64,000 nt of DNA, from contig JAFDGR010000002.1 in NCBI GenBank assembly GCA_019309145.1, positions 8,674 through 72,673 on the forward strand. The letters are read 5' to 3'. This document shows positions 1 to 64,000 of this stretch, in pieces. A program made the position numbers and the translations under genes. A model generated the notes under the pieces. It did not search any database and was not told where the DNA came from. It saw nothing but the letters and a program-made list of their open reading frames with translations. This DNA is from Deltaproteobacteria bacterium (GTDB lineage Bacteria > Desulfobacterota > DSM-4660 > Desulfatiglandales > Desulfatiglandaceae). Within the stretch, counting starts at the first letter, position 1, and each line of letters opens with the position of its first letter.

Positions 1-1065
1 ATCACCCGGAACAGGAAAAAGATAAAGGTGGGAAGGGTGGTCCGCATGCATGCTGATGAGATGGAAGATATCGACCGGGCCGGCGCCGGCGAAATCGTGG
101 CGCTTTTCGGAGTGGACTGTTACTCCGGGGATACCTTTACGGACGGGCAGGTGAATTACAGCATGTCCACCATGTTTGTCCCTGAGCCGGTCATTTCCAT
201 GACCATCGTCCCATCCGATAACAAGGCCCAGGGGAACATGTCCAAGGCTTTGAACCGGTTTACGCGTGAAGACCCCACATTCCGAACTTACGTGGACCAA
301 GAATCCGGTGAAACCATTATATCAGGCATGGGCGAACTCCACCTGGATGTCTATGTGGAGAGGATGAAAAGAGAATTTAGTGCAGACGTGGTAACCGGCA
401 TCCCGCAGGTGGCCTACCGGGAGACCATTACCGCGAAGGCCGGGTTTGATTACACGCACAAGAAACAGACCGGAGGAGCAGGCCAGTTCGGGCGGGTCGC
501 CGGGTTCATGGAGCCTTCCAGGGATGGTTCCTACGTCTTCGTGAACGAGGTAAAGGGGGGCGCGATTCCCACTGAGTTCATTCCGTCTGTTGACAAAGGT
601 TTTCAGTCCTGCCTGAAGAAGGGTGCTTTGCTGGGTTTTCCCGTTGTGGGCATGCAGATAACGGTGAATGACGGAAAGGCCCACAGTGTAGACTCATCTG
701 AACGGGCTTTTACACAGGCTGCCGTGGGAGCATTCCGCCAGGCATACAACAAGGCCCGTCCGATCATCCTGGAACCCATCATGAAGGTATCCATTGAGTG
801 CCCTTCCGAGTTCCAGGGAAATGTAATGGCCTCCATCAATCAGCGGAGGGGACTCATTATGAGTTCTGCTGAAGACGGTGCTTTCAGCGCCATAGACGCT
901 GAGGTTCCCTTGGCGGAGATGTTTGGATATGCCACCGTCCTGCGGTCACTGACCCAGGGAAAAGGCGAATTTACCATGGAGTTTTCTAAATACGCAAAGG
1001 TCCCCGAATCCATTGCGGAAGATCTCAAACGGGAATTCAGGGAGAAGGAAAAGGGAGGAAAATAA
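1..1065 (+). CDS. fusA: Elongation factor G-family translational GTPase, C-terminal ~350 aa (5' end outside window)
   Basis: The frame is open to base 1. [47 protein letters not shown] and [19 protein letters not shown] are EF-G domain III-V signatures. Stop TAA at 1063-1065. Confidence 0.85.
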
Positions 1066-1066
1066 T

Positions 1067-1768
1067 ATGGAAAGATTCATTTCGGTGAGCCCGCTGAAAC
1101 TGTTGGAAAAATCCTCCCGGAAAGCACTGGGCCCGGGAAATCTGGGTGTCCTGATCGCCAGGGCGGGAGTCGGAAAAACCGCCTGCCTCATCCATATCGC
1201 ATTTGATCGTATCTTTCGCGGTGAAAAACTGGTGCATGTCTCTCTTGATGAGACACCCGAAAAGGTGACGTCCTATTACAATGTCATCCTGTACGATCTT
1301 GTCAAGGCGCTGGATATGGAGGATGAATATGAGCTCAGGGGCCGCATCGATCGAAACAGGCTGATCCTGGCTTATTTGAACCAGAGCTTTTCATTGGAGC
1401 GCTTGCGCGCCAATCTGGAAAACCTGGCCAAGAATATGGACTTCAAGCCGGACTGCCTCATCGTGGATGGTATGGATTGCAAAGCGGCTTCAAGAGAACT
1501 CTTTGGAGAATTCAAGCAACTCGCAAAATCCGTTGAGGCAGAAATATGGTTTTCCGCCCTTTCCCACCGGCATATCACGGAAACCAATGAACGGGGAATC
1601 CCGTACCCATGCCACGAGGTTGACGATCTCTTCAGCATTATCTTGCAACTGCAACCGGAAACCACGGGAATGCAACTCAGGCTGTTGAAAGACCACGATC
1701 ATCCGAGCATTCCAGATGTGAGTTTGAAATTGGATCCGGGCACCTTTCTTGTGCAGGGCAAGGAGTGA
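1067..1768 (+). CDS. RecA/KaiC/DnaB-C-like single-domain P-loop ATPase
   Basis: ATG lies 1 nt after the EF-G stop, with RBS AAGGGAGGA upstream. Walker A is ARAGVGKT and a Walker B-like CLIVDGMD is present. 233 aa. Confidence 0.5.
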   Translation: MERFISVSPLKLLEKSSRKALGPGNLGVLIARAGVGKTACLIHIAFDRIFRGEKLVHVSLDETPEKVTSYYNVILYDLVKALDMEDEYELRGRIDRNRLILAYLNQSFSLERLRANLENLAKNMDFKPDCLIVDGMDCKAASRELFGEFKQLAKSVEAEIWFSALSHRHITETNERGIPYPCHEVDDLFSIILQLQPETTGMQLRLLKDHDHPSIPDVSLKLDPGTFLVQGKE

Positions 1769-1795
1769 AGAAAGGACGAAGACTGCAAGGAGATA

Positions 1796-3319
1796 TCAGG
1801 CATCCATATCTGTGGTGGACAGGTGCGTTTCTTCATCCAGGAAAGGGGTGAAAAAGATCAGGATCATGCCGGGGACGGATGCCACGAAGCTGATGCCGAA
1901 GAACCACCCGTAGCCGAGCCACTGGGCGAGAAAGCCGCTCATGACGCCGGAAAGCACGCCGCTGATATTCATGAGGCCGGTACCGATGGCATAGTGGGCC
2001 GCCTTAAATGCGGGCAGACAGGTCCGCATCAGGAAGGTGATCAAAACCGCGGTCCCCAGTCCTCCCGCAAACTGATCAAACGCGTGGACCGAGGCGACGA
2101 GGAAGAGATTGAAAGAGCCGATGGGCGTAGGAACCGAGGCGCCTGTGTTCATGGTTACATAGCCGTTCAGGGCCAATGCCAGGATCATGTAAATGAGATT
2201 TGTCAGGTTTTGGGCAAGCAGAAACGGCCAGATAGTCCTCCTCAGGCCATAACGGGCGATAAACCAACCTCCGAGCATGGCCCCGACAATGGAGAAAGGC
2301 AGACCCACCCCACCGGAAATCCATCCATAGTGGAGTTTTATGCCGAGGTCAACCAGAAACGGGGATACCATGGAGGCAAGCATGGATTCACCGGTTCTCA
2401 TTAAAATGATAAATGCCAGGGCCATCCCCATTTTTTCCCTGTCCATGTACGCCAGAAAGGCCCTTGAGTAAAAGGCATCCGGATTCCTGAAAAGGGATTG
2501 CTTGATGTAGTTCCTGAACAATGCCATGAGTGCCAGGAGGACCAGGAGTGCGATTCCGATCCAGCCGGACACACGGATGCGGCCAAGAAAAGGAAGATGG
2601 CTTTTCAGGTTTTCATACCATCCGTAAGACATGCTCCACCGCAGGGCAAAAATGATGAGTCCTATCAGCACCAACGTGAGGGAACGTTTCAGGCGCAAAA
2701 GCGGGCTGATGCACTGGTGGATGGGCCGCAGGGGTGTTTCCACCCTGGGCAGGAGAAAAAAGTGATACATGAACAAAACACCAAGCATTCCGGCCGCAGA
2801 GAGGTAGGCCAGACGCCAGGTGGATACGGCGCCGATGGTAACCACGATGCCGGTTCCGGTCATCATGGCGATCCGATAGGCCATGACCCGGTATCCCACG
2901 AACCGGGCCTGGTTTTTCTTGTCCAGCGCTTCCATGTAGTAGCCGTCTATGGCCATGTCGTGGGTTGCGGCAATGATAGACCCGACAAAGAAGAAGACAG
3001 CGATATATCGGATCATTTGTGGAAAGGGAGTGAGCAGGGCGACCAGAAGAAAAAGCAGGACCAGCAGTCCCTGAGTATTCAGGAGCCATCGGCGCTTGGT
3101 GCCAAACTGGTCAATCTGGGGTCCCCAGAGGAACTTGAGGACCCAGGGCAACCCGAAAAGAGAGGTGAGCCCGATAGCCTCAAGGCTGACCTTCATGTCG
3201 CGAAAAAAGACAGACGACACGATGCGGATCAAGGTATACGGAAATCCTTCGGCAAAGTAGGTGGTGAACGCCCACACGTGGGGGGTCTGGAGATTCTTTT
3301 TGTTGAGGATTTCCGGCAT
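1796..3319 (-). CDS. ampG: MFS transporter, AmpG-like (muropeptide / lysolipid type)
   Basis: 507-aa polytopic ORF. The N-terminus FAEGFPYTLIRIVSSVFFRD...LKFLWGPQIDQFGTKRRW resembles the AmpG family. Confidence 0.6.
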   Translation of the reverse strand: MPEILNKKNLQTPHVWAFTTYFAEGFPYTLIRIVSSVFFRDMKVSLEAIGLTSLFGLPWVLKFLWGPQIDQFGTKRRWLLNTQGLLVLLFLLVALLTPFPQMIRYIAVFFFVGSIIAATHDMAIDGYYMEALDKKNQARFVGYRVMAYRIAMMTGTGIVVTIGAVSTWRLAYLSAAGMLGVLFMYHFFLLPRVETPLRPIHQCISPLLRLKRSLTLVLIGLIIFALRWSMSYGWYENLKSHLPFLGRIRVSGWIGIALLVLLALMALFRNYIKQSLFRNPDAFYSRAFLAYMDREKMGMALAFIILMRTGESMLASMVSPFLVDLGIKLHYGWISGGVGLPFSIVGAMLGGWFIARYGLRRTIWPFLLAQNLTNLIYMILALALNGYVTMNTGASVPTPIGSFNLFLVASVHAFDQFAGGLGTAVLITFLMRTCLPAFKAAHYAIGTGLMNISGVLSGVMSGFLAQWLGYGWFFGISFVASVPGMILIFFTPFLDEETHLSTTDMDA

Positions 3320-3500
3320 ATTTGTCTTTCATAGCCGGGAAAGCCTGCGGGATCAACAAAATTCGTGTCGTAATCCTTCCTTGACTTTGTGATGAGTCTG
3401 GGGGTAAAGGAGTTTGATATTCATCCCTGACAAGATGAATTTTGCGCTGTTGTGCATAGAGACAAGTGACAACCCTTGAGAAAGAAACTGAGGATGATGC

Positions 3501-4400
3501 ATGTTACATGAAACCAAGAAAAGGAAGATAGGCCGGAACGACCCCTGCCCCTGCGGGAGCGGGCTCAAATATAAGAAATGCTGCATGAACAAACCCCGGA
3601 GCAATATGGACCGGGTTGATGTAAAACGCATGTATGCAGAGAAGTACCGGATTCGTCTGAAGGATGCCCAGGATGTGGAGGGGATCAGAAGGGCTGGTCG
3701 GCTGGTGGTGGACACACTGGACCTGGCGGAACGTCATATCAAGCCGGGAATAAAAACAGACGACATAAACAAACTTGTCCATGATTTCACGGTGAAACAT
3801 GGCGCAACGCCCGCTCCGCTCAACTACCGGGGATATCCCAAGAGCGTGTGTGTTTCCGTAAACGAGGTCATCTGTCATGGCATTCCGAGTGACCGGGTCC
3901 TGAAGGACGGTGATATTGTGAACGTGGACGTCACTTCCATTTTGAACGGCTATTATGCCGACGCCAGCAAGACCTTTTTTGTGGGGAAAGCGGGGGCGGA
4001 CGCGAAAAAGATCGTTGTGGTCGCCCGGGGCAGTCTCAAGGTGGGCCTCCGGCAGGTGAGACCGGGAAACACGATTGGTGATATCGGCTGGGCCATCCAG
4101 CAATACGCGGAAGGAGAAGGCTGCTCGGTCGTGCGGGAGTTCGTCGGCCACGGGGTTGGCTTTGATTTTCATGAACCGCCCCAGGTGCCCCACTACGGCC
4201 GGAAGGGGGAAGGGGTCCCCCTTGTTCCCGGCATGGTGTTCACGATCGAACCCATGATAAACCTGGGCAGGAAAGATCTCTATGTCCTGGATGACAACTG
4301 GACCGCCGTGACCGAGGACGGATCGCTTTCCGCACAATTCGAGCAGACCGTCCTGGTAACCGATACGGGGTATGAAAGCCTCACACCCTATGAGCTTTGA
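3501..4400 (+). CDS. map: Type I methionine aminopeptidase with N-terminal SEC-C zinc motif
   Basis: [13 protein letters not shown] near the N-terminus. The Map core shows VCHGIP, DIVNVDV, FVGHGVG and FTIEPM. Confidence 0.9.
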
Positions 4401-4425
4401 TCAACATTCCCGCATGGTGTGAAGG

Positions 4426-5343
4426 ATGCCTTTTTACCAGCGCATCATCCGGAGAGCCCTTGACTTGGGTTTTATTGCGGTCGGTTTTTGCCGCTCAGGT
4501 CCGCCACCATTTCTTGCAGAGTACAACCGCTGGATAGACGCCGGCAAGTACGGGGAGATGAAATGGCTTCAGGGCCACAGACATCTGAAGGCTGATCCGG
4601 GAGCTGTCCTTAACGACTGTGAAACTATTATCTCTTTAGCATATCCCTATCCTTCCAAGAAGCCCGGTACTCCCGACGGGTTTACCACCGCCCGGTATAC
4701 GAATCCCGAGAGCCGGGATTACCATGAAGCGATCAAGGAAAGAGCACGACCTCTCGTGGCTCTCATCTCCGGGGAATATCCAGGAGAGCGTTCTCGTATC
4801 TGCGTAGATTCAGCCCCCCTCCTTGAGCGTGGCATTGCCTATGCCTCGGGCATTGGTTTTATTGGGAAGAACAATATGCTCATCAGGCCCGGGCACGGCT
4901 CGTATCTGTTCCTGGCTGAAGTGCTTACCACCGCCCTGTTCCCCATTCCGGCGCGGAAACCGCTGGTGAGCATGTGTGGCACGTGCAGTCGATGCATCGA
5001 GGCATGCCCCACCGGCGCCCTTGAAAGACCGTTTCTCCTGGATGCGGGAAAATGCCTCTCCTATCTCACCATCGAAAAAAAAGGCCCCATCGATGTTGAG
5101 ACAGGGAAGAAAATGGGAAGATGTTTTTTTGGATGCGATGTATGCCAGGAAGTGTGTCCGTTCAATCCGGGCCCCGTCGAAACCATAGAAAGCCTGCCTT
5201 CAATTGACCAAATTCTCCACATGGATGAGGAGATCTTTGAAAATCGGTTCGGAAAAACTGCCTTTGCCAGAGCCGGCCTGGAAAAGATCAAGAGGAATAT
5301 CATGGCCCTGAGGGAGGCCCGTGGGGGCGGGTATCAGGGATGA
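4426..5343 (+). CDS. queG: Epoxyqueuosine reductase (tRNA queuosine biosynthesis)
   Basis: Two ferredoxin-type motifs, CGTCSRCIEACPTGAL and CDVCQEVCPFN. The N-terminus LGFIAVGF...W...GKYGEMKWL is typical of QueG. Confidence 0.8.
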   Translation: MPFYQRIIRRALDLGFIAVGFCRSGPPPFLAEYNRWIDAGKYGEMKWLQGHRHLKADPGAVLNDCETIISLAYPYPSKKPGTPDGFTTARYTNPESRDYHEAIKERARPLVALISGEYPGERSRICVDSAPLLERGIAYASGIGFIGKNNMLIRPGHGSYLFLAEVLTTALFPIPARKPLVSMCGTCSRCIEACPTGALERPFLLDAGKCLSYLTIEKKGPIDVETGKKMGRCFFGCDVCQEVCPFNPGPVETIESLPSIDQILHMDEEIFENRFGKTAFARAGLEKIKRNIMALREARGGGYQG

Positions 5344-5552
5344 GCAAACCCTGCGTTTCACAGTTTCTCGTGCATTTGCGATGGATAAAATCCGAAATAC
5401 GAATATCGAATTACAAACGAAAGGGCTGAAGAGTATTTCTGTAACGCATTGTTCGCAGAATGTTTTGGTCATTTGAATTTTTGTTATTAGATATTGTTTC
5501 GAGTTTCGATATTCGAATTTTCTTCTTGGTCAGCTTGCGTGTGTTTGACGCA

Positions 5553-6395
5553 TCAGGCAGGGAGGTGTCTTTCCACAAAGGCGTGAAGGGCGTCCGGGTA
5601 GACGGGGTCCAGGCTGGAGCTGCTGTGGTCTGACCCCAGAGACACAAAGAGTTCAGCCCGTCCAGGCGGAAAGCTGTCCCGCAGCCTCCAGGCGTGATGG
5701 AGCGGAAAATTCTGGTCCCGCCCACCATGGATAATCAGGACGGGGAGATCTATGGATGGAGCCAGCCTGACCGGGCTCACCGTGTCCAGCCGGAACCGGT
5801 AGAAGATGTCCATCCACAGGAGCACCATGGGCGCAAAAACAGGGCCAAGAAAACGGTTTTGATTCCGGTAAAGCGAGAACATGGCCTCCCTGGTCCGTGC
5901 GTAACATCCTTCCAGAAAAAGGAGTCGAATCTGTGCTGTCCTTCTGCTCGCGGCAATGACCGCGGCTGCGGCACCGATGGAATGGCCGTATAGCAGGACC
6001 GGCTCACCGATCCAGTCCATGACCGTTTCTATATCCTCGGCAAACCGGAAGGCATTCATGCGTCGTTTTTTGGATGACTTCCCATGATCCCTGGCGCTGT
6101 GCAGGACGGTAGTGAACCCCATCTGCCCGAACACCCTTGCCCTCCCCACCATCCTGTCCCTGTTGCGGCTCCATCCGTGGGCCAGGAGGACTGTCCCCCG
6201 TGATTTTCCCTCCGGGTCAATGCGCCACACTTCCAGTTCCCCACCGTCTTCTGCAGGAATCCTGGTGTCAATAAGATGGCCCCAGTCCGGGCGATCCGCC
6301 ACCGGCTCGCGGGGGACTTGATGAACAAGATAGGTCAGGACAAGGGTTGCCACCAGGTAGAGGGCTATAATGATAAGAAAAGCATGAAAAATCAT
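5553..6395 (-). CDS. Alpha/beta-fold hydrolase with N-terminal membrane anchor
   Basis: N-terminal hydrophobic helix, HGWSRNR oxyanion region and nucleophile elbow GHSIGA. 280 aa. Confidence 0.7.
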   Translation of the reverse strand: MIFHAFLIIIALYLVATLVLTYLVHQVPREPVADRPDWGHLIDTRIPAEDGGELEVWRIDPEGKSRGTVLLAHGWSRNRDRMVGRARVFGQMGFTTVLHSARDHGKSSKKRRMNAFRFAEDIETVMDWIGEPVLLYGHSIGAAAAVIAASRRTAQIRLLFLEGCYARTREAMFSLYRNQNRFLGPVFAPMVLLWMDIFYRFRLDTVSPVRLAPSIDLPVLIIHGGRDQNFPLHHAWRLRDSFPPGRAELFVSLGSDHSSSSLDPVYPDALHAFVERHLPA

Positions 6396-6511
6396 ATCAG
6401 TCTAGCTTCATTCTCGCTCATCAGCAATCCAGTTCCGCGGGAGACTCGGAATCGAAGGAAAAAGGGCAGAGCCTGCAATATGCAAATGCCTCTTTTTCTT
6501 GCAAGTACGCT

Positions 6512-9316
6512 TTAGTCGGATGAACCTATTTTTTCGACTCTGACCTTGATATATTTCAAGAGAGGTGTGCCTCCTATATCTTCAGCGGTGTCAGGCTTCA
6601 TGATCCCTGCCGCGTTCATTCCACCGAAATGGGGATATTTGGGATCACCTTCCAGTCCTCTTGCATGCCCGAATCCGCCAGCGGCACCAAGGACCCCCCG
6701 CATGATTGACCAGGTCGTTTGGGCTTTCATCTCAATTGCACCCCATGGAGACTTGAGCAATACCTTTTCGCCATTGTTGATTCCCAGTTCGCTGGCATCA
6801 AGCATGTTGATCCACAAAGTGTTGGTCCCTACCATTTTCATGAGTTGATAATTGCTAAAGGTGGATGAATGCTCATGTTCGTAAAGCCGGAAGTTTCCAA
6901 ACACAAAAGGATACTCACTGTCGGGCATGAGGTCTTTTGCCGGTTCTTTGTAATCTGGTAGAGGATCAAGCCCCTTTTCCTGCGCAACGGGGTTTATGAA
7001 GTTGTACTTTCCAGTCTTACTCTTGCCTGAGGACCCGTAGCCATCGGGAGGATTGATAGATTCCCACCTCTTGTATTTGTAATAGGCTGCTTCATCAGTG
7101 ATAATAAAACCCTTTTCTTTGAGTTCTCCAAAAGACCATGGAGTCCCTTGCAGTTGGTTACGAAAGGCATCTTCAATATCCTCCCACGGAAAATAGTGGC
7201 CAAGCCCGAGTCTCTTTGCCAGTTCAACAGTTATTTTCCACATGGGCTTGGTATCATACATAGGTTTGACAACCTCGGCGAAATATCCAATGAAGGCCTC
7301 ATAAAGCCAGTCAGGTTTCACCTGACTCTGTTCCAACCAGGTGGAATCGGGGAGAATAACATCACACAAAAGCGCGCTGTTGCACATATATGCCTCAATA
7401 GCTGCTTTGAATTCCATCAGTTCAATAGCCTTTGTGGTTGCTTGTTGATTCCCCCATGATAAAACAGGATCACCAAAATATATGATCAATCCTTTTAGTT
7501 TCCCGGCTTTCACATCTGACAAAACAAGCGCGGGCGCCCATCCGCTCCAGATGCCGAAAGTATCAAGCTTGGGTGCTGGTTTTTCGGGAGGCTTTTCTTG
7601 CCCATCTCCCCATGGGGATTTCAGTTTTCGCTTAAATGGCAAAGAAGGGCCTCCAGGGGCGTCAAAGGTCCCGCAAAGCCCGTTCAATGCTTGTATTGCT
7701 GCAGTACTATACATACCGTTAGGCACTTGTGCGAGCCCGGTCCATGATGCGGTACCCTTGTTTTTTGATTTCGCAAATTCAATGGCAATTCGCTCAATTG
7801 TTTCAGCGGGAACACCGCTTATTTTGGATGCCCACTCAGGACTCCTGACGATGCCGTCTTCGTCTCCCAAGACTCTTTTTTTGAATTCTTCAAATCCGTG
7901 TGTCCAATTTTCTACGAAGTCTCTATCATAGAGATTGTTCTTTATGATGACGTAACACATTGCCATGGCTACAGCGCCATCCGTAGCCGGTTTTATAGGG
8001 ATCCATTCTGTGGCAGCGGCCGCTGTTTCAGATCTCCTGGGATCGAAAACGACGAGTTTGGCGCCTTTTTTTATTGCGGCCTTGAGCTGTGCGGTTTTCC
8101 TTTGTCCATAAGAACTCGCAAACTCGTTCATGCCAAAATGGAGAATATAGTCTGAATCCTCGTAATTGATCCATGGCCTCTTATCGCAAAGGTTATGTTC
8201 ATTGGCCATACGATTGGAGTTGTCACACATTGGTCGATGTGTGGTCTTGGGACATCCGAAATGGGCAAATAACGCTTCATGTATCCAGTTTATGAAATCG
8301 TTGCCTCGGAAATAACCGAGTTTTCCCTCTTCTATGTTTTGAATGCCGTTGGCTACTTTATCCAAAGCCTCGTCCCACGATGCCTTGCGAAATCTCCCAT
8401 TTTCTTTGATAAGGGGGGCCTTGAGTCGATACGCAGAATAAAGGTGTTTTGCCGCAGAGCCTCCTTTTGGGCAGAGCCTGCCGCCTCCTTTTGGATCACC
8501 ATTGAGTCCGGAAGTGCCGACGAGGATGCCGTCTTTTAATTTTGCAGTCATTCCACACAAAGCACCACACGTATAGCAGTGGGTTGGTACCTGCTTGTCG
8601 GGGAGCGGTTCTTCTGAGCCTTCAGCAAGTGTGGCGTAGGCCGAGTCAAGGTTCAGGGAATCAACCGCAAGCATCAATTCTTCAACCGTTTCCTCGCCTC
8701 TGCTGAAACCCTCAAGCCTCAGGCTTTCGCACATCATCGCCCCCCGGATGAAATGGGCCAGTCCTTGATAGAAATCGGTCTTTGTGGACGCTGCAAGTTG
8801 GTCACAGAATGAAGATACCCATTTGCAGTATTTATTTTTGAAAAAATCTCTATAAAGATCACCGTTTCCTTTTTCGAGCAAGTAACGCAGGAATTCCATC
8901 TCAACCGCAATATGTTCTTCAAGATCCTTAAAATTGGGTGATTTATGCACGCCCGCCTTGCGGAAAAATTCCCGGAGTTCAAATACCGGGTCTTGCATGA
9001 CCACCGGTTTTCCGGTGATGTGCACGGATTCATACGGAAAAACAGGATTTGGGCCGGCATTCAAAAACATGTCCGCGTAATCGTAACGCAGATAGTTAAA
9101 AAGGCTCTGAGTGTCATTGCTTTTGAGACACCTCGTTATCACCTCTGCCCCGTTTATGATATCGAGAAAGCCGCATCCTTTTACGGATTCTTTGAAGCTC
9201 TCGATGAATTTTTCTCTCTGCATGGCGGCAATGAGTTCAAGCGGTATCTCATCCCGGAGAAGCGTGGAAAGAAAATGATACCTTTTCGCCCTTGATTTCA
9301 TGTAGTTGTCATCCAT
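6512..9316 (-). CDS. Molybdopterin (bis-MGD) oxidoreductase catalytic subunit fused to an N-terminal TorD/DmsD/NarJ-like chaperone domain
   Basis: aa 1-~205 look TorD-like (YDYADMFLNAGPNPVFPYESV, EEHIAVEMEFLRYLL). Next comes the Fe-S motif HCYTCGALCG...GRLCPKG, a probable Mo-ligand region HRPMCDNS, and a long MopB/beta-barrel C-terminus. There is no RR Tat leader. RBS AAAGGAGGG. Confidence 0.8.
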   Translation of the reverse strand: MDDNYMKSRAKRYHFLSTLLRDEIPLELIAAMQREKFIESFKESVKGCGFLDIINGAEVITRCLKSNDTQSLFNYLRYDYADMFLNAGPNPVFPYESVHITGKPVVMQDPVFELREFFRKAGVHKSPNFKDLEEHIAVEMEFLRYLLEKGNGDLYRDFFKNKYCKWVSSFCDQLAASTKTDFYQGLAHFIRGAMMCESLRLEGFSRGEETVEELMLAVDSLNLDSAYATLAEGSEEPLPDKQVPTHCYTCGALCGMTAKLKDGILVGTSGLNGDPKGGGRLCPKGGSAAKHLYSAYRLKAPLIKENGRFRKASWDEALDKVANGIQNIEEGKLGYFRGNDFINWIHEALFAHFGCPKTTHRPMCDNSNRMANEHNLCDKRPWINYEDSDYILHFGMNEFASSYGQRKTAQLKAAIKKGAKLVVFDPRRSETAAAATEWIPIKPATDGAVAMAMCYVIIKNNLYDRDFVENWTHGFEEFKKRVLGDEDGIVRSPEWASKISGVPAETIERIAIEFAKSKNKGTASWTGLAQVPNGMYSTAAIQALNGLCGTFDAPGGPSLPFKRKLKSPWGDGQEKPPEKPAPKLDTFGIWSGWAPALVLSDVKAGKLKGLIIYFGDPVLSWGNQQATTKAIELMEFKAAIEAYMCNSALLCDVILPDSTWLEQSQVKPDWLYEAFIGYFAEVVKPMYDTKPMWKITVELAKRLGLGHYFPWEDIEDAFRNQLQGTPWSFGELKEKGFIITDEAAYYKYKRWESINPPDGYGSSGKSKTGKYNFINPVAQEKGLDPLPDYKEPAKDLMPDSEYPFVFGNFRLYEHEHSSTFSNYQLMKMVGTNTLWINMLDASELGINNGEKVLLKSPWGAIEMKAQTTWSIMRGVLGAAGGFGHARGLEGDPKYPHFGGMNAAGIMKPDTAEDIGGTPLLKYIKVRVEKIGSSD

Positions 9317-9448
9317 ATTGCTCTGTCCCTCCTTTTGCCTTCCTGATTTACTGGATTTTTTTCAGAAAACAAAGCGTGGCGTACAATGAAATGGTCCCAT
9401 CAGCGTTGCGGGAAAATCATAGTATCTGGATCAGTCAGGGTCAAGGTC

Positions 9449-9480
9449 AAAAAAAACGAAAGAGGGCTTACCCAGCCCTC
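9449..9480 (-). terminator. Intrinsic-terminator-like hairpin inside the 5' leader of the molybdoenzyme gene
   Basis: The minus strand reads GAGGGC-tgggtaa-GCCCTC followed by TTTCGTTTTTTTT. It sits about 135-165 nt upstream of the ATG at 9316. Confidence 0.5.
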
Positions 9481-9526
9481 GTGTGGTAATAGAATACGTC
9501 TTTCTTTGGGCAATGCATTTAATAAC

Positions 9527-9554
9527 TTGACAAGTGAATAAGAACAGATATATT
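9527..9554 (+). promoter_or_regulatory. Candidate sigma-70 promoter for the tauE-like operon
   Basis: TTGACA (9527-9532), 16-nt spacer, TATATT (9549-9554). Confidence 0.35.
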
Positions 9555-9750
9555 CCATTATGACGATATAATTTGATGCGGTAGAAAAGCTGCAAAATGG
9601 AGCATTGGAGGAATAGCAGACATGCATATGTTTTGCTGTGATCATAGAAATGGCTTTTGCCCTGATAGAAGAAGCCATAAATATTGACTATTTTTTTGTC
9701 TTTTTAAATAGCTAAATCGAAATAAGACAATGTTAAAGGAGGGCTTGGCT

Positions 9751-10581
9751 ATGATTATGCATTCACCACAGATTATTGCTTTATTGATCACGGGGATTTG
9801 TGTTGGTTTTGCCTCTGGACTCTTGGGGGTGGGCGGCTGCTTTATTATGGTACCTGTCCAGTATTGGGTCCTCAAAGCCATTGGGGTAGATCCAACGATC
9901 GCTATTCGTATTGCCTTTGGTACAAATCTTCTAGTTGTTCTTCCAACCGCCCTCAGTGGGTCCATGACGCACCATAGGAAGGGTGCTGTCCTGTGGAAGG
10001 CAGGGATTACCTTAGGGGTAACCGGCGCTGTTGGTGCGTTTTTCGGAGCATTCTTGGCTGCTCACCTGCCCGCAAAGGTCCTTACCGTGGCATTCGGGGT
10101 TGCGGTCATATTGGGAGCCGTAAGAATGTTGACGGCAAAACCACCGAAAATTACGGATGAACCGCCGGAAAGCCTTGCCCCATACATCCTGTGGGGGGTT
10201 CCGTTGGGCATCGTTTCTGGGATCATAGGGATCGGCGGTGGTGTCCTGATGGTCCCCATTATGGTATTCTTCCTGAAGTTCAAGATACACCAGGCAGTGG
10301 GGACCTCAACAGCCTTGATGATATTTACGGCCATCGGAGGCGCGCTATCCTTCCTCCTGAATGGCCTTGGAGTTCAGGGACTGCCACCATATTCAACCGG
10401 GTACCTGAACTGGCTCCAGTGGGTGCTCCTTGCCGGGTGCAGTATCCCCATGGCCATGGTAGGGGCAAGGGCTGCACATAAGTTGCCTGCCAAACAGCTG
10501 AAGTATTTATTTATCATCGTCATGTTTTATATGGGCCTGAAAATGATCGGAGTTTTTGCCTGGTTGCATTTACCTATATAA
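9751..10581 (+). CDS. TauE/SafE-family anion (sulfite/sulfonate-type) permease
   Basis: Polytopic protein with duplicated G-rich helices (GLLGVGGCFIMVP and GIIGIGGGVLMVP). ATG 9751 is preceded by AAGGAGG. The ORF also has an upstream ATG at 9730. Confidence 0.75.
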   Translation: MIMHSPQIIALLITGICVGFASGLLGVGGCFIMVPVQYWVLKAIGVDPTIAIRIAFGTNLLVVLPTALSGSMTHHRKGAVLWKAGITLGVTGAVGAFFGAFLAAHLPAKVLTVAFGVAVILGAVRMLTAKPPKITDEPPESLAPYILWGVPLGIVSGIIGIGGGVLMVPIMVFFLKFKIHQAVGTSTALMIFTAIGGALSFLLNGLGVQGLPPYSTGYLNWLQWVLLAGCSIPMAMVGARAAHKLPAKQLKYLFIIVMFYMGLKMIGVFAWLHLPI

Positions 10582-10612
10582 GAAGAAGCGGATTTTGTAG
10601 GGCGTGAGAAGG

Positions 10613-10864
10613 ATGAGTTCTGGGTCATGTGAGGTGGAGAACAGGGCAGGGACTGAGGTAGGGGACTGGGTGGTTGTCCCGCTCACCGCTGGTTTTTTTC
10701 TGGAAGCGATTCTCTGGAGTCTGTGTCCGGCAGGTGGCCTCTCCATCGGTATTGTTGTTGGAATAACCGTGTTCAAACGGATTTCAGCCGGCAGCCGGCC
10801 CTTTATTAGCAAAGTCATCAAGACACGGCTGGAAATGGCCTCAATGCCGGTTGGTGCACAATAG
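10613..10864 (+). CDS. Short RseC/MucC-like membrane protein (lacks the usual Cys-rich N-terminus)
   Basis: GTEVGDWVVVPL followed by two hydrophobic helices resembles the C-terminal two thirds of RseC-family proteins. The start is uncertain (GTG 10604 or ATG 10613). Confidence 0.35.
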   Translation: MSSGSCEVENRAGTEVGDWVVVPLTAGFFLEAILWSLCPAGGLSIGIVVGITVFKRISAGSRPFISKVIKTRLEMASMPVGAQ

Positions 10865-10893
10865 ACTCAAGCCTTGCTTTAGATGAGGAAAAA

Positions 10894-11478
10894 ATGGACA
10901 TATTATATCTGTCCGGCAGCCCAAGGAAAAAGAGCAATACCGATTACCTGCTCATGCAGATGCTCTCAGAGACCGCAGGTGAGTTTATCAAGATCAGCGA
11001 CTATTGGATTGAACCGTGCGGTTCTTGCTGGAAATGTCTGAAGCTGGGAAGATGCATCATTGATGATGACATGTCCAATGAACTCATGCCGAGGCTCTTA
11101 AAGGCAGATGCCCTTATTCTCGGGTCGCCGGTTTATTTCAATAATGTCAGCAGCCAGATGAAGGCATTCATAGACCGTACCTGGTGTCTGAAGGGAAAAC
11201 TGAGAAACAAGATCGGCGGTGCGGTTGTGGTAGGCCGGAACGATGGTGCCGAAGGCGCAATCACCGCCATCCACGCCTTTTTCCTGAAACACGACATGAT
11301 CCCTGCAAACCGGGGTGTGCACGGCTATGCCTATGCCACGCAGGAAATAGAGGAAGATCCGGAAGCAATGGAGTCTGCCAAGAAACTTTCGGCAAGGATT
11401 TTGGAACTCGGCAAAATCATAGAAACCGGTTCAGTTCCTGCAACACGAAAGCAGTACATCTCGGGAAAAGAATGCTGA
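10894..11478 (+). CDS. Iron-sulfur flavoprotein (Isf / NADPH-dependent FMN reductase fold)
   Basis: Flavodoxin-like N-terminus LYLSGSPRKKSNT and the compact Isf-type cluster motif CGSCWKCLKLGRC (C-x2-C-x2-C-x5-C). Confidence 0.75.
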   Translation: MDILYLSGSPRKKSNTDYLLMQMLSETAGEFIKISDYWIEPCGSCWKCLKLGRCIIDDDMSNELMPRLLKADALILGSPVYFNNVSSQMKAFIDRTWCLKGKLRNKIGGAVVVGRNDGAEGAITAIHAFFLKHDMIPANRGVHGYAYATQEIEEDPEAMESAKKLSARILELGKIIETGSVPATRKQYISGKEC

Positions 11479-12272
11479 AGCTTGTCGTCATATGTGCGAT
11501 TATTTTTGTGCTGGCAGTGGTCATGACCATGGCCGGAAGGGGAGGCGGGAATTTCTATGTCCTGCTCCTGGTGGTCTCCGGGATTCCCATGCACCAGGCG
11601 GCCACAACGGGCCAGTTTATCCTTTTTATGACGGCCCTGTCAGCATTTTTCGTATTCCAGAAAAACAAGGCAGTGGTCTGGCCCCTGGCCATCCTCATCG
11701 GGACACTCACGGCATCCGCTGCCTTTGCCGGCGGGTATTTTTCACACTGGTTCAGTGGTTTCACCCTGAAAATTATATTTTCGGGTCTGCTTGCCATAGC
11801 AGGCCTGATGCTTTTGCCCATCAAAGAGCGCGGTGAACATGGGACAAAAAAAGGGTTTGGATACTGGCGCTTTGAATCGGGAGGGCAAACCTACACGGTG
11901 AACCTGTGGGTTGCCGTTTCCGTGACCCTTTCGGCAGGGTTTGGCTCGGGAATGGTGGGTGTATCCGGCGGTTCGTTTCTCGTCCCTCTTATGGTCCTTG
12001 CATGTGGAGTACCCATGCGGGCGGCAGTCGGCACGGCGTCGACGCTCATCGCTTCAACAGCCCTTATGGGATTCATCGGGCATACGATCCAGGGTGATTT
12101 CAGCCCTGCTCTTGCGCTTCCTCTTGCAGTGGTAACTATTGTGGGCGGCTTTATCGGAGGAAAATTTGCCATGAAAACGAAGCCAAAGCACCTAAAGCTT
12201 CTTTTTGCGTACACGACCCTGCTCGCCGCCCTTTTTATGGTGGTCAATGCCTTCTACTCCAGAGTCTCATAG
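11472..12272 (+). CDS. TauE/SafE-family anion permease (second copy)
   Basis: MLKLVVICAIIF... is polytopic, with GRGGGNFYVLLLV and GVSGGSFLVPLMV repeats. The ATG overlaps the Isf stop (ATGCTGA), which suggests translational coupling. Confidence 0.75.
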   Translation: MLKLVVICAIIFVLAVVMTMAGRGGGNFYVLLLVVSGIPMHQAATTGQFILFMTALSAFFVFQKNKAVVWPLAILIGTLTASAAFAGGYFSHWFSGFTLKIIFSGLLAIAGLMLLPIKERGEHGTKKGFGYWRFESGGQTYTVNLWVAVSVTLSAGFGSGMVGVSGGSFLVPLMVLACGVPMRAAVGTASTLIASTALMGFIGHTIQGDFSPALALPLAVVTIVGGFIGGKFAMKTKPKHLKLLFAYTTLLAALFMVVNAFYSRVS

Positions 12273-12285
12273 GTCAATTTCACAC

Positions 12286-12328
12286 TTGACATTGAGGGTG
12301 AGAACATTATATTACTATTCAGTAATAT
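12286..12328 (+). promoter_or_regulatory. arsR promoter with overlapping perfect palindromic operator
   Basis: TTGACA (12286-12291), 16 nt, TATATT (12308-12313). The palindrome ATATTACT-attc-AGTAATAT spans 12309-12328 and overlaps the -10 element. Confidence 0.6.
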
Positions 12329-12341
12329 CAAAGGATGAAAT

Positions 12342-12686
12342 ATGAAGGATTTTATAAAAACCATAAAGGCCCTTTCCGACCCGAACAGGGTCAAGATTCT
12401 CAAGATGCTCCAGCACAAGAGTATGTGCGTGTGCGAGCTGCAGGTAGCTCTGGGCGTTGCCCAGCCGACCGTATCCAAGCACCTGAAAATACTGGAGGAA
12501 GCAGGTTTTGTGACGTATGAAAAGGATGGCCTTTGGGTCAATTATCACCTCACTGACGGGAGCAGCAGCCCCTATGTGGCAAGCCTGCTCGGAAATCTGC
12601 GGCACTGGTTGGAAGAGGAGCCGGAAGTGGCACGTTTGAAAAAGGAACTGCCCATGATCAACCGGGAGGATATCTGCAGGAAGTAA
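12342..12686 (+). CDS. arsR: ArsR/SmtB-family metalloregulator
   Basis: Winged HTH with the As(III)-type site MCVCEL and QPTVSKHLKILEEAGFV. 114 aa. Confidence 0.85.
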   Translation: MKDFIKTIKALSDPNRVKILKMLQHKSMCVCELQVALGVAQPTVSKHLKILEEAGFVTYEKDGLWVNYHLTDGSSSPYVASLLGNLRHWLEEEPEVARLKKELPMINREDICRK

Positions 12687-12703
12687 TTTTTTTTGCACTT
12701 TTC

Positions 12704-12723
12704 ATATTACTCTATGGAAATAT
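12704..12723. promoter_or_regulatory. Second, imperfect ArsR-type operator upstream of the permease gene
   Basis: ATATTACT-ctat-GGAAATAT. The left half is identical to the arsR operator and the right half matches 6/8. It overlaps a TATAAT at 12721-12726. Confidence 0.4.
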
Positions 12724-12766
12724 AATGCGCAAGAAAGGGCCAATTGAAAAGGAGTAAGGGAAGAGA

Positions 12767-13939
12767 ATGAAAGAAAGATGGAAGTTGCTGCTGATTATCC
12801 TGATTTTTGTTGCATGCTATTACGTGCCGTGGGCCAGTCCGACCATTCGCAAATCCGGCCTGGAAGCCTTCATGATGCTCCAGGAATATGCTCGCCAGCA
12901 TGTGCTGACCTGTTTGATCCCGGCGTTTTTCATTGCCGGAGCTATTTCGGTTTTCGTCTCGCAGGCATCCGTCCTGAAATATTTCGGTGCCACGGCAAAA
13001 AAAATCCTTTCCTATTCAGTGGCCTCTGTTTCCGGGAGCATCCTGGCCGTATGTTCCTGCACGGTCCTGCCCCTCTTTGCGGGAATCTATACCCGCGGGG
13101 CCGGCATCGGACCGGCCACGGCATTCCTCTATTCAGGACCTGCCATTAATGTCCTTGCCATCGTGCTCACCGCCAGGGTCCTGGGGTGGCAGTTGGGGCT
13201 TGCGAGGGCAGTTGGCGCAGTGCTTTTTGCCGTCATTACCGGGCTTCTCATGGCTCTCATTTTTCGGAAAGATGACGCGGCCCGTACTGCCGGACAAATA
13301 TACCTGCCGGATGAGGAGGGGAAGGGGAGGACGCTTCTCCAGGATTCTCTTTTTATCCTTATCATGGTGCTGATCCTTATCTTTGCCGCCTTTGCCCGTC
13401 CGGCTCCCGGATCAACGGGCCTCTGGCCCGCCATATTCGCGGCCAAGTGGTACATCACGGCCGGTTTGCTTGTGATCCTTGGGTTCATGCTCAAGGCATG
13501 GTTTGTAAAGGAAGAACGGGTAACCTGGGTCCAGTCCACCTGGGGGTTCATGAAACAGATCTTTCCGCTCCTGGGGGCGGGGGTCCTGGTGGCCGGGTTC
13601 ATGCTGGGAAGGCCCGGTCATTCGGCACTGATCCCGGAGCACTATATTGAGATGCTGGTGGGAGGGAATTCCCTGTGGGCGAATTTGTTTGCGTCGGTTT
13701 CAGGGGCGCTTATGTATTTCGCAACGCTGACCGAGGTCCCTATTTTGCAGGGGCTCATGGGAGCGGGCATGGGCAAGGGACCGGCCCTTTCCCTGCTGCT
13801 GGCCGGACCGGCTCTGTCGCTTCCCAACATGCTGGTAATCGGCGGGGTTATGGGGGTTAAGAAGACGGCCACATTCTGCGCGATCATTGTGGTGCTCTCC
13901 ACCATCGCCGGAATGTGCTACGGCTGGATCGCAGGGTAA
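12767..13939 (+). CDS. PF03773-type permease (ArsP / SO_0444-like metal(loid) efflux permease)
   Basis: 390-aa polytopic ORF with a CSCTVLPLFAGIY motif. It sits between arsR and thioredoxin-fold genes, a common conserved arrangement. Confidence 0.7.
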   Translation: MKERWKLLLIILIFVACYYVPWASPTIRKSGLEAFMMLQEYARQHVLTCLIPAFFIAGAISVFVSQASVLKYFGATAKKILSYSVASVSGSILAVCSCTVLPLFAGIYTRGAGIGPATAFLYSGPAINVLAIVLTARVLGWQLGLARAVGAVLFAVITGLLMALIFRKDDAARTAGQIYLPDEEGKGRTLLQDSLFILIMVLILIFAAFARPAPGSTGLWPAIFAAKWYITAGLLVILGFMLKAWFVKEERVTWVQSTWGFMKQIFPLLGAGVLVAGFMLGRPGHSALIPEHYIEMLVGGNSLWANLFASVSGALMYFATLTEVPILQGLMGAGMGKGPALSLLLAGPALSLPNMLVIGGVMGVKKTATFCAIIVVLSTIAGMCYGWIAG

Positions 13940-13943
13940 ATTG

Positions 13944-14075
13944 GACAGGATTCACAGGATTTTCAGGACTGTTTGCCTCCCGCGTCGCGGGATCCAGGTA
14001 GTGTAGGTGATTGCTGTTTGCCTGGTTGCCTCCGGCAAGCAGGCAAAAAAATCGGTTAATCCTGTAGATCCTGTC
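13944..14075. repeat. Structured intergenic element bounded by 18-bp inverted repeats
   Basis: GACAGGATTCACAGGATT (13944-13961) pairs with AATCCTGTAGATCCTGTC (14058-14075) at 16/18. Inside are the hairpins CCCGCG-tc-GCGGG and TTGCCTGgTTGCC-tcc-GGCAAgCAGGCAA, plus a direct repeat CTGTTTGCCT. Confidence 0.55.
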
Positions 14076-14133
14076 TAAAGCCCAAACGGGAAAACTGAAC
14101 TTTGCGTTCTTGGCGTCTTTGCGGTGGGATTCT

Positions 14134-14643
14134 ATGGAGGGAAGAGTGGCACAGGATGACGTGATTCAGATAAAGGTGGATGGTCATGGGGTTGGGATCA
14201 TCGGCCTGAAAAGAGTGATGGAAGATATGGCGGAAGCGTATGCCCAAAAGTCCGACGAAGAGGTCGGGTCCGAATTGCTGAGCAGGCTCCGCAGAAAGAA
14301 CTATATCCCGGATAGTGCTGCCGAGGGGTACAAGAGGGCCTTTGTCCGGGAATTCCGGAAATTCCTTGGCCAGCCCTTTGAGGAGGATATATCCGGGGGG
14401 ATAGAGATCAAGGTGCTTGGTCCCGGATGTGCCCAGTGCGACCGGCTGGAAAAGGAACTCATCGAGGTTATGGCGGAAACGAATGTTATTGCGGATGTGG
14501 AGCACATCAGGGATATTAAAGAAATCGGGAAGTATGGTATTATGGGGACGCCGGCACTCCTCATTAATGGGGATGTCAAATCGGTGGGGAAGGTTCCACC
14601 CAAAACAAAGCTCATTGAATGGCTAAATCAGGCGAAAGGTTAA
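14134..14643 (+). CDS. Thioredoxin-fold (redox-active disulfide protein 2-like) protein with ~95-aa N-terminal extension
   Basis: The C-terminal 75 aa, IEIKVLGPGCAQCDRLEKEL...GTPALLINGDVKSVGKVP, are paralogous to the next gene. The N-terminal domain was not recognised. Confidence 0.55.
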   Translation: MEGRVAQDDVIQIKVDGHGVGIIGLKRVMEDMAEAYAQKSDEEVGSELLSRLRRKNYIPDSAAEGYKRAFVREFRKFLGQPFEEDISGGIEIKVLGPGCAQCDRLEKELIEVMAETNVIADVEHIRDIKEIGKYGIMGTPALLINGDVKSVGKVPPKTKLIEWLNQAKG

Positions 14644-14669
14644 AGGCGAAAGGCAAAAGGAGGAATATC

Positions 14670-14903
14670 ATGGAGATAAAGGTCCTTGGGACTGCGTGTG
14701 CCAACTGTGAAAAAGCGGAAAAACTCGTTCGCGAAGCGGTCCGGGAAACAGGCATTGATGCACAGGTGGTGAAGGTGCAGGACACCATGGAGATCGCGAA
14801 GGCGGGGGTGTTTATGACACCCGCCGTGGTAGTGGATGGCGATGTAAAATGTGTGGGCAAAGTGCCGAAGAAGGAAGAGGTAATCAGGTGGCTCACCAGG
14901 TGA
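14670..14903 (+). CDS. Small thioredoxin-fold protein (redox-active disulfide protein 2 family)
   Basis: MEIKVLGTACANCEKAEKL...TPAVVVDGDVKCVGKVP, with a CxxC motif. RBS AAAGGAGG. 77 aa. Confidence 0.75.
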   Translation: MEIKVLGTACANCEKAEKLVREAVRETGIDAQVVKVQDTMEIAKAGVFMTPAVVVDGDVKCVGKVPKKEEVIRWLTR

Positions 14904-14977
14904 CGGGATGAGCGGGAGCGCATACTTCGAGATATGATTCACTCGGTGTGCATTTCATAAAAACGACCGAAAAAGGG

Positions 14978-15763
14978 ATGTTGTTGTCTATGATGTACCC
15001 CAATATCAATCCAGTACTGATTCAGGTGGGGCCCTTTGCTGTCCGGTGGTACGGGCTCATGTACGTGGTGGGCTTTCTGCTGGGGTATTTCGTGCTCCTG
15101 AAGCTCTCCCAACGGGAACAGTATGATCTCACGAAACAGGAAGTGGGGGATCTCCTGTATTTCTGCATAGCGGGCCTGGTAGTGGGGGCGCGGCTGGGAT
15201 ACTGCCTGATCTACAATTTTTCATACTATATCCATGAACCGCTCAAGATGTTTGCGGTCTGGGAAGGTGGCATGTCCTTCCACGGCGGGCTGGCAGGAGC
15301 GGCAGTAGCAGGCTGGATCTTTGCCCGCAGGCGCCATAAATCTCTCCTGATGATTGCGGACCTTGGGGCTGTTGCAGCGCCTTTGGGGCTTTTTTTCGGC
15401 CGGATCGGCAATTTTATCAACGGGGAACTCTATGGAAGGGTGACTTCCATGCCGTGGGGCATGGTTTTCCCGGGAGCAGGAAATCTTCCACGACATCCTT
15501 CACAACTCTACGAGGCTTTTTTTGAAGGCCTGGTTTTGTTCTCCATCCTGCTCTGGTTGAGCAGAAAGCAGCGCCCCCCTGGCTTCCTGATGGCTTCATT
15601 CCTCACAGGATACGGGGTGTTTCGGTTTTTCCTGGAGTTTTTCAGGGATCCGGACCCGCAAATGAGGTTTGTTATGGGTCCTTTCACCATGGGCCAGGTG
15701 CTCTGCAGCATCATGGTCGCGGCAGGTATCCTCTTGTTCTGGCTTTGCCGAAGACGCGGGTGA
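14978..15763 (+). CDS. lgt: Prolipoprotein diacylglyceryl transferase
   Basis: INPVLIQVGPFAVRWYGLMYVVGF, GGMSFHGGLAG, FGRIGNFINGELYGR. The start is ambiguous (ATG 14978, 14990 or 14993). Confidence 0.85.
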   Translation: MLLSMMYPNINPVLIQVGPFAVRWYGLMYVVGFLLGYFVLLKLSQREQYDLTKQEVGDLLYFCIAGLVVGARLGYCLIYNFSYYIHEPLKMFAVWEGGMSFHGGLAGAAVAGWIFARRRHKSLLMIADLGAVAAPLGLFFGRIGNFINGELYGRVTSMPWGMVFPGAGNLPRHPSQLYEAFFEGLVLFSILLWLSRKQRPPGFLMASFLTGYGVFRFFLEFFRDPDPQMRFVMGPFTMGQVLCSIMVAAGILLFWLCRRRG

Positions 15764-15860
15764 GACGGCTCACCGAACCTGTTCTTACTTTCTTCAAATA
15801 GCTAACGGCTTCTGAACCAATAAATGGGATCAGTGGAAGATCAAAGTGCGAGAGAAAATA

Positions 15861-16961
15861 ATGAAGCAGCTTTCTTTTCTGGACCGGCTCCTGACCCTGT
15901 GGATCTTTCTGGCCATGTTTGTGGGGGTGGGATGGGGGTATCTTTTCCCCGGTGTCAGGAACGTGATAAATTACTTCCAAGTGGGTACGACTAACATCCC
16001 CATTGCCATCGGCCTGATCCTGATGATGTACCCGCCTCTGGCAAAGGTGAAATACGAGGAGATGGGGTATGTATTCCGGGACTACAAGGTCCTTTTCCTC
16101 TCCCTGGTACAGAACTGGGTCATCGGTCCCATCCTTATGTTTCTGCTGGCCATTGCCTTCCTGTCCGGGCACCATGAATACATGGTGGGGCTCATCATGA
16201 TCGGTCTAGCGCGATGTATCGCCATGGTCCTGGTGTGGAATGACCTGGCTTCCGGTGACGCGGAATATTGTGCCGGGCTGGTAGCCTTTAACTCTGTTTT
16301 TCAGGTCCTCTTCTTTTCCCTCTATGCCTACATCTTTATTACCGTAATTCCCCAGTGGCTCGGGTTAAAGGGGGCCGTTGTGAACATCTCTATCGGACAG
16401 ATCGGGGAGAGCGTTTTTATTTACCTGGGGATCCCCTTTATAGCAGGTGTGCTCTCGCGGCTGATCGGGCTCAAGACCAAGGGCCGCGAATGGTATGAAA
16501 AGAAGTTTATCCCCAAGATCAGTCCCATTACCCTGATCGCACTGCTTTTTACGATCCTGGTCATGTTCTCCCTCAAAGGGGAATATATTGTCCAGCTTCC
16601 CTTGGACGTGGTTCGGGTGGCGATGCCCCTTTGCATCTATTTTGTGATTATGTTCTTTGTTTCATTTTATATGTCAATGAAGGTGGGCGCAACCTACGAG
16701 CAGTCAACCACCTTGAGCTTTACGGCCGCTTCCAACAACTTTGAGCTGGCAATTGCCGTGGCGGTAGCGGTCTTCGGCATTGATTCCGGCCAGGCCTTTG
16801 CTGCGGTCATTGGCCCCCTGGTGGAGGTGCCGGTGCTCATCAGCCTGGTCAACGTGGCATTGTGGTTCAAGCGGCGGTATTTTCCTTATGCCGTGGAGAC
16901 GCCTACCGGCGTATGCCACCTCACCTGCGAACCAGCAGCGGGTTCCCGGTTTCAGAAATGA
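15861..16961 (+). CDS. acr3: ACR3-family arsenite efflux permease
   Basis: [19 protein letters not shown]..., [54 protein letters not shown]. Confidence 0.9.
16826..16919. repeat. 94-bp block identical to 19567-19660 (3' end of acr3)
   Basis: Direct comparison shows the two copies are identical over 94 nt. The roughly 120 nt upstream are only about 87% identical, with mostly synonymous changes. Confidence 0.85.
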
Positions 16962-17043
16962 GAATTTTTGCGCAAGGTCAAGGCTTCCGGGGACCCGCCC
17001 GCTTCCGGCCCTGGAGGGCCTCCCGCCCGGAGGGGAAGGGTGG

Positions 17044-17118
17044 GGGGGGTCCAAGCGCAGCGCGGACAAACCGGGGACCCACTAGGATGGTGGGGGGTCC
17101 AAGCGCAGCGCGGACAAA
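17044..17118. repeat. Two perfect 27-bp direct repeats (48-bp period) in a GC-rich spacer
   Basis: GGGGGGTCCAAGCGCAGCGCGGACAAA occurs at 17044-17070 and 17092-17118. CCGGGGACCC also recurs nearby. Confidence 0.8.
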
Positions 17119-17173
17119 AAAAGGCCATTTATGGATGGAAACCAGATAGATTGGGACAGTTTTCCAACAACAT

Positions 17174-17653
17174 TCATTCCTTTGTCGCCACGCCAACCAG
17201 GAAACCGCACAAGAGAGAACCAAGAATGGTGGCCAGAGTGAATATGAGCACATATATCCATCCGAAGTAGGAGATCATGATCGGTAAGAGGACCGGTTTA
17301 ACCGCCCTGTTGTTCAGAAAGATGGCAATCAGGGAATCCTTTGCCCCTCTTCCCTTCAATTCCTTTAACAGAGGGTACCAGGCGTAGATCGGGCCAACCG
17401 ATATGATTCCCGCGAGTGCGGAAACAACAACGCCTTTGAACCCGGATTCTTTTCCAAGGAGTGCGGTTAGACGTGAAGGTTTCAAGAAAAGGTTGAGAAG
17501 GAATATGAGAAAGAAAACAAGACTGAGCGCGATGCCGATCCTCAAGAAAATAGATATGCTTCCCCTGAAGGCGATGAGTGCCTTGTCCGGCAAAAAAATG
17601 AGCAACACGCCGTAAATGACGGCCACGAAACCTGGAAAAAGGAAAGATCGCAC
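17174..17653 (-). CDS. C-terminal half of a split PF03773-type membrane permease
   Basis: 159-aa, four-helix hydrophobic ORF that begins 4 nt after the upstream gene on the same strand. Confidence 0.55.
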   Translation of the reverse strand: MRSFLFPGFVAVIYGVLLIFLPDKALIAFRGSISIFLRIGIALSLVFFLIFLLNLFLKPSRLTALLGKESGFKGVVVSALAGIISVGPIYAWYPLLKELKGRGAKDSLIAIFLNNRAVKPVLLPIMISYFGWIYVLIFTLATILGSLLCGFLVGVATKE

Positions 17654-17657
17654 GAAA

Positions 17658-18437
17658 CTATCCCCCGAACAGGTTCAATATCAAACCAGTGACAATTGCA
17701 GCACCTATGGAGACCACGAAAGAAAGACTGTTCCGCAGGATGGAAAACCTGGGCTCCAGGGCAACCATCTCCGCAGGCAACTGGATGAGGCCTACACTTA
17801 CCCAGGTCATCATGAATGCGGTTACCGCAAAAAGATTTACCCCATTATCCAGCATTTCGCCACCGATGATATAGCTGTTAATGGGATTCCCGGGTAGAAT
17901 ACTGCCAAAACATGCTCCCCAGATGGTGTCCACTATTTTATTTCCGGAAAATATTGAAAGCAGTAACTCTTTCGAAATGAATGCCTTGAACAGACCCATG
18001 AGGAGGACAATACTGATGAGAATCGGCAGCATTTTTCCAAATTGACCGGCAGTCTTTGACAGGGCCTCAGGGACATTTTCCCAACGGGTTTTTTCAGGCT
18101 TCGCCAATGTGGAATCAGCACTGCTTTTTCTCGGTCGCTTATATTGCTCCACCACGTGTGAAACTGTTGATTCTATCCCGGTGACGACCTCAATGTTGTA
18201 TGCCTTCAGGTAGTTTTCAGCAGCGGGACTGCTGTACCCGGTGAGCACAACATCAACTTTTTGCTCGATAGCAAGGGCAACCGCCTGCATGCCACTTCCG
18301 GAACCCGCACCAGGATTTTTCAGAGCTTCAAATGCCATGGTTTCTAGGTTCACAATGATCAGGTAAGGTGAGGTCCCGAGCCTGTGGCCCACTCTTGATT
18401 CTAAACCGGGGCCTTCTGATGAAATGGCAATTTTCAT
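17658..18437 (-). CDS. NifB/NifX-like (dinitrogenase Fe-Mo cofactor-binding fold) domain fused to the N-terminal half of a split permease
   Basis: aa 1-~100: MKIAISSEG...SRVGHRLGTSPYLIIVNLET...VDVVLTGYSSPAAENYLKAYNIEVV. aa ~130-259 are hydrophobic with GSILPGNPINSYIIGG. Confidence 0.6.
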   Translation of the reverse strand: MKIAISSEGPGLESRVGHRLGTSPYLIIVNLETMAFEALKNPGAGSGSGMQAVALAIEQKVDVVLTGYSSPAAENYLKAYNIEVVTGIESTVSHVVEQYKRPRKSSADSTLAKPEKTRWENVPEALSKTAGQFGKMLPILISIVLLMGLFKAFISKELLLSIFSGNKIVDTIWGACFGSILPGNPINSYIIGGEMLDNGVNLFAVTAFMMTWVSVGLIQLPAEMVALEPRFSILRNSLSFVVSIGAAIVTGLILNLFGG

Positions 18438-18521
18438 GAATCATTCCTCCTCCAGCGAACTTATGAATTACATTCTTTGTGCATAGGATGCGGCCTGCAG
18501 CATAAACCATGCTTTGACAGC

Positions 18522-18529
18522 ATATTACT
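18522..18529. promoter_or_regulatory. Isolated ArsR-operator half-site upstream of the NifX-permease operon
   Basis: ATATTACT follows a TTGACA (18514-18519). There is no matching right half. Confidence 0.2.
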
Positions 18530-18645
18530 CGATGATCTGTTGGGGGTCAAATTATGATCAGGAGAGAAGCGTGAGAATGAAACGTTTCACGTTTTGAAAC
18601 GTCTTTCGTGAAAATTACCTTAAATTCTTTTCGATTACCTTTTAA

Positions 18646-18951
18646 CTTGCACAGCAGCTTGGTTGTGAAATAGTAGAATTGAACATTAAAGCTGATCATG
18701 TGCATCTAATAACGAATGTTCCGCCCAAGGTTTCCATATCGCAATTGATGGGCACCCTAAAAGGGAGGACAGCGATCCGAGTTTTCAAACAATATCCATA
18801 CCTGAAGAAGAAGCCATATTGGGGCAACCACTTTTGGGCTAAAGGGTATTGTGTTGATACGATTGGTTTAGATCCCGAGATGATAAGAAAATACGTTCGC
18901 TGTCAAGAAGCGAAAGAGCGAGAACAAGAACAGCGAAGTTTTCAATTCTAA
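18646..18951 (+). pseudogene. tnpA: IS200/IS605-family tnpA remnant (5'-truncated; N-terminal HUH region missing)
   Basis: LAQQLGCEIVELNIKADHVHLITNVPPKVSISQLMGTLKGRTAIRVF...WGNHFWAKGYCVDTIG matches the C-terminal two thirds of IS200 TnpA. An in-frame stop lies at 18643. Confidence 0.75.
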
Positions 18952-18972
18952 TCATCCCGATGGGGGTAACCC

Positions 18973-18999
18973 TGCCTTGCCTTCTCGGAGGGCAAGGCA
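18973..18999 (+). mobile_element. Subterminal hairpin at the right end of the IS200 remnant
   Basis: TGCCTTGCC-ttctcggag-GGCAAGGCA (perfect 9-bp stem) followed by TTTT. A second stem, CCCCC-tttca-GGGGG, lies at 19006-19020. Confidence 0.5.
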
Positions 19000-19012
19000 T
19001 TTTGGCCCCCTT

Positions 19013-19267
19013 TCAGGGGGCATAGGCAAAACCAGGTCCTTTGGGCCTGGATGCTTTACTCTCTTCTGTCAAGGGGCGCCAGTCCACTGCGCCAAGGTGT
19101 TTCCCGAACAGGTGGAGAACTTGATTTACTTTGTCCATCCTCAAAGTGGCCTTACCACGTTCGAGCTCCCTGATGAACCTCAAGCCAACACCGGCTTTTT
19201 CGGCCAGGTCAACCTGCGTCAGCCTATGCAGTTTACGCTGTTTTCTTACGAAGTCACTGATGTCCAT
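19013..19267 (-). CDS. XRE-family HTH protein (HipB / Y4mF-type antitoxin-like), orphan
   Basis: FVRKQRKLHRLTQVDLAEKAGVGLRFIRELERGKATLRMDKVNQVL. The C-terminal tail runs into the IS200 end. No toxin gene lies downstream. Confidence 0.7.
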   Translation of the reverse strand: MDISDFVRKQRKLHRLTQVDLAEKAGVGLRFIRELERGKATLRMDKVNQVLHLFGKHLGAVDWRPLTEESKASRPKGPGFAYAP

Positions 19268-19276
19268 AGCTCGATA

Positions 19277-19376
19277 ATATACCCGATAAGGTTGATTTGT
19301 TCTGGTTTAAAGGAGCAGTATACCCGATCAGGATAAAAATACGGGTTATTGCAATATATGGTACCCGAAAGGGTAT
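19277..19376. promoter_or_regulatory. Three phased TACCCGA motifs (exact 41-bp spacing) upstream of the HTH gene
   Basis: TATACCCGATAAGG (19278), TATACCCGATCAGG (19319) and GTACCCGAAAGGGTA (19361, palindromic). The ACCCG cores sit at 19281, 19322 and 19363. Confidence 0.5.
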
Positions 19377-19439
19377 GGTGAAAGTATTTGAATGCCATTT
19401 TCATCCCTTTCGGGTATAAAGTCAAGGAGAATCTTCGTC

Positions 19440-19684
19440 CCAAATCCACAACCTTGAGCTTTATGGCCGCTTCCAACAATTTTGAGCTGTCCATCGCCGT
19501 GGCCGTGGCAGTGTTCGGGATCGACTCTGGCCAGGCCTTTGCGGCGCTCATCGGCCCCCTGGTGGGGGTGCCGGTGCTCATCAGCCTGGTCAACGTGGCA
19601 TTGTGGTTCAAGCGGCGGTATTTTCCTTATGCCGTGGAGACGCCTACCGGCGTATGCCACGTAACATGCGAACCATCGGCCTAA
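19440..19684 (+). pseudogene. acr3: 3'-terminal fragment (~79 codons) of a second acr3 gene
   Basis: [79 protein letters not shown] is paralogous to the 16690-16961 region. No upstream acr3 sequence is present. Confidence 0.8.
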
Positions 19685-19766
19685 CTCTTCATAGAAATAA
19701 CAAGTTCAATCCTGACCACAGTTGCGGGAATCGCAAGCAAACTGAAACCCCGCCGGCACTTTTGCC

Positions 19767-19810
19767 TTGACGGGAGAAAAGTCTATATTTATATTACCAA
19801 TTAAGAATAT
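19767..19810 (+). promoter_or_regulatory. Sigma-70-type promoter with ArsR-operator-like element upstream of the sigma-54 activator gene
   Basis: TTGACG (19767-19772), 17 nt, TATATT (19790-19795). ATATTACC-aatt-AAGAATAT (19791-19810) matches the arsR operator in 7/8 + 6/8 positions and holds the same position relative to the -10. Confidence 0.45.
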
Positions 19811-19902
19811 AGTGAAAGGTTCTGTCTCTGTTATCAGCATTTTCTGATTAACTTCTTTTGACAAGCGTTGAATGACGCAAACAGATTGGTGAAGAATGCG
19901 AA

Positions 19903-21288
19903 ATGGGAGAAAAAGATATAACCCCTAGTCATACCTTGTTCACCTCATGCCGGATAACTTCCGGTGCCATATCTCCTTGCTGCATCATCCTGGAGAGTAT
20001 CAGTGACGGTGTTTTCACTATCGATCCGGACAAGAGAATCTCCTCTTTTAATCGGGCTGCAGAAAACATCACGGGTTTCCAGGCCGCTGAGGCAGTGGGG
20101 CATTTCTGCTTCGATATCTTCCGTGCCGACATTTGTGAAAAAAGATGCGCGCTCGACAGAACACTTGCGAGCGGCAATCCCCAGATAAATCTTCCGGCAA
20201 ATATTATTACCAAGAACGGGCGCCAGAAAATTATCAGCATCAGTACCTCTGTGCTGAAAAACGAAGTTGGGAAGATTATCGGGGCCGTGGAGACATTCAG
20301 GGACCTTTCTGAATTGCGGGAGCTGAGAAAGCATCTGACCCACAATTTTACGTCCGATGACATCGTTGGAAAACACCCGAAGATGCGCGAGATCCTCTCG
20401 TCACTTCCTGATATCGCGGCCAGTGAAAGCCCGGTGCTCATAGAAGGACCAACCGGGTCGGGCAAAGAATTGGTAGCCCGGGCCGTCCATTCCCTGAGCC
20501 CCCGAAAAAAAGGGCCTTTCGTCCCGGTAAACTGCGCGGCCCTGCCGGACACCCTTCTTGAATCAGAATTGTTCGGCTTTGCCAGAGGTGCTTTTACCGG
20601 GGCCGTCCGAAAAAAGGCTGGAAGATTCCTGTCAGCAAATAAGGGGACTATTTTCCTGGATGAAATTTCCAGTACGTCCATGGCGTTCCAGGTCCATCTC
20701 CTGAGGATCCTGGAAGACGGTGTGTTTACCCCCCTCGGGGAAACAAGACCGGTAAAGGCTGATTTTCGGGTAGTAACGGCCACAAACCATGATTTGAAGC
20801 AGTTGATGCGGGAAGGAAAGTTCAGGGAGGATCTCTACTTCAGACTGAATGTTGCCAAGATCAGCCTGCCGCCCCTCAGGGAAAGGAAGGAAGACATCCC
20901 GTTACTGATCAACCACTGCATTCAAAAATTCAATTTCATCAAGGGAAAGAACATACAGGGAGTGAGTCCTGAAGTTCTCTCATTTCTCATAGATTACCCT
21001 TTTCCCGGGAATATCCGCGAGCTGGAAAATATCATAGAATATGCCTTCATTTTGTGTAAAGGACCCACCATAGAAATGGACCACCTTTCAAAGGACCTCC
21101 TCGATGAACCGAGTGGCTGGTATCAGAGGACATATGAACCGGAAAGTCCGCAGGAGTTCAAAGAGCTGACAAAGATCCGGGCGGTACTGGAGCAGTGCCA
21201 AGGGAACCGCATTGAGGCAGCTCATGCTCTTGGTTTGAGCCGGACCACTCTCTGGCGCAAGATGAAAAAATACGGTCTCATGGGTTAA
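19903..21288 (+). CDS. Sigma-54-dependent transcriptional activator, PAS(Cys motif)-AAA+-Fis HTH, no receiver domain
   Basis: PAS domain with C69-x8-C78-x3-C82. AAA+ core shows GPTGSGKE, ESELFGFARGAFTGA (GAFTGA loop) and REDLYFRL. C-terminal HTH is GLSRTTLWRKMKKYG. Confidence 0.85.
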   Translation: MGEKDITPSHTLFTSCRITSGAISPCCIILESISDGVFTIDPDKRISSFNRAAENITGFQAAEAVGHFCFDIFRADICEKRCALDRTLASGNPQINLPANIITKNGRQKIISISTSVLKNEVGKIIGAVETFRDLSELRELRKHLTHNFTSDDIVGKHPKMREILSSLPDIAASESPVLIEGPTGSGKELVARAVHSLSPRKKGPFVPVNCAALPDTLLESELFGFARGAFTGAVRKKAGRFLSANKGTIFLDEISSTSMAFQVHLLRILEDGVFTPLGETRPVKADFRVVTATNHDLKQLMREGKFREDLYFRLNVAKISLPPLRERKEDIPLLINHCIQKFNFIKGKNIQGVSPEVLSFLIDYPFPGNIRELENIIEYAFILCKGPTIEMDHLSKDLLDEPSGWYQRTYEPESPQEFKELTKIRAVLEQCQGNRIEAAHALGLSRTTLWRKMKKYGLMG

Positions 21289-21328
21289 GAGAAGCGAAAA
21301 TCGATAAGGCGTTCATTTAGGGTAACCT

Positions 21329-24262
21329 ATGAATTACAAAGAGTTGCTCGAAAAATACAATCTCTTGTTAAGCGAGAACAGCCGCTTGGTAAGAGAAAAT
21401 GACAAGCTAAAGGCACAGATTGAGAAAACGAAGCGCAGGCCTGCTGAAAAGGAATTCACAGGTTCAACCGCAGAAAAAAACATGCTTGACAATGAACCGA
21501 CTGACAGCGCCTCGCTTTCAGGTGTAAACAACAGATCGGATTCGACCTCAAAAATTAGCCTATTTATGTCGCTTTTCAAAGGCCGTGATGATGTGTATGC
21601 GAAGAAATGGGAGAACAAAAAGAAGACAACATCGGGATATTCACCCGTTTGTCTGAATCAATGGGAGGTTGGATTGTGCGGCAAGCCAAAAGCCTCCTGT
21701 TCCAAATGCGCCAATCAGTTATATGACGCTTTGGATGATCATGTCATAGAAAACCATCTGAGAGGGAGTATCATTGTCGGTATCTATCCAATGCTTCCAG
21801 ATGAAACCTGCCACTTTTTAGCAATGGATTTTGATGAAGCCGGCTGGCAAGACGATGTCACAACAGTGAGAGAGGTTTGCGTCGAGTTTGATATTCCGGT
21901 GGCGGTGGAGCGGTCGCAATCCGGTAACGGCGCGCACCTGTGGTTTTTCTTTGAAAACCGATTGCCCGCTGCCTTAGCGAGAAAGTTTGGCACCGCCATT
22001 TTGACCTTTTCTATGAACAGGAGACATGAAATACATTTCAAATCATATGACAGATTGTTTCCCAGTCAGGACACAATGCCCAAAGGAGGTTTTGGCAATC
22101 TGATTGCTCTGCCATTCCAAAAATCTGCAAGGAAGAACAATAATAGCGAATTTATCGATGAAAGCTTTGAATCCTATAGTTATCAGTGGGCATTTTTGTC
22201 ATCGATTCAAAAGATTTCTGAAGACCGCATTAAGGATCTTATACAGAAGCTTTGTCATGACCATGAATTGGGGGCCTTGAAAATCGACGAAGAGGAACAA
22301 GGAAAGCCATGGGAAACACAACCAATCAGCCACCTGAAAAAAAGCGATTTTCCAGAGCAAATCGATATCGTGAAAGCAAATATGTTGTTTATTCCAAAGC
22401 GCAATATCTCCCAAAGGGCATTGAACCGATTGAAAAGATTGGCTTCTTTTAAAAACCCAATGTTTTACAAGCAGCAAGCCATGCGGTTGTCAACGTACGG
22501 ATACCCAAGGATTATCTCGTGTGCGGATGAAACGACGGACTATCTGTGTTTGCCGAGAGGCTGTGAAATGGACCTGCTGGCTGAATTAAAACAATATGGT
22601 ATAGATACTCATCTTATCGATAAGACCTATTGCGGGAAAAGAATAGATGTAGAATTCAACGGCCACTTAAGAGATGAACAACCTTTGGCCCTTGATCAGC
22701 TAATGCAGTATGATATTGGAATACTTTCAGGAACAACCGCTTTTGGGAAAACCATCGTAGCCATCAAGCTGATCGCCGAAAGAAAAGTCAATACCCTTAT
22801 CTTGGTGGATAGGATCGGCTTGCTCAAACAATGGCAGGAACGGTTATCTGAATTTTTGGTCATAAATGAAACCTTACCGGAACTGATTACTCCAGCAGGC
22901 AAAAAAAGAGGGAGAAACAAAAAGGCGGGCGTCATCGGCCAGATGGGCGGGGGCAAAAAAGCCCTAAGTGGTATTGTGGATATTGCCGTTATGCAATCCT
23001 TAAGCAGGAGGGGAGAGGTAAAGAATTGTGTCAAAGACTATGGGATGGTTATTGCGGATGAGTGTCATCATGCTTCGGCTTTCAGCTATGAAAGTATTCT
23101 GAAGGCCACAAATGCCAAGTATGTTTACGGCCTGACAGCCACACCGACACGAAAGGATGGACATCATCCCATACTTTTTATGCATTGCGGTCCAATACGG
23201 TATCGCGATAATGCAAAAAAGCAGGCAGAGAAGAGACCTTTTGACCACTATATCATTCCCCGGTTTACGCGCCTGAGAATTCCTTTGAATAGTGATGAAA
23301 AGGATATTTCCATCCAGGAATTGTATTCTGAAGTTATTGATAATGAACCCCGGAATCAGCAAATTGTCGAAGACGTTCTAGACAGCTATAAACGTGGCAG
23401 GAACTGCATTATTCTAACATTAAGAACCACTCATGTTGAACTGCTTGCGAAGAAATTAGGGGAAGAAATCTCGGATGTTGTGGTGCTGATGGGTGGAATG
23501 GGTTCAAAGACAACACGGGAGGTTCTTCAACGCATTAGGAACACGCCGGCAGATAAAAATCTGATATTGGTGGCTACAGGGCCTTTTATCGGAGAAGGCT
23601 TTGACGAACCTCGCCTTGATACGTTGTTCTTGACTATGCCGGTATCGTGGAAAGGCACACTCCAGCAATATGCCGGAAGACTTCATCGACTGTTTATGGA
23701 TAAAAAGGAAGTGCAGATCTATGATTATGTGGATATCCATGTAAGAATGCTGGAAAGAATGTATCAGAAAAGACTTACTGGGTATGCTTCGATGGGATAC
23801 AAAGCAAAAAGCGAAAATAACATGTCAGCATCATTGGATATTATTTTTGATAAGGACAGCTTTTTGCCTGTTTTCAGCAACGATGTTGCTGCCACAAAAA
23901 AAGAAATTTTAATGGTAAGCCCCTTTGTGAGAAAGAGGCGTTCAGTGCAAATGCTACAACACTTGAGAATCGCCGTTGACAAAGGCATCCGAGTCATTGT
24001 TGTGACAAGACCGGCAGAGGCTTTTGAAGCCAAAGATCGAGTTGCGTTGCAGCGAGTATTGGAGGTACTGGAAAACAACGATATAAGTGTTATTTTTAAA
24101 CCCAATATTCATCAAAAATTCGCAATCATGGATCAAAAGACTGTGTGGTATGGCAGCATCAATCTCTTGAGCTACGGCAATGCTCAGGAAAGCATCATGC
24201 GCATTGAAAGCCCCAATATCGCAAATGAGTTGATGAGAAGTGTAGAAAGCTTGAGCCCCTAA
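21329..24262 (+). CDS. Fusion protein: coiled coil + Cys4 + archaeo-eukaryotic primase (AEP) domain + SF2 DExH helicase + C-terminal HKD (PLD-family) nuclease
   Basis: AEP motifs are AMDFDE (aa 165-170), SGNGAHLWFFF (198-208) and YDRLFP (240-245). Helicase motifs are GTTAFGKT (468-475), DECHH (577-581), TATP (603-606) and QYAGRLHR (779-786). The PLD motif is HQKFAIMDQKTVWYGSIN (928-945), i.e. HxK-x4-D-x6-GSxN. Confidence 0.8.
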   Translation: MNYKELLEKYNLLLSENSRLVRENDKLKAQIEKTKRRPAEKEFTGSTAEKNMLDNEPTDSASLSGVNNRSDSTSKISLFMSLFKGRDDVYAKKWENKKKTTSGYSPVCLNQWEVGLCGKPKASCSKCANQLYDALDDHVIENHLRGSIIVGIYPMLPDETCHFLAMDFDEAGWQDDVTTVREVCVEFDIPVAVERSQSGNGAHLWFFFENRLPAALARKFGTAILTFSMNRRHEIHFKSYDRLFPSQDTMPKGGFGNLIALPFQKSARKNNNSEFIDESFESYSYQWAFLSSIQKISEDRIKDLIQKLCHDHELGALKIDEEEQGKPWETQPISHLKKSDFPEQIDIVKANMLFIPKRNISQRALNRLKRLASFKNPMFYKQQAMRLSTYGYPRIISCADETTDYLCLPRGCEMDLLAELKQYGIDTHLIDKTYCGKRIDVEFNGHLRDEQPLALDQLMQYDIGILSGTTAFGKTIVAIKLIAERKVNTLILVDRIGLLKQWQERLSEFLVINETLPELITPAGKKRGRNKKAGVIGQMGGGKKALSGIVDIAVMQSLSRRGEVKNCVKDYGMVIADECHHASAFSYESILKATNAKYVYGLTATPTRKDGHHPILFMHCGPIRYRDNAKKQAEKRPFDHYIIPRFTRLRIPLNSDEKDISIQELYSEVIDNEPRNQQIVEDVLDSYKRGRNCIILTLRTTHVELLAKKLGEEISDVVVLMGGMGSKTTREVLQRIRNTPADKNLILVATGPFIGEGFDEPRLDTLFLTMPVSWKGTLQQYAGRLHRLFMDKKEVQIYDYVDIHVRMLERMYQKRLTGYASMGYKAKSENNMSASLDIIFDKDSFLPVFSNDVAATKKEILMVSPFVRKRRSVQMLQHLRIAVDKGIRVIVVTRPAEAFEAKDRVALQRVLEVLENNDISVIFKPNIHQKFAIMDQKTVWYGSINLLSYGNAQESIMRIESPNIANELMRSVESLSP

Positions 24263-24270
24263 CCGACGAC

Positions 24271-24432
24271 ATGGCCGACGAGGAAAAACTGGTCATTATT
24301 CAACGCGAGTTTGACCGCCTCTACGACCCCGGCCATCCGGTGCGCAACAATTTGGAGACCCTGGACTCGGTTGAAGAGGTGCGGATTATCAGGGAGGCGA
24401 TTAAGAATAGGGAATTAAGAATAGGGAATTAA
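24271..24432 (+). CDS. Possible 53-aa ORF or gene remnant whose 3' end is made of the 14-bp tandem repeat
   Basis: MADEEKLVIIQREFDRLYDPGHPVRNNLETLDSVEEVRIIREAIKNRELRIGN. No family was recognised, and the last 11 codons are repeat-derived. Confidence 0.2.
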   Translation: MADEEKLVIIQREFDRLYDPGHPVRNNLETLDSVEEVRIIREAIKNRELRIGN

Positions 24433-24441
24433 GAATAGGGA
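24400..24441. repeat. Three perfect tandem copies of a 14-bp unit ATTAAGAATAGGGA
   Basis: Units lie at 24400-24413, 24414-24427 and 24428-24441, followed by a partial ATGGGGAATT. Confidence 0.9.
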
Positions 24442-24824
24442 ATGGGGAATTGAAAGTCGATATTTGTGAGAGGACATTTGCTTTTGCAGTGCGGGTTGTG
24501 AAATTGTGCCAGTTTCTTGATGAGACACCGAGGGTTGGACGAACCCTGGCCAGGCAACTTATCCGGTCTGGGGCTTCCATTGGTGCCAATGTCGAGGAGG
24601 CCCAAGCTGGACAAAGCCGGGCTGACTTTTTGTCGAAGATGTCGATTGCATATAAAGAAGCCCGTGAAACCCTGTACTGGTTAAAACTGCTTGCTGCATC
24701 TGAGGTCATGCCGATGGAACGTCTGAGCGAAATGATGGATGAAGCAAACGAGCTCGTGGCTATTTTGACGTCAATTATCAAATCTACCAAAGCCATCGCT
24801 CAATGAATTCACCATTCCCTATTC
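24433..24824. repeat. Inverted repeats exactly bracketing the four-helix-bundle ORF
   Basis: GAATAGGGAATGG (24433-24445) is the perfect reverse complement of CCATTCCCTATTC (24812-24824). The match extends to 18/20 (24433-24452 vs 24805-24824), and the arms contain the TTG start and the TGA stop. Confidence 0.85.
24450..24806 (+). CDS. Four-helix-bundle protein (23S rRNA intervening-sequence protein family)
   Basis: FAFAVRVVKLCQFL...LARQLIRSGASIGANVEEAQAGQSRADFLSKMSIAYKEARETLYWLKLL is the hallmark of this family. TTG start. Confidence 0.8.
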   Translation: MKVDICERTFAFAVRVVKLCQFLDETPRVGRTLARQLIRSGASIGANVEEAQAGQSRADFLSKMSIAYKEARETLYWLKLLAASEVMPMERLSEMMDEANELVAILTSIIKSTKAIAQ

Positions 24825-24858
24825 AAAATTCACTATTCCAAGACAGAGTCTTGATCCA

Positions 24859-25256
24859 ATGACAGTTGATCGTCCAATTGAATACCTGGTCAGTATCGTG
24901 CAGGAGTTGCGGAAGCTTCCAGAGGAAACGGAATGGGTCGAGTTCAAGCACAACAGAGACAACCCGGAGGAGATCGGCGAATATATCTCAGCTCTTGCAA
25001 ACGCGGCAGCGGGGTAGATAAAAGAGAAATGGACAAGGAAGACCGTGTTCGAGCCTGCTATCTGCACGCCTGCCTGCGTTATGTTCAACGGGACTTCATG
25101 ACCAATCCCACCCTGCGGGACCGTTTCGGAATTGAAGCCAAAAACAGCGCTACTGCATCCAGAATTATCAAAGAGACTTTGGAAACCGGAAAGATCCGGC
25201 CCTATGATGAAGCAGCAGCCAAAAAATTTATGAAATATGTACCATGGTGGGCGTGA
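24859..25256 (+). pseudogene. AlbA_2/Schlafen-type putative DNA-binding regulator (RecG-like annotation class) with large internal deletion and frameshift
   Basis: N-terminal 52 codons (MTVDRPIEYLVSIVQELRKLPEETEWVEFKHN...ISALANAAAG) end at TAG 25015. The C-terminal HTH part (RACYLHACLRYVQRDFMTNPTLRDRFGI...YVPWWA) continues in another frame to 25256. Confidence 0.6.
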
Positions 25257-25270
25257 TGGGGAAACGGATT

Positions 25271-25655
25271 TTTATTTGATGGGTATTTGATATGAAGAAG
25301 GCCACTCCCCTTAAGGATATAAATAATGTCCACGATATCCATAGGTTGTGCTTGAAGTTTCTATTTGATGGGTATTTGATTCCTGCTAAGAAGGCTGAAG
25401 CCGCCCCGAAGGGCGGCCTCGTTACTCCTTCCACACATGGTAGATGAGCTTAAGGTAGTATCGGCTCAAAATGCAGAAAAGTCAAGATTTATTTTTGATT
25501 AAGGCTAAGGCCATGGTGGACCTGAGTGCCGGAGCGTGAAGGATGATTTATTTGATCGTTGTTTGATTGAAAGGTGTTCAATTTCTTCCAGAGAAGGTAT
25601 ATTCGCCGTCTTTTCAGGTGGTTATGAATTTAAGTTTATTTGACTGTTATTTGAT
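25271..25655. repeat. Field of five bipartite TTTATTTGAT-N3-TATTTGAT iteron-like motifs
   Basis: TATTTGATGGGTATTTGAT is perfect at 25273-25291 and 25362-25380. Degenerate copies lie at 25488-25500, 25547-25567 and 25635-25655. Spacings are about 89-90, 127, 58 and 88-89 bp. Confidence 0.7.
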
Positions 25656-25725
25656 GCGAACCAATGGAGAAGTCTGCTTTGGTATCAGTTCTGAACCCAA
25701 GTATTGTGTGCTCTAAGGGTGTCGA

Positions 25726-26034
25726 ATGAAAATCAAAACTATCAAACTTACCAACTACAAGGCCTTCTACGGCACTTATGAAATACCTGTAGGCGGCAAG
25801 AATCTGTTCATATACGGCGAGAACGGCAGCGGTAAAAGCTCGCTCTATTATGCCCTGAAGGACTTTTTCCAATCTTCCATGGAAAATATCGATCTCAAGG
25901 AAGTTGAGAATATCTTTATCAAGGATACCGTTAAAGGCAAGTGTTCTATCAAGATCACCTTCAATACCAAGATTCCAGGGACCCGTAAACAAACAAAAAC
26001 TTTTGAATGTACGGCTACATCAAATGGAAAATAG
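25726..26034 (+). pseudogene. N-terminal stub (102 aa) of an SMC/RecF/OLD-type AAA ATPase
   Basis: MKIKTIKLTNYKAFYGTYEIPVGGKNLFIYGENGSGKSSLYYALKDFF gives a Walker A only. There is no Walker B or signature region in any downstream frame. Confidence 0.55.
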
Positions 26035-26156
26035 GGGGACGTTGTTGACTAATTACACTTATTTCTTGTTGCGCACTATTGAAAAGCCTGGCTGGGGCTT
26101 CTTCCAGCATAGGTGCTCGGAAGACCTTAAAGCTTTAGACATGGCAGGGAGATCCC

Positions 26157-26471
26157 GTGACCTTTTACACTGAACCAACAGGGTATGAAAAGACGGCACT
26201 TTCAGATTTGCAGGGTGCCTGGGGAAATCTTCGTGAGGAAGTGGTTGAGGCCCAACCATTTCCGGAGCGGGAGAGGATTCTGTTTCACATAGATGAAGCG
26301 ATGAGCTGGGAAAGTGTGCGGAATTTGGAACAGATGCGAAACACATTGCTCCTGATTCAGAACATCGCTGCTCAATCTGAGGTCCCTGATGAAGTGTCAG
26401 AATGGATAACGATTATTAGAGAAAATCTGGATGAGGTTTTCATTGCCGTTGAAGAAGGGAAAGCGGTTTAG
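26157..26471 (+). CDS. Hypothetical acidic protein
   Basis: 104-aa ORF that ends 18 nt before the next gene. No family was recognised. Confidence 0.35.
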   Translation: MTFYTEPTGYEKTALSDLQGAWGNLREEVVEAQPFPERERILFHIDEAMSWESVRNLEQMRNTLLLIQNIAAQSEVPDEVSEWITIIRENLDEVFIAVEEGKAV

Positions 26472-26489
26472 AGGAGACAATAGAGAAAG

Positions 26490-27380
26490 ATGTATAAAGT
26501 AGTCCAAGACATTCTGGATGTTTTTGACCGGGATGATATAGAGGAATATCCCAGAGCTACAATAGATCAGGCACTGGAGCACGAGAAGGAACTGACTCCA
26601 CACCTGATAAAAATCCTGGAAAATGTGCTCAGAGATCCTGCGGCCATTCTTTCCCGTGAGAGATTTTTCGGCCATATTTTTGCTCTGAACCTCTTGGCTC
26701 ATTTTAGAAACCTGGAAGCGCACGAAACCGTTGTCAATCTGATGTCACTACCAGGAGATGTTGTCAGCGATTTGTTCGGAGATATGGTCACGGAGGATTT
26801 TCCACGGATTCTGTATCAGACATGTGGGGGTGAATATGAAAGAATAAAGGGGTTGATTTTAAACAAGGAGGCATATGAATATGTTCGTGGCTCGGCCATG
26901 AAGGCAATCGTCTTTGGAGTATTGCTGGGTGACCTTCCCCGTTCACGGGCACTGGATTTTTTTGGGGGATTGTTCACAGGAAATGAGGCAGAGAACTCAT
27001 CGTATTTTTGGGATGGTGCTGCATCCTGTGTCTGCGATCTTTATCCGGAAGAGCTACTGGATACAATAAAGGACGCTTACAACCGAGGGCTGATATGGCC
27101 TGGATACATTGGCATAGAGAGCTTTGACAGCGCCTTGTCTGAAAACAGAGATGATTTCCTTACCAAAAAGAGGAAGAGAATAGAAAGCTCAATAAGAGAA
27201 GATTTCCACAGCTATATGTCATGGTGGGCCTGCTTTGATAAGGACGTTTCGTCGTCTCTTGGAAAAGGGGTGGATAACAAGAATCACAGACCATCTTCCA
27301 AAGGCAGCAATAAAAAGAGGAAAAAGAAGACCAGAAAAAGGATAAGCAAGGCGAGCAGAAAGAAAAACAGGAGGCGTTAG
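26490..27380 (+). CDS. Hypothetical protein, DUF1186-like, with Lys/Arg-rich C-terminal tail
   Basis: 296 aa. The helical-repeat-like body (PHLIKILENVL..., FFGHIFALNLLAHF) is as I remember DUF1186. The tail is SSKGSNKKRKKKTRKRISKASRKKNRRR. Confidence 0.45.
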   Translation: MYKVVQDILDVFDRDDIEEYPRATIDQALEHEKELTPHLIKILENVLRDPAAILSRERFFGHIFALNLLAHFRNLEAHETVVNLMSLPGDVVSDLFGDMVTEDFPRILYQTCGGEYERIKGLILNKEAYEYVRGSAMKAIVFGVLLGDLPRSRALDFFGGLFTGNEAENSSYFWDGAASCVCDLYPEELLDTIKDAYNRGLIWPGYIGIESFDSALSENRDDFLTKKRKRIESSIREDFHSYMSWWACFDKDVSSSLGKGVDNKNHRPSSKGSNKKRKKKTRKRISKASRKKNRRR

Positions 27381-27766
27381 AGGTCTTGTAACGCTCAAGA
27401 ACATTGCAGGATGGATCATGCAACTTATACCGGAACAACTAGTAGAGGGCATAGGGGCCTTGATCCTTGTACGTGGAGATGGGGACAATCCTATGTCAGA
27501 AGTTCGTAGTGCAGGAGAGATAACAGGCGGGCCGCCACCTCTGAGAAAGCGTGATCGATCCCGTTTTCTTCAACGGCCCGATGAAGTGATTCAATCAATC
27601 CGTCATGAGCAACCGCATAATCGCACTTGACATCGGCTTGACAGGGAGAGGATGTAGTTTGATAAATAGGGGCAGTGTATCCGCTCAATGAATAGCGCAA
27701 TGCAGACAACGCAGGGTCGCGACCGGGAGGTCGCTCCTATAAAATTAATGCATGACCAGGAGAACT

Positions 27767-30250
27767 ATGGCTTCCCCAAACCATGAACTGGGACTCGCCA
27801 ACGACTTTGTTCAGTACACCGGGTGCAATATTTTTCTGACGGGGAAGGCGGGCACAGGCAAAACAACCTTTCTCCATAATCTGCATAAAAACACGGCAAA
27901 GAGGATGATTGTTACCGCGCCAACGGGCGTTGCGGCTATCAATGCCGGCGGGGTAACACTCCATTCTTTTTTTCAGTTGCCTTTTGGCCCATTTGTACCG
28001 GGTAGCGAAGCATACGAGCGGAATAAACAGCGCCGCTTCAGGTTCAGTAAGGAAAAAAAGCGGATTATACAAAGCCTTGATTTGCTGGTGATTGACGAAA
28101 TAAGCATGGTACGGGCAGATTTACTCGATGCGGTGGATGCTGTCCTGCGCGGCCATCGCCGGAACAATCAGCCCTTTGGCGGGGTGCAGTTGCTTCTGAT
28201 CGGCGATCTCTATCAGCTTTCTCCGGTGGCCAAACAAGATGAATGGCATCTTTTGGAGCAATATTATGAGTCGGTTTATTTCTTCAGCAGCAAAGCGCTG
28301 AATCTTACTGAACTGATTACCATTGAACTGACGCATATTTTTCGCCAGTCAGACGCCCGTTTTATCAAGCTCCTGAATCGGGTACGTGATAACCGGCTTG
28401 ATGAATCATCCATAGCTGATCTTAATCTCCGTTACATTCCGAATTTTACACCCGGTGAAGATCAGGGTTATATTACCCTGACCACCCACAACCGAAACGC
28501 CGAATCCATCAATCAGACCAGGCTTGACGGCTTGCCCAAAAAGGAACACCGTTTCAAGGCTGAAGTTTCCGGAGATTTTCCTGAACATAACTACCCGACC
28601 CTGGCCACTCTTCTGCTGAAAGAGGGAGCACAGGTTATGTTCGTGCGCAATGATCCCTCTGCTGAAAAACGCTACTACAATGGGAAGATTGGTAAAATAA
28701 CCAAAATTTCGAACAAAAGCATCAGGGTTATCTGTCCCGGTGACAAACAGGAAATCGTGGTTGAACCAATCATTTGGGAGAATATTAAATACACACTGAA
28801 CGAAGAAACAAAGGAAATTGAAGAGGAGATAATCGGTCAATTCAAGCAATACCCCCTGAAACTCGCATGGGCAATCACCATCCACAAAAGCCAGGGGCTG
28901 ACTTTTGAAAAGGCCATTATTGATGCCAAAGCAGCTTTTGCGCATGGTCAAATTTACGTGGCCTTAAGCCGTTGTAAAAGTTTAGAGGGCATGGTGCTGA
29001 GCGCTCCCCTCTCATCTAAGGGAATAGAAACGGACGAAGCTATAAGGGGCTTTGACGAAAACGCCCGCCAAAACCCGCCCACCGAAAGCCGGCTTCAGAA
29101 AGCCAAAATCAACTACCAGCAGCAGCTAGTGCTTGATTGTTTCGATTTTTCCTTATTGCGCAACCGGCTCAATTATCTTGCCCGGATTTTGCTGGGAAAC
29201 GCCGGAGTTGTGCAGGTTTCAGGCGTTGAAGATATCCGCCAACTGCAGAAAAAGGCTGCGGAAAGCATTTTTGTTGTCAGTGAAAATTTTAAGCGGCAAT
29301 TACGCACAATTTTTGCGAATGGCGGTTTGCCCGAGTCAGATGCAGTTATTTTGGAACGGATTGGCAAGGCGTCAGCGTGGTTTCAGGGAAAGTTCGCCGA
29401 AATTTTTGGGGAGTCAGTGCCTAGATTGCATGTAGAAACAGATAACACTGAACTCCGTAAGAAAATTGACAACGCGTTGAATAATCTCAAAAAGGAAATT
29501 GCCGTAAAGGTAGTCGGCGTGCAATCTTGTGAGAAAGGATTTACTCCGTCAAGATTCCTGCGTGCCGTTTCAGCCGCTGAGATCGACTTTACCCCTGAAA
29601 AAGAAAAAAAGCGCCGGCCCCCAGTCTACACCGAAGCGGACGTTGCCCATCCGGAGCTTTTCCAGACCCTGAAGGAGTGGCGTTCCCGCAAGGCCAGGGA
29701 GGAAGAGGTCGCCCATTTTCAAGTCTTACATCAACAAGTACTGCTCCAGATTGCGGTATGCCTGCCCGGCAGTACTGCTGATTTGATGAAGATAAAGGGG
29801 GTCGGCAAGAAAACCATTGAAAAATACGGTGAAGAATTGGTGAAACTGGTTTTGGCCTATCGCGAAAAACACGGGATAAAAAAGATCTTACCGCCGCAGC
29901 CTGAGAAATTTCCTAAAGAAAATACCCTGGAAAAATATGCTGCTCCAACTTACAATACAAAACAGATAAGTTTCGATATGTTCAATAACGGGTTGACGAT
30001 TGACCGGATTGCACAGGAAAGAGGACTGGTGCAATCGACCATTGAAACGCACCTGACTTTTTTCGTGGAAAAAGGTAAACTGGATATCAATAAATTGCTT
30101 TCACCTGAAAAACAAAAGGCCATTGAAAAGGAACTTGCTTCAGATCACCATAATTCCCTCAGCGAAGTAAAAAATGCCCTGGGAGATGACTATTCCTATG
30201 GAGAAATCAAAATGATGTTGGCCTATCAGAAACACCTGGCATCAGAATAA
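27767..30250 (+). CDS. Pif1/RecD-like SF1B helicase with C-terminal HRDC and HTH domains
   Basis: NIFLTGKAGTGKTT, VTAPTGVAAINAGGVTLHSFF, LLVIDEISMV, AITIHKSQGLTF. An HRDC-like IKGVGKKTIEKYGEEL and a terminal HTH LTIDRIAQERGLVQSTIETHL follow. ATG 27767 has an AGGAGA RBS, and an alternative ATG lies at 27752. Confidence 0.8.
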   Translation: MASPNHELGLANDFVQYTGCNIFLTGKAGTGKTTFLHNLHKNTAKRMIVTAPTGVAAINAGGVTLHSFFQLPFGPFVPGSEAYERNKQRRFRFSKEKKRIIQSLDLLVIDEISMVRADLLDAVDAVLRGHRRNNQPFGGVQLLLIGDLYQLSPVAKQDEWHLLEQYYESVYFFSSKALNLTELITIELTHIFRQSDARFIKLLNRVRDNRLDESSIADLNLRYIPNFTPGEDQGYITLTTHNRNAESINQTRLDGLPKKEHRFKAEVSGDFPEHNYPTLATLLLKEGAQVMFVRNDPSAEKRYYNGKIGKITKISNKSIRVICPGDKQEIVVEPIIWENIKYTLNEETKEIEEEIIGQFKQYPLKLAWAITIHKSQGLTFEKAIIDAKAAFAHGQIYVALSRCKSLEGMVLSAPLSSKGIETDEAIRGFDENARQNPPTESRLQKAKINYQQQLVLDCFDFSLLRNRLNYLARILLGNAGVVQVSGVEDIRQLQKKAAESIFVVSENFKRQLRTIFANGGLPESDAVILERIGKASAWFQGKFAEIFGESVPRLHVETDNTELRKKIDNALNNLKKEIAVKVVGVQSCEKGFTPSRFLRAVSAAEIDFTPEKEKKRRPPVYTEADVAHPELFQTLKEWRSRKAREEEVAHFQVLHQQVLLQIAVCLPGSTADLMKIKGVGKKTIEKYGEELVKLVLAYREKHGIKKILPPQPEKFPKENTLEKYAAPTYNTKQISFDMFNNGLTIDRIAQERGLVQSTIETHLTFFVEKGKLDINKLLSPEKQKAIEKELASDHHNSLSEVKNALGDDYSYGEIKMMLAYQKHLASE

Positions 30251-30280
30251 GAAGGGGAGGGGGGACGGAAGGAACAAAAT

Positions 30281-31915
30281 GTGGAAGACCGTAGCAAGAA
30301 AATAGAGCGGCTCAACCTTGTATTGCAGACCATGCGGGATGTGAGCGGTCTTATTATCAAGGAAAAGAACCGGGAGCAGTTGCTCAGTGGTATATGCCAT
30401 GCCCTTATTCAACATCGCGGCTATTACAACGCGTGGGCTGTTTTGTTCGATGAACAAGGCAATGCGGCCATGAGTGCGGAGGCCGGGATCGGCCCGAAGT
30501 TTTTGCAATTAAGGGACTTCATGCGTGGTGGACACCAGCCCCCATGTGTTGACCTGGCCTTGAAAAAAAAGGATATTGTGGAGACGGGTGATCCCGTATC
30601 CACCTGCACGGACTGCCCTCTTGCAGAGGACTACCATGGAAGGGGGGCCCTCACCGCTCCTTTTGTGCTCGATGGAAGCGTGTACGGTATATTGTCCCTT
30701 TCCATTCCACGCAAAGTGGCCCATGATCAGGATGAGCAGACCCTCCTGAGGGATCTTGCCGCGGATATCGCTTTTGGTTTGCATGCCCTTGAGCTTGAAG
30801 AAGCAAGGGAAGAGACCGCCAAGGCCCTGGCCGAGAGTGAGGAACGATTCCGCGATCTCCTGGAGAAATGCCCGATTGGTATTTTTATTATCCAGGATAA
30901 CCAGGTAGTGTATCAGAACCCCCAGCAGAAAGAGTTGCTGGGACCGCTTCCCCGCTCATTCGACCTGGGGACTTTTGAAGGTTTGCACCCCGAGGACGTG
31001 GAAAAGGTCAGGACAATGTGCAACAATGTTGCCAAGGGTAAGGCCAAGAGCCTTAGTGCAGATTTCAGGTTGTGCCCCGTGACCGAACCGGACTGTCATC
31101 TGGGGAGAAAATGGATCTATTGCTACGCCTCCCAGATACACTACCAGGGAAAAGACGCGACCCTCGTGAACATGATGGATATTACCCGGTCGAAGGAACT
31201 GGAGCACCTGGTCAGGATCCAGGATAAGATGACCTCCCTGGGGCGTGTGGCCGCGGGGATCGCCCACGAGATTCGAAATCCGCTTTCAGGCATCAATATC
31301 TATCTGAAGACCCTGGAGAGACTCCTGGAGCGGGGAATGGACCGGGAAAAGGCGGAAGATATCCTTAATCATATTCAATCCGCCTCCAATAAGATCGAAT
31401 CTGTTGTGAAGAGAGTCATTGACTTTTCCAGGCCGAGCCGTCCCAATTTTATTCTGGCAAACATAAACGGGCCCATTGAGGATGCCATTTCGCTTTCTGC
31501 GGTCACCTTGAGAAAGAGCCGGATCAGTCTTGAAAAAAAACTGCAAAAGGATATCCCTGAGTGTACGCTTGATAAGCATCTCATGGAGGAGGTGATCCTG
31601 AATCTGATTACCAATGCTGTTGAGGCCCTGAGAAAAACAGAGGGCGAACGAAACCTGGAAGTGAACTCTTTTGCTGAAGGCGAGTCAATATTTGTGCGGA
31701 TAGCTGATTCAGGACCGGGAATTCCACTTGATTTACGGGAGCAGGTTTTTGATCCTTTTTTCAGCACAAAAGATGGGGGCACGGGCATTGGCTTGAGCCT
31801 CAGCCACCGGATAGTGGTGGATCACGGGGGCTCCCTGAGTGTCTCCACCAGCAAATGGGGAGGCGCTGAATTCCTGATTGAGATACCCTGTCGAAAAGGG
31901 GGGCGGAAAAGGTGA
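30281..31915 (+). CDS. Cytoplasmic GAF-PAS sensor histidine kinase (NtrB-like)
   Basis: No TM segment. H-box is GRVAAGIAHEIRNPL. HATPase motifs are NLITNAVEA, DSGPGIP and GTGIGLSLS. GTG start. Confidence 0.85.
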   Translation: MEDRSKKIERLNLVLQTMRDVSGLIIKEKNREQLLSGICHALIQHRGYYNAWAVLFDEQGNAAMSAEAGIGPKFLQLRDFMRGGHQPPCVDLALKKKDIVETGDPVSTCTDCPLAEDYHGRGALTAPFVLDGSVYGILSLSIPRKVAHDQDEQTLLRDLAADIAFGLHALELEEAREETAKALAESEERFRDLLEKCPIGIFIIQDNQVVYQNPQQKELLGPLPRSFDLGTFEGLHPEDVEKVRTMCNNVAKGKAKSLSADFRLCPVTEPDCHLGRKWIYCYASQIHYQGKDATLVNMMDITRSKELEHLVRIQDKMTSLGRVAAGIAHEIRNPLSGINIYLKTLERLLERGMDREKAEDILNHIQSASNKIESVVKRVIDFSRPSRPNFILANINGPIEDAISLSAVTLRKSRISLEKKLQKDIPECTLDKHLMEEVILNLITNAVEALRKTEGERNLEVNSFAEGESIFVRIADSGPGIPLDLREQVFDPFFSTKDGGTGIGLSLSHRIVVDHGGSLSVSTSKWGGAEFLIEIPCRKGGRKR

Positions 31916-33303
31916 TGACTCTTTCTACCATCTTTGTCATTGACGACGAGGAAGTCATACGGGAGGGGATAGCGGTTGCCCTCGAAAGGGACTATTCCAT
32001 CAAACCGTTTGGCACGGCGGAATCCGCCCTCGAAAACATGGAACATGATTCGCCTGATCTGGTCCTGCTGGATATCGGCCTGCCCGGGATGGATGGCATA
32101 CAGGCCCTTCAGGAAATAAAGAAAAGGTGGAGCGATATACCGGTTATCATGATCACCGCGTATGAGGACGTGCAAACCGTCATATCAGCCATGAAGCTGG
32201 GTGCTCATGATTACGTGGTAAAGCCCATCCACATGGACGCCCTGGAAGTGAGTATCCGGAACGCCCTGGAGACGGTCAAGCTGAAAAAGGAGGTCCAGGC
32301 ACTCCAGGAGAAATACCTGAAGGAAAACCTCCCTTGTTTCATCGGGGAAAGCAACGCGATCCAGGACGTCATGGAATTTATCGATCAGGTGGCAAAGAGT
32401 CCTGACACGCCTATCCTCATTATCGGAGAGACTGGAACCGGGAAAGAACTCATCGCCAGCGCGATCCATTACAGGAGCCCGAATTTCAGCGGGCCACTGG
32501 TGACGGTCAATTGCGCCGCTATCCCGAAGGACCTCGTGGAGAGTGAACTTTTCGGGTACGAGAAAGGGGCCTTCAGCGGAGCCAGTCCTTCGGGGAAGAT
32601 CGGCCTGGTTGAAGAGGCGGCAGGAGGGACCCTGTTTCTTGACGAGGTTGGTGACCTGAGCCAGGAGGCCCAGGCGAAGCTGCTCCGGTTTCTGGAAGAC
32701 GGGCAATTTTACCGGGTGGGCGGAACCAGGCAGCGCAAGGTGCAAACAAGGGTCGTTTCCGCCACCAATAAAGACCTGGAAGACATGGTAAAGGAAGGTC
32801 ATTTCAGGAAGGATCTCTATTTCCGGCTGGGGGTTATCAGGGTAGAGGTCCCGTCATTAAACGAACGCAAGGATGACATCATGCCACTTGCGCAGGCATT
32901 CCTCCTGGAATTCAACAAGAAATTCGGGAAAAAAATAACCGGCCTGTCAAGAGATGCCGAAAATGGGCTGCTCGGCCACACGTGGACGGGCCACGTACGG
33001 GAATTGAGGAATTTGATTGAACGGGGTGTTCTTATCGGCAGCGGTCCTGTCCTCACCGTGGACGACCTTGGTATTGCAAAAAAAAAGGGCACGAAACCAG
33101 GGCAACCAAAAGAGGAGGGAATGCCATTCCCACCCTTTCCCAGGGAAGGAATGGATTTGGATAAGGCCAAAGAAGCCCTTGAAAGGTATTATATTGAGCA
33201 GGCCTTCAAACTGGCCGGGGGAAACGAGAGCAAGGCCGCGCGGCTCTTAAACATGAATCACCACACCTACCGCTACCGGAGAAGAAAACTCCTCGGATCG
33301 TAA
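31915..33303 (+). CDS. NtrC-family response regulator (REC-AAA+ sigma-54 activator-Fis HTH)
   Basis: DLVLLDIGLPGMDG, GETGTGKE, ESELFGYEKGAFSGA, RKDLYFRL. The start overlaps the kinase stop (GTGATG). Confidence 0.9.
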   Translation: MTLSTIFVIDDEEVIREGIAVALERDYSIKPFGTAESALENMEHDSPDLVLLDIGLPGMDGIQALQEIKKRWSDIPVIMITAYEDVQTVISAMKLGAHDYVVKPIHMDALEVSIRNALETVKLKKEVQALQEKYLKENLPCFIGESNAIQDVMEFIDQVAKSPDTPILIIGETGTGKELIASAIHYRSPNFSGPLVTVNCAAIPKDLVESELFGYEKGAFSGASPSGKIGLVEEAAGGTLFLDEVGDLSQEAQAKLLRFLEDGQFYRVGGTRQRKVQTRVVSATNKDLEDMVKEGHFRKDLYFRLGVIRVEVPSLNERKDDIMPLAQAFLLEFNKKFGKKITGLSRDAENGLLGHTWTGHVRELRNLIERGVLIGSGPVLTVDDLGIAKKKGTKPGQPKEEGMPFPPFPREGMDLDKAKEALERYYIEQAFKLAGGNESKAARLLNMNHHTYRYRRRKLLGS

Positions 33304-33495
33304 GATCCACGGTTCACGGTAAATCTCTTCCGGATTTAATCATGTCGGCTCTTCACCAGGCAAGCAAAGCCATTTTGAAAATCTTCTAAAAACCATTTCG
33401 AAGTTTTCCTATATTCTTCCCTTAAAATCTGAATCCTGCGCTCATATTTTTGATAACTAATTGAAATGACGTATGGTTATGCTCTTCCAGGTGAT

Positions 33496-33511
33496 TGGCA
33501 CATATTGTGCT
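33496..33511 (+). promoter_or_regulatory. Sigma-54 (-24/-12) promoter
   Basis: TGGCAC-atatt-GTGCT, with GG and GC at the canonical 10-nt offset. It is oriented toward the flavoenzyme gene at 33760. Confidence 0.65.
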
Positions 33512-33605
33512 CTCAAATAACGTTGATGACCTCGTGCTGGGTTTTTGGAGTGCGGAAGGACTTTGTATGAAGAGCAGGTGAACGGGATGTTTCTGAAGCG
33601 GCGTC

Positions 33606-33635
33606 ATCAGGCACTCAATATGTTGAGTGCCTGAT
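33606..33635 (+). promoter_or_regulatory. Perfect 13-bp-arm palindrome in the ~240-nt leader
   Basis: ATCAGGCACTCAA-tatg-TTGAGTGCCTGAT. There is no downstream U-tract. Confidence 0.5.
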
Positions 33636-33759
33636 CCGCAGCGACCGGAGTCATGGACGACGGAGGGAGCGTAGCTTCAGGAATAGGCCGTTTGCCTGCT
33701 CAATTGGATGATGGGCAACATATTTCAATAGACTGGCCAATGCCAAGAGGAGGACCCTT

Positions 33760-35670
33760 ATGGAAAGGATGTTTTCGCCATTTACAATAGGACAGACGGA
33801 ACTGGTGAACCGCTTTGTATTTCCGCCCATCAAGCTTGGATATGGGAACCCTGACGGCGCGGTTACAGACCGTCAACTGCTTTTTTACAGCCAGATCGCA
33901 AAAAACGGACCTGCCCTGATTATCCTGGAACCCGTCGCGGTTACCCCCGACGGGAGGGAACATCCAAAACAGCTGTGTGTACATCTGCCTGCGAGCGCGG
34001 CCGAGCTGCAGAAAATTGTTGACGTGATACACGGACAGGGGCGCCTTGCGTGCCTCCACCTGAATCATGCCGGTGCTGCGGCAAATCCCAAGGCGGCAGG
34101 CGGGCAGCCAAAGGCACCATCAACGATCACGTGTCCTACCACCGGCCAGGAATCCACGGCCCTGACGCTGGCTGAAATCGAGAAAATTCTCAGGGGATAC
34201 AGGGCGGCCGCGGAGAAAGCGGTCACCGCGGGCTTTGATATGATCGAAGTCCAGGGGGGACACGGGTATCTGGTGTCACAATTTCTCAACAGCAAGATCA
34301 ACAAAAGAAAGGATGATTTTGGCAAGGATCGTCTCCTGTTCGCCAAAGAGGTGTTGTTCAAGGTAAAGGAAGGAGCCCCCGATATCCCTCTGATCCTGCG
34401 GATTTCCGGAAACGAGATGTCCCCGGAGTTCGGAATCAGCCAGGAAGACCTCGCATCACTTCTGAACCTGGGTGAACAAGAGGGAATCGCGGCGATTCAT
34501 GTGGGCATGGGGAATTCCTGTTTCAGCCCGCCCTGGTACTTCCACCATGGCAGCCTGCCGCACAAACCCCAGATGGATTCGTTGTCCTGGGTACGCGGCG
34601 AAACCTCTTTACCCCTTATTGCCGCCGGGCGGATGGGCAGAAAAGAAAAAGTGATGGAAGCCATGGACCAGGGAGTCGCTGATCTTGTGGCGCTGGGAAG
34701 ACCTCTGATCGCTGATCCGGGCTTGATTGAAAAATGGCAGAACAGCCGGGAAGAGGAGATCATTCCCTGCGGCTACTGTCTCCAGGGCTGTCTCCACCGC
34801 CTCAAAAACGGGGATCCCCTCGGGTGTAATTTGAATCCGGAGGTGGGTTTACCGCCATTGGAACCGGCCGCCAATCCTTTGAGGATCCTTGTAGCTGGCG
34901 GCGGCCCTGCGGGCATGAGTGCGGCCTTTTACCTGTCAAAGCGGGGACATCAGGTGACCCTGGCAGAGGCGGGTGAGCATCTGGGAGGGCAATTCACCCT
35001 TGCATGGCAGGCGCCGGGTAAGTCCGACATGGAAGCGGGTCTCAAGGCGCTCGAGCACCAGGTCATGAGAAGTGGTGTCTCCATCATGCTCCACAGGAAG
35101 GTTGATGCGTCTTTGGTGCAAGCACAGGCTCCGGAACTGCTGGTATGGGCCACGGGAGCGGTACAAAACATCCCGGACATCCCCGGGCTGCAGGATCAGC
35201 ACGTGCTGACGTCCCTCGAATATTTCAAAGGAGTCAAAAAGGTCCAGGGGCCAAGGGTCCTCGTGATCGGCGCAGGAAGAGTCGGGCTGGAAATCGCGGA
35301 AAAACTGGGAAAAGAAGGCTATGAGGTGGTGGCTACCAAACGGACAGATCCCATCGGGAGTATGATGGAGATGATCACGAGGAAACTGCTTCTCATGCGG
35401 CTCGAAAAATTGTCCAATGTCACGCTCATGCCGCATACCACGGTGAAGAAATTTGCAGAGGGAGCGGTTGAAGTGGAACAGGACGGGTCTCAGAAGTCCT
35501 TCAAACCTTTCCAGACGGTGATCCTCTCTTCAGGAATGAATCCAGAGGAAGGACCGGATCAGGAGATCAGGAATGTGGTCTCCAGGATCGAAATCATTGG
35601 GGACGCAAATCAGGTGCAGGATATTTTCAGTGCAATTCATAGCGGCTACGAACTGGCGCGCCAGGTCTGA
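33760..35670 (+). CDS. OYE-family FMN / [4Fe-4S] / FAD-NAD(P) oxidoreductase (2,4-dienoyl-CoA reductase / enoate reductase architecture)
   Basis: OYE motifs are HGYLVSQFLNSKINKRKDDFG and AAGRM. The cluster motif is CGYCLQGCLHRLKNGDPLGC (C-x2-C-x3-C-x11-C). Rossmann motifs are ILVAGGGPAGMSAA and VLVIGAGRVGLE. Confidence 0.85.
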   Translation: MERMFSPFTIGQTELVNRFVFPPIKLGYGNPDGAVTDRQLLFYSQIAKNGPALIILEPVAVTPDGREHPKQLCVHLPASAAELQKIVDVIHGQGRLACLHLNHAGAAANPKAAGGQPKAPSTITCPTTGQESTALTLAEIEKILRGYRAAAEKAVTAGFDMIEVQGGHGYLVSQFLNSKINKRKDDFGKDRLLFAKEVLFKVKEGAPDIPLILRISGNEMSPEFGISQEDLASLLNLGEQEGIAAIHVGMGNSCFSPPWYFHHGSLPHKPQMDSLSWVRGETSLPLIAAGRMGRKEKVMEAMDQGVADLVALGRPLIADPGLIEKWQNSREEEIIPCGYCLQGCLHRLKNGDPLGCNLNPEVGLPPLEPAANPLRILVAGGGPAGMSAAFYLSKRGHQVTLAEAGEHLGGQFTLAWQAPGKSDMEAGLKALEHQVMRSGVSIMLHRKVDASLVQAQAPELLVWATGAVQNIPDIPGLQDQHVLTSLEYFKGVKKVQGPRVLVIGAGRVGLEIAEKLGKEGYEVVATKRTDPIGSMMEMITRKLLLMRLEKLSNVTLMPHTTVKKFAEGAVEVEQDGSQKSFKPFQTVILSSGMNPEEGPDQEIRNVVSRIEIIGDANQVQDIFSAIHSGYELARQV

Positions 35671-35686
35671 AGTCAGGGGACGAACA

Positions 35687-36049
35687 ATGGAAAATGAAGT
35701 CGATCGTGAAAAAGAGGTTCAAGAGCTGAAGGCGAGGATAAGGGCAGTGAAGGAGCAGCTTGCGGCGCTGGAGATGCGCGTTGGAAATGCGCGGAAACCC
35801 AGGTCAATGCAACCCCAATGGAAGGCCTTTGTGGATACGGAGAAATGTGTTGGATGTGGAATGTGTGTATCTGTCTGCCCCGCAGAGGCGATCAGTGTCC
35901 ACGAACAGGCCCGAGTAGACACCGAGAGGTGTATGGGTTGCGGGCACTGCGTCCAGGAATGCCCCGAATATGCGCTTTCGCTTCAGCCTTTGCGAGTTCT
36001 GGATGACCATCATCGGCCCTTTGCGCGTCGGCTTCAGCATGTTGGATAG
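35687..36049 (+). CDS. 2x[4Fe-4S] ferredoxin-domain protein with N-terminal coiled coil
   Basis: CVGCGMCVSVCP and CMGCGHCVQECP. The N-terminal 40 aa are helical and charged. Confidence 0.7.
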   Translation: MENEVDREKEVQELKARIRAVKEQLAALEMRVGNARKPRSMQPQWKAFVDTEKCVGCGMCVSVCPAEAISVHEQARVDTERCMGCGHCVQECPEYALSLQPLRVLDDHHRPFARRLQHVG

Positions 36050-36059
36050 GAGGAATGCG

Positions 36060-36716
36060 ATGGATCAGGTGTCTTTTTCAGATATTGCGATAGTAGCGTG
36101 TGGAACATTGAGCCTGGAGTTGAGCCACTTGCAAAGGGAGGGATTCCTGGATGCAAGGCACATTTTTTACAATACGCCGGGTCTTCATGAGGTGCCGAAA
36201 GAACTTGAACGGCAGTTGATTTATCGGATCAACAAGGCAAAGGAAAAAGCGGACAAGGTCCTCGTGGTCTATGGAGGGAAATTCTGTTACGTGAACGGCG
36301 ATGATCCCTACCGTACCATGAAAAAGATTATCGAGGAGCAGGGGGCGAATGTCTTGAGGATAGACGCAACCCACTGTATGGATATGCTGGCAAGTGAAGA
36401 AGAACGGGAGCGGATAGCCCAGGAAGTTGCCGGCGGAGAAAAGGTCTGGTGGATGACGCCGGGCTGGGTGAAGTTTCGGCACTACGTGTTCAAGGGATGG
36501 GACCAGGGGCTCGCCAATGAAAATTTTCCGCGGCATACCGGGGGAGCGATCGTCCTGGACGGCATCGGCTATATTGACCGCTATATGGCCGAACGCCCCG
36601 AGGATTTCCTTGAGTATTCCGACTGGATGGGGATCCCTATTCAGGCCTATCCCATCACTCTTGATCGCTTGAAATCCATGCTGGTCGCGCAGGCAAATAG
36701 ACTCCATAATGCATAA
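36060..36716 (+). CDS. DUF1638-family protein
   Basis: IAIVACGTLSLELSHL...VLVVYGGKFC...WWMTPGW..., as I recall this family. RBS GGATAGGAGGA. Confidence 0.6.
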   Translation: MDQVSFSDIAIVACGTLSLELSHLQREGFLDARHIFYNTPGLHEVPKELERQLIYRINKAKEKADKVLVVYGGKFCYVNGDDPYRTMKKIIEEQGANVLRIDATHCMDMLASEEERERIAQEVAGGEKVWWMTPGWVKFRHYVFKGWDQGLANENFPRHTGGAIVLDGIGYIDRYMAERPEDFLEYSDWMGIPIQAYPITLDRLKSMLVAQANRLHNA

Positions 36717-36745
36717 ATTTTGAAAAAGAAGGAGGAAAGAGGATT

Positions 36746-36931
36746 ATGTATAAACCTGAAGTCAATGTTGAGAAGTGTATTGGTTGCGAAGAATGCGTGG
36801 ACGTATGTCCGGTTGATGTTTACGAAATGCAGGATGGGAAGTCCGTCCCGGTGAACGGGGAAGAATGCCTTGGATGCGAGAGTTGTATAGAGGTATGTGA
36901 ACAGGAAGCAATTACGGTCTCGGAAGTTTGA
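36746..36931 (+). CDS. Small 2x[4Fe-4S] ferredoxin
   Basis: CIGCEECVDVCP and CLGCESCIEVC. 61 aa. RBS AAGGAGGAAAGAGG. Confidence 0.8.
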   Translation: MYKPEVNVEKCIGCEECVDVCPVDVYEMQDGKSVPVNGEECLGCESCIEVCEQEAITVSEV

Positions 36932-36984
36932 GCCTGTGCATAAAAAGAGATAAGGAAATTTTAATGGAAGAGAGGAAGGGAAAA

Positions 36985-37302
36985 ATGGTCAAGGAGATAA
37001 CAGAACAGGATTTTGAAAAAGAGGTGGTAAAATCGGAAACACCGGTTCTGGTGGATTTTTGGGCTCCGTGGTGTGGTCCTTGCCACATGGTTTCACCGGC
37101 TATCGAAAAGCTTTCCGGCGATTATGACGGGAAATTCAAGTTTTGTAAGATGAATGTTGATGAGGCCCAAAAAACGGCCCTGAACTACGGGATTATGAGC
37201 ATCCCCACGCTGATGTTTTTCAAAGACGGAAAAAGGGTGGATGAAATCGTGGGGGCGGTCCCGGAATCAATGATCGCGGAAAAAATTGAATCCCTTCTTT
37301 AA
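36985..37302 (+). CDS. trxA: Thioredoxin
   Basis: VLVDFWAPWCGPCHM and GIMSIPTLMFFKDG. The ATG is preceded by GAGGAAGGG. Confidence 0.9.
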   Translation: MVKEITEQDFEKEVVKSETPVLVDFWAPWCGPCHMVSPAIEKLSGDYDGKFKFCKMNVDEAQKTALNYGIMSIPTLMFFKDGKRVDEIVGAVPESMIAEKIESLL

Positions 37303-37394
37303 GCAGTAAGGATTCAGATTCATTGATTAGAGGGCCTTTACGGACTGATAATGACGTTTTTACGAGATGTCGGGGCATGAGATCTCTGACCGCG

Positions 37395-37436
37395 AAGAGG
37401 GGAATATGTAATGGGCATCATTCCCCCTCTTTTTCT
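37395..37436 (+). terminator. Rho-independent terminator after trxA
   Basis: AAGAGGGGAAT-14 nt loop-ATTCCCCCTCTT followed by a T-run. Confidence 0.6.
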
Positions 37437-37573
37437 CCGCCTTCGCTGAAGGCTTCGGGCTTGCCCGTGGGGATCCATGAGAACGCACGATCGAACATGC
37501 TCGCAGGAAACATCGAGTTGAAAATGATGTCTAAAACGGCAGGGTGGTGGAATAATTTGACAAGACATGGAGG

Positions 37574-39283
37574 GTGAAAGAGGTGGAAGAAAGAGATGTC
37601 ATGGAGGTGGATGTTCTTTTTGTGGGTGGAGGCATTGCCAGCCTGAGCGGAGCACTGCATCTTGCGAATTTGATAAAAACACAGAACAAAAAAGCAGAAA
37701 AAGAAGGGGAAGGGGAAAAGCTGGATGAGATTGTTATCGCTGTCCTGGAAAAAGCTGCTTTTGTGGGCTCTCACAGTATATCGGGTGCAGTCATGGATCC
37801 TGTCTCGCTCCGGGAACTCATGCCTGACTTCCTGGAAAATGGCGCACCCCTGGAAGGAAAAGTAACAAAAGAGGAGGTCTGCCTGTTGACAAGAAAGGGC
37901 CGGCTGAAAGCCCCTATCATCCCTCCACCGCTGAATAATCATGGATTTTATGTCGTCTCTCTTTCAAAATTGACCGGGTGGCTCGGGAAACAGGCGGAAG
38001 AGGCGGGAATTGATATCTTTCCAGGATTTGCCGGCACTGAAATCCTCTATGATGGGGACCGGGTACTCGGGGTCCGGACCGGGGATAAGGGTATTGATGC
38101 GGATGGCGGTAAAAAGGAGAATTATGAGCCCGGCATTGATCTGCATGCCAAGGTGACGGTTTTTGGGGAGGGTTCCAGGGGAAATCTCACCAAGACCCTC
38201 ATCAAGAGATTTCACCTTGATGAAGGAAGGAATCCAGCGAGCTATGTTGTTGGCGTAAAAGAGGTTTGGGAGCTTCCTGAAAGCAGAATGAATCCAGGAG
38301 ATGTCATTCATACGATGGGGTATCCGCTCAAGCGCAATACGTACGGCGGGGGGTTTGTGTATGGCATGCAGAACAATATGGTTTCCCTGGGGCTTTTGAC
38401 CGGCCTCGACTATGAGGACCCCTACCTTGATCCCCATAGGGAGTTCCAGAAATTCAAGCTTCATCCTTTTGTTGCGGAGATCTTGAGAGAGGGGAAGCTG
38501 GTCCAATACGGAGCGAAAACAGCGCCGGTCGGGGGATATTTTTCTATCCCCGGATGCGTCTTGGACGGGGCGCTGATTATTGGTGATGCAGCAAATCTTT
38601 TTATAAGCCAGAAGATCAAAGGGATTCACGTGGCCATGAAGTCCGGCATGCTCGCGGCGGAAACAATTCTGGAGGCACTCTCGAGCAATGACTTTTCTAA
38701 AGACCGCCTGGAGGGCTATGAGAAAAAGCTGTACAAGAGCTCCGTGGGTAAGGAGCTTTACAAAGTCCGCAATTTTCACCAGGCCTTCCAGAAGGGTCTT
38801 TGGAGTGGGATTGTGAAGGGAGGCATTCAATATGTGCTTGGGGGCCGAATAGTGAAAAATCGCCTGTTTACCAAGCCTGATCACAGTCATCTGAAAAGAG
38901 TAAAAGACGTATATGGGACTCTTTCTCCCAGTGACGAAATGAAAGGGGTTATCAAGTACGACGGAAGCCGTACCTTTGATAAGGAAAGCGATGTTTACTA
39001 TTCAGGCACAACCCATGAAGAGATGCAACCACCGCATCTCAGGATAGGGGATCTCAGTATTTGTTACACCAGGTGCACTGAAGAATATCAGAATCCCTGT
39101 GTCAGTTTTTGCCCGGCCAATGTGTATGAAATAGAGATGAATGAGGAAACCGGAGAACCTGAGATGAGGCTTAACTTTTCAAACTGCCTTCATTGCAAGA
39201 CATGTGATATTAAAGATCCCTATGAAAACATTACATGGGTTCCACCCGAGGGCGGTGGAGGTCCGAAGTACTCTGTGCTTTGA
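37574..39283 (+). CDS. Electron-transfer flavoprotein:quinone oxidoreductase (ETF-QO / FixCX-like)
   Basis: DVLFVGGGIASLSGA Rossmann motif and GDAANLFISQKIKGIH. The C-terminal ferredoxin-like part is CPANVYE...CLHCKTCDIKDP. The start may be GTG 37574 or ATG 37601. Confidence 0.85.
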   Translation: MKEVEERDVMEVDVLFVGGGIASLSGALHLANLIKTQNKKAEKEGEGEKLDEIVIAVLEKAAFVGSHSISGAVMDPVSLRELMPDFLENGAPLEGKVTKEEVCLLTRKGRLKAPIIPPPLNNHGFYVVSLSKLTGWLGKQAEEAGIDIFPGFAGTEILYDGDRVLGVRTGDKGIDADGGKKENYEPGIDLHAKVTVFGEGSRGNLTKTLIKRFHLDEGRNPASYVVGVKEVWELPESRMNPGDVIHTMGYPLKRNTYGGGFVYGMQNNMVSLGLLTGLDYEDPYLDPHREFQKFKLHPFVAEILREGKLVQYGAKTAPVGGYFSIPGCVLDGALIIGDAANLFISQKIKGIHVAMKSGMLAAETILEALSSNDFSKDRLEGYEKKLYKSSVGKELYKVRNFHQAFQKGLWSGIVKGGIQYVLGGRIVKNRLFTKPDHSHLKRVKDVYGTLSPSDEMKGVIKYDGSRTFDKESDVYYSGTTHEEMQPPHLRIGDLSICYTRCTEEYQNPCVSFCPANVYEIEMNEETGEPEMRLNFSNCLHCKTCDIKDPYENITWVPPEGGGGPKYSVL

Positions 39284-39403
39284 TACGAGTGCATTTTTGA
39301 GGGAATTCGTGGGTAGATAATCATGATAGGCGCTCATCAGGAATGATAGTTTGGGGAAATAGCAAGGATGGGCGCTGGATCGATCAAAGGAGGTGGTAGT
39401 ATT

Positions 39404-39637
39404 ATGCCGAGAGGTGATGGAACAGGCCCGAGAGGGCAAGGACCCGGTACCGGAAGAGGAATGGGAGGCCGCGGAGGCATGGGAGGCGGCGGTGGAAGAG
39501 GCCGAGGAGGTGGTTTCGGCGCAGGCCCGGGCGGCTCCTGTGTTTGTCCGAACTGTGGAGAAAAGGTTGCGCATCAGGCAGGCGTGCCTTGCTACGATCA
39601 GCGTTGCCCAAAATGCGGAACCATGATGACCCGTTGA
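39404..39637 (+). CDS. DUF5320-type Gly/Arg-rich zinc-ribbon protein
   Basis: MPRGDGTGPRGQGPGTGRGMGG..., then CVCPNCG...CPKCG. RBS AAAGGAGG. Confidence 0.6.
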   Translation: MPRGDGTGPRGQGPGTGRGMGGRGGMGGGGGRGRGGGFGAGPGGSCVCPNCGEKVAHQAGVPCYDQRCPKCGTMMTR

Positions 39638-39665
39638 TGCCCGGGTTCCTGCGACACGGAATGAT

Positions 39666-40715
39666 ATGGACATTTTTTCCATCATACAACACTCACTTCT
39701 GATTACCTTTTTTGTGTTTTCCATGATGCTCCTGGTGGACTTCGTCAATATTGCCACCAGGGGTGCCACGTCCAGGCTTATGCAAGGAGGCCGGTGGCGC
39801 CAGTACACGCTGGCCTCCTTTCTTGGTTCCACCCCCGGGTGTCTCGGGGCGTTCATGAACGTAACCCTGTATGTACACGGTATGTTGTCTTTCGGGGCTG
39901 TAACGGGGGGAATGATTGCGACCTCAGGCGATGAGGCCTTTATCATGCTTTCCCAGTTTCCAGGAACTGCCATGATGCTTTTTGGGTTGCTGTTTGTGCT
40001 GGGAATCGGCTTCGCGTGGTTGAGTGATCGTTTGATAAAGATATTGCACGTAACCCCTTGCGAGGCTTGTCTCCAGGCCGACTGCGAAGAATGTATGGGA
40101 GCAGTCGAAGATTCTCCTCCGGCCTGGCATGCATTCCGGTTCGAAAATGTATGGAAAAATGTGAGAGATCCATCGTTTACCCGTTTCCTTCTCTTCATAT
40201 TGATAGGGTCTTTCCTTGTGCTGGTCCTGGCAGGTATTATCGGCGATCCGAATTGGACGTGGAAACGTATCACGTTTCTCAGCCTTACCCTTTCTTCCTT
40301 GTATATCATTATGGTTTCTTCCGAGCACTATCTGCACGCCCATATCTGGGATCACATCATGAAGCGGCATCTCTTCCGGGTTTTCCTGTGGACGTTTGGC
40401 GCCCTGTTTTTTCTTCATTGGGGGCTGTCTTTCTGGAACCTGGACGCGGTTATTAAAACACATATGATGTGGGTGTTGCTGCTGGCGGCGCTCATGGGGA
40501 TTGTTCCCGAATCGGGCCCCCATCTTATTTTTGTGATGATGTATGCAAAAGGGCTCATTCCCTTTTCCGTGCTTCTCACGAGTTCATTTGTGCAGGACGG
40601 ACACGGAATGCTTCCGCTTTTGTCATACAGCATCAAAGACTCGATCCTTATCAAGGTCCTGAATTTTATCTTTGGTATTGGAATAGGTTTTATCCTTTAC
40701 GCTTTTGGCGTTTGA
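39666..40715 (+). CDS. Polytopic membrane protein (DUF2899 / ArsP_2-like putative metal transporter)
   Basis: 349 aa with about 10 hydrophobic helices and a central Cys/His-rich loop, CEACLQADCEECMG. The family name is from memory. Confidence 0.5.
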   Translation: MDIFSIIQHSLLITFFVFSMMLLVDFVNIATRGATSRLMQGGRWRQYTLASFLGSTPGCLGAFMNVTLYVHGMLSFGAVTGGMIATSGDEAFIMLSQFPGTAMMLFGLLFVLGIGFAWLSDRLIKILHVTPCEACLQADCEECMGAVEDSPPAWHAFRFENVWKNVRDPSFTRFLLFILIGSFLVLVLAGIIGDPNWTWKRITFLSLTLSSLYIIMVSSEHYLHAHIWDHIMKRHLFRVFLWTFGALFFLHWGLSFWNLDAVIKTHMMWVLLLAALMGIVPESGPHLIFVMMYAKGLIPFSVLLTSSFVQDGHGMLPLLSYSIKDSILIKVLNFIFGIGIGFILYAFGV

Positions 40716-40746
40716 GTAATTTTTGAACAGAGGCTCTTGTTATCTT

Positions 40747-41886
40747 ATGGCCGATTTTTTGGAAAAGAAGAATATTGCGGTTCCAGAGAGAGATGACTCG
40801 CAGACCCTCAGCTTTTACAAGTTTGTGTTGGACAGTGTTCCGGTCGCCATCCTTACGGTAAATGCTGACTTGCGGATCACAGGGTTTAACCCGTGGGCTC
40901 AAGAAATCACGGGGTATTCTTCAGAAGAAGTTGCAGGAAAATACTGTGGTGAGATCCTCCAAGGGGGAATGTGTTCCAGCCATTGCCCATTGAGGACAGT
41001 TATCGGGGGGCATGTTCCCATATCCCTTGTAGAATCAACTATTCGAAATAAGTGGGGAGAAACCATTCCAGTGAGGATGAATACCGCAGGATTATTTGAC
41101 AATAGTGGGAATCTCATTGGAGGGGTGGAATCATTTCAAGATATTTCCCGACTCAAGGCACTTGAAAGAGAGAAAAACAATCTCATTTCCATGTTCGCTC
41201 ATGACATGAAATCGTCTCTTACCATTATTGGCGGTTTTGTTCTTCGGCTCCTCAAGAAACAAAGGAATAATTCACCTGAGAAAGAAAAGAAATATCTCAC
41301 CATAGCAAAGAATGAGTCCGCTAGGCTTGAGGCCCTCGTCAATGAATTCCTTGAATTCTCCCGGCTCCAGACCGGAAAAATTCGCCTAGATCTTGCCGCA
41401 ACTTTGCTTGATAAAGAGTTGCTGGAAATGTTTGATGCATATCAACTTGAAGCCTCTCAGCACGGCATCAGGCTCGAACTTGAAAATGAAGAAGAACTTC
41501 CCATAATCCAGGCCGATGCTATTCAGCTCCGGAGGGTTTTTTCCAACTTGCTGGATAATGCAATAAAGTTTACCCAAGAGGGGGGAGCAATCTGGCTGGA
41601 GACGGGCAAAACCAAAGATGAGGTGTTTGTCCAGATTAGAGATGAGGGTATCGGCATTCCTTCGGAGGAACTCCCTTTCATTTTTGATCCGTTTCACCGG
41701 GGCCAGGCTGTTCGCGATAAAAAAGGTTTCGGCCTGGGACTTGCCGGGGTAAAGGCGATCGTTGAAGCGCATGGCGGACATATCAGGGTTTCGAGTGAAC
41801 CGCTGAAGGGTTCAGTGTTTACGGTGGTTTTGCCAAGGGAAGACAGCAAAAATATTGGCGGCGATATGGCCTCCCGCGACAACTGA
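40747..41886 (+). CDS. Soluble PAS(Cys motif) sensor histidine kinase
   Basis: PAS domain with C67-x8-C76-x3-C80. H-box is ISMFAHDMKSSL. HATPase motifs are NLLDNAIKFT and GFGLGLAGVKAIVEAHGG. Confidence 0.85.
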   Translation: MADFLEKKNIAVPERDDSQTLSFYKFVLDSVPVAILTVNADLRITGFNPWAQEITGYSSEEVAGKYCGEILQGGMCSSHCPLRTVIGGHVPISLVESTIRNKWGETIPVRMNTAGLFDNSGNLIGGVESFQDISRLKALEREKNNLISMFAHDMKSSLTIIGGFVLRLLKKQRNNSPEKEKKYLTIAKNESARLEALVNEFLEFSRLQTGKIRLDLAATLLDKELLEMFDAYQLEASQHGIRLELENEEELPIIQADAIQLRRVFSNLLDNAIKFTQEGGAIWLETGKTKDEVFVQIRDEGIGIPSEELPFIFDPFHRGQAVRDKKGFGLGLAGVKAIVEAHGGHIRVSSEPLKGSVFTVVLPREDSKNIGGDMASRDN

Positions 41887-41920
41887 CATTTCTGGCAAAA
41901 AGCCGAAAAGGAATTCGTGT

Positions 41921-43312
41921 ATGACAACTCCATATTTCCTGGATGAACCGTCGCCGGAACGGTTTGAGGCGGTGATTCAGAGCATCAGTGATGGGGTGAT
42001 GACCGTTAATGCCGAATGGCGGATCACCTGTTTTAACAAGGCTGCCGAGCGGATTTCCGGGATATCACGCAAAGAGGCCATGGGCCGCCATTGCTATGAA
42101 GTCCTGAAGTCAAACCTTTGCAGGGACACCTGTGCCATGCGGTATACTATTGAGACCGGAAGGCCGGTTGTGAATCTCGCGGTATATCTGGAAAATAGCC
42201 ATGGCACACAGGTCCCGGTGAGTATTTCCACCGCAGTATTTAAAGATAAAAACGGCAATTTAAAGGGGGGGGTGGTAACGTACCGTGATCTCAGGGAGGT
42301 TGAGGAGTTTCGGAAGGAAATAAAAAAGGCTTACTCCTTTGGAGATATTATCAGTAAGAGTAATAAAGTACGAAAAATCCTGGATGTTCTTCCCACCATA
42401 GCGGAAAGTGAAAGTACCGTATTGATAACCGGAGAGAGCGGCACCGGGAAAGAAATATTTGCCAGGGCGATTCATGGATTAAGTCAGAGAAAGAAGAAGC
42501 CGTTTGTTGCGGTCAATTGTGGAGGATTCCCGGAAACTCTGATCGAGTCGGAGCTTTTTGGGCATGAAATAGGCGCTTTCACCGGGGCAACCAGGGCACG
42601 GGAGGGACGTTTTGCAAGGGCGGAAGGAGGCACGCTGTTCCTTGATGAAATTGGAGACCTGCCTTTTCCCCTCCAGGTGAAATTGCTCCGGGTATTGCAG
42701 GAGAGGACCTACGAACCTCTTGGTGGTACCCATCCCTTGCGTGCCAACGTGCGGATCATCACGGCAACCAACCGTAATCTTCAAGAAATGGTTGCGGAGG
42801 GCAGCTTCAGGCAGGACCTGTTTTACAGGATCAATGTGATCAAACTGGAGATTCCCCCTTTGCGGGACCGGCTGGAGGACGTGCCGTTGCTGGTTGACCA
42901 TTTTATCAGTCGGTTTTCGGCCCTGCACAATAAAGACATCGGAGCTATTTCTCACGACGCAATGGATATTCTGATGAGCCATGATTATCCGGGAAATATT
43001 CGGGAGCTTGAAAATATCATCGAACATGGATGTGTGCTCTGTCCCGGCGGCCTGATTCAGGTAAAACACCTGCCCGATGCATTGCGTCCCACCCTGGATT
43101 CTTTTGTCCGCGCTGATACTTTTGAAGAAATGGAGCGGCAGTTCATCATTTATATGCTGAAGAAGAACAATTGGAATCGACTCGCAGCGGCCCGCGAGAT
43201 GGGAATCCACAAGACAACCCTTTTCCGAAAAATAAAGAAACTCGGGATTCGGTTGCCTGAGAAGGATGGCCGGCACAAATCCGGGCGTAAGGTAGCGTCA
43301 GCGCATCTGTAG
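41921..43312 (+). CDS. Sigma-54-dependent activator, PAS(Cys motif)-AAA+-HTH, no receiver domain
   Basis: PAS domain with C58-x8-C67-x3-C71. AAA+ core shows GESGTGKE, ESELFGHEIGAFTGA and RQDLFYRI. HTH is GIHKTTLFRKIKKLG. Confidence 0.85.
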   Translation: MTTPYFLDEPSPERFEAVIQSISDGVMTVNAEWRITCFNKAAERISGISRKEAMGRHCYEVLKSNLCRDTCAMRYTIETGRPVVNLAVYLENSHGTQVPVSISTAVFKDKNGNLKGGVVTYRDLREVEEFRKEIKKAYSFGDIISKSNKVRKILDVLPTIAESESTVLITGESGTGKEIFARAIHGLSQRKKKPFVAVNCGGFPETLIESELFGHEIGAFTGATRAREGRFARAEGGTLFLDEIGDLPFPLQVKLLRVLQERTYEPLGGTHPLRANVRIITATNRNLQEMVAEGSFRQDLFYRINVIKLEIPPLRDRLEDVPLLVDHFISRFSALHNKDIGAISHDAMDILMSHDYPGNIRELENIIEHGCVLCPGGLIQVKHLPDALRPTLDSFVRADTFEEMERQFIIYMLKKNNWNRLAAAREMGIHKTTLFRKIKKLGIRLPEKDGRHKSGRKVASAHL

Positions 43313-43432
43313 GGTTTCCCAAAAAGTAGCATTTCTGCAACCCTTACTGTTCTCTTTTTATCGGCCTTTTTTTATCTCTATCTAACCTATTGAAAAAACA
43401 GGCTTAAATTGGTAGCCCATAACCTCCTTTTT

Positions 43433-43448
43433 TGGCACGTTTGATGCT
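43433..43448 (+). promoter_or_regulatory. Sigma-54 (-24/-12) promoter
   Basis: TGGCAC-gtttg-ATGCT with GG/GC at canonical spacing. It lies about 55 nt upstream of the microprotein ATG. Confidence 0.65.
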
Positions 43449-43503
43449 CTAAGAAGAAAGTGAGAGGAATCAAAACATTGATACTAAGAAAGGAGAAAAG
43501 AAA

Positions 43504-43689
43504 ATGGCAGAAGACAAAAGACTCGAGGCTACCACCGATACACACAAGCCCGCTCGTCCGCTGAAGTACTTTCAGGACAAAGACGGGAACGGATGGCTGT
43601 GCGACAAGGACATCGATTTTGATGGTGACCTGCGGGAGCAGGGCTGCTGGAGATGTGATGAGATGGCTTTCCCGGCTGGTGGGAGGTAA
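43504..43689 (+). CDS. 61-aa Cys-containing microprotein, copy 1
   Basis: MAEDKRLEATTDTHKPARPLKYFQDKDGNGWLCDKDIDFDGDLREQGCWRCDEMAFPAGGR. RBS AAAGGAG. The paralog at 44293 differs mainly at synonymous sites. Confidence 0.65.
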   Translation: MAEDKRLEATTDTHKPARPLKYFQDKDGNGWLCDKDIDFDGDLREQGCWRCDEMAFPAGGR

Positions 43690-43695
43690 TCGGTG

Positions 43696-43720
43696 CCATC
43701 CCGCAAAACAGGCGGGATGG
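43696..43720 (+). promoter_or_regulatory. Intercistronic stem-loop after microprotein copy 1
   Basis: CCATCCCGC-aaaacag-GCGGGATGG (9-bp stem) followed by an A-run, not a U-tract. Confidence 0.45.
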
Positions 43721-43806
43721 AAAAAGTTCACCGGAATATCCTGGCGGTCCATGAATAACGTGTGTGGACGCCAGGGTATTCCCTTATGCTGGAAGGAGCG
43801 AGGAAG

Positions 43807-44262
43807 ATGTACAAGAAAATTCTATTTTGTACCTGCCTGAGCGATTACTGCGAACATATATTCAATTTTTCTCTCAATATGGCGAAAGAAAATAACGCAA
43901 GGCTCTGGATTTATCACGGGCTCGGACGTCTCAACCTGACACAAGATGAGATAACGCAAGAAATAGGCAAGGCAGAAGCGCAGGTAAAGGAAGCGTATGT
44001 TGGCAAGATGAAGGCCCAGGGATTTGATAATTATTCCATCAATGTCTCTGACGGGGATGTGGTGAGTGAGATTGTCAAGCTTGCCAGGAATGTGGTGGCG
44101 GATGTTATTGTTATGGGAACCGGGACAACGGTTCCCATGCAGGCGGGAGAAGACGTCAGGGTAGGTCCTTTAGGGCCAGTGACGATGGATACCCTGCTGT
44201 GGTCACCCTGTCCCGTCCTGGTTATACCGCCGGCCCTGGTGCCCGGTCTTACAAGGAGATAG
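43807..44262 (+). CDS. Universal stress protein (UspA family)
   Basis: MYKKILFCTC...ADVIVMGTG...TLLWSPCPVLVIP. RBS GGAAGGAG. Confidence 0.75.
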   Translation: MYKKILFCTCLSDYCEHIFNFSLNMAKENNARLWIYHGLGRLNLTQDEITQEIGKAEAQVKEAYVGKMKAQGFDNYSINVSDGDVVSEIVKLARNVVADVIVMGTGTTVPMQAGEDVRVGPLGPVTMDTLLWSPCPVLVIPPALVPGLTRR

Positions 44263-44292
44263 ATATTTTTTGGGAAGAAAGGAGAAAAGAAA

Positions 44293-44478
44293 ATGGCAGA
44301 AGACAGAAGACTCGAGGCTACGACCGATACTCACAGGCCCGCTCGTCCTTTAAAGTACTTTCAGGACAAAGACGGGAACGGGTGGCTCTGCGACAAGGAC
44401 ATCGATTTTGACGGTGATCTGCGGGAGCAGGGTTGCTGGAGATGCGATGAGATGGCTTTCCCGGCTGGTGGCCGCTGA
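44293..44478 (+). CDS. 61-aa Cys-containing microprotein, copy 2
   Basis: It differs from copy 1 by 2 K->R changes plus 12 synonymous codon changes. The 21-nt leader AAGAAAGGAGAAAAGAAAATG is identical. Confidence 0.65.
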   Translation: MAEDRRLEATTDTHRPARPLKYFQDKDGNGWLCDKDIDFDGDLREQGCWRCDEMAFPAGGR

Positions 44479-44527
44479 TCATGCCACACGCAGTGGGCGG
44501 AATGGTGATTCCTAGTGATCGGTCATT

Positions 44528-44567
44528 ATGGCGGATCATCCCGGTTGGGATTGACCCGCCATTTTTT
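44528..44567 (+). terminator. Rho-independent terminator ending the microprotein-usp-microprotein unit
   Basis: ATGGCGG-21 nt (with inner stem ATCCC/GGGAT)-CCGCCAT followed by TTTTTT. Confidence 0.6.
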
Positions 44568-44591
44568 GCCAGATTCTAAGGAGGTTTTGCA

Positions 44592-45449
44592 GTGCCGGAG
44601 CAAACAGGAAATCAGCGAGGTGCTGAGGCGGAAAAAGAGATCGAGATGGGCCTTGATCTTGCGCGGAGAGGCAGACTGGAAGATGCTCTTCGATCTTTTA
44701 CAAGGGCCATTGCGTTGGATGAAAAAAAAAGTGAGCCGTTTCGATACCGGGGCATAACGTATGCCAAAATGGGGCATCATGATGCCGCTATTTCGGATTT
44801 TGACAAGGCTGTTGAAAAGAATCCCGAGTGCGCGGAATGTTTTTTTGAACGCGCACAGGTAAAGATGTTCAGCGGCCGTCTTGATGATGCGTTGGAGGAT
44901 GTCTCTGCTTGCCTGCGTTTGAATGGGCGTTTCGCACCCGCCTATTCCCTTCGGGCCGGGATTCATGCCAGAAAAGGTCTCCTGCAGGAGGCATTGGATG
45001 ATATAAACAGCGCCTTATCCATTAATCCTGAAAGGCCTGATTACCTGCACAACCGGGCCGTCATCATGACTGGTCTCGAGCGGTACAGGGATGCCATCAG
45101 GGATTATCTCAAGGTGATCGAACTGAACCCTATGAGCGGAGGTTCCTACAACAACCTGGCATGGTTGTTGGTCACTGCAAAAGATCCCCGGTATCGTGAC
45201 TGCAAAAAGGCAATAGCCCTGGCCCAGAAGGCACTCGAAACAGGAAAGAATGGGGCGTGGATGGATACTCTTGCCGCGGCCTATGCCGAGTGCGGGGCGT
45301 TCAAAGAAGCCGCCAAGATTGAGAAGGAAGCTTACCGAAAATCAAATCCCCCGAACAGGAATTTCCAGAAACGACTTCACCTCTACAGAAATGGGGTGAG
45401 TTATGCTCAGTGGCACGAGAATGCGCGCATGAGCGGGAGGTTCGCGTAG
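44592..45449 (+). CDS. TPR-repeat protein
   Basis: Repeated A..Y..RG......G....A..D...A motifs run throughout. GTG start 7 nt after TAAGGAGG. Confidence 0.7.
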   Translation: MPEQTGNQRGAEAEKEIEMGLDLARRGRLEDALRSFTRAIALDEKKSEPFRYRGITYAKMGHHDAAISDFDKAVEKNPECAECFFERAQVKMFSGRLDDALEDVSACLRLNGRFAPAYSLRAGIHARKGLLQEALDDINSALSINPERPDYLHNRAVIMTGLERYRDAIRDYLKVIELNPMSGGSYNNLAWLLVTAKDPRYRDCKKAIALAQKALETGKNGAWMDTLAAAYAECGAFKEAAKIEKEAYRKSNPPNRNFQKRLHLYRNGVSYAQWHENARMSGRFA

Positions 45450-45467
45450 CTGGTACGCGTGCTTTTT
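45443..45467 (+). terminator. Possible terminator overlapping the TPR gene stop
   Basis: CGCGTA-gctgg-TACGCG followed by TGCTTTTT. Confidence 0.4.
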
Positions 45468-45535
45468 GTGCTTTCTTTGAACCGGGATGCTTGATTTACG
45501 GGAAAATGGAATGAAGCAGTTGACAGCAGGTATCT

Positions 45536-47248
45536 ATGAACTCTATTCTCCTTTTGGCGATCGTTTTGGTTCTGGCTCTTGTCGGGGGCAGGATCGCGTC
45601 CTTTTTTCGCCTGCCACGTGTCACCGGATATCTCCTCACGGGGCTCCTCATGGGTCCATCCATAACGGGCTTTTTGACAAAACAAGAAGTTGTCCATTTT
45701 TCGTTCATCAGTGACATAGCCTTAGGGATCATCGCCTTTTACATTGGAACGGAATTTGAGAGCAAGAAATTCCAGAGGCTCAAGAAAACACTCCCCTCTT
45801 TCTTCATCACCGATGTGTTGATCACATTCTTGACCGTCTTTCTCGCGGTACTCGTTGCGATCAACGGCCCATTAGTTGTGGCTGTCATGCTCGGGATTCT
45901 CTCCATGGCCACAGCCCCGGCTGCCACTCTTCTGGTCATACGGGAATTTGATTCAGAAGGTCCCCTTACAGATCATATCATGGCCCTGGTCGGCCTGAAT
46001 AACCTGGTGTGCATTATCGCTTTTGTGATTGCCATGAGCATCATTTCATTAGCACCGCAAAATCCTGCCGTGGGATCCACTGTTCCGGCCGCGATTTCGG
46101 AGGTCGCTCACGGAATAGTTGTTCCCATTGTTCTCGGCCTTGGGATCGCGCTGTTCCTGCACTATTATCTGCGGAGGGGCCTTGAAGAGAATGAGCTTCT
46201 GCTTGTTTCACTGGCAGCGATACTGCTGGGGGTAGGTTTGTCTCTCTTGTTTTCTGTTTCGGCGCTTTTGACGAATCTCACGATGGGCGGTTTTCTGATC
46301 AATACCTGTGACAGGGCGAAAATCGCAGTGAAGAGATTAAGCGAAGTGGATTATCCTCTCTACGCCCTTTTTTTCGCATTTGCCGGCGCAAGTTTTCATG
46401 TTGAAATGGTGAAAGAAATGGGGCTTGCGGGCGGTATATATATCCTCGGCAGGACCATTGGAAAAATCGGGGGAACACTCCTGGGGAGGAAAATTGCCGG
46501 GGTGCATATACCGAGTGGCATTTATCTGGGCATGGGGCTGTTGCCCCAGGCCGGCCTTGCGATCGGCCTTTCCGCGTGGGCGGCAAGGGAGAACCCCGAA
46601 ATTGGCGGGTCCCTCCTCGCCATGATCCTTGCCACAACAGTAGTCTTTGAAGTAGCAGGGCCCATATTGACCAAGCTCAGCCTGGTGAGGGGGGGAGAGG
46701 TCAAGATAGTAAAGATATTATCAACCGCCACAGTCGGACACTTGAAGGCCGATCTGCTGTTGCTGCGGGACCGGGTAATGGAGGCCCTTGGAAGGGCACC
46801 TTTCTGTAGGATCGGCCAGCAGGAAGGACCGATCCTTGTCAAGCACCTCATGAGATATCATATTGATACCATCCCGCAGGACGCGACACTGGATAAGGTT
46901 ATAAAAATTATGCAGAATAGCAGATACACCATGTTGCCTGTTCTCGGAAAGAACAACCAATGGATCGGAATGCTCTCGCTTCGTTCTATTCGGGATCTGT
47001 CTTTTGACCGGGATCTGACACGTTTGATCATTGCCCGTGATGTGGCTGAGAATGTTGAGACCCTCAACCCCGATGATGCATTGGCCCATGCTCTGCGGCA
47101 ATCGGAGATCCATCAACTCCCTTACCTTCCGGTTGTGGAAAAAGGTGATCAAAAGCGATTCCTGGGCGTCATTCATCGAAGAGATATTTGCCTGTTTCAA
47201 CTGGAAAGTGACGATGAGACAGAATCAAAGGATCCCTCCACCCACTGA
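45536..47248 (+). CDS. CPA2-type cation:proton antiporter with C-terminal CBS-domain pair
   Basis: The first ~400 aa are polytopic (RLPRVTGYLLTGLLMGPS, GLLPQAGLAIGL). Two CBS-like repeats follow (MLPVLGKNNQWIGMLS, QLPYLPVVEKGDQKRFLGVI). Confidence 0.8.
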   Translation: MNSILLLAIVLVLALVGGRIASFFRLPRVTGYLLTGLLMGPSITGFLTKQEVVHFSFISDIALGIIAFYIGTEFESKKFQRLKKTLPSFFITDVLITFLTVFLAVLVAINGPLVVAVMLGILSMATAPAATLLVIREFDSEGPLTDHIMALVGLNNLVCIIAFVIAMSIISLAPQNPAVGSTVPAAISEVAHGIVVPIVLGLGIALFLHYYLRRGLEENELLLVSLAAILLGVGLSLLFSVSALLTNLTMGGFLINTCDRAKIAVKRLSEVDYPLYALFFAFAGASFHVEMVKEMGLAGGIYILGRTIGKIGGTLLGRKIAGVHIPSGIYLGMGLLPQAGLAIGLSAWAARENPEIGGSLLAMILATTVVFEVAGPILTKLSLVRGGEVKIVKILSTATVGHLKADLLLLRDRVMEALGRAPFCRIGQQEGPILVKHLMRYHIDTIPQDATLDKVIKIMQNSRYTMLPVLGKNNQWIGMLSLRSIRDLSFDRDLTRLIIARDVAENVETLNPDDALAHALRQSEIHQLPYLPVVEKGDQKRFLGVIHRRDICLFQLESDDETESKDPSTH

Positions 47249-47508
47249 AAAAGGAACGCATTGATTGCGTCCCTCCCGGGTCGGCTTTTTCCACTTTCTC
47301 AATTTTGGGAAAAGACGATTTGAAATTTCTCGAAATTTTTCTCCTTTCACCCGGCGTGTGTATCAACGCAACTCGCATAACTCCTTGTATTTACAGGCAT
47401 GAGCTTCCGAAATGAAGGTGGCATATTTCATGCTAAATTATATTGACGAGGAGCTGTTTGAAAAGATCAACCGCGACTGGAGGCCCTGCCTTATCAGAAA
47501 TTATTGAT

Positions 47509-47937
47509 ATGAACCTTTTCCCTGAGTTGAAAAATCTAAAAGTATTACTCGTCGATGATGACGAGTGGATCAGGCATTCACTGGGGTTATACTTTGAAGG
47601 AGAGGGCTGCCATATCCTGACGCTTGAGACCGCTGAGGAAGGAATGGAGGCCGTCAAAAAGCAAGAATTCGATATTATCATAACAGATTATCGGTTGCCG
47701 GGCATGGACGGACTGGAATTTCTTCGGTTGATTCGAGGGATTTCCCCAAAAGCAAAGAGGGTCCTGGTTACCGCGTACGGGAACGAGGATGTTATCACCA
47801 GGGCCCGCGAGATAGGTATCCGGAACTTTATACGAAAGCCTTTCAGTTCCAGTGCTCTTGAGGCTTCCTTAAAGCGAATGGTGCATCCCCGGGAGGATTT
47901 CCTCGGTCATGCCAAAGAGGAAGGTATTCATGGGTGA
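47509..47937 (+). CDS. Stand-alone CheY-like receiver protein
   Basis: KVLLVDDDEW, FDIIITDYRLPGMDG, VLVTAYG, FIRKPF. Confidence 0.8.
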   Translation: MNLFPELKNLKVLLVDDDEWIRHSLGLYFEGEGCHILTLETAEEGMEAVKKQEFDIIITDYRLPGMDGLEFLRLIRGISPKAKRVLVTAYGNEDVITRAREIGIRNFIRKPFSSSALEASLKRMVHPREDFLGHAKEEGIHG

Positions 47938-47980
47938 GTCAAGCCTGTTTCATGCTATGCAGCCTCTAAGGAGGGATACC

Positions 47981-48271
47981 ATGGGTTCGACTTTTCGCAT
48001 TCATGTCCATCCGAGTTGTGATAGTGTGCACCTGAGGCTGGAAGGCGATATTAATGGCCTGTCCGCGTATGAACTGCTGGAGGTGTTGAAGAAAAACTGC
48101 CGGTGGGCCACAAGAGCCTTTATCCATACGAGCAACTTGAGCAGCGTCCATCCTTCAGCCCGCATGGTCCTGGAGAACAACCTCGGAGCGCTGGACGGCA
48201 AGTGTCTTCCGCTTTTTTTCACCGGAGATCATGCTGAGCAGCTTGCCCCTGGGGACAGCAAACTCTCTTAA
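47981..48271 (+). CDS. Small hypothetical protein, possibly STAS-like
   Basis: 96 aa. The ATG is preceded by TAAGGAGGG. VHLRLEGDINGLSAYELLEVL resembles anti-sigma-antagonist folds only loosely. Confidence 0.4.
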   Translation: MGSTFRIHVHPSCDSVHLRLEGDINGLSAYELLEVLKKNCRWATRAFIHTSNLSSVHPSARMVLENNLGALDGKCLPLFFTGDHAEQLAPGDSKLS

Positions 48272-48546
48272 TGTGCTGGGTTCCAGGCGGGACACAACAA
48301 GCCGCGACCTGCTGGGCCTTCATGAGGGCTGGCCCCTGAGATCCTTCATTCTGACATATCGCAGGCTCTTCCCGGGCCGCTTTAAGACAATAGGGAGATA
48401 ATTTTCGCGACAATAACGTGCCGCTTTGGGAACAAGAGATAAAAGCATAGCTGCGTGAGAATCGTGAGTATGCGCCGAAGAAAAGAGGTCTGAATTTGAA
48501 GAAAAAGAGGCAGAAGGAAGCGGAAAAGAGACTGAATCAGCGAACC

Positions 48547-48996
48547 ATGCTGGTTCCCGTGGATTTTTCTTATTGCTCACGTCTGGCACTTCGCAAGGCG
48601 TACGAGCTGTTAAACAGAGAGGAAGGAAAAATCGTAGCCTTTCACGTCATTGATCATCACTTCATCGAAAAATGTGTGCGCCATGATCTGGGAAACGAAG
48701 GTGAAATCAAGAAAAACCTCTACCTTGAAGCAAAAAGGCGCCTGCATACTTTCCTTTTCCATGAACAGAAAAACGGCATCGAAGCTGAGGCCGCGATCGG
48801 TGAAGGAGAGCCTTTTGTGGAAATCAACAAGAAAGCCATAGAACTGGATGCGGACATGATTGTCATGGGGAGTTGCGGCAAGGCCAATGATATGAATACC
48901 ATATTTTTTGGAAGCACGGCCGAGAAGGTGCTCCGGTTTATCACGCGGCCTGTGCTGTGTGTTCCCCCGGACACAGAATACAGGAATGTGGGTTAA
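48547..48996 (+). CDS. Universal stress protein (UspA family)
   Basis: MLVPVDFS...ADMIVMGSCG...FGSTAEKVLRFITRPVLCVP. A TTG at 48496 would add a Lys-rich 17-aa extension. Confidence 0.75.
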   Translation: MLVPVDFSYCSRLALRKAYELLNREEGKIVAFHVIDHHFIEKCVRHDLGNEGEIKKNLYLEAKRRLHTFLFHEQKNGIEAEAAIGEGEPFVEINKKAIELDADMIVMGSCGKANDMNTIFFGSTAEKVLRFITRPVLCVPPDTEYRNVG

Positions 48997-49455
48997 CTAA
49001 GTTTCACCCAGAGGCAGTTCCATGGGTGTATCATTGCGGGGGGTATTTCTTTTCATTTCCAACATGTAATTGTGCACGGCGGCCTGCAGGGTTTCTTCGG
49101 CAAGTTGCGCACAATGGAGATGGTCACTGGGCAGGCCCCCCACGGATTCCCGGATCATGGCCGCGTCGATCTGTATGATCTCATCCGGGGTCTTGCCCTT
49201 GGCTAGGTCGGCAGCAGCGCATATGGAGTTCATACTGTGGGCACAGCCATCGGTCCAGGAAGAAGTTTCGACAACCCGATCTCCTTTGAATTTCAGGCGT
49301 ATTTCCATGGTATCCCCGCAGGTCCCGGTTATTTTCGCCTTTGCGTCAGGATTCTCTACATGCGGGGTGAACAGGTAGTACACCAGGAACCACAGGATCA
49401 CAATGATGGAAAGGACCCCGCACCCCAGGAGAATCCACAAGATTTGATGCAGCAT
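48997..49455 (-). CDS. IscU/NifU-N-like Fe-S scaffold domain with N-terminal transmembrane helix
   Basis: TM helix ILWILLGCGVLSIIVILWFLVYYLF. The three scaffold Cys contexts are GTCGD, TDGCAHS and HLHCAQL. Confidence 0.75.
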   Translation of the reverse strand: MLHQILWILLGCGVLSIIVILWFLVYYLFTPHVENPDAKAKITGTCGDTMEIRLKFKGDRVVETSSWTDGCAHSMNSICAAADLAKGKTPDEIIQIDAAMIRESVGGLPSDHLHCAQLAEETLQAAVHNYMLEMKRNTPRNDTPMELPLGET

Positions 49456-49498
49456 AGCGTTTCAGCTCCAGGTGAAGACTTGACTGATAGAATCCGGG

Positions 49499-51178
49499 CT
49501 AGACTCCCTCCGCTAGGTCGTCCATGATTTTGCGGAAAGCGATCTGGCCGGAGAGCAGCACGCCGGAAAAACCTCCTCCAGGGTTGCACCATGCACCTGC
49601 CAGGTAGAGTCCTTTCAGAGGAGTCCTGTTGTCTATCCTCCGAATGTACGCGTTTTCCACTGACTGCTCAAACCCGTAAATGGCACCCAGTGTATTGCGG
49701 GTGAACCGTTTATTGGTGAGTGGAGAAGCCGTCACGATTACCTCTGCCGCAGAGGCCAACCCGGGAATAATCTTTTCAGCCCGACGGATAAGTATTTCAG
49801 CGCATCGCTTTTTTTCCTTCCGGTATGCCTCCTTGTGTCCGGCCCGGTAATCCTCCTCATATTTTTGCCATGGGCCGAAACCGGAAAGGCAAAAGAGCCG
49901 GACAGTAGAGGTCCCCGGCCTTGAATAACCCTGGTAGATGCTATCATAGATGCTGATCCGAAAGGGGACTTTTTCCACACGACCGGCGGCACAGGCTGCA
50001 TAGTCCGCCTCCGGGCCGCGATTTGAGAGGACCTGGATTCCGGCGGCTCCCACTTCCGCGGCGGGATTTCCGCGGAGGCCCAACCATACAATGAAACTGG
50101 ACAGGCTCGGCCTATAGGTAGTGAGTTTCTTGCGATATTTTTCCGGAAGCGCCTTCTTCGGCAGCATGTTGAACAGGGTGTCATGGATGTTGGTATTACT
50201 CACAACCACCCGGGCAGGGATTTTTTTGCCTGCGGCGGTTTCCACTCCGGCAACACGGCCGCGTTGGACAAGGATTCTTGATGCGACAGTCTCGTAGCAG
50301 ACACGACCGCCGGCCTCCTCCAGGGCGCGCACAAGGTAGTTATTGAGGTCCCGGCAGTGCCGCTTGGTGAAATAGGTGCCGTTTTTCAGCACATCACCCA
50401 GGGCCGCGGCATAGTAGAGCCCGGAGACCTTGGAAGGGGGCAGGCCGTGAAAGTCCCAGAGTGATGCCAGGATGCAACGGAGGGCCCTATCCTTAATATG
50501 AGGGTCCATGAGCTTGCTCAAAGTTTTATTGTAGGACTGATAAATCTTGGGATACCTGAAAGGAAAAGTGAACTTTGAGGGCATGCCCTTACGATGCAAT
50601 CGGTCGGCCTCTTCGGCAATCTCCATCACCAGTTGAATGAAATCCCTGATGCCTTCCTCCTCTTCGGGAAAGAGTCTGCAGAGTCGCTGGATATAGGTTT
50701 CAGGATGTTGGGGCGGCATTGACAGAGTGGCTTGGGGAGTCCTGAGTTGGTAGATTTCCGGAAGTTCAATCAGGTCCAGGTGAGCAAGAACGCCAAGGTC
50801 GTCAAGGATGCGCGCGGTGGCGTTGTTGTGGGCGGCCATGCCGTGGAGGGACACGTCAAAGGTGAAACGTCCGTCCAGGCGGTCAAAGGAACACGCATAC
50901 CCACCAGGTATGGGCCGCTGTTCAAGCACGGTCACCGGGAATCCCTGCCGAGCCAGGTACACGGCACAGCAGAGCCCACCCAGCCCGGAGCCGATTACTA
51001 CAACGGGATAGTTGGCCTTCGGTTCTATACGCGCAGCCTGCGCTTCGACTTCCTTCAGATTAAGCACATAGCGCGCCGCACTCAGCGCCGAAAGGGCCAG
51101 GAAGACCCTTCGCGACAAGGGGCGTTGAAGTATATTGCGCATTGGTAGATCCTCTATGGAAATTTCCGATTGGTTCAT
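49499..51178 (-). CDS. FAD-dependent oxidoreductase of the phytoene-desaturase (CrtI/CrtD) family with twin-arginine-like signal
   Basis: LSRRVFLALSALSAA leader, then VVVIGSGLGGLCCAVYLARQG and a C-terminal GAWCNPGGGFSG. Confidence 0.75.
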   Translation of the reverse strand: MNQSEISIEDLPMRNILQRPLSRRVFLALSALSAARYVLNLKEVEAQAARIEPKANYPVVVIGSGLGGLCCAVYLARQGFPVTVLEQRPIPGGYACSFDRLDGRFTFDVSLHGMAAHNNATARILDDLGVLAHLDLIELPEIYQLRTPQATLSMPPQHPETYIQRLCRLFPEEEEGIRDFIQLVMEIAEEADRLHRKGMPSKFTFPFRYPKIYQSYNKTLSKLMDPHIKDRALRCILASLWDFHGLPPSKVSGLYYAAALGDVLKNGTYFTKRHCRDLNNYLVRALEEAGGRVCYETVASRILVQRGRVAGVETAAGKKIPARVVVSNTNIHDTLFNMLPKKALPEKYRKKLTTYRPSLSSFIVWLGLRGNPAAEVGAAGIQVLSNRGPEADYAACAAGRVEKVPFRISIYDSIYQGYSRPGTSTVRLFCLSGFGPWQKYEEDYRAGHKEAYRKEKKRCAEILIRRAEKIIPGLASAAEVIVTASPLTNKRFTRNTLGAIYGFEQSVENAYIRRIDNRTPLKGLYLAGAWCNPGGGFSGVLLSGQIAFRKIMDDLAEGV

Positions 51179-51298
51179 GCCGTAAGGTGATCATTCAGAA
51201 ATCCAGATGATCATAAGCAACGCTTTTTGCTTAGAGAATAGTGAAAGCCCTTTGGAGTGTCAAGGTCCACCGGAATAAGAACTTTCTGTTTCCCTTGG

Positions 51299-54200
51299 TC
51301 ATTCCTCCTTTTTGCCTCGGTCAAATGAATAGGCGAACATGGGGACGAATATGAGGGTAAGGATGGTCCCGATGAGCAGTCCTCCCACCGCCACATCCGC
51401 GAGGGGGGAGAGCCTTTCAAGTCCCACCGCCCTTTCAAGAGCGATGGGTATCATGCCCGCAATGGTCCCCAGCGCCGTCATCATGACAGGCCGGTACCGG
51501 ACCTTCACGCTTTCCACGGCTGCATCAAAGGGATTCGTGCCCTTGCGGTAGTGCTGGTAAAAATCAATAAGCAGGACCGAATTCTTGATAATAATCCCAA
51601 AAAGCAGGAGTATTCCCACCATGCTGGGCATGCAACTGGGCTTGTTGAAGATGAGCATGCCCCAGGCAGCACCGATCATGGAGAGGGGGAGAACCACAAT
51701 CATGACCAGGGAAAGTACCACCGAACGATAGATGGATACCAGCGCGATCAGGAGGATAATGACCCCGATGCCAATGGCCTTGATCATCCTGGAAAAGCTG
51801 TCGTTGAGCTGCTTGATGTCCCCCTCCTGGCTGGTCACAAAGGCGGCCATATCTACCTTTTTGAGGGCCTTGTCAGCATCTGCCGTGAGAAGGGTGACAG
51901 GCCGTTTTGCGCGATATCCCTTGATATCGATGCTGTACCGCATCATGTCTCTTTCAATCTTTGACGGGGTAAGGCCGTAGGTCAGATGAGCCAGTTGGGA
52001 AAGGGGAATAAAACCCTTCCGTGTTTTGACAGGCACGAGTCGCAGGGACTCAGGATTTTCCCCGAACGGGGCCTTGTAATAGAGCCTGACCGGCTGGGTG
52101 GTCAGGGTGGATAGATTCGCATTCAGCGAAACAGGGAAGCCTTTCAGGGCAAGCTGGCTCGCGACCTGGACCGGTGAAACACCATAGAAGTGTGCCTTAT
52201 TCTGATCAAAATGGAGGACAATTTCTGAAAAATCATTATCCCAACTCACACTGGTTGAGGTAAGGCCTCTTACTGTTTTCAACTGATTGTTGATCTTGTT
52301 TGAAACGGCGGGCAGGTCCCGGTAATCTTCCCCGAATACGCGAATGTCTATGGGAGCCTTTATCGTTGAGATAGCTGTGGCGCCGAAATCATAGACATCC
52401 ACACTTTTCACGTTCTTGAGACGGCCGAGTTGGTCCCTGATCTCATCTTCCATCTGCCAGATGGATTTCTTCCTGGAAAAGCGATCCACGCAGGTAACGG
52501 TGATGACTGCCTCGGTGGGGAGGGCCCCGTTTCCAAGGGAGATGACCCCGTGCTCACTGCCGAAAGAAATGGAACTCCTTTCTACTTCGGGCTGTTGATT
52601 GAGCCACTCGGTAAAGGTATGCATCCGTTTGACAGTCTCGTCCACGGTTTCGTTGGCGGAAAACTTGATATCTCCCTTTATGATACCGGTATCCATAGGA
52701 GGCATGACATCTTTCCCAATCACCGGCATAATATTCTTTACACTCAACACGAGAACGGCGAAGACAACACCGGTCATGAGGAGCTTCCGGAGAAAGGAAA
52801 ATCTGCCGTTGGAAAACCGGAGCACAGAAACATACGGCCCCACCAGGCGCCCCAATGATTTCTGGTAAAGATATTCAAACAGGTTTTCCACCTTGTTTTT
52901 TCTGGTGCCCTTTCGGTAGAGCAGCTTCGAGAAATGGGGAATAAAGGTGATGGACAGGAAATAGGAGCCAAAGAGGGCGATGATCAGCGTGGAGACCAGA
53001 GGCCTGAAGATTTTCTGGGGAAAATCACCCACGAACATGAGAGGTGTAATGATGGAGAGCGTGGCCATGGTCCCGGCGAAAACAGGTCCTACGACCTCTT
53101 TTGTCCCCTTTTCTATGGCGGTTGCAAGGTCCTCCTTGAGTTCAGCCAGATGTCTCTCAATATTTTCGAGAACTACCACCGCATCATCAACGAGCATACC
53201 TAAGGCAAGAATGATGGCCGTGTAAATCACGATATTCAATTCCCCGCCCCCGAGCCAGATAACGGCCAGGGTGGAAAAGAAGACCATGGGGATGGAGACA
53301 AGTGCCGCGGTAATGGCCTTCAGGTTCCCGAGAAAGAAGAGCAGAACAAGGAGCGTAAAGATGATAGCATCCCTGAGGGCCTCCAGCATATTTGTATTGG
53401 CGGTCTGGAGCAACTGCCGCTGGGTATCGGAGATCGTAAAATGGATGTTGGGATACCGACGTTCAAGGTCCTTTATGGTCTTCCGTGCAGCGGTGCTGGT
53501 ATCTAGGACACTTCCCCCGGGAGAGCGCTGCACGGCAATGGCGATGGCGTCCCTGCCGTTGCCCAGGTAGGCTGAAAATTTCTTTTTGTGGCTCCAGGTA
53601 ACCGCGGAGACGTCGCCCAGTCTCACATTTGGTGAGACATTGAGGTTCTTCAGGTTTTCTATTTGGTCCCGCTCGCCGTAAAAGGTCAACGTGTAGAACC
53701 GATTTTTCCCCTTCACAAATCCGACCGGCAGATTTTTGTTAAACTGACTGAGGGCCTTGATGACGTCGTCGGCACTCACCTTGAACCTTGTCATGTTCAT
53801 GGGATCCAGTTCAATCCTGTAGGCCCCTTCAACTCCTCCGAAGACCTCTACATTCCCGATGGCCGGGTTTCTCAAGAGCGCCGGTTTGATGTCGCTTTCT
53901 GCAATTTTCCTGATATCGGAAAGGGTTAAGGGATCACTGGCAGGGCTCAGGGCAAAAATGTCCACTGGAAGGGTGAATGACCCAGCGGTGTATATGGAGG
54001 GATTTACCCAGGCGGGGAGCTTCCCCCTGACTCTGTTGAGGGCATTATTGACATCCACCGCCGCAGGATTGAGCCCCTTCTCATATTCGAACTCGGCCTT
54101 CACTATGGAAAAGCCGGTGATGTTCACGGAGCTGATATCCCGTACAAGCCCGAGCGTACTGATTTCTTCCTCGATGGGCTTTGAAACGGTGGTAGCAATC

Positions 54201-54367
54201 ACCTCAGGCGTGGCTCCGGGGACCTGGGATATGACAATGACTTGAGGCCTGTCGCTGTCCGGAAACAGGTTTTTCGGCATGACAACAAGGCCAATCAAAC
54301 CCATGATAAAAAAGGCGGCAATGAGGCTGTACAGCATATGCGGTCTTTTATAGAAAAAATTGAACAT
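51299..54367 (-). CDS. RND efflux transporter permease (AcrB/CzcA superfamily)
   Basis: 1022 aa with the typical 12-TM, two-large-loop layout. Contains ILALGMLVDDAVVVLENI. Confidence 0.9.
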   Translation of the reverse strand: MFNFFYKRPHMLYSLIAAFFIMGLIGLVVMPKNLFPDSDRPQVIVISQVPGATPEVIATTVSKPIEEEISTLGLVRDISSVNITGFSIVKAEFEYEKGLNPAAVDVNNALNRVRGKLPAWVNPSIYTAGSFTLPVDIFALSPASDPLTLSDIRKIAESDIKPALLRNPAIGNVEVFGGVEGAYRIELDPMNMTRFKVSADDVIKALSQFNKNLPVGFVKGKNRFYTLTFYGERDQIENLKNLNVSPNVRLGDVSAVTWSHKKKFSAYLGNGRDAIAIAVQRSPGGSVLDTSTAARKTIKDLERRYPNIHFTISDTQRQLLQTANTNMLEALRDAIIFTLLVLLFFLGNLKAITAALVSIPMVFFSTLAVIWLGGGELNIVIYTAIILALGMLVDDAVVVLENIERHLAELKEDLATAIEKGTKEVVGPVFAGTMATLSIITPLMFVGDFPQKIFRPLVSTLIIALFGSYFLSITFIPHFSKLLYRKGTRKNKVENLFEYLYQKSLGRLVGPYVSVLRFSNGRFSFLRKLLMTGVVFAVLVLSVKNIMPVIGKDVMPPMDTGIIKGDIKFSANETVDETVKRMHTFTEWLNQQPEVERSSISFGSEHGVISLGNGALPTEAVITVTCVDRFSRKKSIWQMEDEIRDQLGRLKNVKSVDVYDFGATAISTIKAPIDIRVFGEDYRDLPAVSNKINNQLKTVRGLTSTSVSWDNDFSEIVLHFDQNKAHFYGVSPVQVASQLALKGFPVSLNANLSTLTTQPVRLYYKAPFGENPESLRLVPVKTRKGFIPLSQLAHLTYGLTPSKIERDMMRYSIDIKGYRAKRPVTLLTADADKALKKVDMAAFVTSQEGDIKQLNDSFSRMIKAIGIGVIILLIALVSIYRSVVLSLVMIVVLPLSMIGAAWGMLIFNKPSCMPSMVGILLLFGIIIKNSVLLIDFYQHYRKGTNPFDAAVESVKVRYRPVMMTALGTIAGMIPIALERAVGLERLSPLADVAVGGLLIGTILTLIFVPMFAYSFDRGKKEE

Positions 54368-54382
54368 GTGAAAATGCTCCCC

Positions 54383-55522
54383 CTATCTCGCGGTCATGGT
54401 CGCCTTTACCGGGACACCGGTAAGCAGCCTGAGAAGAATATCGGGTTTTGCGAGAATGATGCTTTTTCCCGCCATGGATTTGTCGAGGATGACCCCTTCC
54501 TTTCCGCTTGCAGTGATATGCGCCTCTTCAGGGACTGCCTTGCCATTTTTATATTGAAACACCATCTTTTTTCCTTCCCTGCTCAGGAGTGCGTCCGGAG
54601 GGACCAGAACGGACTCGCCCTGGAAGATGACCAGGCCGCCATTGACGATTTCGCCTGCCACCAGGTCCAGCCCCTCGGGTACCCGCGCTGTATATTGGCG
54701 GAGACCATTTTGATCAGCCCGGTTCAGGGGGGTGAGAGAAAGCGTCCTGTTTTTCAGGACAAGACTCCTGGGTTTGATCTCCGATGGAAGATGCACTACC
54801 AGGTAATTAGCTTTGCGCGAGCTGATGGCAAACAGGGGCTTTCCGGGGAGGGCCAGTTCTCCCTTGCTGACAAAGCGTTGGGAAATAATACCGTCAATCG
54901 GTGACCGAATAAGACTGTAGGAGAGAGAAACATTTATCTCCCGGATTCCCTGTTTGATGATATTCTTTTGATTTTTCACTGCTTTGAGTTCATTTTGCGC
55001 ACCATTGATTTGCGCCTTGAGCGACGCGATGGCGGTTTCCTCGTTTTGAAACTGTTCAATGGAGGCCCCTTTCACCTTTAACAACTCACTCGTACGCCTA
55101 TGGGTATCGAGGGTATTTTCCAGCTTGATCCGAAGGGATTGGATCTGGGAGAGCTTTGAGCTGATCTGGAAATCAAGATTTGCAAGGCTCAGTTTCAAAG
55201 AGGCTTTTTTTGTGGTGAGATTCCGGTCATCTATCCTGGCCAGCATCTCCCCTCTCTTGACCCGGTCCCCTTCCTGTTTAGAGACCTCGATGACCGTGCC
55301 GGAAATCTTGGTGGAAACGGTGGCATTGTTAAGAGACCTCACTTCCGCGAGAACCGGAAGGGTGAGCCTGATATTTCTGCGCTCCAGTTTTATTGTATCA
55401 ACGCGTACGGCTAAAGGTTTTGGAGGTTTTGCCAGCTCCAGGGCCTGTCTCCTTTTCTTGAGGATCATAAGGCCTCCAGCCAACAGCGCAATAACAATGA
55501 GGAAAGTAATGATTTTTTTCAT
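54383..55522 (-). CDS. RND efflux periplasmic adaptor (membrane fusion protein)
   Basis: MKKIITFLIVIALLAGG signal anchor, coiled-coil hairpin and beta-barrel C-terminus. The start overlaps the tolC-like stop (ATGA). Confidence 0.85.
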   Translation of the reverse strand: MKKIITFLIVIALLAGGLMILKKRRQALELAKPPKPLAVRVDTIKLERRNIRLTLPVLAEVRSLNNATVSTKISGTVIEVSKQEGDRVKRGEMLARIDDRNLTTKKASLKLSLANLDFQISSKLSQIQSLRIKLENTLDTHRRTSELLKVKGASIEQFQNEETAIASLKAQINGAQNELKAVKNQKNIIKQGIREINVSLSYSLIRSPIDGIISQRFVSKGELALPGKPLFAISSRKANYLVVHLPSEIKPRSLVLKNRTLSLTPLNRADQNGLRQYTARVPEGLDLVAGEIVNGGLVIFQGESVLVPPDALLSREGKKMVFQYKNGKAVPEEAHITASGKEGVILDKSMAGKSIILAKPDILLRLLTGVPVKATMTAR

Positions 55523-56811
55523 TGGATCACTCCTTGAAGGTCTTGACCGAAGAGCAGGGCCTGATCTGCGATGAGACGCCATTGCTGGTCTTTCCAATAT
55601 GACTTTTGGGTCTCCGCGTCCAGGACATCTACTTCGTATTTCAGATAATCTTCGATGGTCATGCGCCTGTTTTTATAGGCGACTTTGGCCACCTTGAGAA
55701 TTTTTTTTGATAATGCAATGGTTTTTTCTGATTGCTGAAGAGCGTTCTCGATGACCGGCCCCTGTTGCCGAATCCTGCTTGCCTTGGCATCCAGGTCCTG
55801 TTTGGTCTTTCGATATTTTTCTTTGGCCTTTTTCAACCGGATGCGTGCAAGTTGTTCATCCACGTGAGCGGTCCGGTCAAAAAGGGGAAAGACGAGCCCA
55901 AGGGAAAGTTTCCGGTAGTGCCTGCTTATCAGGTCATCCGTATTATAGGCGCTCCCGATATTTTCCGTGAAGCTTCCCTGCAAGAATATTTTTGGGTAAC
56001 GATAGTCTTTTCTTGCTTGAAGTTCATACGTTGCAGCTTCAATATCCTTTTTCAGCAAAGCCAGCGTAATATACTGTCCACGTGCGGGGAATTCTTTGCT
56101 GAGGGACATGGGTACGGGCGCATCAAGATGGATTCCGGTCATTGCAAAGAGAGCATGGGATACGGCGATCATGTTGCCTGAGATTGTGCTCTGTTGCAGT
56201 CGCAGCTTTTCTATTAATTGTTCAACCTTGAAAAGCTCGGACTCGGGAAGTCTCCCGTTATTCACTTGGATTTCTACTATTTCCCTTGTTTTGCTCAGGG
56301 AAGCAATCCTTTCATGAATCAGTTTGTCCAGGTGGGAAAGATACGTGAATGAGCTGTTCAGTGAGACCACGGCGGACTGATTCCCGATGATGGTTATTTC
56401 CTTTTTGACTTCGCTTTTCCGGGAAAGGCTCTTGATCTGTTTTGCCGTGTCAAATATTTCTTTGACAAAGACTGGCATCGTCGCTGTGATGCCATACCGG
56501 CCGATATTTCTTGAAAAGGGAATTGCTTCGCCTGCCTGGATGTTGACCTCAGTGGGAGGCAGAGGCCTGAGATTGGTGGGCGAATTGTAATTTTCATAGG
56601 AGCCGATTGCGGATACCTTCGGATAAAGGGACGAATAGGCCTTTTTCACCGCGGTTTTTTCCTGCTCAATGGCCAGTTGGTCGATCTTGGCCTGCGGTTG
56701 CTTCTCAACCGCTTTGAGCAGCGTGGTTATGTCCATGGCGCCGGTATGCACTGGAAGTATGAAAAGGGTCACAAAGAACATTATTATTTTTGGTATTTGT
56801 TTCCCGTTCAT
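55519..56811 (-). CDS. TolC-family outer-membrane efflux protein
   Basis: Signal peptide and two repeats of a long helical hairpin pattern. 430 aa. It overlaps tetR by 4 nt. Confidence 0.8.
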   Translation of the reverse strand: MNGKQIPKIIMFFVTLFILPVHTGAMDITTLLKAVEKQPQAKIDQLAIEQEKTAVKKAYSSLYPKVSAIGSYENYNSPTNLRPLPPTEVNIQAGEAIPFSRNIGRYGITATMPVFVKEIFDTAKQIKSLSRKSEVKKEITIIGNQSAVVSLNSSFTYLSHLDKLIHERIASLSKTREIVEIQVNNGRLPESELFKVEQLIEKLRLQQSTISGNMIAVSHALFAMTGIHLDAPVPMSLSKEFPARGQYITLALLKKDIEAATYELQARKDYRYPKIFLQGSFTENIGSAYNTDDLISRHYRKLSLGLVFPLFDRTAHVDEQLARIRLKKAKEKYRKTKQDLDAKASRIRQQGPVIENALQQSEKTIALSKKILKVAKVAYKNRRMTIEDYLKYEVDVLDAETQKSYWKDQQWRLIADQALLFGQDLQGVIQ

Positions 56812-57425
56812 GGGTGGTCTCCTCGTGTGGAAATGATATGTTCGGTAAGGAAGGGGATTAAGGTGTTTTCAAAGCGATCCTCGAGCCGTGCATCAGGAAG
56901 GAGCCGGTGCCGGATCGCGAGGGCCGCAGGTGCCCCCAGCAGGAGGAGCGCGAGACAGTCATTCCGGAGGTCGCCGGGGAGCAATCCTTTGGTCTGGGCC
57001 TCGCGAACCAACCCTTCAAGGACCGAGAGATAGGTGTGTAGGATACTTCTCATCCGGCCCAAGAGGCCGGGGTCATCTGTTGCGGACGCCTCGGCAAGCA
57101 AAAGTATGGGGAGGCTGTTTTGTTCCCTCACCAGGTGCACGTGGTGGAGCAAAATGCGTTTCAAGCGCTCAAGGTGGCTGAGAGAATCGTCCGCGGCGAT
57201 CTCTTGAACAGGTCCAAGGAGCATTTGATCCAGGCGCTCCATCAGGCCGTTTACAAGGTCCTTTTTCGTGGGGAAATGGCGATACAGGGCGGCTTCACTG
57301 AATCCCATCTTTTCCGCAATTTTCCGGGTGGTGAGCGCTGCAAGGCCACTTTCCCTGACCAGGTCCATGGCGCGGTCCAGGATTTCTTCCTGGCGTGGCG
57401 TAGGCGACGCGGATCTTTCTGTCAT
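56808..57425 (-). CDS. TetR/AcrR-family repressor
   Basis: N-terminal HTH LTTRKIAEKMGFSEAALYRHFPTKKDL. Confidence 0.85.
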   Translation of the reverse strand: MTERSASPTPRQEEILDRAMDLVRESGLAALTTRKIAEKMGFSEAALYRHFPTKKDLVNGLMERLDQMLLGPVQEIAADDSLSHLERLKRILLHHVHLVREQNSLPILLLAEASATDDPGLLGRMRSILHTYLSVLEGLVREAQTKGLLPGDLRNDCLALLLLGAPAALAIRHRLLPDARLEDRFENTLIPFLTEHIISTRGDHP

Positions 57426-57450
57426 GAAATTTCTCCAGGGTATAAGTTGT

Positions 57451-57478
57451 ATATGTTAGTGAATGTTAACTAACATAT
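57451..57478. promoter_or_regulatory. Palindromic operator candidate upstream of tetR
   Basis: ATATGTTAGT-gaatgtta-ACTAACATAT with perfect 10-bp arms, 26 nt upstream of the tetR start. Confidence 0.55.
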
Positions 57479-57814
57479 CTAACATAGGCGCTAGTATTGA
57501 TTTGTCAAGAAAAAAATCGATAAATATCAAAATAATACATTTTATGATAGTTCTTGAAGAGTAAAATCATTAATGTGAAGTTAGTGGTTAATAACTTTCC
57601 AGGGCGCCTCACGGATTATTACCAGGGTCGCTGAGGGGGCTCTTTCTTTTTCTTGACATACGCGGGCGAGAAGATACCTTAGAGGGGTTGATTAGGTTAA
57701 CCCGTTTGCCCGTAAGGGGCAAATGAGCGGCAACTTCCTGAAACCGGAAACCGAGAAACAGAAGCCTGCGCTTTGAAAGCGGCTGCGGCTTCACTGTGAA
57801 AGGAGGAAAGAACC

Positions 57815-58435
57815 ATGAAACAGAAAAATCGGGTGATTGGAGCCCTGGCCGGGGCCTTTTTGTTGACGACTTTGCTGGTTTCCTGCGCGTCCATAACCAA
57901 CTTGAAAGTGCTCTACCGGCTTCCCCAGAGTTCCAGCCAGTTTTCAGGCCGTGAGGTCTATTTCGTCCTGGAAGATGCGCGTCCTTCAAGGAATATTTTG
58001 GGTGAAGGAGCACGAAGGGAACTCAAGAATTTCCCGGGAAATATTATTTACAGTATTGCAAAGTACCAGCAGGCCGGTTTCAGGCTCGGGCCGTATCAAT
58101 TGACCGACATGGTCAAAGATGGATTCAAGCGGCGGCTTGAGAATATGGGTTTCCGCGTGCTCACGGCCCCCCGGACTTCTGCGCCCCAGGTGACCGTTAT
58201 ACTCCAGGAGTTCTCGCTCGATTTTCTCAGCCGCAAGTGGCTGGCAAAAATGAGGTATGAGGCCAGGCTCCTGGAAAATGGCAAGCTTCTTGCTACGCAG
58301 AGCATCAGTGCGCAAACAGAACGATACAAGGTAGTCGGCAAGAAGGGGGCTGATGCAGCCCTCGGGGAGCTTTTTACGGATGCCGTAAACAGGCTGAATG
58401 TGGGGAGACTGTTTGAGCAAGGCAGGATCCTGTGA
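57815..58435 (+). CDS. Lipoprotein of unknown function
   Basis: Signal peptide with lipobox LLVSC. RBS AAAGGAGGAAAG. Confidence 0.6.
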   Translation: MKQKNRVIGALAGAFLLTTLLVSCASITNLKVLYRLPQSSSQFSGREVYFVLEDARPSRNILGEGARRELKNFPGNIIYSIAKYQQAGFRLGPYQLTDMVKDGFKRRLENMGFRVLTAPRTSAPQVTVILQEFSLDFLSRKWLAKMRYEARLLENGKLLATQSISAQTERYKVVGKKGADAALGELFTDAVNRLNVGRLFEQGRIL

Positions 58436-58485
58436 AAATCTTGATTTGTTGCCTGTACAATCAGAGATGGCGGTAACTGAAGAGC

Positions 58486-59886
58486 GTGAGCAATATGGAA
58501 GTAGCAAGAAAAGAGGAAACCGCGGAAGAGCGGAAACACGGTCTCACCAGTTGGCTCAAGGCAAGGTTTTTTGGCGTGAACAAAGATGCCCGGAGGGTGG
58601 ATGATGCCTTTGTCGCCGAGTTATCCGACATACGAAGGGTGGGGCGCTATGAAATCCTGGATAAACTGGGCCAGGGAAATATGGGCATGGTTTTTCTCGG
58701 AAGGGATCCTTTCATACGGAGGGATGTTGCCATTAAGATTTCCAGCCCTTCCGGAGACCTTGGCGGATATAAGGTAGAGAAATACCGGGAGCGTTTTTTC
58801 ACCGAGGCGCAGTCCGCCGGGCGGCTCATGCATCCGAATATCATCGCCATCTACGATGCCGGCATGTACCGGGAGTTTTGCTATATCGCAATGGAATATG
58901 TGGATGGGCCTACGCTGGTGAAGTTCTGCCGAAAAGAGAATCTCTTACCGGTCAGTAAAGTGGCGGAAATCATGTTTGCCGCGTGCAAGGCCCTTGACTA
59001 TGCACACCGGCAGGGAGTGGTGCACCGTGACATCAAACCATCCAACATCATGGTGAGCCGCAGCGGGGCGATTAAGATCGCAGATTTCGGGATAGCCTAT
59101 ATTGAAACGGAGGTCCCTTTTGAAAGGGGGATCGTGGGATCCCCCTGTTACATGTCGCCTGAACAGGTGAAAGAGGAGCCCATAGAGGACAAGAGTGATA
59201 TTTTTTCCCTCGGTTGCGTGATGTATGAGCTGTTGACCGGGCAACGGGCGTTTTCCGGAGACAACTATTTTTCGATTCTTTACAAGATCACCCATGAAGA
59301 ACCGGTCTCTATTTCCCAGATTCGGAAAGGCATCCCGGAAATATTTGATCGGATCATCCAGAAGGCGCTTTCCAAAGACCCGGGTGCCCGGTATCAGACG
59401 TGCATGGATTTTGCTTACGACCTCCGCGTCGCGCTCAGGGGCCTGAGGGGGGTTGTCAAGAAATCCAAGGTGGAAGATGTGGTAGATTATGTGCACCATG
59501 TTCCTTTTTTTGAAAATTTCACGCGGGACCAGGTAAAAGAGATCCTGATGGCAAGTAACCTGGTCAAGGTGAGAAAAGGAAGGGTCGTGGTGAGTGAAGG
59601 GGAAATTGATGATTCTTTCTTTATTATTCTCAGCGGAAAGGCGGCGGTAAAAAAAGGGGGCCATATCATCGCCGTTATTACCCGGGGAGAGTGTTTTGGC
59701 GAGATGTCTTACTTAAGTGGCCAGACTCGCGCGGCCACCGTGGTTGCCGCATCGGACTGCATCATGATGCGCATCAGTGCAACATTGCTTGACCGTTCCT
59801 CCGAATCCATCCAATTGCAATTCTTAAAGCAGTTCGCCGTCACGTTGCTTACCCGTCTCGCAAGGAGCAACCAGAAAGAGTTTTAG
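58486..59886 (+). CDS. Hanks-type Ser/Thr protein kinase fused to a cyclic-nucleotide-binding domain
   Basis: GQGNMGMV, VAIKI, HRDIKPSNIMV, DFG, YMSPEQ. The C-terminal cNMP domain shows FGEMSYLSGQTRAATVVA. Confidence 0.85.
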   Translation: MSNMEVARKEETAEERKHGLTSWLKARFFGVNKDARRVDDAFVAELSDIRRVGRYEILDKLGQGNMGMVFLGRDPFIRRDVAIKISSPSGDLGGYKVEKYRERFFTEAQSAGRLMHPNIIAIYDAGMYREFCYIAMEYVDGPTLVKFCRKENLLPVSKVAEIMFAACKALDYAHRQGVVHRDIKPSNIMVSRSGAIKIADFGIAYIETEVPFERGIVGSPCYMSPEQVKEEPIEDKSDIFSLGCVMYELLTGQRAFSGDNYFSILYKITHEEPVSISQIRKGIPEIFDRIIQKALSKDPGARYQTCMDFAYDLRVALRGLRGVVKKSKVEDVVDYVHHVPFFENFTRDQVKEILMASNLVKVRKGRVVVSEGEIDDSFFIILSGKAAVKKGGHIIAVITRGECFGEMSYLSGQTRAATVVAASDCIMMRISATLLDRSSESIQLQFLKQFAVTLLTRLARSNQKEF

Positions 59887-59891
59887 ACAAC

Positions 59892-59942
59892 TTGCCGCCA
59901 TGTTGAAGAGATTAGGACTCAGAATGGGCGGCAAATTGTTTT
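59892..59942 (+). terminator. Possible terminator after the kinase gene
   Basis: TTGCCGCC-27 nt-GGCGGCAA followed by ATTGTTTT. Confidence 0.4.
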
Positions 59943-59981
59943 GGGTCATATTCAAATTCAAACCCAAATACCGAAATCAGA

Positions 59982-61364
59982 ATGTCAAAGAAAAGTCCAA
60001 TATCAAATGATCAACAGAAGATATTCCTCGTGAGCCTCGGGTGTCCGAAAAACCTCGTAGACAGCGAAAACATGCTCGGGTTCCTGCAGCAGGCAGGGTT
60101 CGATTTTACTGCAGACCCGGCTGAAGCCGATGTGGCGGTGATCAACACCTGCGGCTTCCTTCAATCTGCGGTGGAAGAAGCGATTGAGAGCATCCTGAAG
60201 ATGGTTGCATTGAAGGGCAACGGCGTGCTCAAGAGGGTGGTCGTGACCGGCTGCATGGTGCAGCGATACGGCTACAAGCTTCGAAAAGAAATCCCCGAGG
60301 TGGATGCATGGCTGGGAACCGCCGGGATAGCAAAAATTGTCGAGGGAGCGGGAAGTTGCGCCGGTTCTGGCGCGGGGCTGTTTTACTTGTCCAGGCCGAA
60401 CTACCTGGCTGATCACACGGTTCCAAGGGTTCAGACCACACCATTCTACATGTCTTATTTGAAAATCGCGGAAGGGTGTTCTCATCGTTGCTCTTACTGC
60501 ATGATCCCCCGTTTGAGAGGGCCATACCGAAGCCGTGCTCTGGATTCCCTCCTGTATGAGGCCGAAGAGATGGTTGCCGCCGGGGTGAGGGAGATCAATC
60601 TCGTGGCCCAGGACACAACCTTCTTCGGGAAGGATTCTAAAGGGGAAATCACCCTGGAAAACCTGCTGCAGAACCTTGTGGGGATAGAGGGTCTGCAGTG
60701 GATCAGACTCCTTTACTGTCATCCTGACAGGATCTCTGATGGTCTGCTGGCATTGCTGGAAACAGAGGAAAAGATCTGCCCGTATCTGGACCTTCCTTTC
60801 CAGCATGTGAATGCTGAAATTCTGGAGGCAATGGGAAGACCGATTCGTGAAGAGACACCCCTCGAGCTGGTGCGGAGAATCCGAACCGCAAATCGAAACA
60901 TATATCTCAGGACAACGGTGATGGTAGGATTTCCCGGAGAAACAGGGAAAATATTTCAAGAGTTATGTGCGTTTATAGAGGAGACGCGTTTTCATCACGT
61001 GGGGGTTTTCGCTTTCAGCCCTGAAAAGGGGACGGCCGCATACCGACTGGAACCCAAAGTGGACCCGGATGCGGCTGCAGAGAGGAAGTCGATTCTCCTG
61101 GAACGCCAGGCGGCCGTATCCAGAGATTTGAATCGGGAATTGGTGAGACAAGTATTGCCCGTGCTCATCGAGGGAGAGTGCGAGGAGACACCGCTGCTTC
61201 TTTCAGGGAGAACGTCCTGGATGGCGCCGGAGGTGGATGGTCGGGTGTTGATCAATAAAGGCACCGGCATTCCCGGTGAGATTATGCCTGTTCGTATCTC
61301 CGAGGCGCACACGTACGATCTGGTCGGAGAAATCGTGGAAGATCCCGGGGCAGAATTCTTTTGA
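59982..61364 (+). CDS. rimO: Ribosomal protein S12 methylthiotransferase
   Basis: FLVSLGCPKNLVDSE, radical-SAM motif CSHRCSYC and a C-terminal TRAM-like domain. Confidence 0.85.
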   Translation: MSKKSPISNDQQKIFLVSLGCPKNLVDSENMLGFLQQAGFDFTADPAEADVAVINTCGFLQSAVEEAIESILKMVALKGNGVLKRVVVTGCMVQRYGYKLRKEIPEVDAWLGTAGIAKIVEGAGSCAGSGAGLFYLSRPNYLADHTVPRVQTTPFYMSYLKIAEGCSHRCSYCMIPRLRGPYRSRALDSLLYEAEEMVAAGVREINLVAQDTTFFGKDSKGEITLENLLQNLVGIEGLQWIRLLYCHPDRISDGLLALLETEEKICPYLDLPFQHVNAEILEAMGRPIREETPLELVRRIRTANRNIYLRTTVMVGFPGETGKIFQELCAFIEETRFHHVGVFAFSPEKGTAAYRLEPKVDPDAAAERKSILLERQAAVSRDLNRELVRQVLPVLIEGECEETPLLLSGRTSWMAPEVDGRVLINKGTGIPGEIMPVRISEAHTYDLVGEIVEDPGAEFF

Positions 61365-61562
61365 CAAGCCTTGTCCTTTCTTTCTACACTGACACCTCTA
61401 TGGAACTATTCAGGTTGTTGGCCTGCAGGCTGTAAGCATTAGACCGTTGATTGGGTCTTCTATCTGAGGATTTTCCTAAAAGCCTTCAGTCTATCCACCT
61501 CAGTGAGGGCGAATACTTTATGGGAAAAGACCAACCGCTACGGTTGTATCTTTAGCTATTAC

Positions 61563-62540
61563 ATGGATACCGATAAGAAAATTTTGACAAAATACCAGCC
61601 TTATTTTGAAAAGATTGACCGGGAAGTGGAAAAGGCCCTGAGCTCTCGAATATCACTTGTTGAAGAGATTGGCGGCCATACCCTTCTTGGAGGGGGCAAG
61701 AGGCTTCGCCCCCTTTTCTTTATCCTTGCCTGTGAACTTTGCGGATTACAGGATGACATACTCTACCGGATTTCCACGATCTTCGAATACATCCACACGG
61801 CCTCTTTGCTCCATGACGATGTCCTGGACAATGCCAATACCAGGCGGAGAAAACCGAGTGCCAATCATCTCTGGGGCAATCATGCGGCGGTCTTGGAGGG
61901 AGACTTCCTGTATTCTAAATCCTTTTGCGTGGCTGTTGAGGCCGGCAATGTTTCTTTCTTGAAGCTGATTACTGATACGACCACCCAAATGGCGGAAGGG
62001 CAGATCCTGGAGCTTGTCCACACGAACGATTGGAACATGAGCAAGGAAGTGTATCTGGATATCATCAACGCAAAGACAGCCGTGCTTATTTCCGCGGCCT
62101 GCGCCGGTGGCGGTATCCTCTCGTCCGCTGATGAACGAAACGTGCATGCTCTTCAGAAGTTTGGTCATCTCATGGGAATGGCCTTTCAGATGATGGATGA
62201 TCTCCTTGACTATACCGCTGACCAGGCGGTGTTTGGAAAGCCGGTCGGCAAGGACATCAGGGAAGGTAAGATCACCCTGCCCCTCATATACGCCCTGCAG
62301 GAGATGTCAGACGTTGAGAAGAAGCGGATTCAGGACTTGTTTGAGCAGCAAGAACCGTCAGAAGAGGAGTACCAGAATCTCATTGATCTGGTTCGCAAGA
62401 ATGGTGTGCTGGAGAGAGTGCGGGCTGAGGCGGAGAAATACGTGGATGAAGCTGCTTTTTGCCTGGATGGATTTCCTGCTTCCCCCGCCCGGGAGAACCT
62501 CCTGGAGCTGAACCGCTTTATCATCGAGCGCCACCATTAA
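61563..62540 (+). CDS. ispB: Long-chain polyprenyl-diphosphate synthase
   Basis: First DDxxD motif is LLHDDVLDNANTRRRKPS. The second is FQMMDDLLDY. Confidence 0.85.
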   Translation: MDTDKKILTKYQPYFEKIDREVEKALSSRISLVEEIGGHTLLGGGKRLRPLFFILACELCGLQDDILYRISTIFEYIHTASLLHDDVLDNANTRRRKPSANHLWGNHAAVLEGDFLYSKSFCVAVEAGNVSFLKLITDTTTQMAEGQILELVHTNDWNMSKEVYLDIINAKTAVLISAACAGGGILSSADERNVHALQKFGHLMGMAFQMMDDLLDYTADQAVFGKPVGKDIREGKITLPLIYALQEMSDVEKKRIQDLFEQQEPSEEEYQNLIDLVRKNGVLERVRAEAEKYVDEAAFCLDGFPASPARENLLELNRFIIERHH

Positions 62541-63301
62541 ATGCGAATGGTGAGAAGATCCCTGGCCAAAGTCAGCTCGCCTCTGTACGTTTTCCGGCAC
62601 TGGGCTGCAATGTCAACCTCCAGGCATTCCGGATAGAAATGGGTAAGGAGGAGCCGTTTTGCGCGGGCGAGGGTGGCCATCCTCCCTGCAACGGAAGGAG
62701 TCAAGTGCCCGGGCACGTCATGCCCGTCAGGAAATGAGGCCTCCAGAACGAGGAGGTCTGTACCCAGTGCCAGCCCAATAACCTCCTTGCTGAACCCAGT
62801 ATCCCCCGCAATGACAACACTCCTGCCGAGATTGTCCTCTATCCGATAAGCGATACTGTTTGAGGTATGCTCCGTACGGCTGCAGAAAATTTTGGCATCT
62901 CCGCACGTGAAAGCCTGCTTTTCCCCGGGGACGAACTCGATCAGCTTCAGGATTTCCGAAGGAAGTTCGAGGTATCCCTCGTAGGCCTCCTGGAGTTTTC
63001 TGATGAATGTGACAAGGCCCGAAGGCCCGGCAAGGGTAAGGGGCCGTCTGTGTGGAAGAATGTGGGGATTTCGGGTGGCAAAGAAGAAATGGGCCAGTCC
63101 CGCCGTGTGATCGGGATGGAAATGGGTAAGAAAGATGTGCTCAATCGAGGGGTGAGCTATACCGGCCCTGGTCAACTGACGAAGTGTTCCGGGCCCGAAA
63201 TCCAGGAGGATGGGATGTCCGCCTGCAAAAAGGACCAGAGCCGGAGCTGCCCTGTCGGCCAGGGGAATGGCTGTCCCGGATCCGAGAATTACGATGCGCA
63301 T
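62537..63301 (-). CDS. MBL-fold metallo-hydrolase (RNase Z / ElaC-like)
   Basis: FLTHFHPDHTAGL motif. 254 aa. Its stop overlaps the ispB stop (TTAA). Confidence 0.75.
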   Translation of the reverse strand: MRIVILGSGTAIPLADRAAPALVLFAGGHPILLDFGPGTLRQLTRAGIAHPSIEHIFLTHFHPDHTAGLAHFFFATRNPHILPHRRPLTLAGPSGLVTFIRKLQEAYEGYLELPSEILKLIEFVPGEKQAFTCGDAKIFCSRTEHTSNSIAYRIEDNLGRSVVIAGDTGFSKEVIGLALGTDLLVLEASFPDGHDVPGHLTPSVAGRMATLARAKRLLLTHFYPECLEVDIAAQCRKTYRGELTLARDLLTIRI

Positions 63302-63674
63302 GACTTTCTCCTGAAGGCTCGAGTGCCCTATGAAAACGTTTTTTTGAGAAACGATTCTAGCTTCTTTTCACACGGAATTGCAAGCTGAAAGCGGGTATCT
63401 GATTGTTCACAGCATGAAACAATAAGACCATAATGCGCCCCCATTTTGCTCCTCTCCGGAGGAGGTTTGAAGACCCGGTCCCGGTTGCCGAAAAATCTTG
63501 GAATTCTTCATACATTTTTTCTTGACAGGAGTCTGAAATAAGATGTAAAAACATTTGTGCCAAAATGCACAAGGATGCAGGTAAAGAGGGTCATGGAAGG
63601 GACCAAGCTTGATGACCCTGGTGTGGTGAACACTGGTGAACAGAAACGAGCACAAATGAAAAGGAGGATATTGT

Positions 63675-64000
63675 ATGTCAAATTTGATTCCACCCCATGG
63701 AAAAGAAGAAAAGTTGATGCCCCTGATGCTGGAAGGTGATGCGCTCCAGGCGGAGATCACAAAGGCTGAAGGCCTCAAGAAACTGACCATTACCACCAGA
63801 GAAACGTCCGACCTCATTATGATGGGAATCGGGGCGTTCACCCCTTTAACCGGTTTTATGACCAAGGCAGACTGGCAGGGAGTCTGCGACAAGTTCCTCA
63901 TGGCCGACGGGACTTTCTGGCCCATCCCTATTACCCTTTCAACAGACGATGAAGACGTCAAGGAAGGCGATGAAGTCGCATTGGTGGACGTGGAAACAGG
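63675..64000 (+). CDS. sat: Sulfate adenylyltransferase, N-terminal part (3' end outside window)
   Basis: MSNLIPPHGKEEKLMPLML...TRETSDLIMMGIGAFTPLTGFMTKADWQGVCDKFLMADGTFWPIPITL. RBS AAGGAGGA. Confidence 0.85.
   Translation, partial: MSNLIPPHGKEEKLMPLMLEGDALQAEITKAEGLKKLTITTRETSDLIMMGIGAFTPLTGFMTKADWQGVCDKFLMADGTFWPIPITLSTDDEDVKEGDEVALVDVET

Follow-up and report, generated by a model that had tools for sequence, protein, structure and literature searches.

A leaderless Psr/Phs-type molybdoenzyme with a TorD/NarJ-family domain at its N-terminus in Desulfobacterota

Results

The fusion gene

The window (the entire 64-kb stretch of DNA that we analyzed) contains an intact gene in which a TorD/NarJ-family domain precedes a molybdopterin oxidoreductase in the same reading frame (Table 1). 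A sequence-only reading of this DNA had proposed that the protein is leaderless, with no upstream extension that could supply a Tat leader, and we agree: the ORF is maximal, the ATG is the first start codon past the upstream stop, the N-terminus has no Tat leader or RR motif, and there is no space upstream for one. We also considered whether SRAKRYHFLS is a hidden N-terminal Tat motif. This segment, which aligns with ARALVYQLLS in TorD, forms helix 1 of the TorD fold, and we rejected it as a Tat motif because no hydrophobic h-region follows. In many related loci, ORFs of 70-105 amino acids lie just 5' of the fusion gene; these form no family cluster, so we treated them as spurious.

The ribosome binding site described in the sequence-only reading is present, but its spacing from the start codon is 10 nt instead of 9. 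There is no sigma-54 promoter in the window; among the related loci, 11 have sigma-54 -24/-12 boxes (TGGTATG-N4-TTGC) 5' of the fusion gene, and each of these also has an NtrC-type regulator. A Moco riboswitch is unsupported, as Rfam gave no matches at the gathering score across the whole window. (Positions 9250-9800 gave only a chance match to Histone3.)

Table 1. Features of the fusion gene and its neighbors, in window coordinates.
Feature	Coordinates	Strand	Basis or comment
Whole fusion ORF	6512..9316	-	934 aa, 104 kDa, intact, ATG start
Molybdopterin dinucleotide-binding domain, residues 805-921	6554..6904	-	Pfam PF01568 Molydop_binding
Molybdopterin oxidoreductase domain, residues 297-702	7211..8428	-	Pfam PF00384, E 2.6e-32
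HRPMCDNS; Cys364 (8225-8227) is the predicted Mo/W ligand	8216..8239	-	Alignment, translation checked
FS0 [4Fe-4S] domain, residues 241-294	8435..8596	-	Pfam PF04879 Molybdop_Fe4S4
Linker, residues 202-240, EGFSRGEETVEELMLAVDSLNLDSAYATLAEGSEEPLPD	8597..8713	-	Tat-leader length, no RR motif
TorD/DmsD/NarJ-family (REMP) domain, residues 1-201	8714..9316	-	Pfam, TorD alignment, AF2/Foldseek
Shine-Dalgarno AAAGGAGGG	9327..9335	-	10 nt ahead of ATG
Sigma-70-like promoter, TTGACC-17-TATGAT	9416..9444	-	Consensus match only
TauE/TSUP-family permease	9730..10581	+	Divergent from fusion gene; Pfam TauE, E 1.2e-55
FMN_red-family flavoprotein, iron-sulfur-flavoprotein-like	10894..11478	+	Motif C42-x2-C45-x2-C48-x5-C54
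Second TauE/TSUP-family permease	11481..12272	+	Divergent from fusion gene; Pfam TauE, E 2e-38
ArsR, ArsP-type permease, ArsE-like thioredoxin and ACR3 group	12342-16961		Specific to this genome

The TorD-type domain

By sequence comparison, the N-terminal part of the protein is a complete TorD/NarJ-family domain, and it is predicted to have the all-helical TorD/DmsD fold. This corroborates the fusion claimed in the sequence-only reading, which put the chaperone part at about 205 residues. Pfam PF02613 (Nitrate_red_del) matches residues 74-172 (E 8.8e-19; 68.4 bits versus a gathering cutoff of 22.2). Residues 6-193 align to positions 9-200 of the 211 positions in the NCBIfam TorD model, and residues 8-189 align with residues 9-189 of TorD from S. 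massilia (1n1c). As these alignments begin at residues 6-8, the chaperone fold begins at the extreme N-terminus. The domain scores far below the cutoffs for the TorD equivalog (NF003442; 59.3 bits versus 132) and the DmsD equivalog (38.4 bits versus 162) in NCBIfam, and the former score implies divergence from canonical TorD.

Modelled on their own with AF2, residues 1-245 give a pLDDT of 89.4 and a pTM of 0.88. When this model was compared to known structures with Foldseek, the top eight matches were all redox-enzyme maturation proteins (REMPs; YcdY, DmsD, and AF0173), with a probability of 1.00, and NarJ and TtrD were at ranks 11-12. Target-normalised TM scores were 0.53-0.76 across YcdY, DmsD, AF0173, and NarJ, and 0.62-0.76 for the best matches.

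The signature motifs of REMPs are aromatic-x-x-L-F and E-P-x-D-H. The fusion protein contains Y80-A-D-M-F84-L, P94-Y-E-S, and D131-L-E-E-H135, as well as both of the hallmarks pointed out in the sequence-only reading (FPYESV and EEHIAVEMEFLRYL). The canonical E-P-E-D-H is found in a sister clade, and the version here is E-E-H135. Across the family, the invariant signature residues are Y80, A81, F84, L85, N86, P94, Y95, S97, H135, W166, F182, and Y183. The domain is under selection and not decaying, because its mean pairwise identity is 44-52% while that of the linker is 30%. In each of the 78 full-length loci, the domain and the catalytic subunit share one reading frame, and the domain is never a free-standing protein of around 200 amino acids. 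We looked for a separate TorD-like ORF across the 64-kb window and 82 related loci and found none.

The linker

The linker is 40-45 amino acids long. L221 and G233 are invariant; Y227, T229, and L230 are also conserved, and this part of the linker is predicted to be structured. In the AF2 model of residues 1-245, which leaves out the catalytic domain, residues 211-230 (including a helix at 211-219) have pLDDT of 90-94. The only pairing partner of the linker strand at 230-232 is the strand at 123-125, just ahead of E-E-H135. The model suggests that the linker lies packed against the chaperone domain in the manner of a fossil leader.

The catalytic subunit

The remainder of the protein is, by its sequence, a complete Mo/W-bisPGD catalytic subunit of the Psr/Phs type, with neither a leader nor genes for partner subunits. 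It was rightly recognized as MopB-type in the sequence-only reading: the Pfam domains Fe4S4, Molybdopterin, and Molydop_binding are all present, in that order, which is the layout of the Mo/W-bisPGD (DMSO reductase) superfamily. The expected C-x2-C-x3-C...C cluster is formed by C247, C250, C254, and C282 (HCYTCGALCG...), and K284 lies in CPKG. The suggested resemblance of HRPMCDNS to the Cys-ligand region of Psr-type enzymes is borne out by alignment, as Cys364 aligns with Cys173 of PsrA from Thermus (2vpw), which we take to be the molybdenum ligand, and with the cysteine of the YMCIGN segment in acetylene hydratase. All 18 family members that we aligned share the FS0 cysteines, K284, and Cys364.

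Thermus PsrA is also the best relative with a solved structure (E 1.7e-64, around 30% identity). The best NCBIfam model for the catalytic part is PhsA, with 272 bits versus a cutoff of 694, so equivalog level is not reached. In the pairwise alignment, and depending on it, the positions of His145 and Arg332 of PsrA, which presumably line the active site, correspond to G338 and G527; this argues against a simple assignment as polysulfide reductase. Formate dehydrogenases of the FdhF/FdhA type have a (Se)Cys-His pair at the metal site. We rejected this identity for the fusion protein, which has Cys364-Asp365 instead and scores 236 bits against the Fdh-alpha equivalog (NCBIfam cutoff 666). The AF2 model of the full-length protein is weak (pLDDT 66.5, pTM 0.60).

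Distribution of the fusion and its nearest relatives

At least 126 species genomes encode a member of the fusion family, and almost all of them are labelled as Desulfobacterota. They include the complete genomes of two isolates, Desulfohalobium retbaense (protein WP_015752852) and Desulfosarcina widdelii (DSCW_32130). The family is tight (55-80% identity), and all four Pfam domains are present in 117 of the 120 best homologues. It is also sharply isolated: scores drop from 1171 bits to 284 bits at the next relatives, and none of these carries the fusion. These nearest relatives are Psr/Phs-like enzymes with at most 36% identity, and the TorD domain was absent from every one that we checked. 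Some of them resemble the fusion protein in having no Tat leader (such as P0126, P0130, P0135, and P0136, with around 32-33% identity). Other fusions do occur among the relatives of the unfused type, namely to a ferredoxin (P0160) and to an aminotransferase (P0142). We found no description of a natural TorD-MopB fusion in the literature, and neither "fusion" nor "fused" appears in the main survey of the NarJ subfamily.

Gene neighborhood

The two divergent TauE-type permeases were noted in the sequence-only reading, and the link to TauE extends beyond this genome. Of 78 related loci, 33 have a TauE-type permease gene no more than 8 kb from the fusion gene, and for 31 of these the distance is at most 3 kb. 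The 33 loci span several deep branches, and the median distance between the genes is around 760 nt. The first permease in Table 1 belongs to a cluster (c15) that is also found beside the fusion gene in L003, L007, L019, and L069. More than half of the 78 loci lack TauE in this 8-kb range; in one large clade, a small receiver or pseudoreceiver gene is directly upstream of the fusion gene in place of TauE. In around 12 loci, genes for a periplasmic binding protein (similar to PhnD, PtxB, ArrX, or AioX), a histidine kinase, and a response regulator adjoin the fusion gene, and an oxyanion-type sensor system is often its companion. L038 is one locus with a PhnD/AioX-like binding protein.

The ars cluster, which the sequence-only reading had also mentioned, is indeed nearby, but among the 78 related loci it is specific to this genome, and ars genes are not conserved neighbors. 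The same reading had noted that genes for an Fe-S subunit or a membrane anchor are not adjacent; we found no adjacent PsrB-like (ferredoxin-like) or PsrC/NrfD-like gene in the window or in the related loci. Nor is there a conserved protease gene near the fusion gene.

Nowhere in the 64-kb window is there a DUF8269-TauE module or any of the small membrane proteins that accompany it (c2, c4, c5, and c6). Comparing the periplasmic domain of c2 to the PDB, or c4, c5, c19, and DUF169 to NCBIfam, gave no informative match. A second MopB gene lies by the fusion gene in three loci (L063, L068, and L070). It encodes an unrelated paralogue (25-27% identity) with its own Fe-S and GltD-like subunits.

Discussion

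Comparison to known systems

Chaperones of the TorD/NarJ type bind both the leader of their partner and a site in its mature region (PMC10609526). One of the closest analogies is NarJ and NarG, along with Nas of Paracoccus, where a chaperone of this family serves a non-exported Mo-bisPGD enzyme with FS0. NarJ binds a remnant leader at the N-terminus of NarG as well as a mature-region site (PMC10609526), and in Paracoccus it is described as also serving Nas, the assimilatory nitrate reductase (PMC6618116). However, NarJ is a separate protein that acts in trans, while the chaperone here is the enzyme's own N-terminal domain, and the catalytic part is Psr/Phs-like, not Nar-like or Nas-like. The fusion domain shares its fold and signature motifs with TorD and DmsD but scores below both equivalog cutoffs, and their partners TorA and DmsA have Tat leaders and are exported, unlike the leaderless fusion protein. 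TorD aids the insertion of the bis-PGD cofactor even without the signal peptide (PMC10609526).

PsrA and PhsA (as in PsrABC of Thermus) share the FS0 motif and the aligned cysteine ligand with the fusion enzyme. In contrast, they have a Tat leader and genes for PsrB (with four [4Fe-4S] clusters) and PsrC (NrfD-type), and the fusion enzyme has none of the three; it also differs in the two glycines described above. Another Psr-like molybdoenzyme with a dedicated TorD-type chaperone, from the same phylum, is encoded by the MOLY cluster (MolyA, MolyB, and the TorD/DmsD-type MolyC) of sulfur-disproportionating Desulfobacterota, which was proposed to metabolize sulfur compounds (PMC12998232, PMC13490349). 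MOLY consists of three separate proteins and its complex is predicted to be extracytoplasmic, while the fusion enzyme is predicted to be cytoplasmic, has its chaperone fused, and has no B subunit.

Proposed mechanism

We lean towards the view that this is a cytoplasmic Mo/W-bisPGD enzyme of the Psr/Phs lineage whose Tat leader was replaced by a covalent chaperone, and that it matures in cis and reduces an anionic substrate. The enzyme would have one FS0 [4Fe-4S] cluster and a cysteine-ligated metal, with no dedicated partner subunit. The chaperone domain would act in cis to keep the nascent catalytic domain competent to receive its cofactors and would help to insert the Fe-S cluster and bis-PGD; the enzyme would be self-chaperoned, as the sequence-only reading had predicted. 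This proposal is modelled on how NarJ acts in trans on cytoplasmic NarG and TorD on the core of TorA. The leader-length linker would remain bound to the chaperone domain, and, lacking an export signal, the holoenzyme would act in the cytoplasm. FS0 might receive electrons from a soluble low-potential donor of the ferredoxin or flavodoxin type. The FMN_red-family flavoprotein is a possible electron carrier, and it adjoins the fusion gene only in this genome. A small anionic substrate would be reduced, and the TauE/TSUP permease module would import the substrate or export the product. As a first guess, the substrate is possibly a sulfur compound (thiosulfate, polysulfide, tetrathionate, or sulfite); other oxyanions are also possible. 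Our data establish the domain architecture, the missing leader, the conservation, and the synteny; maturation in cis, the electron donor, and the class of substrate are inferred.

More tentatively, the linker may be a fossil of the enzyme's former Tat leader that still occupies the leader-binding site of the fused chaperone. A chaperone-precursor complex would have been frozen, and a Psr/Phs-type reductase that was once periplasmic would thereby have become cytoplasmic. We consider this history possible but doubtful.

Alternative explanations

The TorD-like domain might no longer be a maturation chaperone, and might instead be a permanent structural or docking module that shields the face of FS0 at the PsrB site, mediates dimerisation, or recruits a redox partner or a regulator. 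We think this unlikely. The fusion is permanent and conserved, genes for partner subunits are absent, and the domain's low TorD equivalog score shows its divergence from canonical TorD, all of which would fit. But the invariant residues are those of the REMP signature motifs, and the predicted packing of the linker against the domain resembles that of a bound peptide. As for dimerisation, TorD from S. massilia forms a domain-swapped dimer (PMC10609526), but nothing in our data points to this for the fusion protein.

It is improbable that the N-terminal domain is a pro-domain, or intramolecular chaperone, that is cleaved off after cofactor insertion to leave a mature enzyme of around 700 amino acids. 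Maturation domains that are processed are known in other metalloenzymes, which provides a precedent, and the linker is weakly conserved overall. However, no conserved cleavage motif is visible, the five conserved positions of the linker are predicted to be structured, and no conserved protease gene is nearby.

The absence of electron-transfer subunits would also be explained if the enzyme were a hydratase or lyase without redox activity. In the same broad clade, acetylene hydratase is a monomer with no leader, and its structure (2e7z) is a significant match (E 2e-43), but PsrA and formate dehydrogenases score above it. Furthermore, the residue after the second FS0 cysteine is Gly251, which aligns with the aspartate of CQSCD in 2e7z (Asp13, which we take to be catalytic). 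We therefore consider a hydratase very improbable. Finally, an artefact of assembly or gene calling, or a dead pseudogene, is refuted because the same architecture recurs across hundreds of independent contigs as well as complete genomes of isolates, and the ORF is intact, with a strong ribosome binding site and strong sequence conservation.

Implications

The fusion bears on how chaperones of the TorD/NarJ type grip the body of an apo-molybdoenzyme and pass on bis-PGD. So far, NarG is the only enzyme for which the second binding site, in the mature region, is known, and SAXS failed to locate it on TorA (PMC10609526). The fusion could help, as D. retbaense and D. widdelii are cultivable and provide a natural chain in which chaperone and enzyme are tethered 1:1, which would be handy for structural studies or truncations. 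If the linker is indeed a fossil leader, then the protein would be a natural tethered complex of chaperone and apoenzyme and could reveal the mature-region site.

The fusion family appears to represent a conserved, uncharacterised molybdoenzyme of the cytoplasm in sulfate reducers from marine, hypersaline, and hydrothermal settings. The family has ties to TauE/TSUP permeases and oxyanion-type sensors, so finding the substrate of its enzyme could close a gap in the metabolism of sulfur or other oxyanions in these bacteria.

Fusion gene and chaperone domain

The fusion gene is a single intact ORF of 934 codons that begins at the first start codon past the upstream in-frame stop and encodes four Pfam domains in order (see table). 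The sequence-only reading had described this ORF as a chaperone fused to an enzyme, and the fusion is confirmed in all details except the spacing of the ribosome binding site: AAAGGAGGG lies 10 nt ahead of the ATG, one base more than the 9 nt claimed. A terminator-like hairpin, GAGGGCTGGGTAAGCCCTC followed by a T-run, lies just upstream of the sigma-70-like promoter of this gene, within the 413-bp divergent intergenic region.

Features of the fusion protein and of its surroundings in the window (nucleotide positions unless marked as residues)
Feature	Position	Strand	Comment
Fusion gene	6512-9316	-	
Nitrate_red_del (PF02613)	residues 74-172		Pfam, E = 8.8e-19
Molybdop_Fe4S4	residues 241-294		Pfam
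Molybdopterin	residues 297-702		Pfam
Molydop_binding	residues 805-921		Pfam
HRPMCDNS segment	8216-8239		verified
Sigma-70-like promoter	9444-9416	-	TTGACC-17-TATGAT, consensus-like match
Terminator-like hairpin	9462-9480	-	
TauE permease	9730-10581	+	divergent from fusion gene
FMN_red-family flavoprotein	10894-11478	+	iron-sulfur-flavoprotein-like; compact C-x2-C-x2-C-x5-C motif
Second TauE	11481-12272	+	
ArsR-family regulator, ArsP-type permease, ArsE/MTH895-type thioredoxin-like protein, Lgt, ACR3	12342-16961	+	ACR3 arsenite efflux pump: 460 bits vs cutoff of 283
Two adjacent ORFs, each matching half an ArsP-type permease	17174-18437	-	first ORF also has an N-terminal Nitro_FeMo-Co (dinitrogenase cofactor-binding-like) domain
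TOTE primase protein and PIF1-like helicase	21329-24262 and 27752-30250	+	

Sequence, fold and motifs all place the N-terminal domain in the PF02613 family; the Pfam search that had been named beforehand as a check agrees with alignments to TorD and with the predicted structure. Positions 9-200 of the 211 in the NCBIfam TorD model align to residues 6-193, and residues 9-189 of Shewanella massilia TorD (1n1c) align to residues 8-189. Because these alignments run from the first residues, the chaperone fold starts at the N-terminus and there is no space ahead of it for a Tat leader. The ORF is also maximal, so the claim that there is neither a leader nor an upstream extension stands. We considered "SRAKRYHFLS" near the N-terminus as a twin-arginine motif and rejected it, as it is helix 1 of the TorD fold. 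Confidence in the AF2 model of residues 1-245 is high (pLDDT 89.4, pTM 0.88), and redox-enzyme maturation proteins make up all of its top structural matches (YcdY, DmsD, AF0173, NarJ and TtrD). The domain falls outside both the TorD and the DmsD equivalogs.

Proposed role of the chaperone domain and linker

TorD/NarJ-type chaperones bind not only the leader (or its remnant) but also a second site, within the mature enzyme; TorD aids bis-PGD insertion even without a signal peptide; and NarJ holds the cytoplasmic NarG competent for insertion of Moco and of FS0, the [4Fe-4S] cluster (PMC10609526). In Paracoccus, NarJ is reported to serve the assimilatory nitrate reductase Nas too (PMC6618116). 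Because of these precedents, we infer that the N-terminal domain would act in cis to mature the catalytic domain of the same chain, and that the cytoplasm would be where the enzyme works. This would be the same kind of pairing as NarJ-NarG or NarJ-Nas, but hard-wired in one chain, and can be likened to the core interaction of TorD with TorA. The cytoplasmic, self-chaperoned reading holds as far as it is testable. The window and all related loci lack a second TorD-like ORF, and the chaperone-family signature residues are invariant within the fusion family. It is unlikely that the TorD-like domain has been repurposed for a structural or docking role, and less likely still that it is a pro-domain cleaved once maturation is done.

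The linker (residues 202-240) may be a bound fossil leader. About 45-52 residues separate the end of the TorD fold from Cys247, a span as long as a Tat leader (in Tat-bearing relatives, 43-66 residues precede the first FS0 cysteine). Also, residues 211-230 have pLDDT of 90-94 in the model without the catalytic domain, and strand 230-232 has only strand 123-125, just before the E-E-H135 motif, to pair with.

Catalytic part

The catalytic part falls in the Mo/W-bisPGD superfamily, nearest to Psr/Phs. Its three Pfam domains and its FS0 motif (C247-x2-C250-x3-C254...C282) bear out its description as a MopB-type subunit. HRPMCDNS had been likened to the Cys-ligand region of Psr-type enzymes, and its Cys364 does align with Cys173 of Thermus PsrA. 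It also aligns with the cysteine in the "YMCIGN" segment of acetylene hydratase; both of these cysteines are metal ligands in their enzymes. The FS0 cysteines, K284 and Cys364 are invariant in the fusion family. A non-redox, acetylene-hydratase-like enzyme is improbable, as Gly251 replaces the catalytic Asp.

Two positions that line the active site of PsrA are Gly in the fusion protein, so we do not call this enzyme a polysulfide or thiosulfate reductase; it also fails the PhsA cutoff (272 vs 694). Psr/Phs enzymes have a leader and B and C subunits, but the fusion protein has none of these: as originally noted, the surroundings of the gene in the window contain no PsrB-like (Fe-S) or PsrC-like (anchor) gene. 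Because there is no partner subunit, electrons probably enter at FS0 from a soluble donor of the ferredoxin or flavodoxin type.

A conserved and isolated family

The fusion is a real, conserved family. A large protein database contains 489 homologues at E ≤ 1e-10; the best 120 are 60-100% identical and about 930-950 amino acids long, and 117 of these 120 have all four domains (the other 3 are truncated). Scanning one genome per species gave at least 126 loci. The 80 that are listed span the whole protein, and all but one are labelled as Desulfobacterota lineages; the exception is a 3.3-kb contig binned as Anaerolineales. The window matches a Guaymas Basin MAG (L003) at 99%, and the fusion is present in Dethiosulfatarculus sandiegensis and in the complete genomes of Desulfohalobium retbaense and Desulfosarcina widdelii. 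The homologues with all domains, the number of species and the complete genomes refute the idea that the fusion is an artefact.

In terms of sequence similarity, the family stands as an island when 1.84 billion cluster representatives are searched exhaustively: there was one further full-length representative (1171 bits, 55% identity), and the next proteins were at or below 284 bits and 36% identity. Those of the nearest relatives that we checked are Psr/Phs-like; some carry Tat leaders and others do not, and a TorD domain is absent from all of them. Mean identity within the family is 66-75% for the catalytic domains, 44-52% for the chaperone domain and 30% for the linker. Two distant Psr/Phs-like relatives are fused to other domains: P0142 has a C-terminal class-V aminotransferase/cysteine-desulfurase-like domain and P0160 has an N-terminal 4Fe-4S dicluster ferredoxin.

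Neighbouring genes and possible substrate

In the window, as had been reported, the fusion gene diverges from TauE-type permeases and is near an ars cluster, which comes after the second TauE; an alpha/beta hydrolase lies downstream. Apart from this genome, L003 is the only one in which the flavoprotein between the two TauE genes neighbours the fusion gene. Farther away, a 977-aa protein (TOTE conflict-system archaeo-eukaryotic primase domain, helicase and PLD nuclease) is close to a PIF1-like helicase with HRDC and HTH domains; this region may be a defence or mobile island.

We clustered crude gene calls from 82 related loci. The ars genes are not conserved beside the fusion gene. A TauE-type permease lies within 8 kb in 33 of the 78 full-length loci, at a median distance of ~760 nt (within 3 kb in 31 of the 33), and in 16 of the 36 loci with at least 5 kb on both flanks. 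The usual form of this permease has 567 aa, including a periplasmic domain at its N-terminus; it is either co-directional (operon-like) or divergent, and the link is found on several deep branches of the family tree. Its partners are two or three small membrane proteins, a PAS histidine kinase and an NtrC-type regulator; a sigma-54 -24/-12 box precedes the fusion gene in 11 loci. In about a dozen loci, a PhnD/PtxB/ArrX/AioX-like periplasmic binding protein adjoins a kinase, and some of these also have a porin-like protein. Binding protein, histidine kinase and response regulator occur together beside the fusion gene in L009, L015, L023, L028, L029, L031, L038, L053 and L082, a layout that resembles AioXSR. 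A porin-like protein of 455-462 aa is directly 3' of the fusion gene in L008, L010, L015 and L082.

In a separate clade of 21 loci, most have a receiver-like gene (123 aa) that ends up 0-33 nt ahead of the fusion gene; the same holds for most of L002, L046-L061 and L079. In the Desulfosarcina-type clade, this CheY-like protein is missing four consecutive residues, the phospho-acceptor Asp among them, and is therefore a pseudo-receiver; its gene seems to share a transcript with the fusion gene. In the L063-L070 clade the Asp is retained. L063, L068 and L070 also encode, downstream of the fusion gene, a distinct cytoplasmic MopB of about 700 aa (25-27% identity), together with a ferredoxin subunit (170 aa) and a GltD-like NAD(P)H oxidoreductase (625 aa).

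A small anionic substrate is suggested both by the TauE/TSUP module, which is conserved, and by the sensors of oxyanion type. Given the Psr/Phs ancestry, and since sulfite and sulfonates are among the known substrates of TauE-family carriers, our first guess is a sulfur compound.

Significance

Automatic annotation already names both halves (for example, JGI's [quoted passage not shown]). We found no description of a natural TorD-MopB fusion in the open-access literature, and a dedicated survey of the NarJ subfamily does not mention fusions. The architecture is a new arrangement of known parts: a leaderless Psr/Phs-type catalytic subunit, with FS0 and the Cys ligand intact, shares one permanent chain with a TorD-family domain that is itself intact and under selection, and no Fe-S or anchor subunit is dedicated to it. 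The fusion protein has clear experimental value for the chaperone-binding problem.

Follow-up and report, generated by a model that had tools for sequence, protein, structure and literature searches.

Organization of the locus

The window (the whole stretch of DNA that was analyzed, 64,000 nucleotides long) contains on its forward strand a complete open reading frame for a protein of 977 amino acids (21329..24262), with an ATG start, a stop codon at 24260-24262 and no internal stops. A preliminary description, made from the sequence alone, had read this frame as one uninterrupted polypeptide combining an archaeo-eukaryotic primase (AEP) domain, a superfamily 2 (SF2) DExH helicase and an HKD/PLD nuclease. 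This reading held. The profile searches that it had proposed were all significant (Pfam AEP-TOTE, PF22548, E=5.5e-99; ResIII, E=6.6e-20; Helicase_C, E=1.5e-6; PLDc_2, E=4.6e-11), and the Cys4, DxD, sxH, YDRLFP aspartate, helicase and HKD motifs all lie where it had placed them. The label "TOTE," which it had mentioned, does exist: Pfam uses it for the domain, and NCBI PGAP names homologues likewise.

The gene is preceded by a short conserved leader that includes the ribosome-binding site (21300..21328, forward strand). Blastn similarity to three related loci (L001, L004, and L046) starts at 21300, and the aligned upstream sequences have ...TCGATAGGGCAyTCA..GTTTGAGGTAAAAT-ATG in common; to judge from these alignments, the leader is the sole flanking DNA that moves together with the gene. 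DNA similarity to 59 related loci ends at the boundaries of the reading frame. No sigma-70-like promoter was found immediately 5' of the gene. A gene for a sigma-54 activator ends 40 nt before it, and the two genes form a block that the nearest relative has as well, a linkage that could reflect regulated, host-integrated use.

As described earlier, the gene is richer in AT than its flanks: its GC content is 43.1% versus 50.2% for the whole window, and its GC3 is 46% versus 58-69% in core neighbors. The low-GC stretch continues past the gene to ~30250, and from its composition the gene looks foreign. Decayed defense-type genes, also reported previously, were found downstream as two remnants, a Schlafen/AlbA_2 fragment with a weak match (24859-25014) and the 102-aa N terminus of an AriA/PtuA/GajA-like ATPase (25726-26031). 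A truncated IS200-like transposase gene lies upstream (18679-18948), and the window has no tRNA genes.

The primase-polymerase and helicase domains

The structure model and weak profile matches assign a helix or coiled coil to the N terminus (aa 1-35; 21329..21433, forward strand). The coiled coil of 40 residues that had been proposed here is borne out insofar as a helix is predicted (aa 3-34, pLDDT 78-88), whereas the leucine-zipper-type profile matches are weak; the segment is a candidate dimerization element. Column conservation is 0.72 in this helix versus 0.50 in the little-conserved linker that follows (aa 36-74; 21434-21550, forward strand).

The AEP domain (aa 75-303; 21551..22237, forward strand) is defined by the PF22548 match and belongs to the Z1568-like/IEE family (IEE, IS-excision enhancer). 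Its catalytic residues are the DxD pair D167/D169 (LAMDFDE), H203 of the sxH motif (GNGAHLW) and a third acidic residue, D241 (YDRLFP), with Y153 as the sugar selector by alignment to Y128 of IEE. Within the domain lies a Cys4 cluster, a putative zinc site (C108, C117, C124, and C127; 21650..21709, forward strand), which is also present in IEE and in 111 of 127 family representatives. The closest solved AEP structure is that of the CRISPR-associated Prim-Pol CAPP (PDB 7NQD/7NQE/7NQF), likewise a Prim-Pol clade enzyme, with E=5e-8 for 7nqd in the PDB search and a target-normalized TM-score of 0.47-0.49 in Foldseek. In addition, the PADLOC model for Cas-associated PrimPol (PDLC01465) matches the domain at 9.6e-89. 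However, CAPP has no such SF2 helicase or PLD fusion, and the gene in the window has no CRISPR-Cas linkage. Membership in CAPP was rejected: the NCBIfam model NF040561 scores 96.7 bits against a cutoff of 200, and no cas family was found among the neighbors.

A conserved middle region (aa 304-445; 22238..22663, forward strand) connects the AEP domain to the helicase. A Pfam scan of this region gave no match, but it aligns with IEE from end to end and has a column conservation of 0.81; the structure model is of poor quality in this part. The SF2 DExH helicase/translocase core follows (aa 446-830; 22664..23818, forward strand), with the ResIII match over aa 446-608, further profile matches to XPB (4e-12) and RadD (4.9e-11), and PDB matches to XPBII (7.9e-19) and UvsW (1.6e-4). 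Its motifs are Walker A, GTTAFGKT (K474); DECHH (577-581); TATP (603-606); and motif VI, QYAGRLHR (780-787), with Q780, R784, and R787. These similarities class the helicase as an XPB/RadD/UvsW-like, monomeric repair-type SF2 enzyme and not as a replicative hexamer or an SF3, SF4, or MCM helicase.

Relationship to IEE

The preliminary description knew of no experimentally characterized system with this exact fusion. It had missed that the AEP-helicase core has a characterized counterpart: aa 75-833 align in one continuous stretch with IEE of E. coli O157:H7 (ECs1305; Z1568-like AEP family), a full-length homologue of this part, at 44% identity (332/761 residues, E=0). The sequence used for comparison was the 786-aa O157:H7 protein WP_000233452.1, which we took to be IEE on three grounds: its length agrees, K451 and R735 fall where they were published, and its gene is part of an integrative element and lies beside an integrase. 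IEE itself matches Pfam AEP-TOTE (1.7e-98). The catalytic residues published for IEE (PMC9943667) are all kept in the window protein: D142, D144, H178, D216, and Y128 align with D167, D169, H203, D241, and Y153, and K451 and R735 align with K474 (the Walker A lysine) and R784 (the arginine finger). Published activities of IEE are IS excision, polymerization, microhomology end-joining and ATP hydrolysis (PMC9943667), and experimental data for the family are confined to transposon excision by the E. coli protein.

The two proteins share the AEP-TOTE, ResIII and Helicase_C domains as well as the Cys4 cluster and have comparable short segments at the N terminus, and both genes lie in horizontally acquired DNA. 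However, IEE stops after the helicase, whereas the window protein has ~140 additional residues that form a PLD domain with an intact HKD motif. Given the homology of residues 75-833, the gene is, on sequence grounds, a member of the IEE family in which an HKD nuclease follows the IEE core at the C terminus.

This family is already catalogued and comprises as many as 2,492 clusters (50% identity) at E<=1e-30. Among 127 representatives, the AEP tetrad is kept in 119 and the helicase motifs in 115. In an alignment of 34 close homologues (69-90% identity), all the AEP, Cys4, helicase and PLD motif residues listed here are invariant, a pattern showing that in the window clade these four sites are intact and under purifying selection at the sequence level. 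The AEP-helicase core and the family are thus already known, and what appears to be new is an intact HKD nuclease joined to the IEE core; our literature search for a PLD-bearing variant of the IEE family found no paper.

The C-terminal nuclease domain

The PLD-superfamily nuclease domain (aa 836-977; 23834..24259, forward strand; PLDc_2 match over aa 855-974) has a single HKD catalytic motif, HQKFAIMDQKTVWYGSIN (aa 928-945; 24110..24163, forward strand), in which H928, K930, D935, G942, S943, and N945 conform to the pattern HxK(x)4D(x)6GSxN. In profile comparisons, the domain resembles nuclease-type members of the superfamily: PLD3 exonuclease (1e-4), the motif of which aligns with that of the window protein, Zucchini (8e-4) and Nuc (0.01). 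The structural check proposed in the preliminary description gave matches to single domains, with NucT as the Foldseek match here (target-normalized TM-score 0.68-0.69; pLDDT ~62-86 over aa 841-940) in addition to CAPP for the AEP part, but the whole-protein model is poor (mean pLDDT 50.5) and has no bearing on domain geometry or dimerization. The motif, and probably the PLD fold, is common to Nuc, NucT, Zucchini/PLD6 and the PLD3/4 exonucleases; these are small stand-alone nucleases, whereas the PLD domain of the window protein is part of one chain with a polymerase and a translocase. Two subunits build one active site in Nuc and NucT.

All 116 full-length close homologues have an intact HKD motif. 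In the wider family, 44 of the 127 representatives lack a PLD-like domain and 83 have one; the catalytic histidine or lysine is replaced in 76 of these, and only 7 have an intact HKD motif. Since most PLD-like domains in the family lack the catalytic residues, cleavage is not required for the core function of the family. Even in the window protein this domain may serve mainly for DNA binding or dimerization. On the other hand, column conservation in the PLD domain of the window clade (0.78, versus 0.83-0.85 in the other domains) counts in favor of the nuclease, and its sequence features are apparently those of an active DNA-cutting domain.

Genomic neighborhood and distribution

To characterize the context, we classified the two nearest genes on each side at 58 related loci (132 neighbors) and considered the 25 commonest of 122 families. 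The commonest are DUF4143/AAA_14 (PADLOC candidate PDC-S01), AbiEii/AbiEi, Fic and PIN, and type I restriction-modification (RM) specificity subunits (Methylase_S) occur at two loci. PDC-S01 lies immediately upstream in at least 6 loci and is absent from the window. At the locus of an orthologue with 99% identity, the genes that immediately follow encode an HKD+Snf2 protein and a type IIG restriction enzyme, and on IMG/VR contigs, relatives adjoin Abi_2, Fic, AlbA_2 and type I RM genes. Thus, the defense and toxin-antitoxin neighbors anticipated in the preliminary description were found at related loci; the integrase, Rep or partition genes that it had considered as the alternative were not found among the 25 commonest families, and neither cas nor other repair genes were conserved nearby. 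Clustering of neighbors across the 59 related loci gave an AAA_14/DUF4143 ATPase as the largest cluster, shared by at most 17, and the gene appears to be stand-alone, with no conserved partner.

Disrupted copies occur at ~16 of the 59 loci, and a copy in Sporomusa (Bacillota) is 65% identical, which points to horizontal transfer. With its patchy distribution, horizontal transfer and frequent pseudogenes, this is not a housekeeping gene, as had been proposed.

Family members without the PLD domain were found inside Tn3-type transposons, beside a tyrosine recombinase trio and beside TniQ, so the whole family lives among mobile elements. PLD-less relatives are frequent on plasmids (284 records). 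On plasmids, the relatives lie in transposition modules, apart from the RepA of the plasmid. A gut clade (42% identity) with a catalytically dead PLD domain forms a conserved module beside two tandem tyrosine integrases, and the gene for E. coli IEE is part of an integrative element, with an integrase gene ~7 kb away. The relatives of IEE are thus found in integrative elements and transposons, whereas the window clade is found in toxin-antitoxin, Abi and RM-type islands. GenBank phages gave helicase-domain matches only.

Comparison with defense and repair systems

A helicase-plus-PLD logic is also seen in Mokosh MkoC and in DISARM DrmC with DrmD. The PADLOC check gave domain-level matches to the PLD part (MkoC, 1.6e-12; DrmC, 1.2e-7), as it did for the AEP domain, but no whole-protein system model. 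The helicases of Mokosh and DISARM belong to other families, these systems have no AEP domain, and there is no full-length match. Functional analogies for a machine that cuts, unwinds and fills are offered by archaeal XPB-Bax1, in which XPB, the closest solved helicase, acts with a partner nuclease, and by bacterial LigD, an AEP enzyme with several domains (AEP polymerase, phosphoesterase and ligase) by which DNA ends are processed and joined. However, neither has whole-protein homology to the window protein, both are repair systems that are not island-borne, and the window protein lacks the ligase domain of LigD.

Proposed function

Our preferred reading, to which we give a probability of about 0.55, is that the gene encodes a horizontally acquired, stand-alone conflict enzyme that uses IEE-like biochemistry and its own nuclease against mobile or invading DNA, and not a protein for replication or housekeeping. 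By analogy with IEE, the AEP domain would be an Mn2+-dependent DNA polymerase that pairs and extends 3' ends via short microhomologies, and the helicase domain would be a DNA-dependent ATPase that stabilizes the protein on DNA and aids the approach of the ends. Two copies would have to dimerize, possibly via the N-terminal coiled coil, so that two HKD motifs form one PLD active site, which would act on DNA by cutting or trimming. The breaks for which IEE relies on a transposase could thereby be made or processed by the enzyme itself. In the proposed order of events, the protein would load on aberrant DNA (foreign DNA or an intermediate of transposition or replication), the PLD domain would cleave it, the helicase domain would translocate or remodel, and microhomology-templated synthesis by the AEP domain would leave the element excised or deleted, or the invader destroyed. 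In nature, the enzyme may be directed against transposable elements (IS or transposons), plasmids or phages. The defense-island context suggests such a role through guilt by association.

It is possible, although we hold it with less confidence, that the protein is a classical single-gene anti-phage or anti-plasmid effector, which would degrade invader DNA or poison replication by aberrant priming, IS excision in its relatives being a side effect. The mostly defense and toxin-antitoxin neighbors, including PDC-S01, the restriction enzyme and HKD+Snf2 genes beside the closest orthologue, the ATPase remnants in the window and the neighbors on IMG/VR contigs all agree with this, and both Pfam and PGAP class the AEP domain under "conflict system." However, PADLOC has domain-level matches only, our literature search found no report of phage defense, and the experiments on the family all concern transposon excision. 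This explanation overlaps the conflict enzyme proposed above and differs from it only in the target.

The preliminary description had also considered the replication-initiation protein of a decayed integrated element; on this view, the protein would be a primase-helicase that started the replication of a plasmid, an ICE or a prophage. Mobile elements typically use AEP-helicase fusions as their replicases (PMC5862659), and the plasmid-borne relatives, the integrative element of E. coli IEE and the integrases of the gut clade would fit this role. Nevertheless, the neighborhood data largely refute it for the window clade, since integrase, Rep and partition families are missing from the window and from the 25 commonest neighbor families. 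The window also lacks a tRNA gene, the helicase is of the repair type, relatives on plasmids keep apart from RepA, phages have only helicase-domain matches, and a nuclease domain is unexpected in an initiator. In published work, IEE is dispensable for the replication of any element. We therefore regard an initiator as very improbable.

We give equally little credence to a multi-gene TOTE system in which the protein is the effector and a TPR-OB sensor and a TBP protein are encoded elsewhere in the genome. TOTE stands for TPR, OB, TBP, and Effector (Aravind, Iyer and Burroughs 2022, as cited in bioRxiv 10.1101/2025.09.15.676423). It is true that the Pfam model for the TOTE effector primase matches the AEP domain and that the PGAP names of homologues follow it. 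However, a scan of the window from 6.5 to 35.7 kb (ORFs of >=150 aa) gave no TPR, cold-shock/S1, or TBP family, nor is any of these among the 25 commonest neighbor families; no partner is common to more than 17 of the 59 loci, and E. coli IEE functions when transferred alone to another host. By the definition as cited there, the gene is not part of a TOTE system in the defining sense, as the TPR-OB and TBP partners are absent from the ORFs and neighbor families scanned.

Finally, a host repair enzyme (of the microhomology-mediated end-joining or excision-repair type, or a CRISPR-associated Prim-Pol for spacer acquisition) is highly unlikely: in vitro end joining by IEE (PMC9943667), the likeness to XPB and RadD, the XPB-Bax1 partnership, an SRAP gene upstream in Desulfosarcina variabilis and the CAPP-like AEP domain with its PADLOC match would agree with it, but the gene is patchy, horizontally transferred and often a pseudogene, lies in variable islands of foreign composition, has no conserved cas or repair neighbors and falls short of the CAPP cutoff.

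For annotation, the label "TOTE conflict system AEP domain-containing protein" is no proof of a TOTE system. For the family, these results make IEE the nuclease-less branch of a much larger group, in which a C-terminal PLD domain is common, mostly catalytically dead, and intact in a few clades, including the window clade from Desulfobacterales. To our knowledge, no dedicated factor other than IEE, whether of the host or of a mobile element, removes insertion sequences, and the mechanism of IEE is still debated.

More speculatively, and in our estimate improbably, the HKD-intact minority of the IEE family, including the window protein, could be autonomous cut-unwind-rejoin machines. One polypeptide would recognize and, through its PLD nuclease, cleave either an inserted element or an intermediate of mobile DNA, and the host DNA would then be resealed by AEP-driven, microhomology-mediated synthesis. 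If so, transposons or invading replicons would be excised or inactivated without the transposase of the element. This would be an immunity that cleans the genome by itself and differs from restriction, CRISPR and abortive infection. Comparing an HKD-intact member with IEE would test directly whether cleavage is the step that IEE borrows from transposases, and the same comparison would bear on anti-transposon, anti-plasmid or anti-phage immunity.

Domain architecture of the protein

The gene occupies positions 21329-24262 on the forward strand of the window as a single, ATG-started, unbroken ORF of 977 codons. All of the motifs listed for it in the preliminary description were recovered at the same residues: a Cys4 cluster (C108, C117, C124, and C127), the AEP motifs (D167/D169, H203, and D241), the helicase motifs GTTAFGKT (including K474), DECHH, TATP, and QYAGRLHR, and the PLD HKD motif HQKFAIMDQKTVWYGSIN (aa 928-945; window 24110-24163). 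The claim that three domains are combined in one polypeptide was borne out by HMM searches with Pfam profiles, which matched AEP-TOTE (aa 75-303, E=5.5e-99), ResIII (aa 446-608, E=6.6e-20) together with Helicase_C (E=1.5e-6), and PLDc_2 (aa 855-974, E=4.6e-11). The catalytic residues of all domains are invariant in 34 homologs of 69-90% identity. As assignments made by profile searches, these domains are beyond doubt.

Relatives with solved structures are XPB (7.9e-19) and UvsW for the helicase, the CRISPR-associated Prim-Pol CAPP (5e-8) for the AEP domain, and PLD3 exonuclease, Zucchini, and Nuc for the C-terminal domain. An AlphaFold2 model of the full protein, built from the 34-sequence alignment (69-90% identity), was poor (mean pLDDT 50.5, pTM 0.31) and was used for coarse Foldseek matches only, not for geometry. 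Even so, the matches to this low-confidence model (XPB, NucT with a target-normalized TM-score of 0.68, Zucchini, and CAPP) agree with the relatives identified by profiles.

The protein is an IS-excision enhancer core with an added PLD domain

Searches of plasmids with tblastn identified many relatives with 42-45% identity, all of which cover only aa ~66-826, that is, the protein without its PLD part. Through one of these plasmid relatives, we arrived at a chromosomal gene of E. coli O157:H7, the 786-aa product of which is named by PGAP 'TOTE conflict system archaeo-eukaryotic primase domain-containing protein'. We identify this product as the IS-excision enhancer, IEE (WP_000233452.1), by its published length, by its location within an integrative element with an integrase nearby, and by the positions of its Walker A lysine (K451) and arginine finger (R735), which match those reported for IEE (Calvo et al. 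2023, PMC9943667).

Residues 75-833 of the window protein align continuously with IEE (332 of 761 positions identical, E=0), and the IEE catalytic residues D142, D144, H178, D216, and Y128 (PMC9943667) correspond to D167, D169, H203, D241, and Y153. The Pfam matches of IEE are the same as those of the window protein, minus the PLD domain. Taken together, the alignment, the matching catalytic residues, and the shared domains identify the ORF, on sequence grounds, as an IEE core (coiled coil, Cys4-AEP, middle region, and SF2 helicase) with an additional C-terminal PLD domain. Apart from the two-domain architecture, the gene has every sequence feature of the IEE/Z1568-like family, and we put the probability that it belongs to this family at about 0.97.

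The preliminary description had seen the sequence correctly but overestimated its novelty, because its reader did not know of IEE. The family is already catalogued in Pfam and by PGAP. In the literature searched, we found no AEP-helicase-PLD defense system and no PLD-bearing relative of IEE, and earlier comparative genomics may already describe the architecture. Judged by its sequence, the window gene is best described as a PLD-bearing variant of a known family.

A near-full-length IEE gene is present in 684 E. coli genomes, and a further ~1,160 genomes of this species have only a short 5' remnant, which in the PGAP annotation is a pseudogene of the IEE family. The remnant in Nissle 1917 (locus L063:7001-7211) lies among IS elements in a region resembling a pathogenicity island.

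Family size and integrity of the nuclease motif

This is a very large family, with at least 8,000 candidates in one search, the best 120 of which share the three-domain architecture; at E≤1e-30, it comprises 2,492 clusters at 50% identity. In an alignment of 127 representatives, each of at least 740 aa, the C-terminal domain is absent, as in IEE, from 44; in 76 it is PLD-like with the catalytic His and/or Lys replaced and the Asp, WYG, and Asn mostly kept; and in 7 it has an intact HxK..D. The catalytic His and/or Lys are therefore replaced in 76 of the 83 PLD-bearing representatives, and the intact HKD motif of the window's clade is the exception. The AEP tetrad is retained in 119 of the 127 representatives and the helicase motifs in 115; the PLD nuclease is dispensable for the core activity of the family. 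In a rough neighbor-joining tree, most proteins without the PLD domain, IEE included, form one large cluster, and sequences with an intact HKD motif are interspersed among the degenerate ones. This pattern suggests an ancestor with an active nuclease and repeated loss, for which the tree is too crude to serve as proof. Within the window's clade, the HKD motif is present in all 116 full-length homologs, and the conservation of the PLD domain (0.78) is nearly that of the other domains (0.83-0.85), which argues that the predicted nuclease is probably functional in this clade.

Genomic context of the gene

As the preliminary description had noted, the ORF is AT-richer than its flanks: its GC content is 43.1%, compared to 50.2% for the window, and its GC3 is 46%, compared to 58-69% in neighboring core genes. 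It begins a low-GC stretch of ~9 kb (21329-30250, 45.1% GC) that is flanked by a sigma-54 activator and a histidine-kinase/response-regulator pair. The decayed defense-type neighbors reported earlier were also found; downstream of the ORF are an N-terminal remnant (102 aa) of an AriA/PtuA/GajA-type ATPase and a weak, 52-aa N-terminal fragment of an AlbA_2/Schlafen protein. No tRNA gene that might mark an integration site was found in the window, and a promoter and terminator scan was uninformative.

The window and a relative with a 99%-identical ortholog (L064) share one block, 19881-24249, which is 98.9% identical and beyond which the DNA differs on both sides. In that relative, the sigma-54 activator is kept upstream and the downstream genes differ, encoding an HKD+Snf2 helicase and a type IIG restriction-modification enzyme. 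Thus, the gene is at the edge of a variable, defense-type hotspot. It is a stand-alone gene in foreign DNA.

Several further features of this region were recorded. The ATPase and AlbA_2/Schlafen pieces are two of three gene remnants in 24859-26031; the third, a 107-aa ORF without a Pfam match, may be the C-terminal remnant of a regulator of the AlbA_2/Schlafen kind. Intact AlbA_2-HATPase_c_4 genes directly adjoin family members at two loci (L069 and L096). Closer to the ORF, a 14-nt unit is perfectly repeated in tandem (ATTAAGAATAGGGA x 3.1; 24400-24443); this repeat is overlapped by a 53-codon ORF without a family match (24271-24432) and lies immediately 5' of a gene for a 118-aa four-helix bundle (24450-24806) of the '23S rRNA intervening sequence protein' family (PF05635, 1.9e-21). 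The end of the low-GC island (26490-30250) has two genes, one for a DUF1186 protein whose tail is rich in lysine and arginine, the other for a PIF1-type helicase of 832 aa (HRDC, HTH_40) with only weak matches to PADLOC candidates PDC-S68 and PDC-M16A. Upstream of the ORF, the 3' end of an SBF transporter gene is duplicated (16711-16934 and 19443-19675; ~90% identity over ~230 nt), and the 2.5-kb segment between the copies contains a truncated IS200-like transposase (18679-18948) and two partial ArsP-type permease ORFs, one of them fused to a Nitro_FeMo-Co domain. Other genes occupy this position in the 99% relative, so that a second variable site closely precedes the block with the activator and the gene.

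Related loci and alternative identities

A survey limited to one genome per species yielded 59 loci, mostly from Desulfobacterales, with outlying copies in Sporomusa (65% identity) and Clostridia (47%). Clustering of the neighbors at these 59 loci revealed no conserved partner gene. The most common families among the 132 nearest neighbors are DUF4143/AAA_14, AbiEii, AbiEi_4, Fic, HTH_3, and PIN; other neighbors include SRAP, type I RM specificity subunits, and transposases. The DUF4143/AAA_14 ATPase (~410 aa), which matches PADLOC candidate PDC-S01 at 2.3e-143, is the most frequent immediate neighbor in Desulfobacterales (12 of the 132 neighbors). It lies directly upstream on the same strand at no fewer than six loci (L001, L028, L038, L045, L050, and L051) and downstream on the opposite strand at two (L014 and L015), and the window has no such gene. 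This adjacency may reflect functional pairing or only a shared island habitat.

Disrupted copies (frameshifted, truncated, or interrupted by insertions) were found at ~16 of the 59 loci (L022, L025, L033, L036, L039, L041, L042, L044, L049, L050, L052, and others), including that of Sporomusa acidovorans. A number of genomes harbor a pair of copies, and contigs often break off within the gene. Together, these observations suggest rapid turnover of the gene and, possibly, a fitness cost.

The label 'TOTE conflict system', mentioned in the preliminary description, is a genuine PGAP/Pfam name, and the AEP domain of that name is present. However, the TPR-OB and TBP partners that define these systems (Aravind et al. 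2022, as cited in bioRxiv 10.1101/2025.09.15.676423) are, on the definition as cited there, absent from the ORFs of at least 150 aa scanned at 6.5-35.7 kb of the window and from the most common neighbor families of the related loci. Neither TPR, TBP, nor cold-shock proteins, nor integrase, Rep, or Par, are among the 25 most common families of the 132 nearest neighbors; the suggestion that the gene is the replication initiator of an integrated element was accordingly not borne out in the window's clade. A self-mobile single-gene element was rejected: DNA similarity between the loci and the window stops at the ORF ends, save for a leader of roughly 30-70 nt, no terminal inverted or direct repeats were found flanking the gene, and the second copy in D. 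variabilis lies between the same genes as the first, which fits a segmental duplication. The sigma-54 activator was excluded as a part of the system, because the two genes occur together in the 99% relative alone, an arrangement that other species do not share. Identity with CAPP was dismissed on a score under the curated cut-off and no cas linkage among the neighbor families reported.

Distant relatives in mobile elements

On plasmids, IEE-like genes that lack the PLD domain are carried as cargo in transposition modules (L060:7250-13187; L067:4250-8157; L066:4833-10748; L068:3790-7427). They lie between the resolvase and transposase of Tn3-family elements in E. albertii and Pantoea stewartii, next to three tyrosine recombinases in Dinoroseobacter, and after TniQ in Sinorhizobium. 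IMG/VR contained no close relatives, and distant ones were found by a profile-based scan only; GenBank phages gave helicase-domain matches only. Among the IMG/VR sequences, a gut-metagenome clade with 42% identity to the window protein carries a catalytically dead PLD domain, with H replaced by S and K by C. Its gene follows HTH_17 genes, a gene for a ~230-aa HTH-like protein, and DUF3307, and two tandem tyrosine integrases come next on the other strand (contigs L074-L085, L097, and L099). This module resembles an integrative element of which a family member is a constant component.

Proposed function

The polymerase, ATPase, and nuclease motifs of the window protein are all intact as read from its sequence. 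The polymerase activity of the IEE AEP domain depends on Mn2+, prefers dNTPs, and extends 3' ends paired via microhomologies of at least 4 bp; the helicase of IEE is a DNA-dependent ATPase that stabilizes DNA binding and synapsis rather than performing classical unwinding (PMC9943667). By analogy, it is likely that the window protein has the same core activities: its AEP domain would be a Mn2+-dependent, dNTP-preferring polymerase extending 3' ends paired at microhomologies, and its helicase a DNA-dependent ATPase stabilizing DNA binding and synapsis. A single PLD active site would be assembled from two subunits, perhaps joined through the N-terminal coiled coil; this site is predicted to nick or trim DNA and so supply the breaks for which IEE needs a transposase. 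The enzyme would load onto foreign DNA at an intermediate of transposition or replication, where cutting, remodeling, and microhomology-templated synthesis would follow, and the element would be excised or destroyed. A role against mobile DNA is the function that we favor for this gene, if only slightly.

Follow-up and report, generated by a model that had tools for sequence, protein, structure and literature searches.

A cysteine-triad PAS sensor shared by a soluble histidine kinase and two one-component sigma-54 activators in a member of the Desulfatiglandales

Introduction

In the literature searched, OrpR (DVU2106) of Desulfovibrio vulgaris Hildenborough is the sole characterised protein with the triad sensor considered here; otherwise, only cases of the NreB type were found. 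OrpR is a sigma-54 activator and redox sensor, whose [4Fe-4S] PAS domain harbours the cysteine triad C52/C61/C65. UV-vis and EPR spectroscopy revealed a [4Fe-4S]2+ cluster that is converted to a [3Fe-4S]1+ form, mutation of the cysteines abolishes redox control, and the triad is the proposed [4Fe-4S] site (PMC8359166). The NreB oxygen/sulfide sensor kinases contain a [4Fe-4S] cluster in Staphylococcus and a three-cysteine [2Fe-2S] cluster in Bacillus licheniformis (PMC13478379).

Sigma-54 activators that combine sensor, motor and DNA-binding domains in one protein and lack a receiver (REC) domain are ordinary regulators. In D. vulgaris, 15 of 37 activators are one-component proteins, six of them with a PAS domain (PMC4641369). 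A further arrangement is found in the NifL-NifA system of Azotobacter vinelandii, where a kinase-like redox PAS protein is encoded directly 5' of a REC-less sigma-54 activator.

In this report we compare these systems with three proteins encoded in a stretch of 64,000 nucleotides from a member of the Desulfatiglandales (the window), and discuss their likely cofactor, their targets and the partner of the kinase.

A PAS domain with three invariant cysteines

The window encodes a soluble histidine kinase (positions 40747-41886, forward strand, with an alternative TTG start at 40723), an adjoining sigma-54 activator termed activator A (41921-43312, forward strand; ORF start 41855 or 41921) and a distant paralogue, activator B (19903-21288, forward strand). 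All three proteins give matches above the cut-offs of the Pfam models PAS_9, PAS_4 and PAS, and their PAS domains contain a C-x8-C-x3-C motif, namely C67/C76/C80 in the kinase (codons at 40945-40986), C58/C67/C71 in activator A (42092-42133) and C69/C78/C82 in activator B (20107-20148), all on the forward strand. The motif had been noticed in a sequence-only reading of this DNA, and domain search and alignment bear it out, codon positions included. Each protein also carries an acidic residue two positions past the first cysteine (CGE, CYE and CFD, corresponding to E69 in the kinase, E60 in activator A and D71 in activator B).

An alignment of 75 PAS domains, comprising the three window proteins, 69 kinase orthologues and three other paralogues of the same genome, contains only four invariant columns, three of which are the cysteines. 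The genome itself encodes seven strong matches to the domain, and all seven possess the motif and the acidic residue. Since the PAS domains of the kinase, activator A and activator B share 29-32% mutual identity, and since the kinase PAS domains form a separate clade in a FastTree phylogeny (indicative only, its support values not having been read), the three domains are, as judged by sequence, old lineages and not recent copies. Of 14,810 database matches, the best 150 include 69 with the motif. A domain scan of 52 of these, from which 17 short fragments were left out, assigned 20 to sigma-54 activators, 16 to kinases and nine to chemoreceptors, while seven comprised a PAS domain only.

An AlphaFold2 model of the kinase PAS domain (pLDDT 94.8) predicts that the first cysteine starts a short helix, the second lies in the next loop, and the third is placed just before the following helix. 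The closest solved folds in a Foldseek search are the PAS domains of DosP (haem), NifL (FAD) and LOV proteins, all of which bind cofactors (TM 0.73-0.80), and in an alignment with a LOV kinase domain (3t50) the first cysteine falls on the one that binds flavin. A sequence search of the PDB returned only a weak match to a LOV kinase (E 0.0077) and no solved structure of the triad-PAS subtype; an NreB chain appeared neither in this search nor among the Foldseek matches listed.

Likeness to OrpR and the proposed sensor

The C-x8-C-x3-C motif is already known as the OrpR triad. OrpR and the three window proteins carry it in an N-terminal PAS domain, together with an Asp or Glu two residues past the first cysteine (position 54 in OrpR). 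In the supplementary alignment of 13 OrpR homologues (Fig. S2 of PMC8359166), the sequence on either side of the triad closely resembles that of the activators and, to a lesser degree, that of the kinase when compared by eye; the likeness to OrpR is thereby one of motif and published alignment and not of a computed score. Activators A and B have the whole architecture in common with OrpR, i.e., a PAS, an AAA+ and an HTH_8 domain and no receiver, whereas the loop motif reads GAFTGA in the window activators and GAFTDA in OrpR. The kinase, in turn, possesses HisKA and HATPase_c domains in place of the AAA+ and HTH domains. It is a soluble histidine kinase like NreB, yet the N-terminal Fe-S PAS domain of NreB has only a candidate counterpart here, the NreB motif is C-x2-C-x11-C(-x2-C), and NreB has the cognate regulator NreC, while no receiver adjoins the window kinase.

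Taken as a whole, the evidence makes it rather probable that the kinase and activators A and B all carry an OrpR-type Fe-S PAS sensor. By analogy with OrpR, the three cysteines, aided in most members by the Asp or Glu, would ligate a [4Fe-4S] cluster within the cofactor pocket of the PAS domain, and oxidation or loss of the cluster would report a higher cytoplasmic redox potential, oxygen or a poor Fe-S supply. The sequence-only reading had suggested a metal, Fe-S or thiol-redox sensing site, and a cofactor site is supported by the same triad, spacing and acidic residue in the proposed [4Fe-4S] site of OrpR (PMC8359166). On the other hand, a cofactor cannot be shown from sequence, and the acidic residue, present in 63 of 75 kinase orthologues, is absent from the other 12. 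In activators A and B, the PAS domain may gate the AAA+ motor, as in OrpR. The kinase would constitute a separate branch, co-transcribed with activator A, in which H152 autophosphorylation would be adjusted by the same type of cluster and a receiver encoded elsewhere would take up the phosphate. The most likely arrangement would be that kinase and activator A read the same signal in parallel.

In uncultured anaerobes, the triad module occurs in kinases and chemoreceptors as well as in many activators, with up to seven triad-PAS copies in one genome, often near genes for metal transport and for the handling of Fe-S clusters. Provided that the kinase clade has the same cluster chemistry, Fe-S redox/metal sensing would be a general signalling input of anaerobes and not the peculiarity of one regulator.

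The kinase and its adjoining activator

The kinase is composed of the PAS domain (about residues 22-145) followed by HisKA and HATPase_c domains, and has a phospho-acceptor histidine (H152) and the ATP-binding N- and G-boxes. It is a member of a conserved soluble kinase family, a widespread variant of the triad-PAS proteins, encoded by 54 of the 151 genomes sampled from the order; neither the kinase nor activators A and B reach the cut-off of any NCBIfam model. Among cultured relatives, Desulfoferrobacter suflitae (L063) has a 58% identical kinase. Orthologous loci were counted as 77, that is, 80 related loci minus three (L025, L045 and L094) for which the ORF caller gave no intact kinase ORF. 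The triad is retained in 75 of these 77 kinases and hence in all 75 that can be judged, as one of the two misses is an ORF truncated by the contig end and the other has an X for the first cysteine. A proline directly follows the third cysteine in 75 of 75 orthologues, and across 71 of them C67, C76, C80, P81, H152, N267, N271, D299 and G303 are invariant.

The sequence-only reading had pointed out that the kinase is followed by an activator devoid of a REC domain and not by a response regulator. The domain searches recovered no Response_reg domain in any of the three proteins and no cognate receiver next to the kinase, yet kinase and activator A do not make up an aberrant two-component system. 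Activators A and B, which both consist of the triad PAS domain, Sigma54_activat (AAA+, GAFTGA), AAA_lid_14 and HTH_8, are ordinary one-component sigma-54 activators and do not differ in essence from other PAS-type proteins of this class, in which sensor, motor and DNA-binding domains are likewise joined and a receiver is missing; since such REC-less PAS activators are ordinary (PMC4641369), the lack of a receiver in A and B is no anomaly. As a rule, the kinase is an orphan: only six of 77 orthologous loci have a triad-PAS activator next to it, a REC domain is encoded within two ORFs in only five of 77, and in locus L021, the kinase of which is 84% identical, activator A is missing altogether. 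Ordinary one-component regulation and the orphan state of the kinase account for the missing receiver, and the yield specific to this locus is modest.

Alternatively, kinase and activator A might form a pair similar to NifL-NifA, controlled by direct contact or a PAS-PAS heterodimer and not by phosphotransfer, which would account for the absence of a receiver. We regard this as doubtful, although it is the strongest of the competing explanations. The gene order agrees with that of NifL-NifA, the genes are separated by 34 nucleotides with an AAGGA ribosome site and no terminator-like site (a scan of the window for such sites was not above chance, with 15 found and 14.2 expected), and the distant relatives L087, L090, L093 and L095 encode orthologues of activator A (52-56% identical) no more than three genes away from the kinase. 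Moreover, the solved folds closest to the kinase PAS model include the NifL PAS domain (2gj3) and the NifL-NifA complex (9qq6).

Prediction of a kinase/activator A complex lends weak support, with a score of 0.53 compared to 0.01 for the best of three controls and no interface given; contact agreement between runs was at least 64% and the pLDDT of the partner at least 77. Of 157 solved complexes, 116 attain the mark applied, as do two of 215 mismatched pairs, and passes at or under 0.60 comprise only 18 of the 157 solved complexes and both passing mismatches, counts that are only roughly valid here because own alignments were used. So weak a pass is more often wrong than right. It may also merely reflect likeness, since both chains have homologous PAS domains and structures of PAS dimers and of NifL-NifA have been solved. 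Further points speak against direct contact as the mode of control: all catalytic residues are kept in the 71 kinase orthologues, adjacency of kinase and activator is not conserved in most relatives, as the six loci and L021 illustrate, and activator A has a PAS domain at the position of the NifA GAF domain. NifL also differs in that it senses via FAD, while kinase and activator A both carry the same cysteine-triad PAS domain.

Gene neighbourhood and other roles of the cysteines

Directly 5' of the kinase, two forward-strand genes (39404-40715) code for a Gly-rich zinc-ribbon protein (39404-39637), which matches DUF5320 weakly, and for an ArsP_2 permease (39666-40715). The permease scores 126.5 bits with the NCBIfam model "arsenic efflux protein", above the cut-off of 100. 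The order of zinc-ribbon gene, ArsP_2 permease and kinase is conserved in L018-L021. In raw tallies without a background control, 27 of 77 kinase loci have a metal/metalloid transporter-type gene within three ORFs (ArsP_2, ArsP_1 halves, CDF, ZIP, FeoB, ABC-3 or DUF364), and 19 of 77 have an Orp-like gene, either Nitro_FeMo-Co or a ParA/NUBPL fusion. The latter resembles MrpORP (PMC6345978), and this setting is in keeping with OrpR. Further transporters encoded in the window are ArsP_1, a member of the SBF family and TauE exporters.

These neighbourhoods raise the less probable alternative of direct binding of a soft metal or metalloid, e.g., As(III), Zn, Cd or Fe2+, by the triad in the kinase clade, which would make the kinase a metal-stress sensor for neighbouring exporters instead of an Fe-S redox sensor. 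Three-thiolate As(III) sites are established in ArsR-type sensors. The "arsenic efflux" permease directly upstream, the 27 transporter-bearing loci and the further exporters in the window all suit this explanation, and the ArsP_2, CDF, ZIP and FeoB neighbours weigh to that extent against the Fe-S sensor. The transporter count, however, is a raw one, and the same neighbourhoods contain Fe-S and Orp-like genes. The homologous OrpR domain was shown to contain an Fe-S cluster (PMC8359166), and the candidate for an acidic fourth ligand in most of the kinases likewise argues for a cluster.

A metal-free thiol-disulfide switch would agree with three conserved cysteines in one domain and with the thioredoxin genes located close to the kinase, both in the window (36928-37302) and, according to the cluster tally, in four of 77 loci, yet it is very unlikely, given the cluster seen by spectroscopy in OrpR (PMC8359166) and a set of three invariant cysteines, an acidic residue and an invariant proline that exceeds the needs of a disulfide pair.

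Candidate targets of the activators

Under the favoured explanation, an Fe-S sensor in all three proteins, activator A most likely binds at 43326-43341 (forward strand), where a GTAGCA-N4-TGCAAC element forms a candidate upstream activating site, and fires a sigma-54-type promoter at 43433-43448 (forward strand; TGGCACGTTTGATGCT). The element is the sole forward-strand match in the window with zero or one mismatch, and similar elements occur at the equivalent place in L019, L020 and L067. The promoter is the best intergenic match in the window and is conserved in the same three loci. As the window as a whole contains no more matches to the sigma-54 consensus than chance predicts (21 versus 34.3 expected), only intergenic position and conservation were used as support. 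Activator A probably drives the operon that follows (43504-44478, forward strand), which encodes a 61-amino-acid microprotein with three cysteines (43504-43689), a universal stress protein (43807-44262) and another copy of the microprotein, 97% identical to the first (44293-44478). The same gene order is found in L019 and L020.

The genomic context sets activator A apart from OrpR, which sits between divergent orp operons, while no orp genes flank activator A. The OrpR palindrome GGGCGYRTTTTGCGCCC has no match in the window with up to three mismatches. Activator B shares 45% identity with activator A and 69% with an additional paralogue, which is encoded on a different contig. In a feature reminiscent of OrpR, activator B and a further paralogue (L017) are located beside Nitro_FeMo-Co (Orp-like) genes. 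Divergent from activator B are two genes on the reverse strand (17174-18437), coding for a Nitro_FeMo-Co (NifX/Orp-like) domain fused to a membrane part and for an ArsP_1-like half permease. The fusion gene is 1.5 kb away from activator B, beyond an IS200-like fragment, and the region 18438-19902 is rearranged and contains no sigma-54 site for a target of activator B.

A candidate partner of the kinase

A genome-wide search for orphan receivers had been suggested by the sequence-only reading. It did uncover such proteins, 39 of 74 non-hybrid REC ORFs being without a kinase within two ORFs (as judged by own crude profiles), 17 of the small orphan receivers being shorter than 190 amino acids, but the census named no partner. 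The stand-alone receiver that had been pointed out within the window is real (47509-47937, forward strand; Response_reg, E 7.9e-27), and the next best REC domain in the genome is only 37% identical to it. It is followed by a gene for a 96-amino-acid protein (47981-48271, forward strand) that matches no family in Pfam/NCBIfam-type searches and is predicted to adopt a STAS/anti-sigma-antagonist-like fold (AlphaFold2 pLDDT 89.9; Foldseek matches to SpoIIAA and RsbV, E 1e-4, TM 0.6-0.7). Likely orthologues of the receiver are encoded near kinase orthologues in L021, L081 and L078 (48-73% identity, in addition to a 44% identical fragment in L078), and proteins of the 47981-48271 type recur beside kinases of the triad-PAS family. 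The receiver and STAS-like pair (47509-48271) is the best lead for the partner of the kinase, and the receiver would be the best candidate to accept its phosphate.

More speculatively, and in our estimate with a low likelihood, the kinase may define a conserved route in relatives of sulfate reducers, in which a receiver-only protein and a divergent STAS-like partner-switching protein, and no DNA-binding regulator, would take over the signal of an Fe-S/metal sensor. In loci that encode both, the kinase could in addition control the REC-less, triad-bearing sigma-54 activator by direct action. If both the receiver/STAS-like route and direct control of the activator were true, Fe-S/metal status would be linked to metal-exporter and stress genes via two interlocked outputs.

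Another sigma-54-type promoter lies 5' of the receiver gene (47419-47434, forward strand) and is conserved in L021 and L100. The idea that activator A also drives the receiver operon was dropped, since this promoter has a different conserved upstream element, TTCGAAATTTCTC, and since the 43326 site occurs only once in the window. The receiver itself is one of the 39 without a nearby kinase, and its promoter differs in the upstream element from the one at 43433.

The cysteine-triad PAS sensor

The soluble histidine kinase (40747-41886, + strand; possible TTG start at 40723) comprises PAS, HisKA and HATPase_c domains and is followed after 34 nt by activator A (41921-43312, +), a sigma-54 activator composed of PAS, Sigma54_activat, AAA_lid_14 and HTH_8 domains. 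Its distant paralogue, activator B (19903-21288, +), shares this domain build. The PAS domains of the three proteins align with 29-32% identity. The motif C-x8-C-x3-C (C67, C76 and C80 in the kinase), which the sequence-only reading had assigned to all three, was recovered at exactly the codons it had named, and a domain search of the three proteins revealed no receiver domain in any of them, confirming that the kinase and activator A both lack one. An Asp or Glu occupies the second position after the first cysteine in all three PAS domains. The genome (4.1 Mb, 404 contigs, 94% complete) encodes seven proteins with a triad-type PAS domain, and the acidic residue is present in 7/7.

The motif itself is not new. 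In the study on OrpR (DVU2106), a PAS, AAA+ and HTH activator of Desulfovibrio vulgaris, redox control requires the conserved residues C52, C61 and C65, the PAS domain holds a [4Fe-4S]2+ cluster that is oxidised to [3Fe-4S]1+, and a conserved Asp/Glu at position 54 is considered a possible fourth ligand (PMC8359166). The spacing of the OrpR cysteines is that of the window triad, and the blocks around the triad in 13 OrpR homologues (Fig. S2 of PMC8359166) are, as judged by eye, common to the window's activators. The proposal of a metal, Fe-S or thiol-redox site at the three cysteines was right in kind as regards a cofactor, which had already been published for OrpR (PMC8359166). NreB-type Fe-S kinases employ a different motif, C-x2-C-x11-C (PMC13478379).

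A PDB sequence search retrieved no solved member of this PAS subtype; its alignment places the first cysteine opposite the cysteine that binds flavin in a LOV kinase. For the PAS domain of the kinase, AF2 gives a confident model (pLDDT 94.8), whose nearest folds are the cofactor-binding PAS domains of DosP, NifL and LOV proteins. Together, these structural comparisons support a cofactor site.

Conservation and distribution

A scan of one genome per species yielded 80 loci with kinase orthologues (49-84% identity), all in Desulfobacterota and mostly in uncultured Desulfatiglandales, Desulfobacteraceae and Syntrophaceae; three loci in which no intact kinase ORF was called were dropped, and counts are given over the remaining 77. 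The triad is present in 75/77 orthologues, the two misses being an ORF that runs off its contig and one whose first cysteine codon contains an ambiguous base. A proline follows the third cysteine in 75/75, and the acidic residue is found in 63 of these 75. As the sequence-only reading had suggested, cysteine conservation was checked by multiple alignment: across 75 PAS sequences, those of activators included, no more than four columns are invariant, three of them being the cysteines. The AHD phospho-acceptor box occurs in every kinase ORF checked, and 71 full-length kinases all share H152 and the residues of the N-box and G-box. Judged by its residues, the kinase is functional rather than decayed. 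Within the order, orthologues occur in 54/151 sampled genomes and in 41/90 high-quality ones.

When 1.84 billion representative proteins were scanned in full, the PAS domain of the kinase matched 14,810 of them. The motif is present in 69 of the best 150, frequently in two or three tandem copies. A domain scan of 52 of these 69 (17 short fragments were omitted) comprised 20 sigma-54 activators, 16 histidine kinases, 9 chemoreceptors and 7 proteins with PAS only. In a quick, indicative PAS tree kinase domains and chemoreceptor domains each form a clade of their own, activator A clusters with activators adjoining kinase orthologues, and activator B groups with two paralogues from its own genome.

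Gene neighbourhood and signal

In a raw tally of genes no more than three ORFs away from the kinase in the 77 loci, metal or metalloid transporters occur in 27 loci (ArsP_2, ArsP_1 halves, CDF fused to Nitro_FeMo-Co, ZIP, FeoB, ABC-3 and DUF364), Orp-like genes in 19 (Nitro_FeMo-Co, an MrpORP-like ParA/NUBPL fusion, or DUF5320-like), and thioredoxin, OYE, DUF1638 or ETF-QO genes in 12; at least one of these three classes is found in 37/77 loci. The Orp family comprises Fe-S or metal-sulfide proteins, of which MrpORP is an Fe-S carrier (PMC6345978). The Orp-like neighbours agree with a sensor that reads Fe-S or redox status. The neighbourhood is also compatible with a kinase clade that senses metals or metalloids directly. 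In the window, the permease immediately before the kinase passes the NCBIfam "arsenic efflux protein" cut-off.

Kinase and activator A

PAS activators without a receiver are normal one-component regulators; in D. vulgaris 15 of 37 activators are of this type, six of them with PAS domains (PMC4641369). A triad-PAS activator is directly adjacent to the kinase in 6/77 loci (L018, L019, L020, L038, L087 and L095) and lies within three genes in 8/77, and a receiver is found within two ORFs in 5/77. The kinase is usually an orphan. In L021, a locus from a related MAG, the kinase is 84% identical and the counterpart of window 41866-43964 is missing, and with it activator A and its promoter, the gene for the first microprotein, and the 5' part of the stress-protein gene. 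Since L021 keeps the kinase without activator A, the kinase is independent of this activator. The "pair lacking a receiver" holds as to the missing receiver and is mostly a juxtaposition of a one-component activator and an orphan kinase that share a sensor.

A direct, NifL-NifA-like contact between the two proteins seems unlikely. It would fit the apparent co-transcription of their genes and the finding that, in distant relatives, the activators adjoining kinase orthologues are orthologous to A. A predicted complex of kinase and activator A, built from self-made alignments and output without an interface, lends weak support: it scored 0.53 versus 0.01 for the best of three controls, with a contact agreement of at least 64% and a partner pLDDT of at least 77 across runs. 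The mark applied is reached by 116/157 solved complexes and 2/215 mismatches, and passing scores of up to 0.60 comprise only 18 of the 157 solved complexes plus both mismatches. However, the pass may only mirror PAS likeness, because both chains carry homologous PAS domains and structures of PAS dimers and of NifL-NifA have been solved.

A candidate phosphotransfer partner

For the orphan kinase, the sequence-only reading had proposed a genome search for orphan receivers. Crude local profiles identified 98 REC ORFs and 76 kinase ORFs, 24 of them hybrids; 39 receivers lack a kinase within two ORFs, among them 17 small stand-alone proteins. The search did find orphans, and with so many unpaired receivers the census by itself singles out no partner.

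Comparative linkage offers a lead. The stand-alone receiver at 47509-47937 is followed by a 96-aa protein (47981-48271, +), which matches no Pfam or NCBIfam family and is confidently predicted to adopt a STAS or anti-sigma-antagonist-like (SpoIIAA-like) fold. Within the order its gene is present in 80/151 genomes, in many cases right behind a stand-alone receiver, and F47, H49 and T50 are invariant in the protein. In the window, L021/G130, L032, L034, L052, L053, L068 and G084, the gene and a kinase of the triad-PAS family are no more than about 8 kb apart, and in four of these loci they are direct neighbours; G130 has the order receiver, STAS-like gene, triad-PAS kinase. Near kinase orthologues in L021, L081 and L078 there are likely receiver orthologues (48-73% identity, plus a fragment with 44% identity in L078), and the next best REC domain in the window genome is 37% identical to it. 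The receiver at 47509 may be the partner of the kinase, a tentative assignment somewhat short of an even chance. In the literature searched, neither the kinase form of this sensor nor its repeated association with a receiver/STAS-like module has been characterised. We also observed in L021 a second Cys-triad PAS kinase (12739-13773) directly after a receiver and STAS-like pair.

Further features of the activator loci

A 519-aa protein encoded on a different contig of this genome (L015:2347-3906, -) combines a receiver, a sigma-54-type AAA+ domain that lacks the GAFTGA loop and, at its C-terminus, a Cys-triad PAS domain; it has no HTH. Such a build is unusual for an output that does not bind DNA. 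The gene lies directly downstream of a histidine kinase truncated by the contig end.

The region upstream of activator B is rearranged: an 80-aa 3' fragment (19442-19684, +) of the SBF-family transporter gene at 15846-16961, 91% identical to it, lies shortly before activator B. An IS200-like transposase fragment (18679-18951) lies beside it. Directly after activator B comes a 977-aa TOTE conflict system protein (21329-24262, +) with domains for AEP-TOTE primase, helicase and PLD, which points to a defence or mobile island. Elsewhere in the window, one protein (6512-9316, -) joins a molybdopterin oxidoreductase to a nitrate-reductase-delta (TorD/NarJ-like) domain.

Only three intergenic candidate sigma-54 promoter sites score at least 18 in the window (33496, 43433 and 47419). 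L019, L020 and L067 share the site at 43433, which lies 120 nt past the activator A stop codon. Roughly 100 nt before it there is a near-palindrome, GTAGCA-N4-TGCAAC, which is unique within the window and recurs in similar form in the same three loci. Downstream, a universal stress protein gene sits between twin genes for 61-aa three-cysteine microproteins (43504-43689 and 44293-44478, both +; 97% identical). The site at 47419 precedes the stand-alone receiver and STAS-like genes; its conserved upstream element differs from that of 43433, and it is therefore probably served by another activator. A classical GAF kinase and REC-type sigma-54 activator (30281-33511, +) are followed by the strong sigma-54-type site at 33496, upstream of a gene for an OYE-family flavin oxidoreductase.
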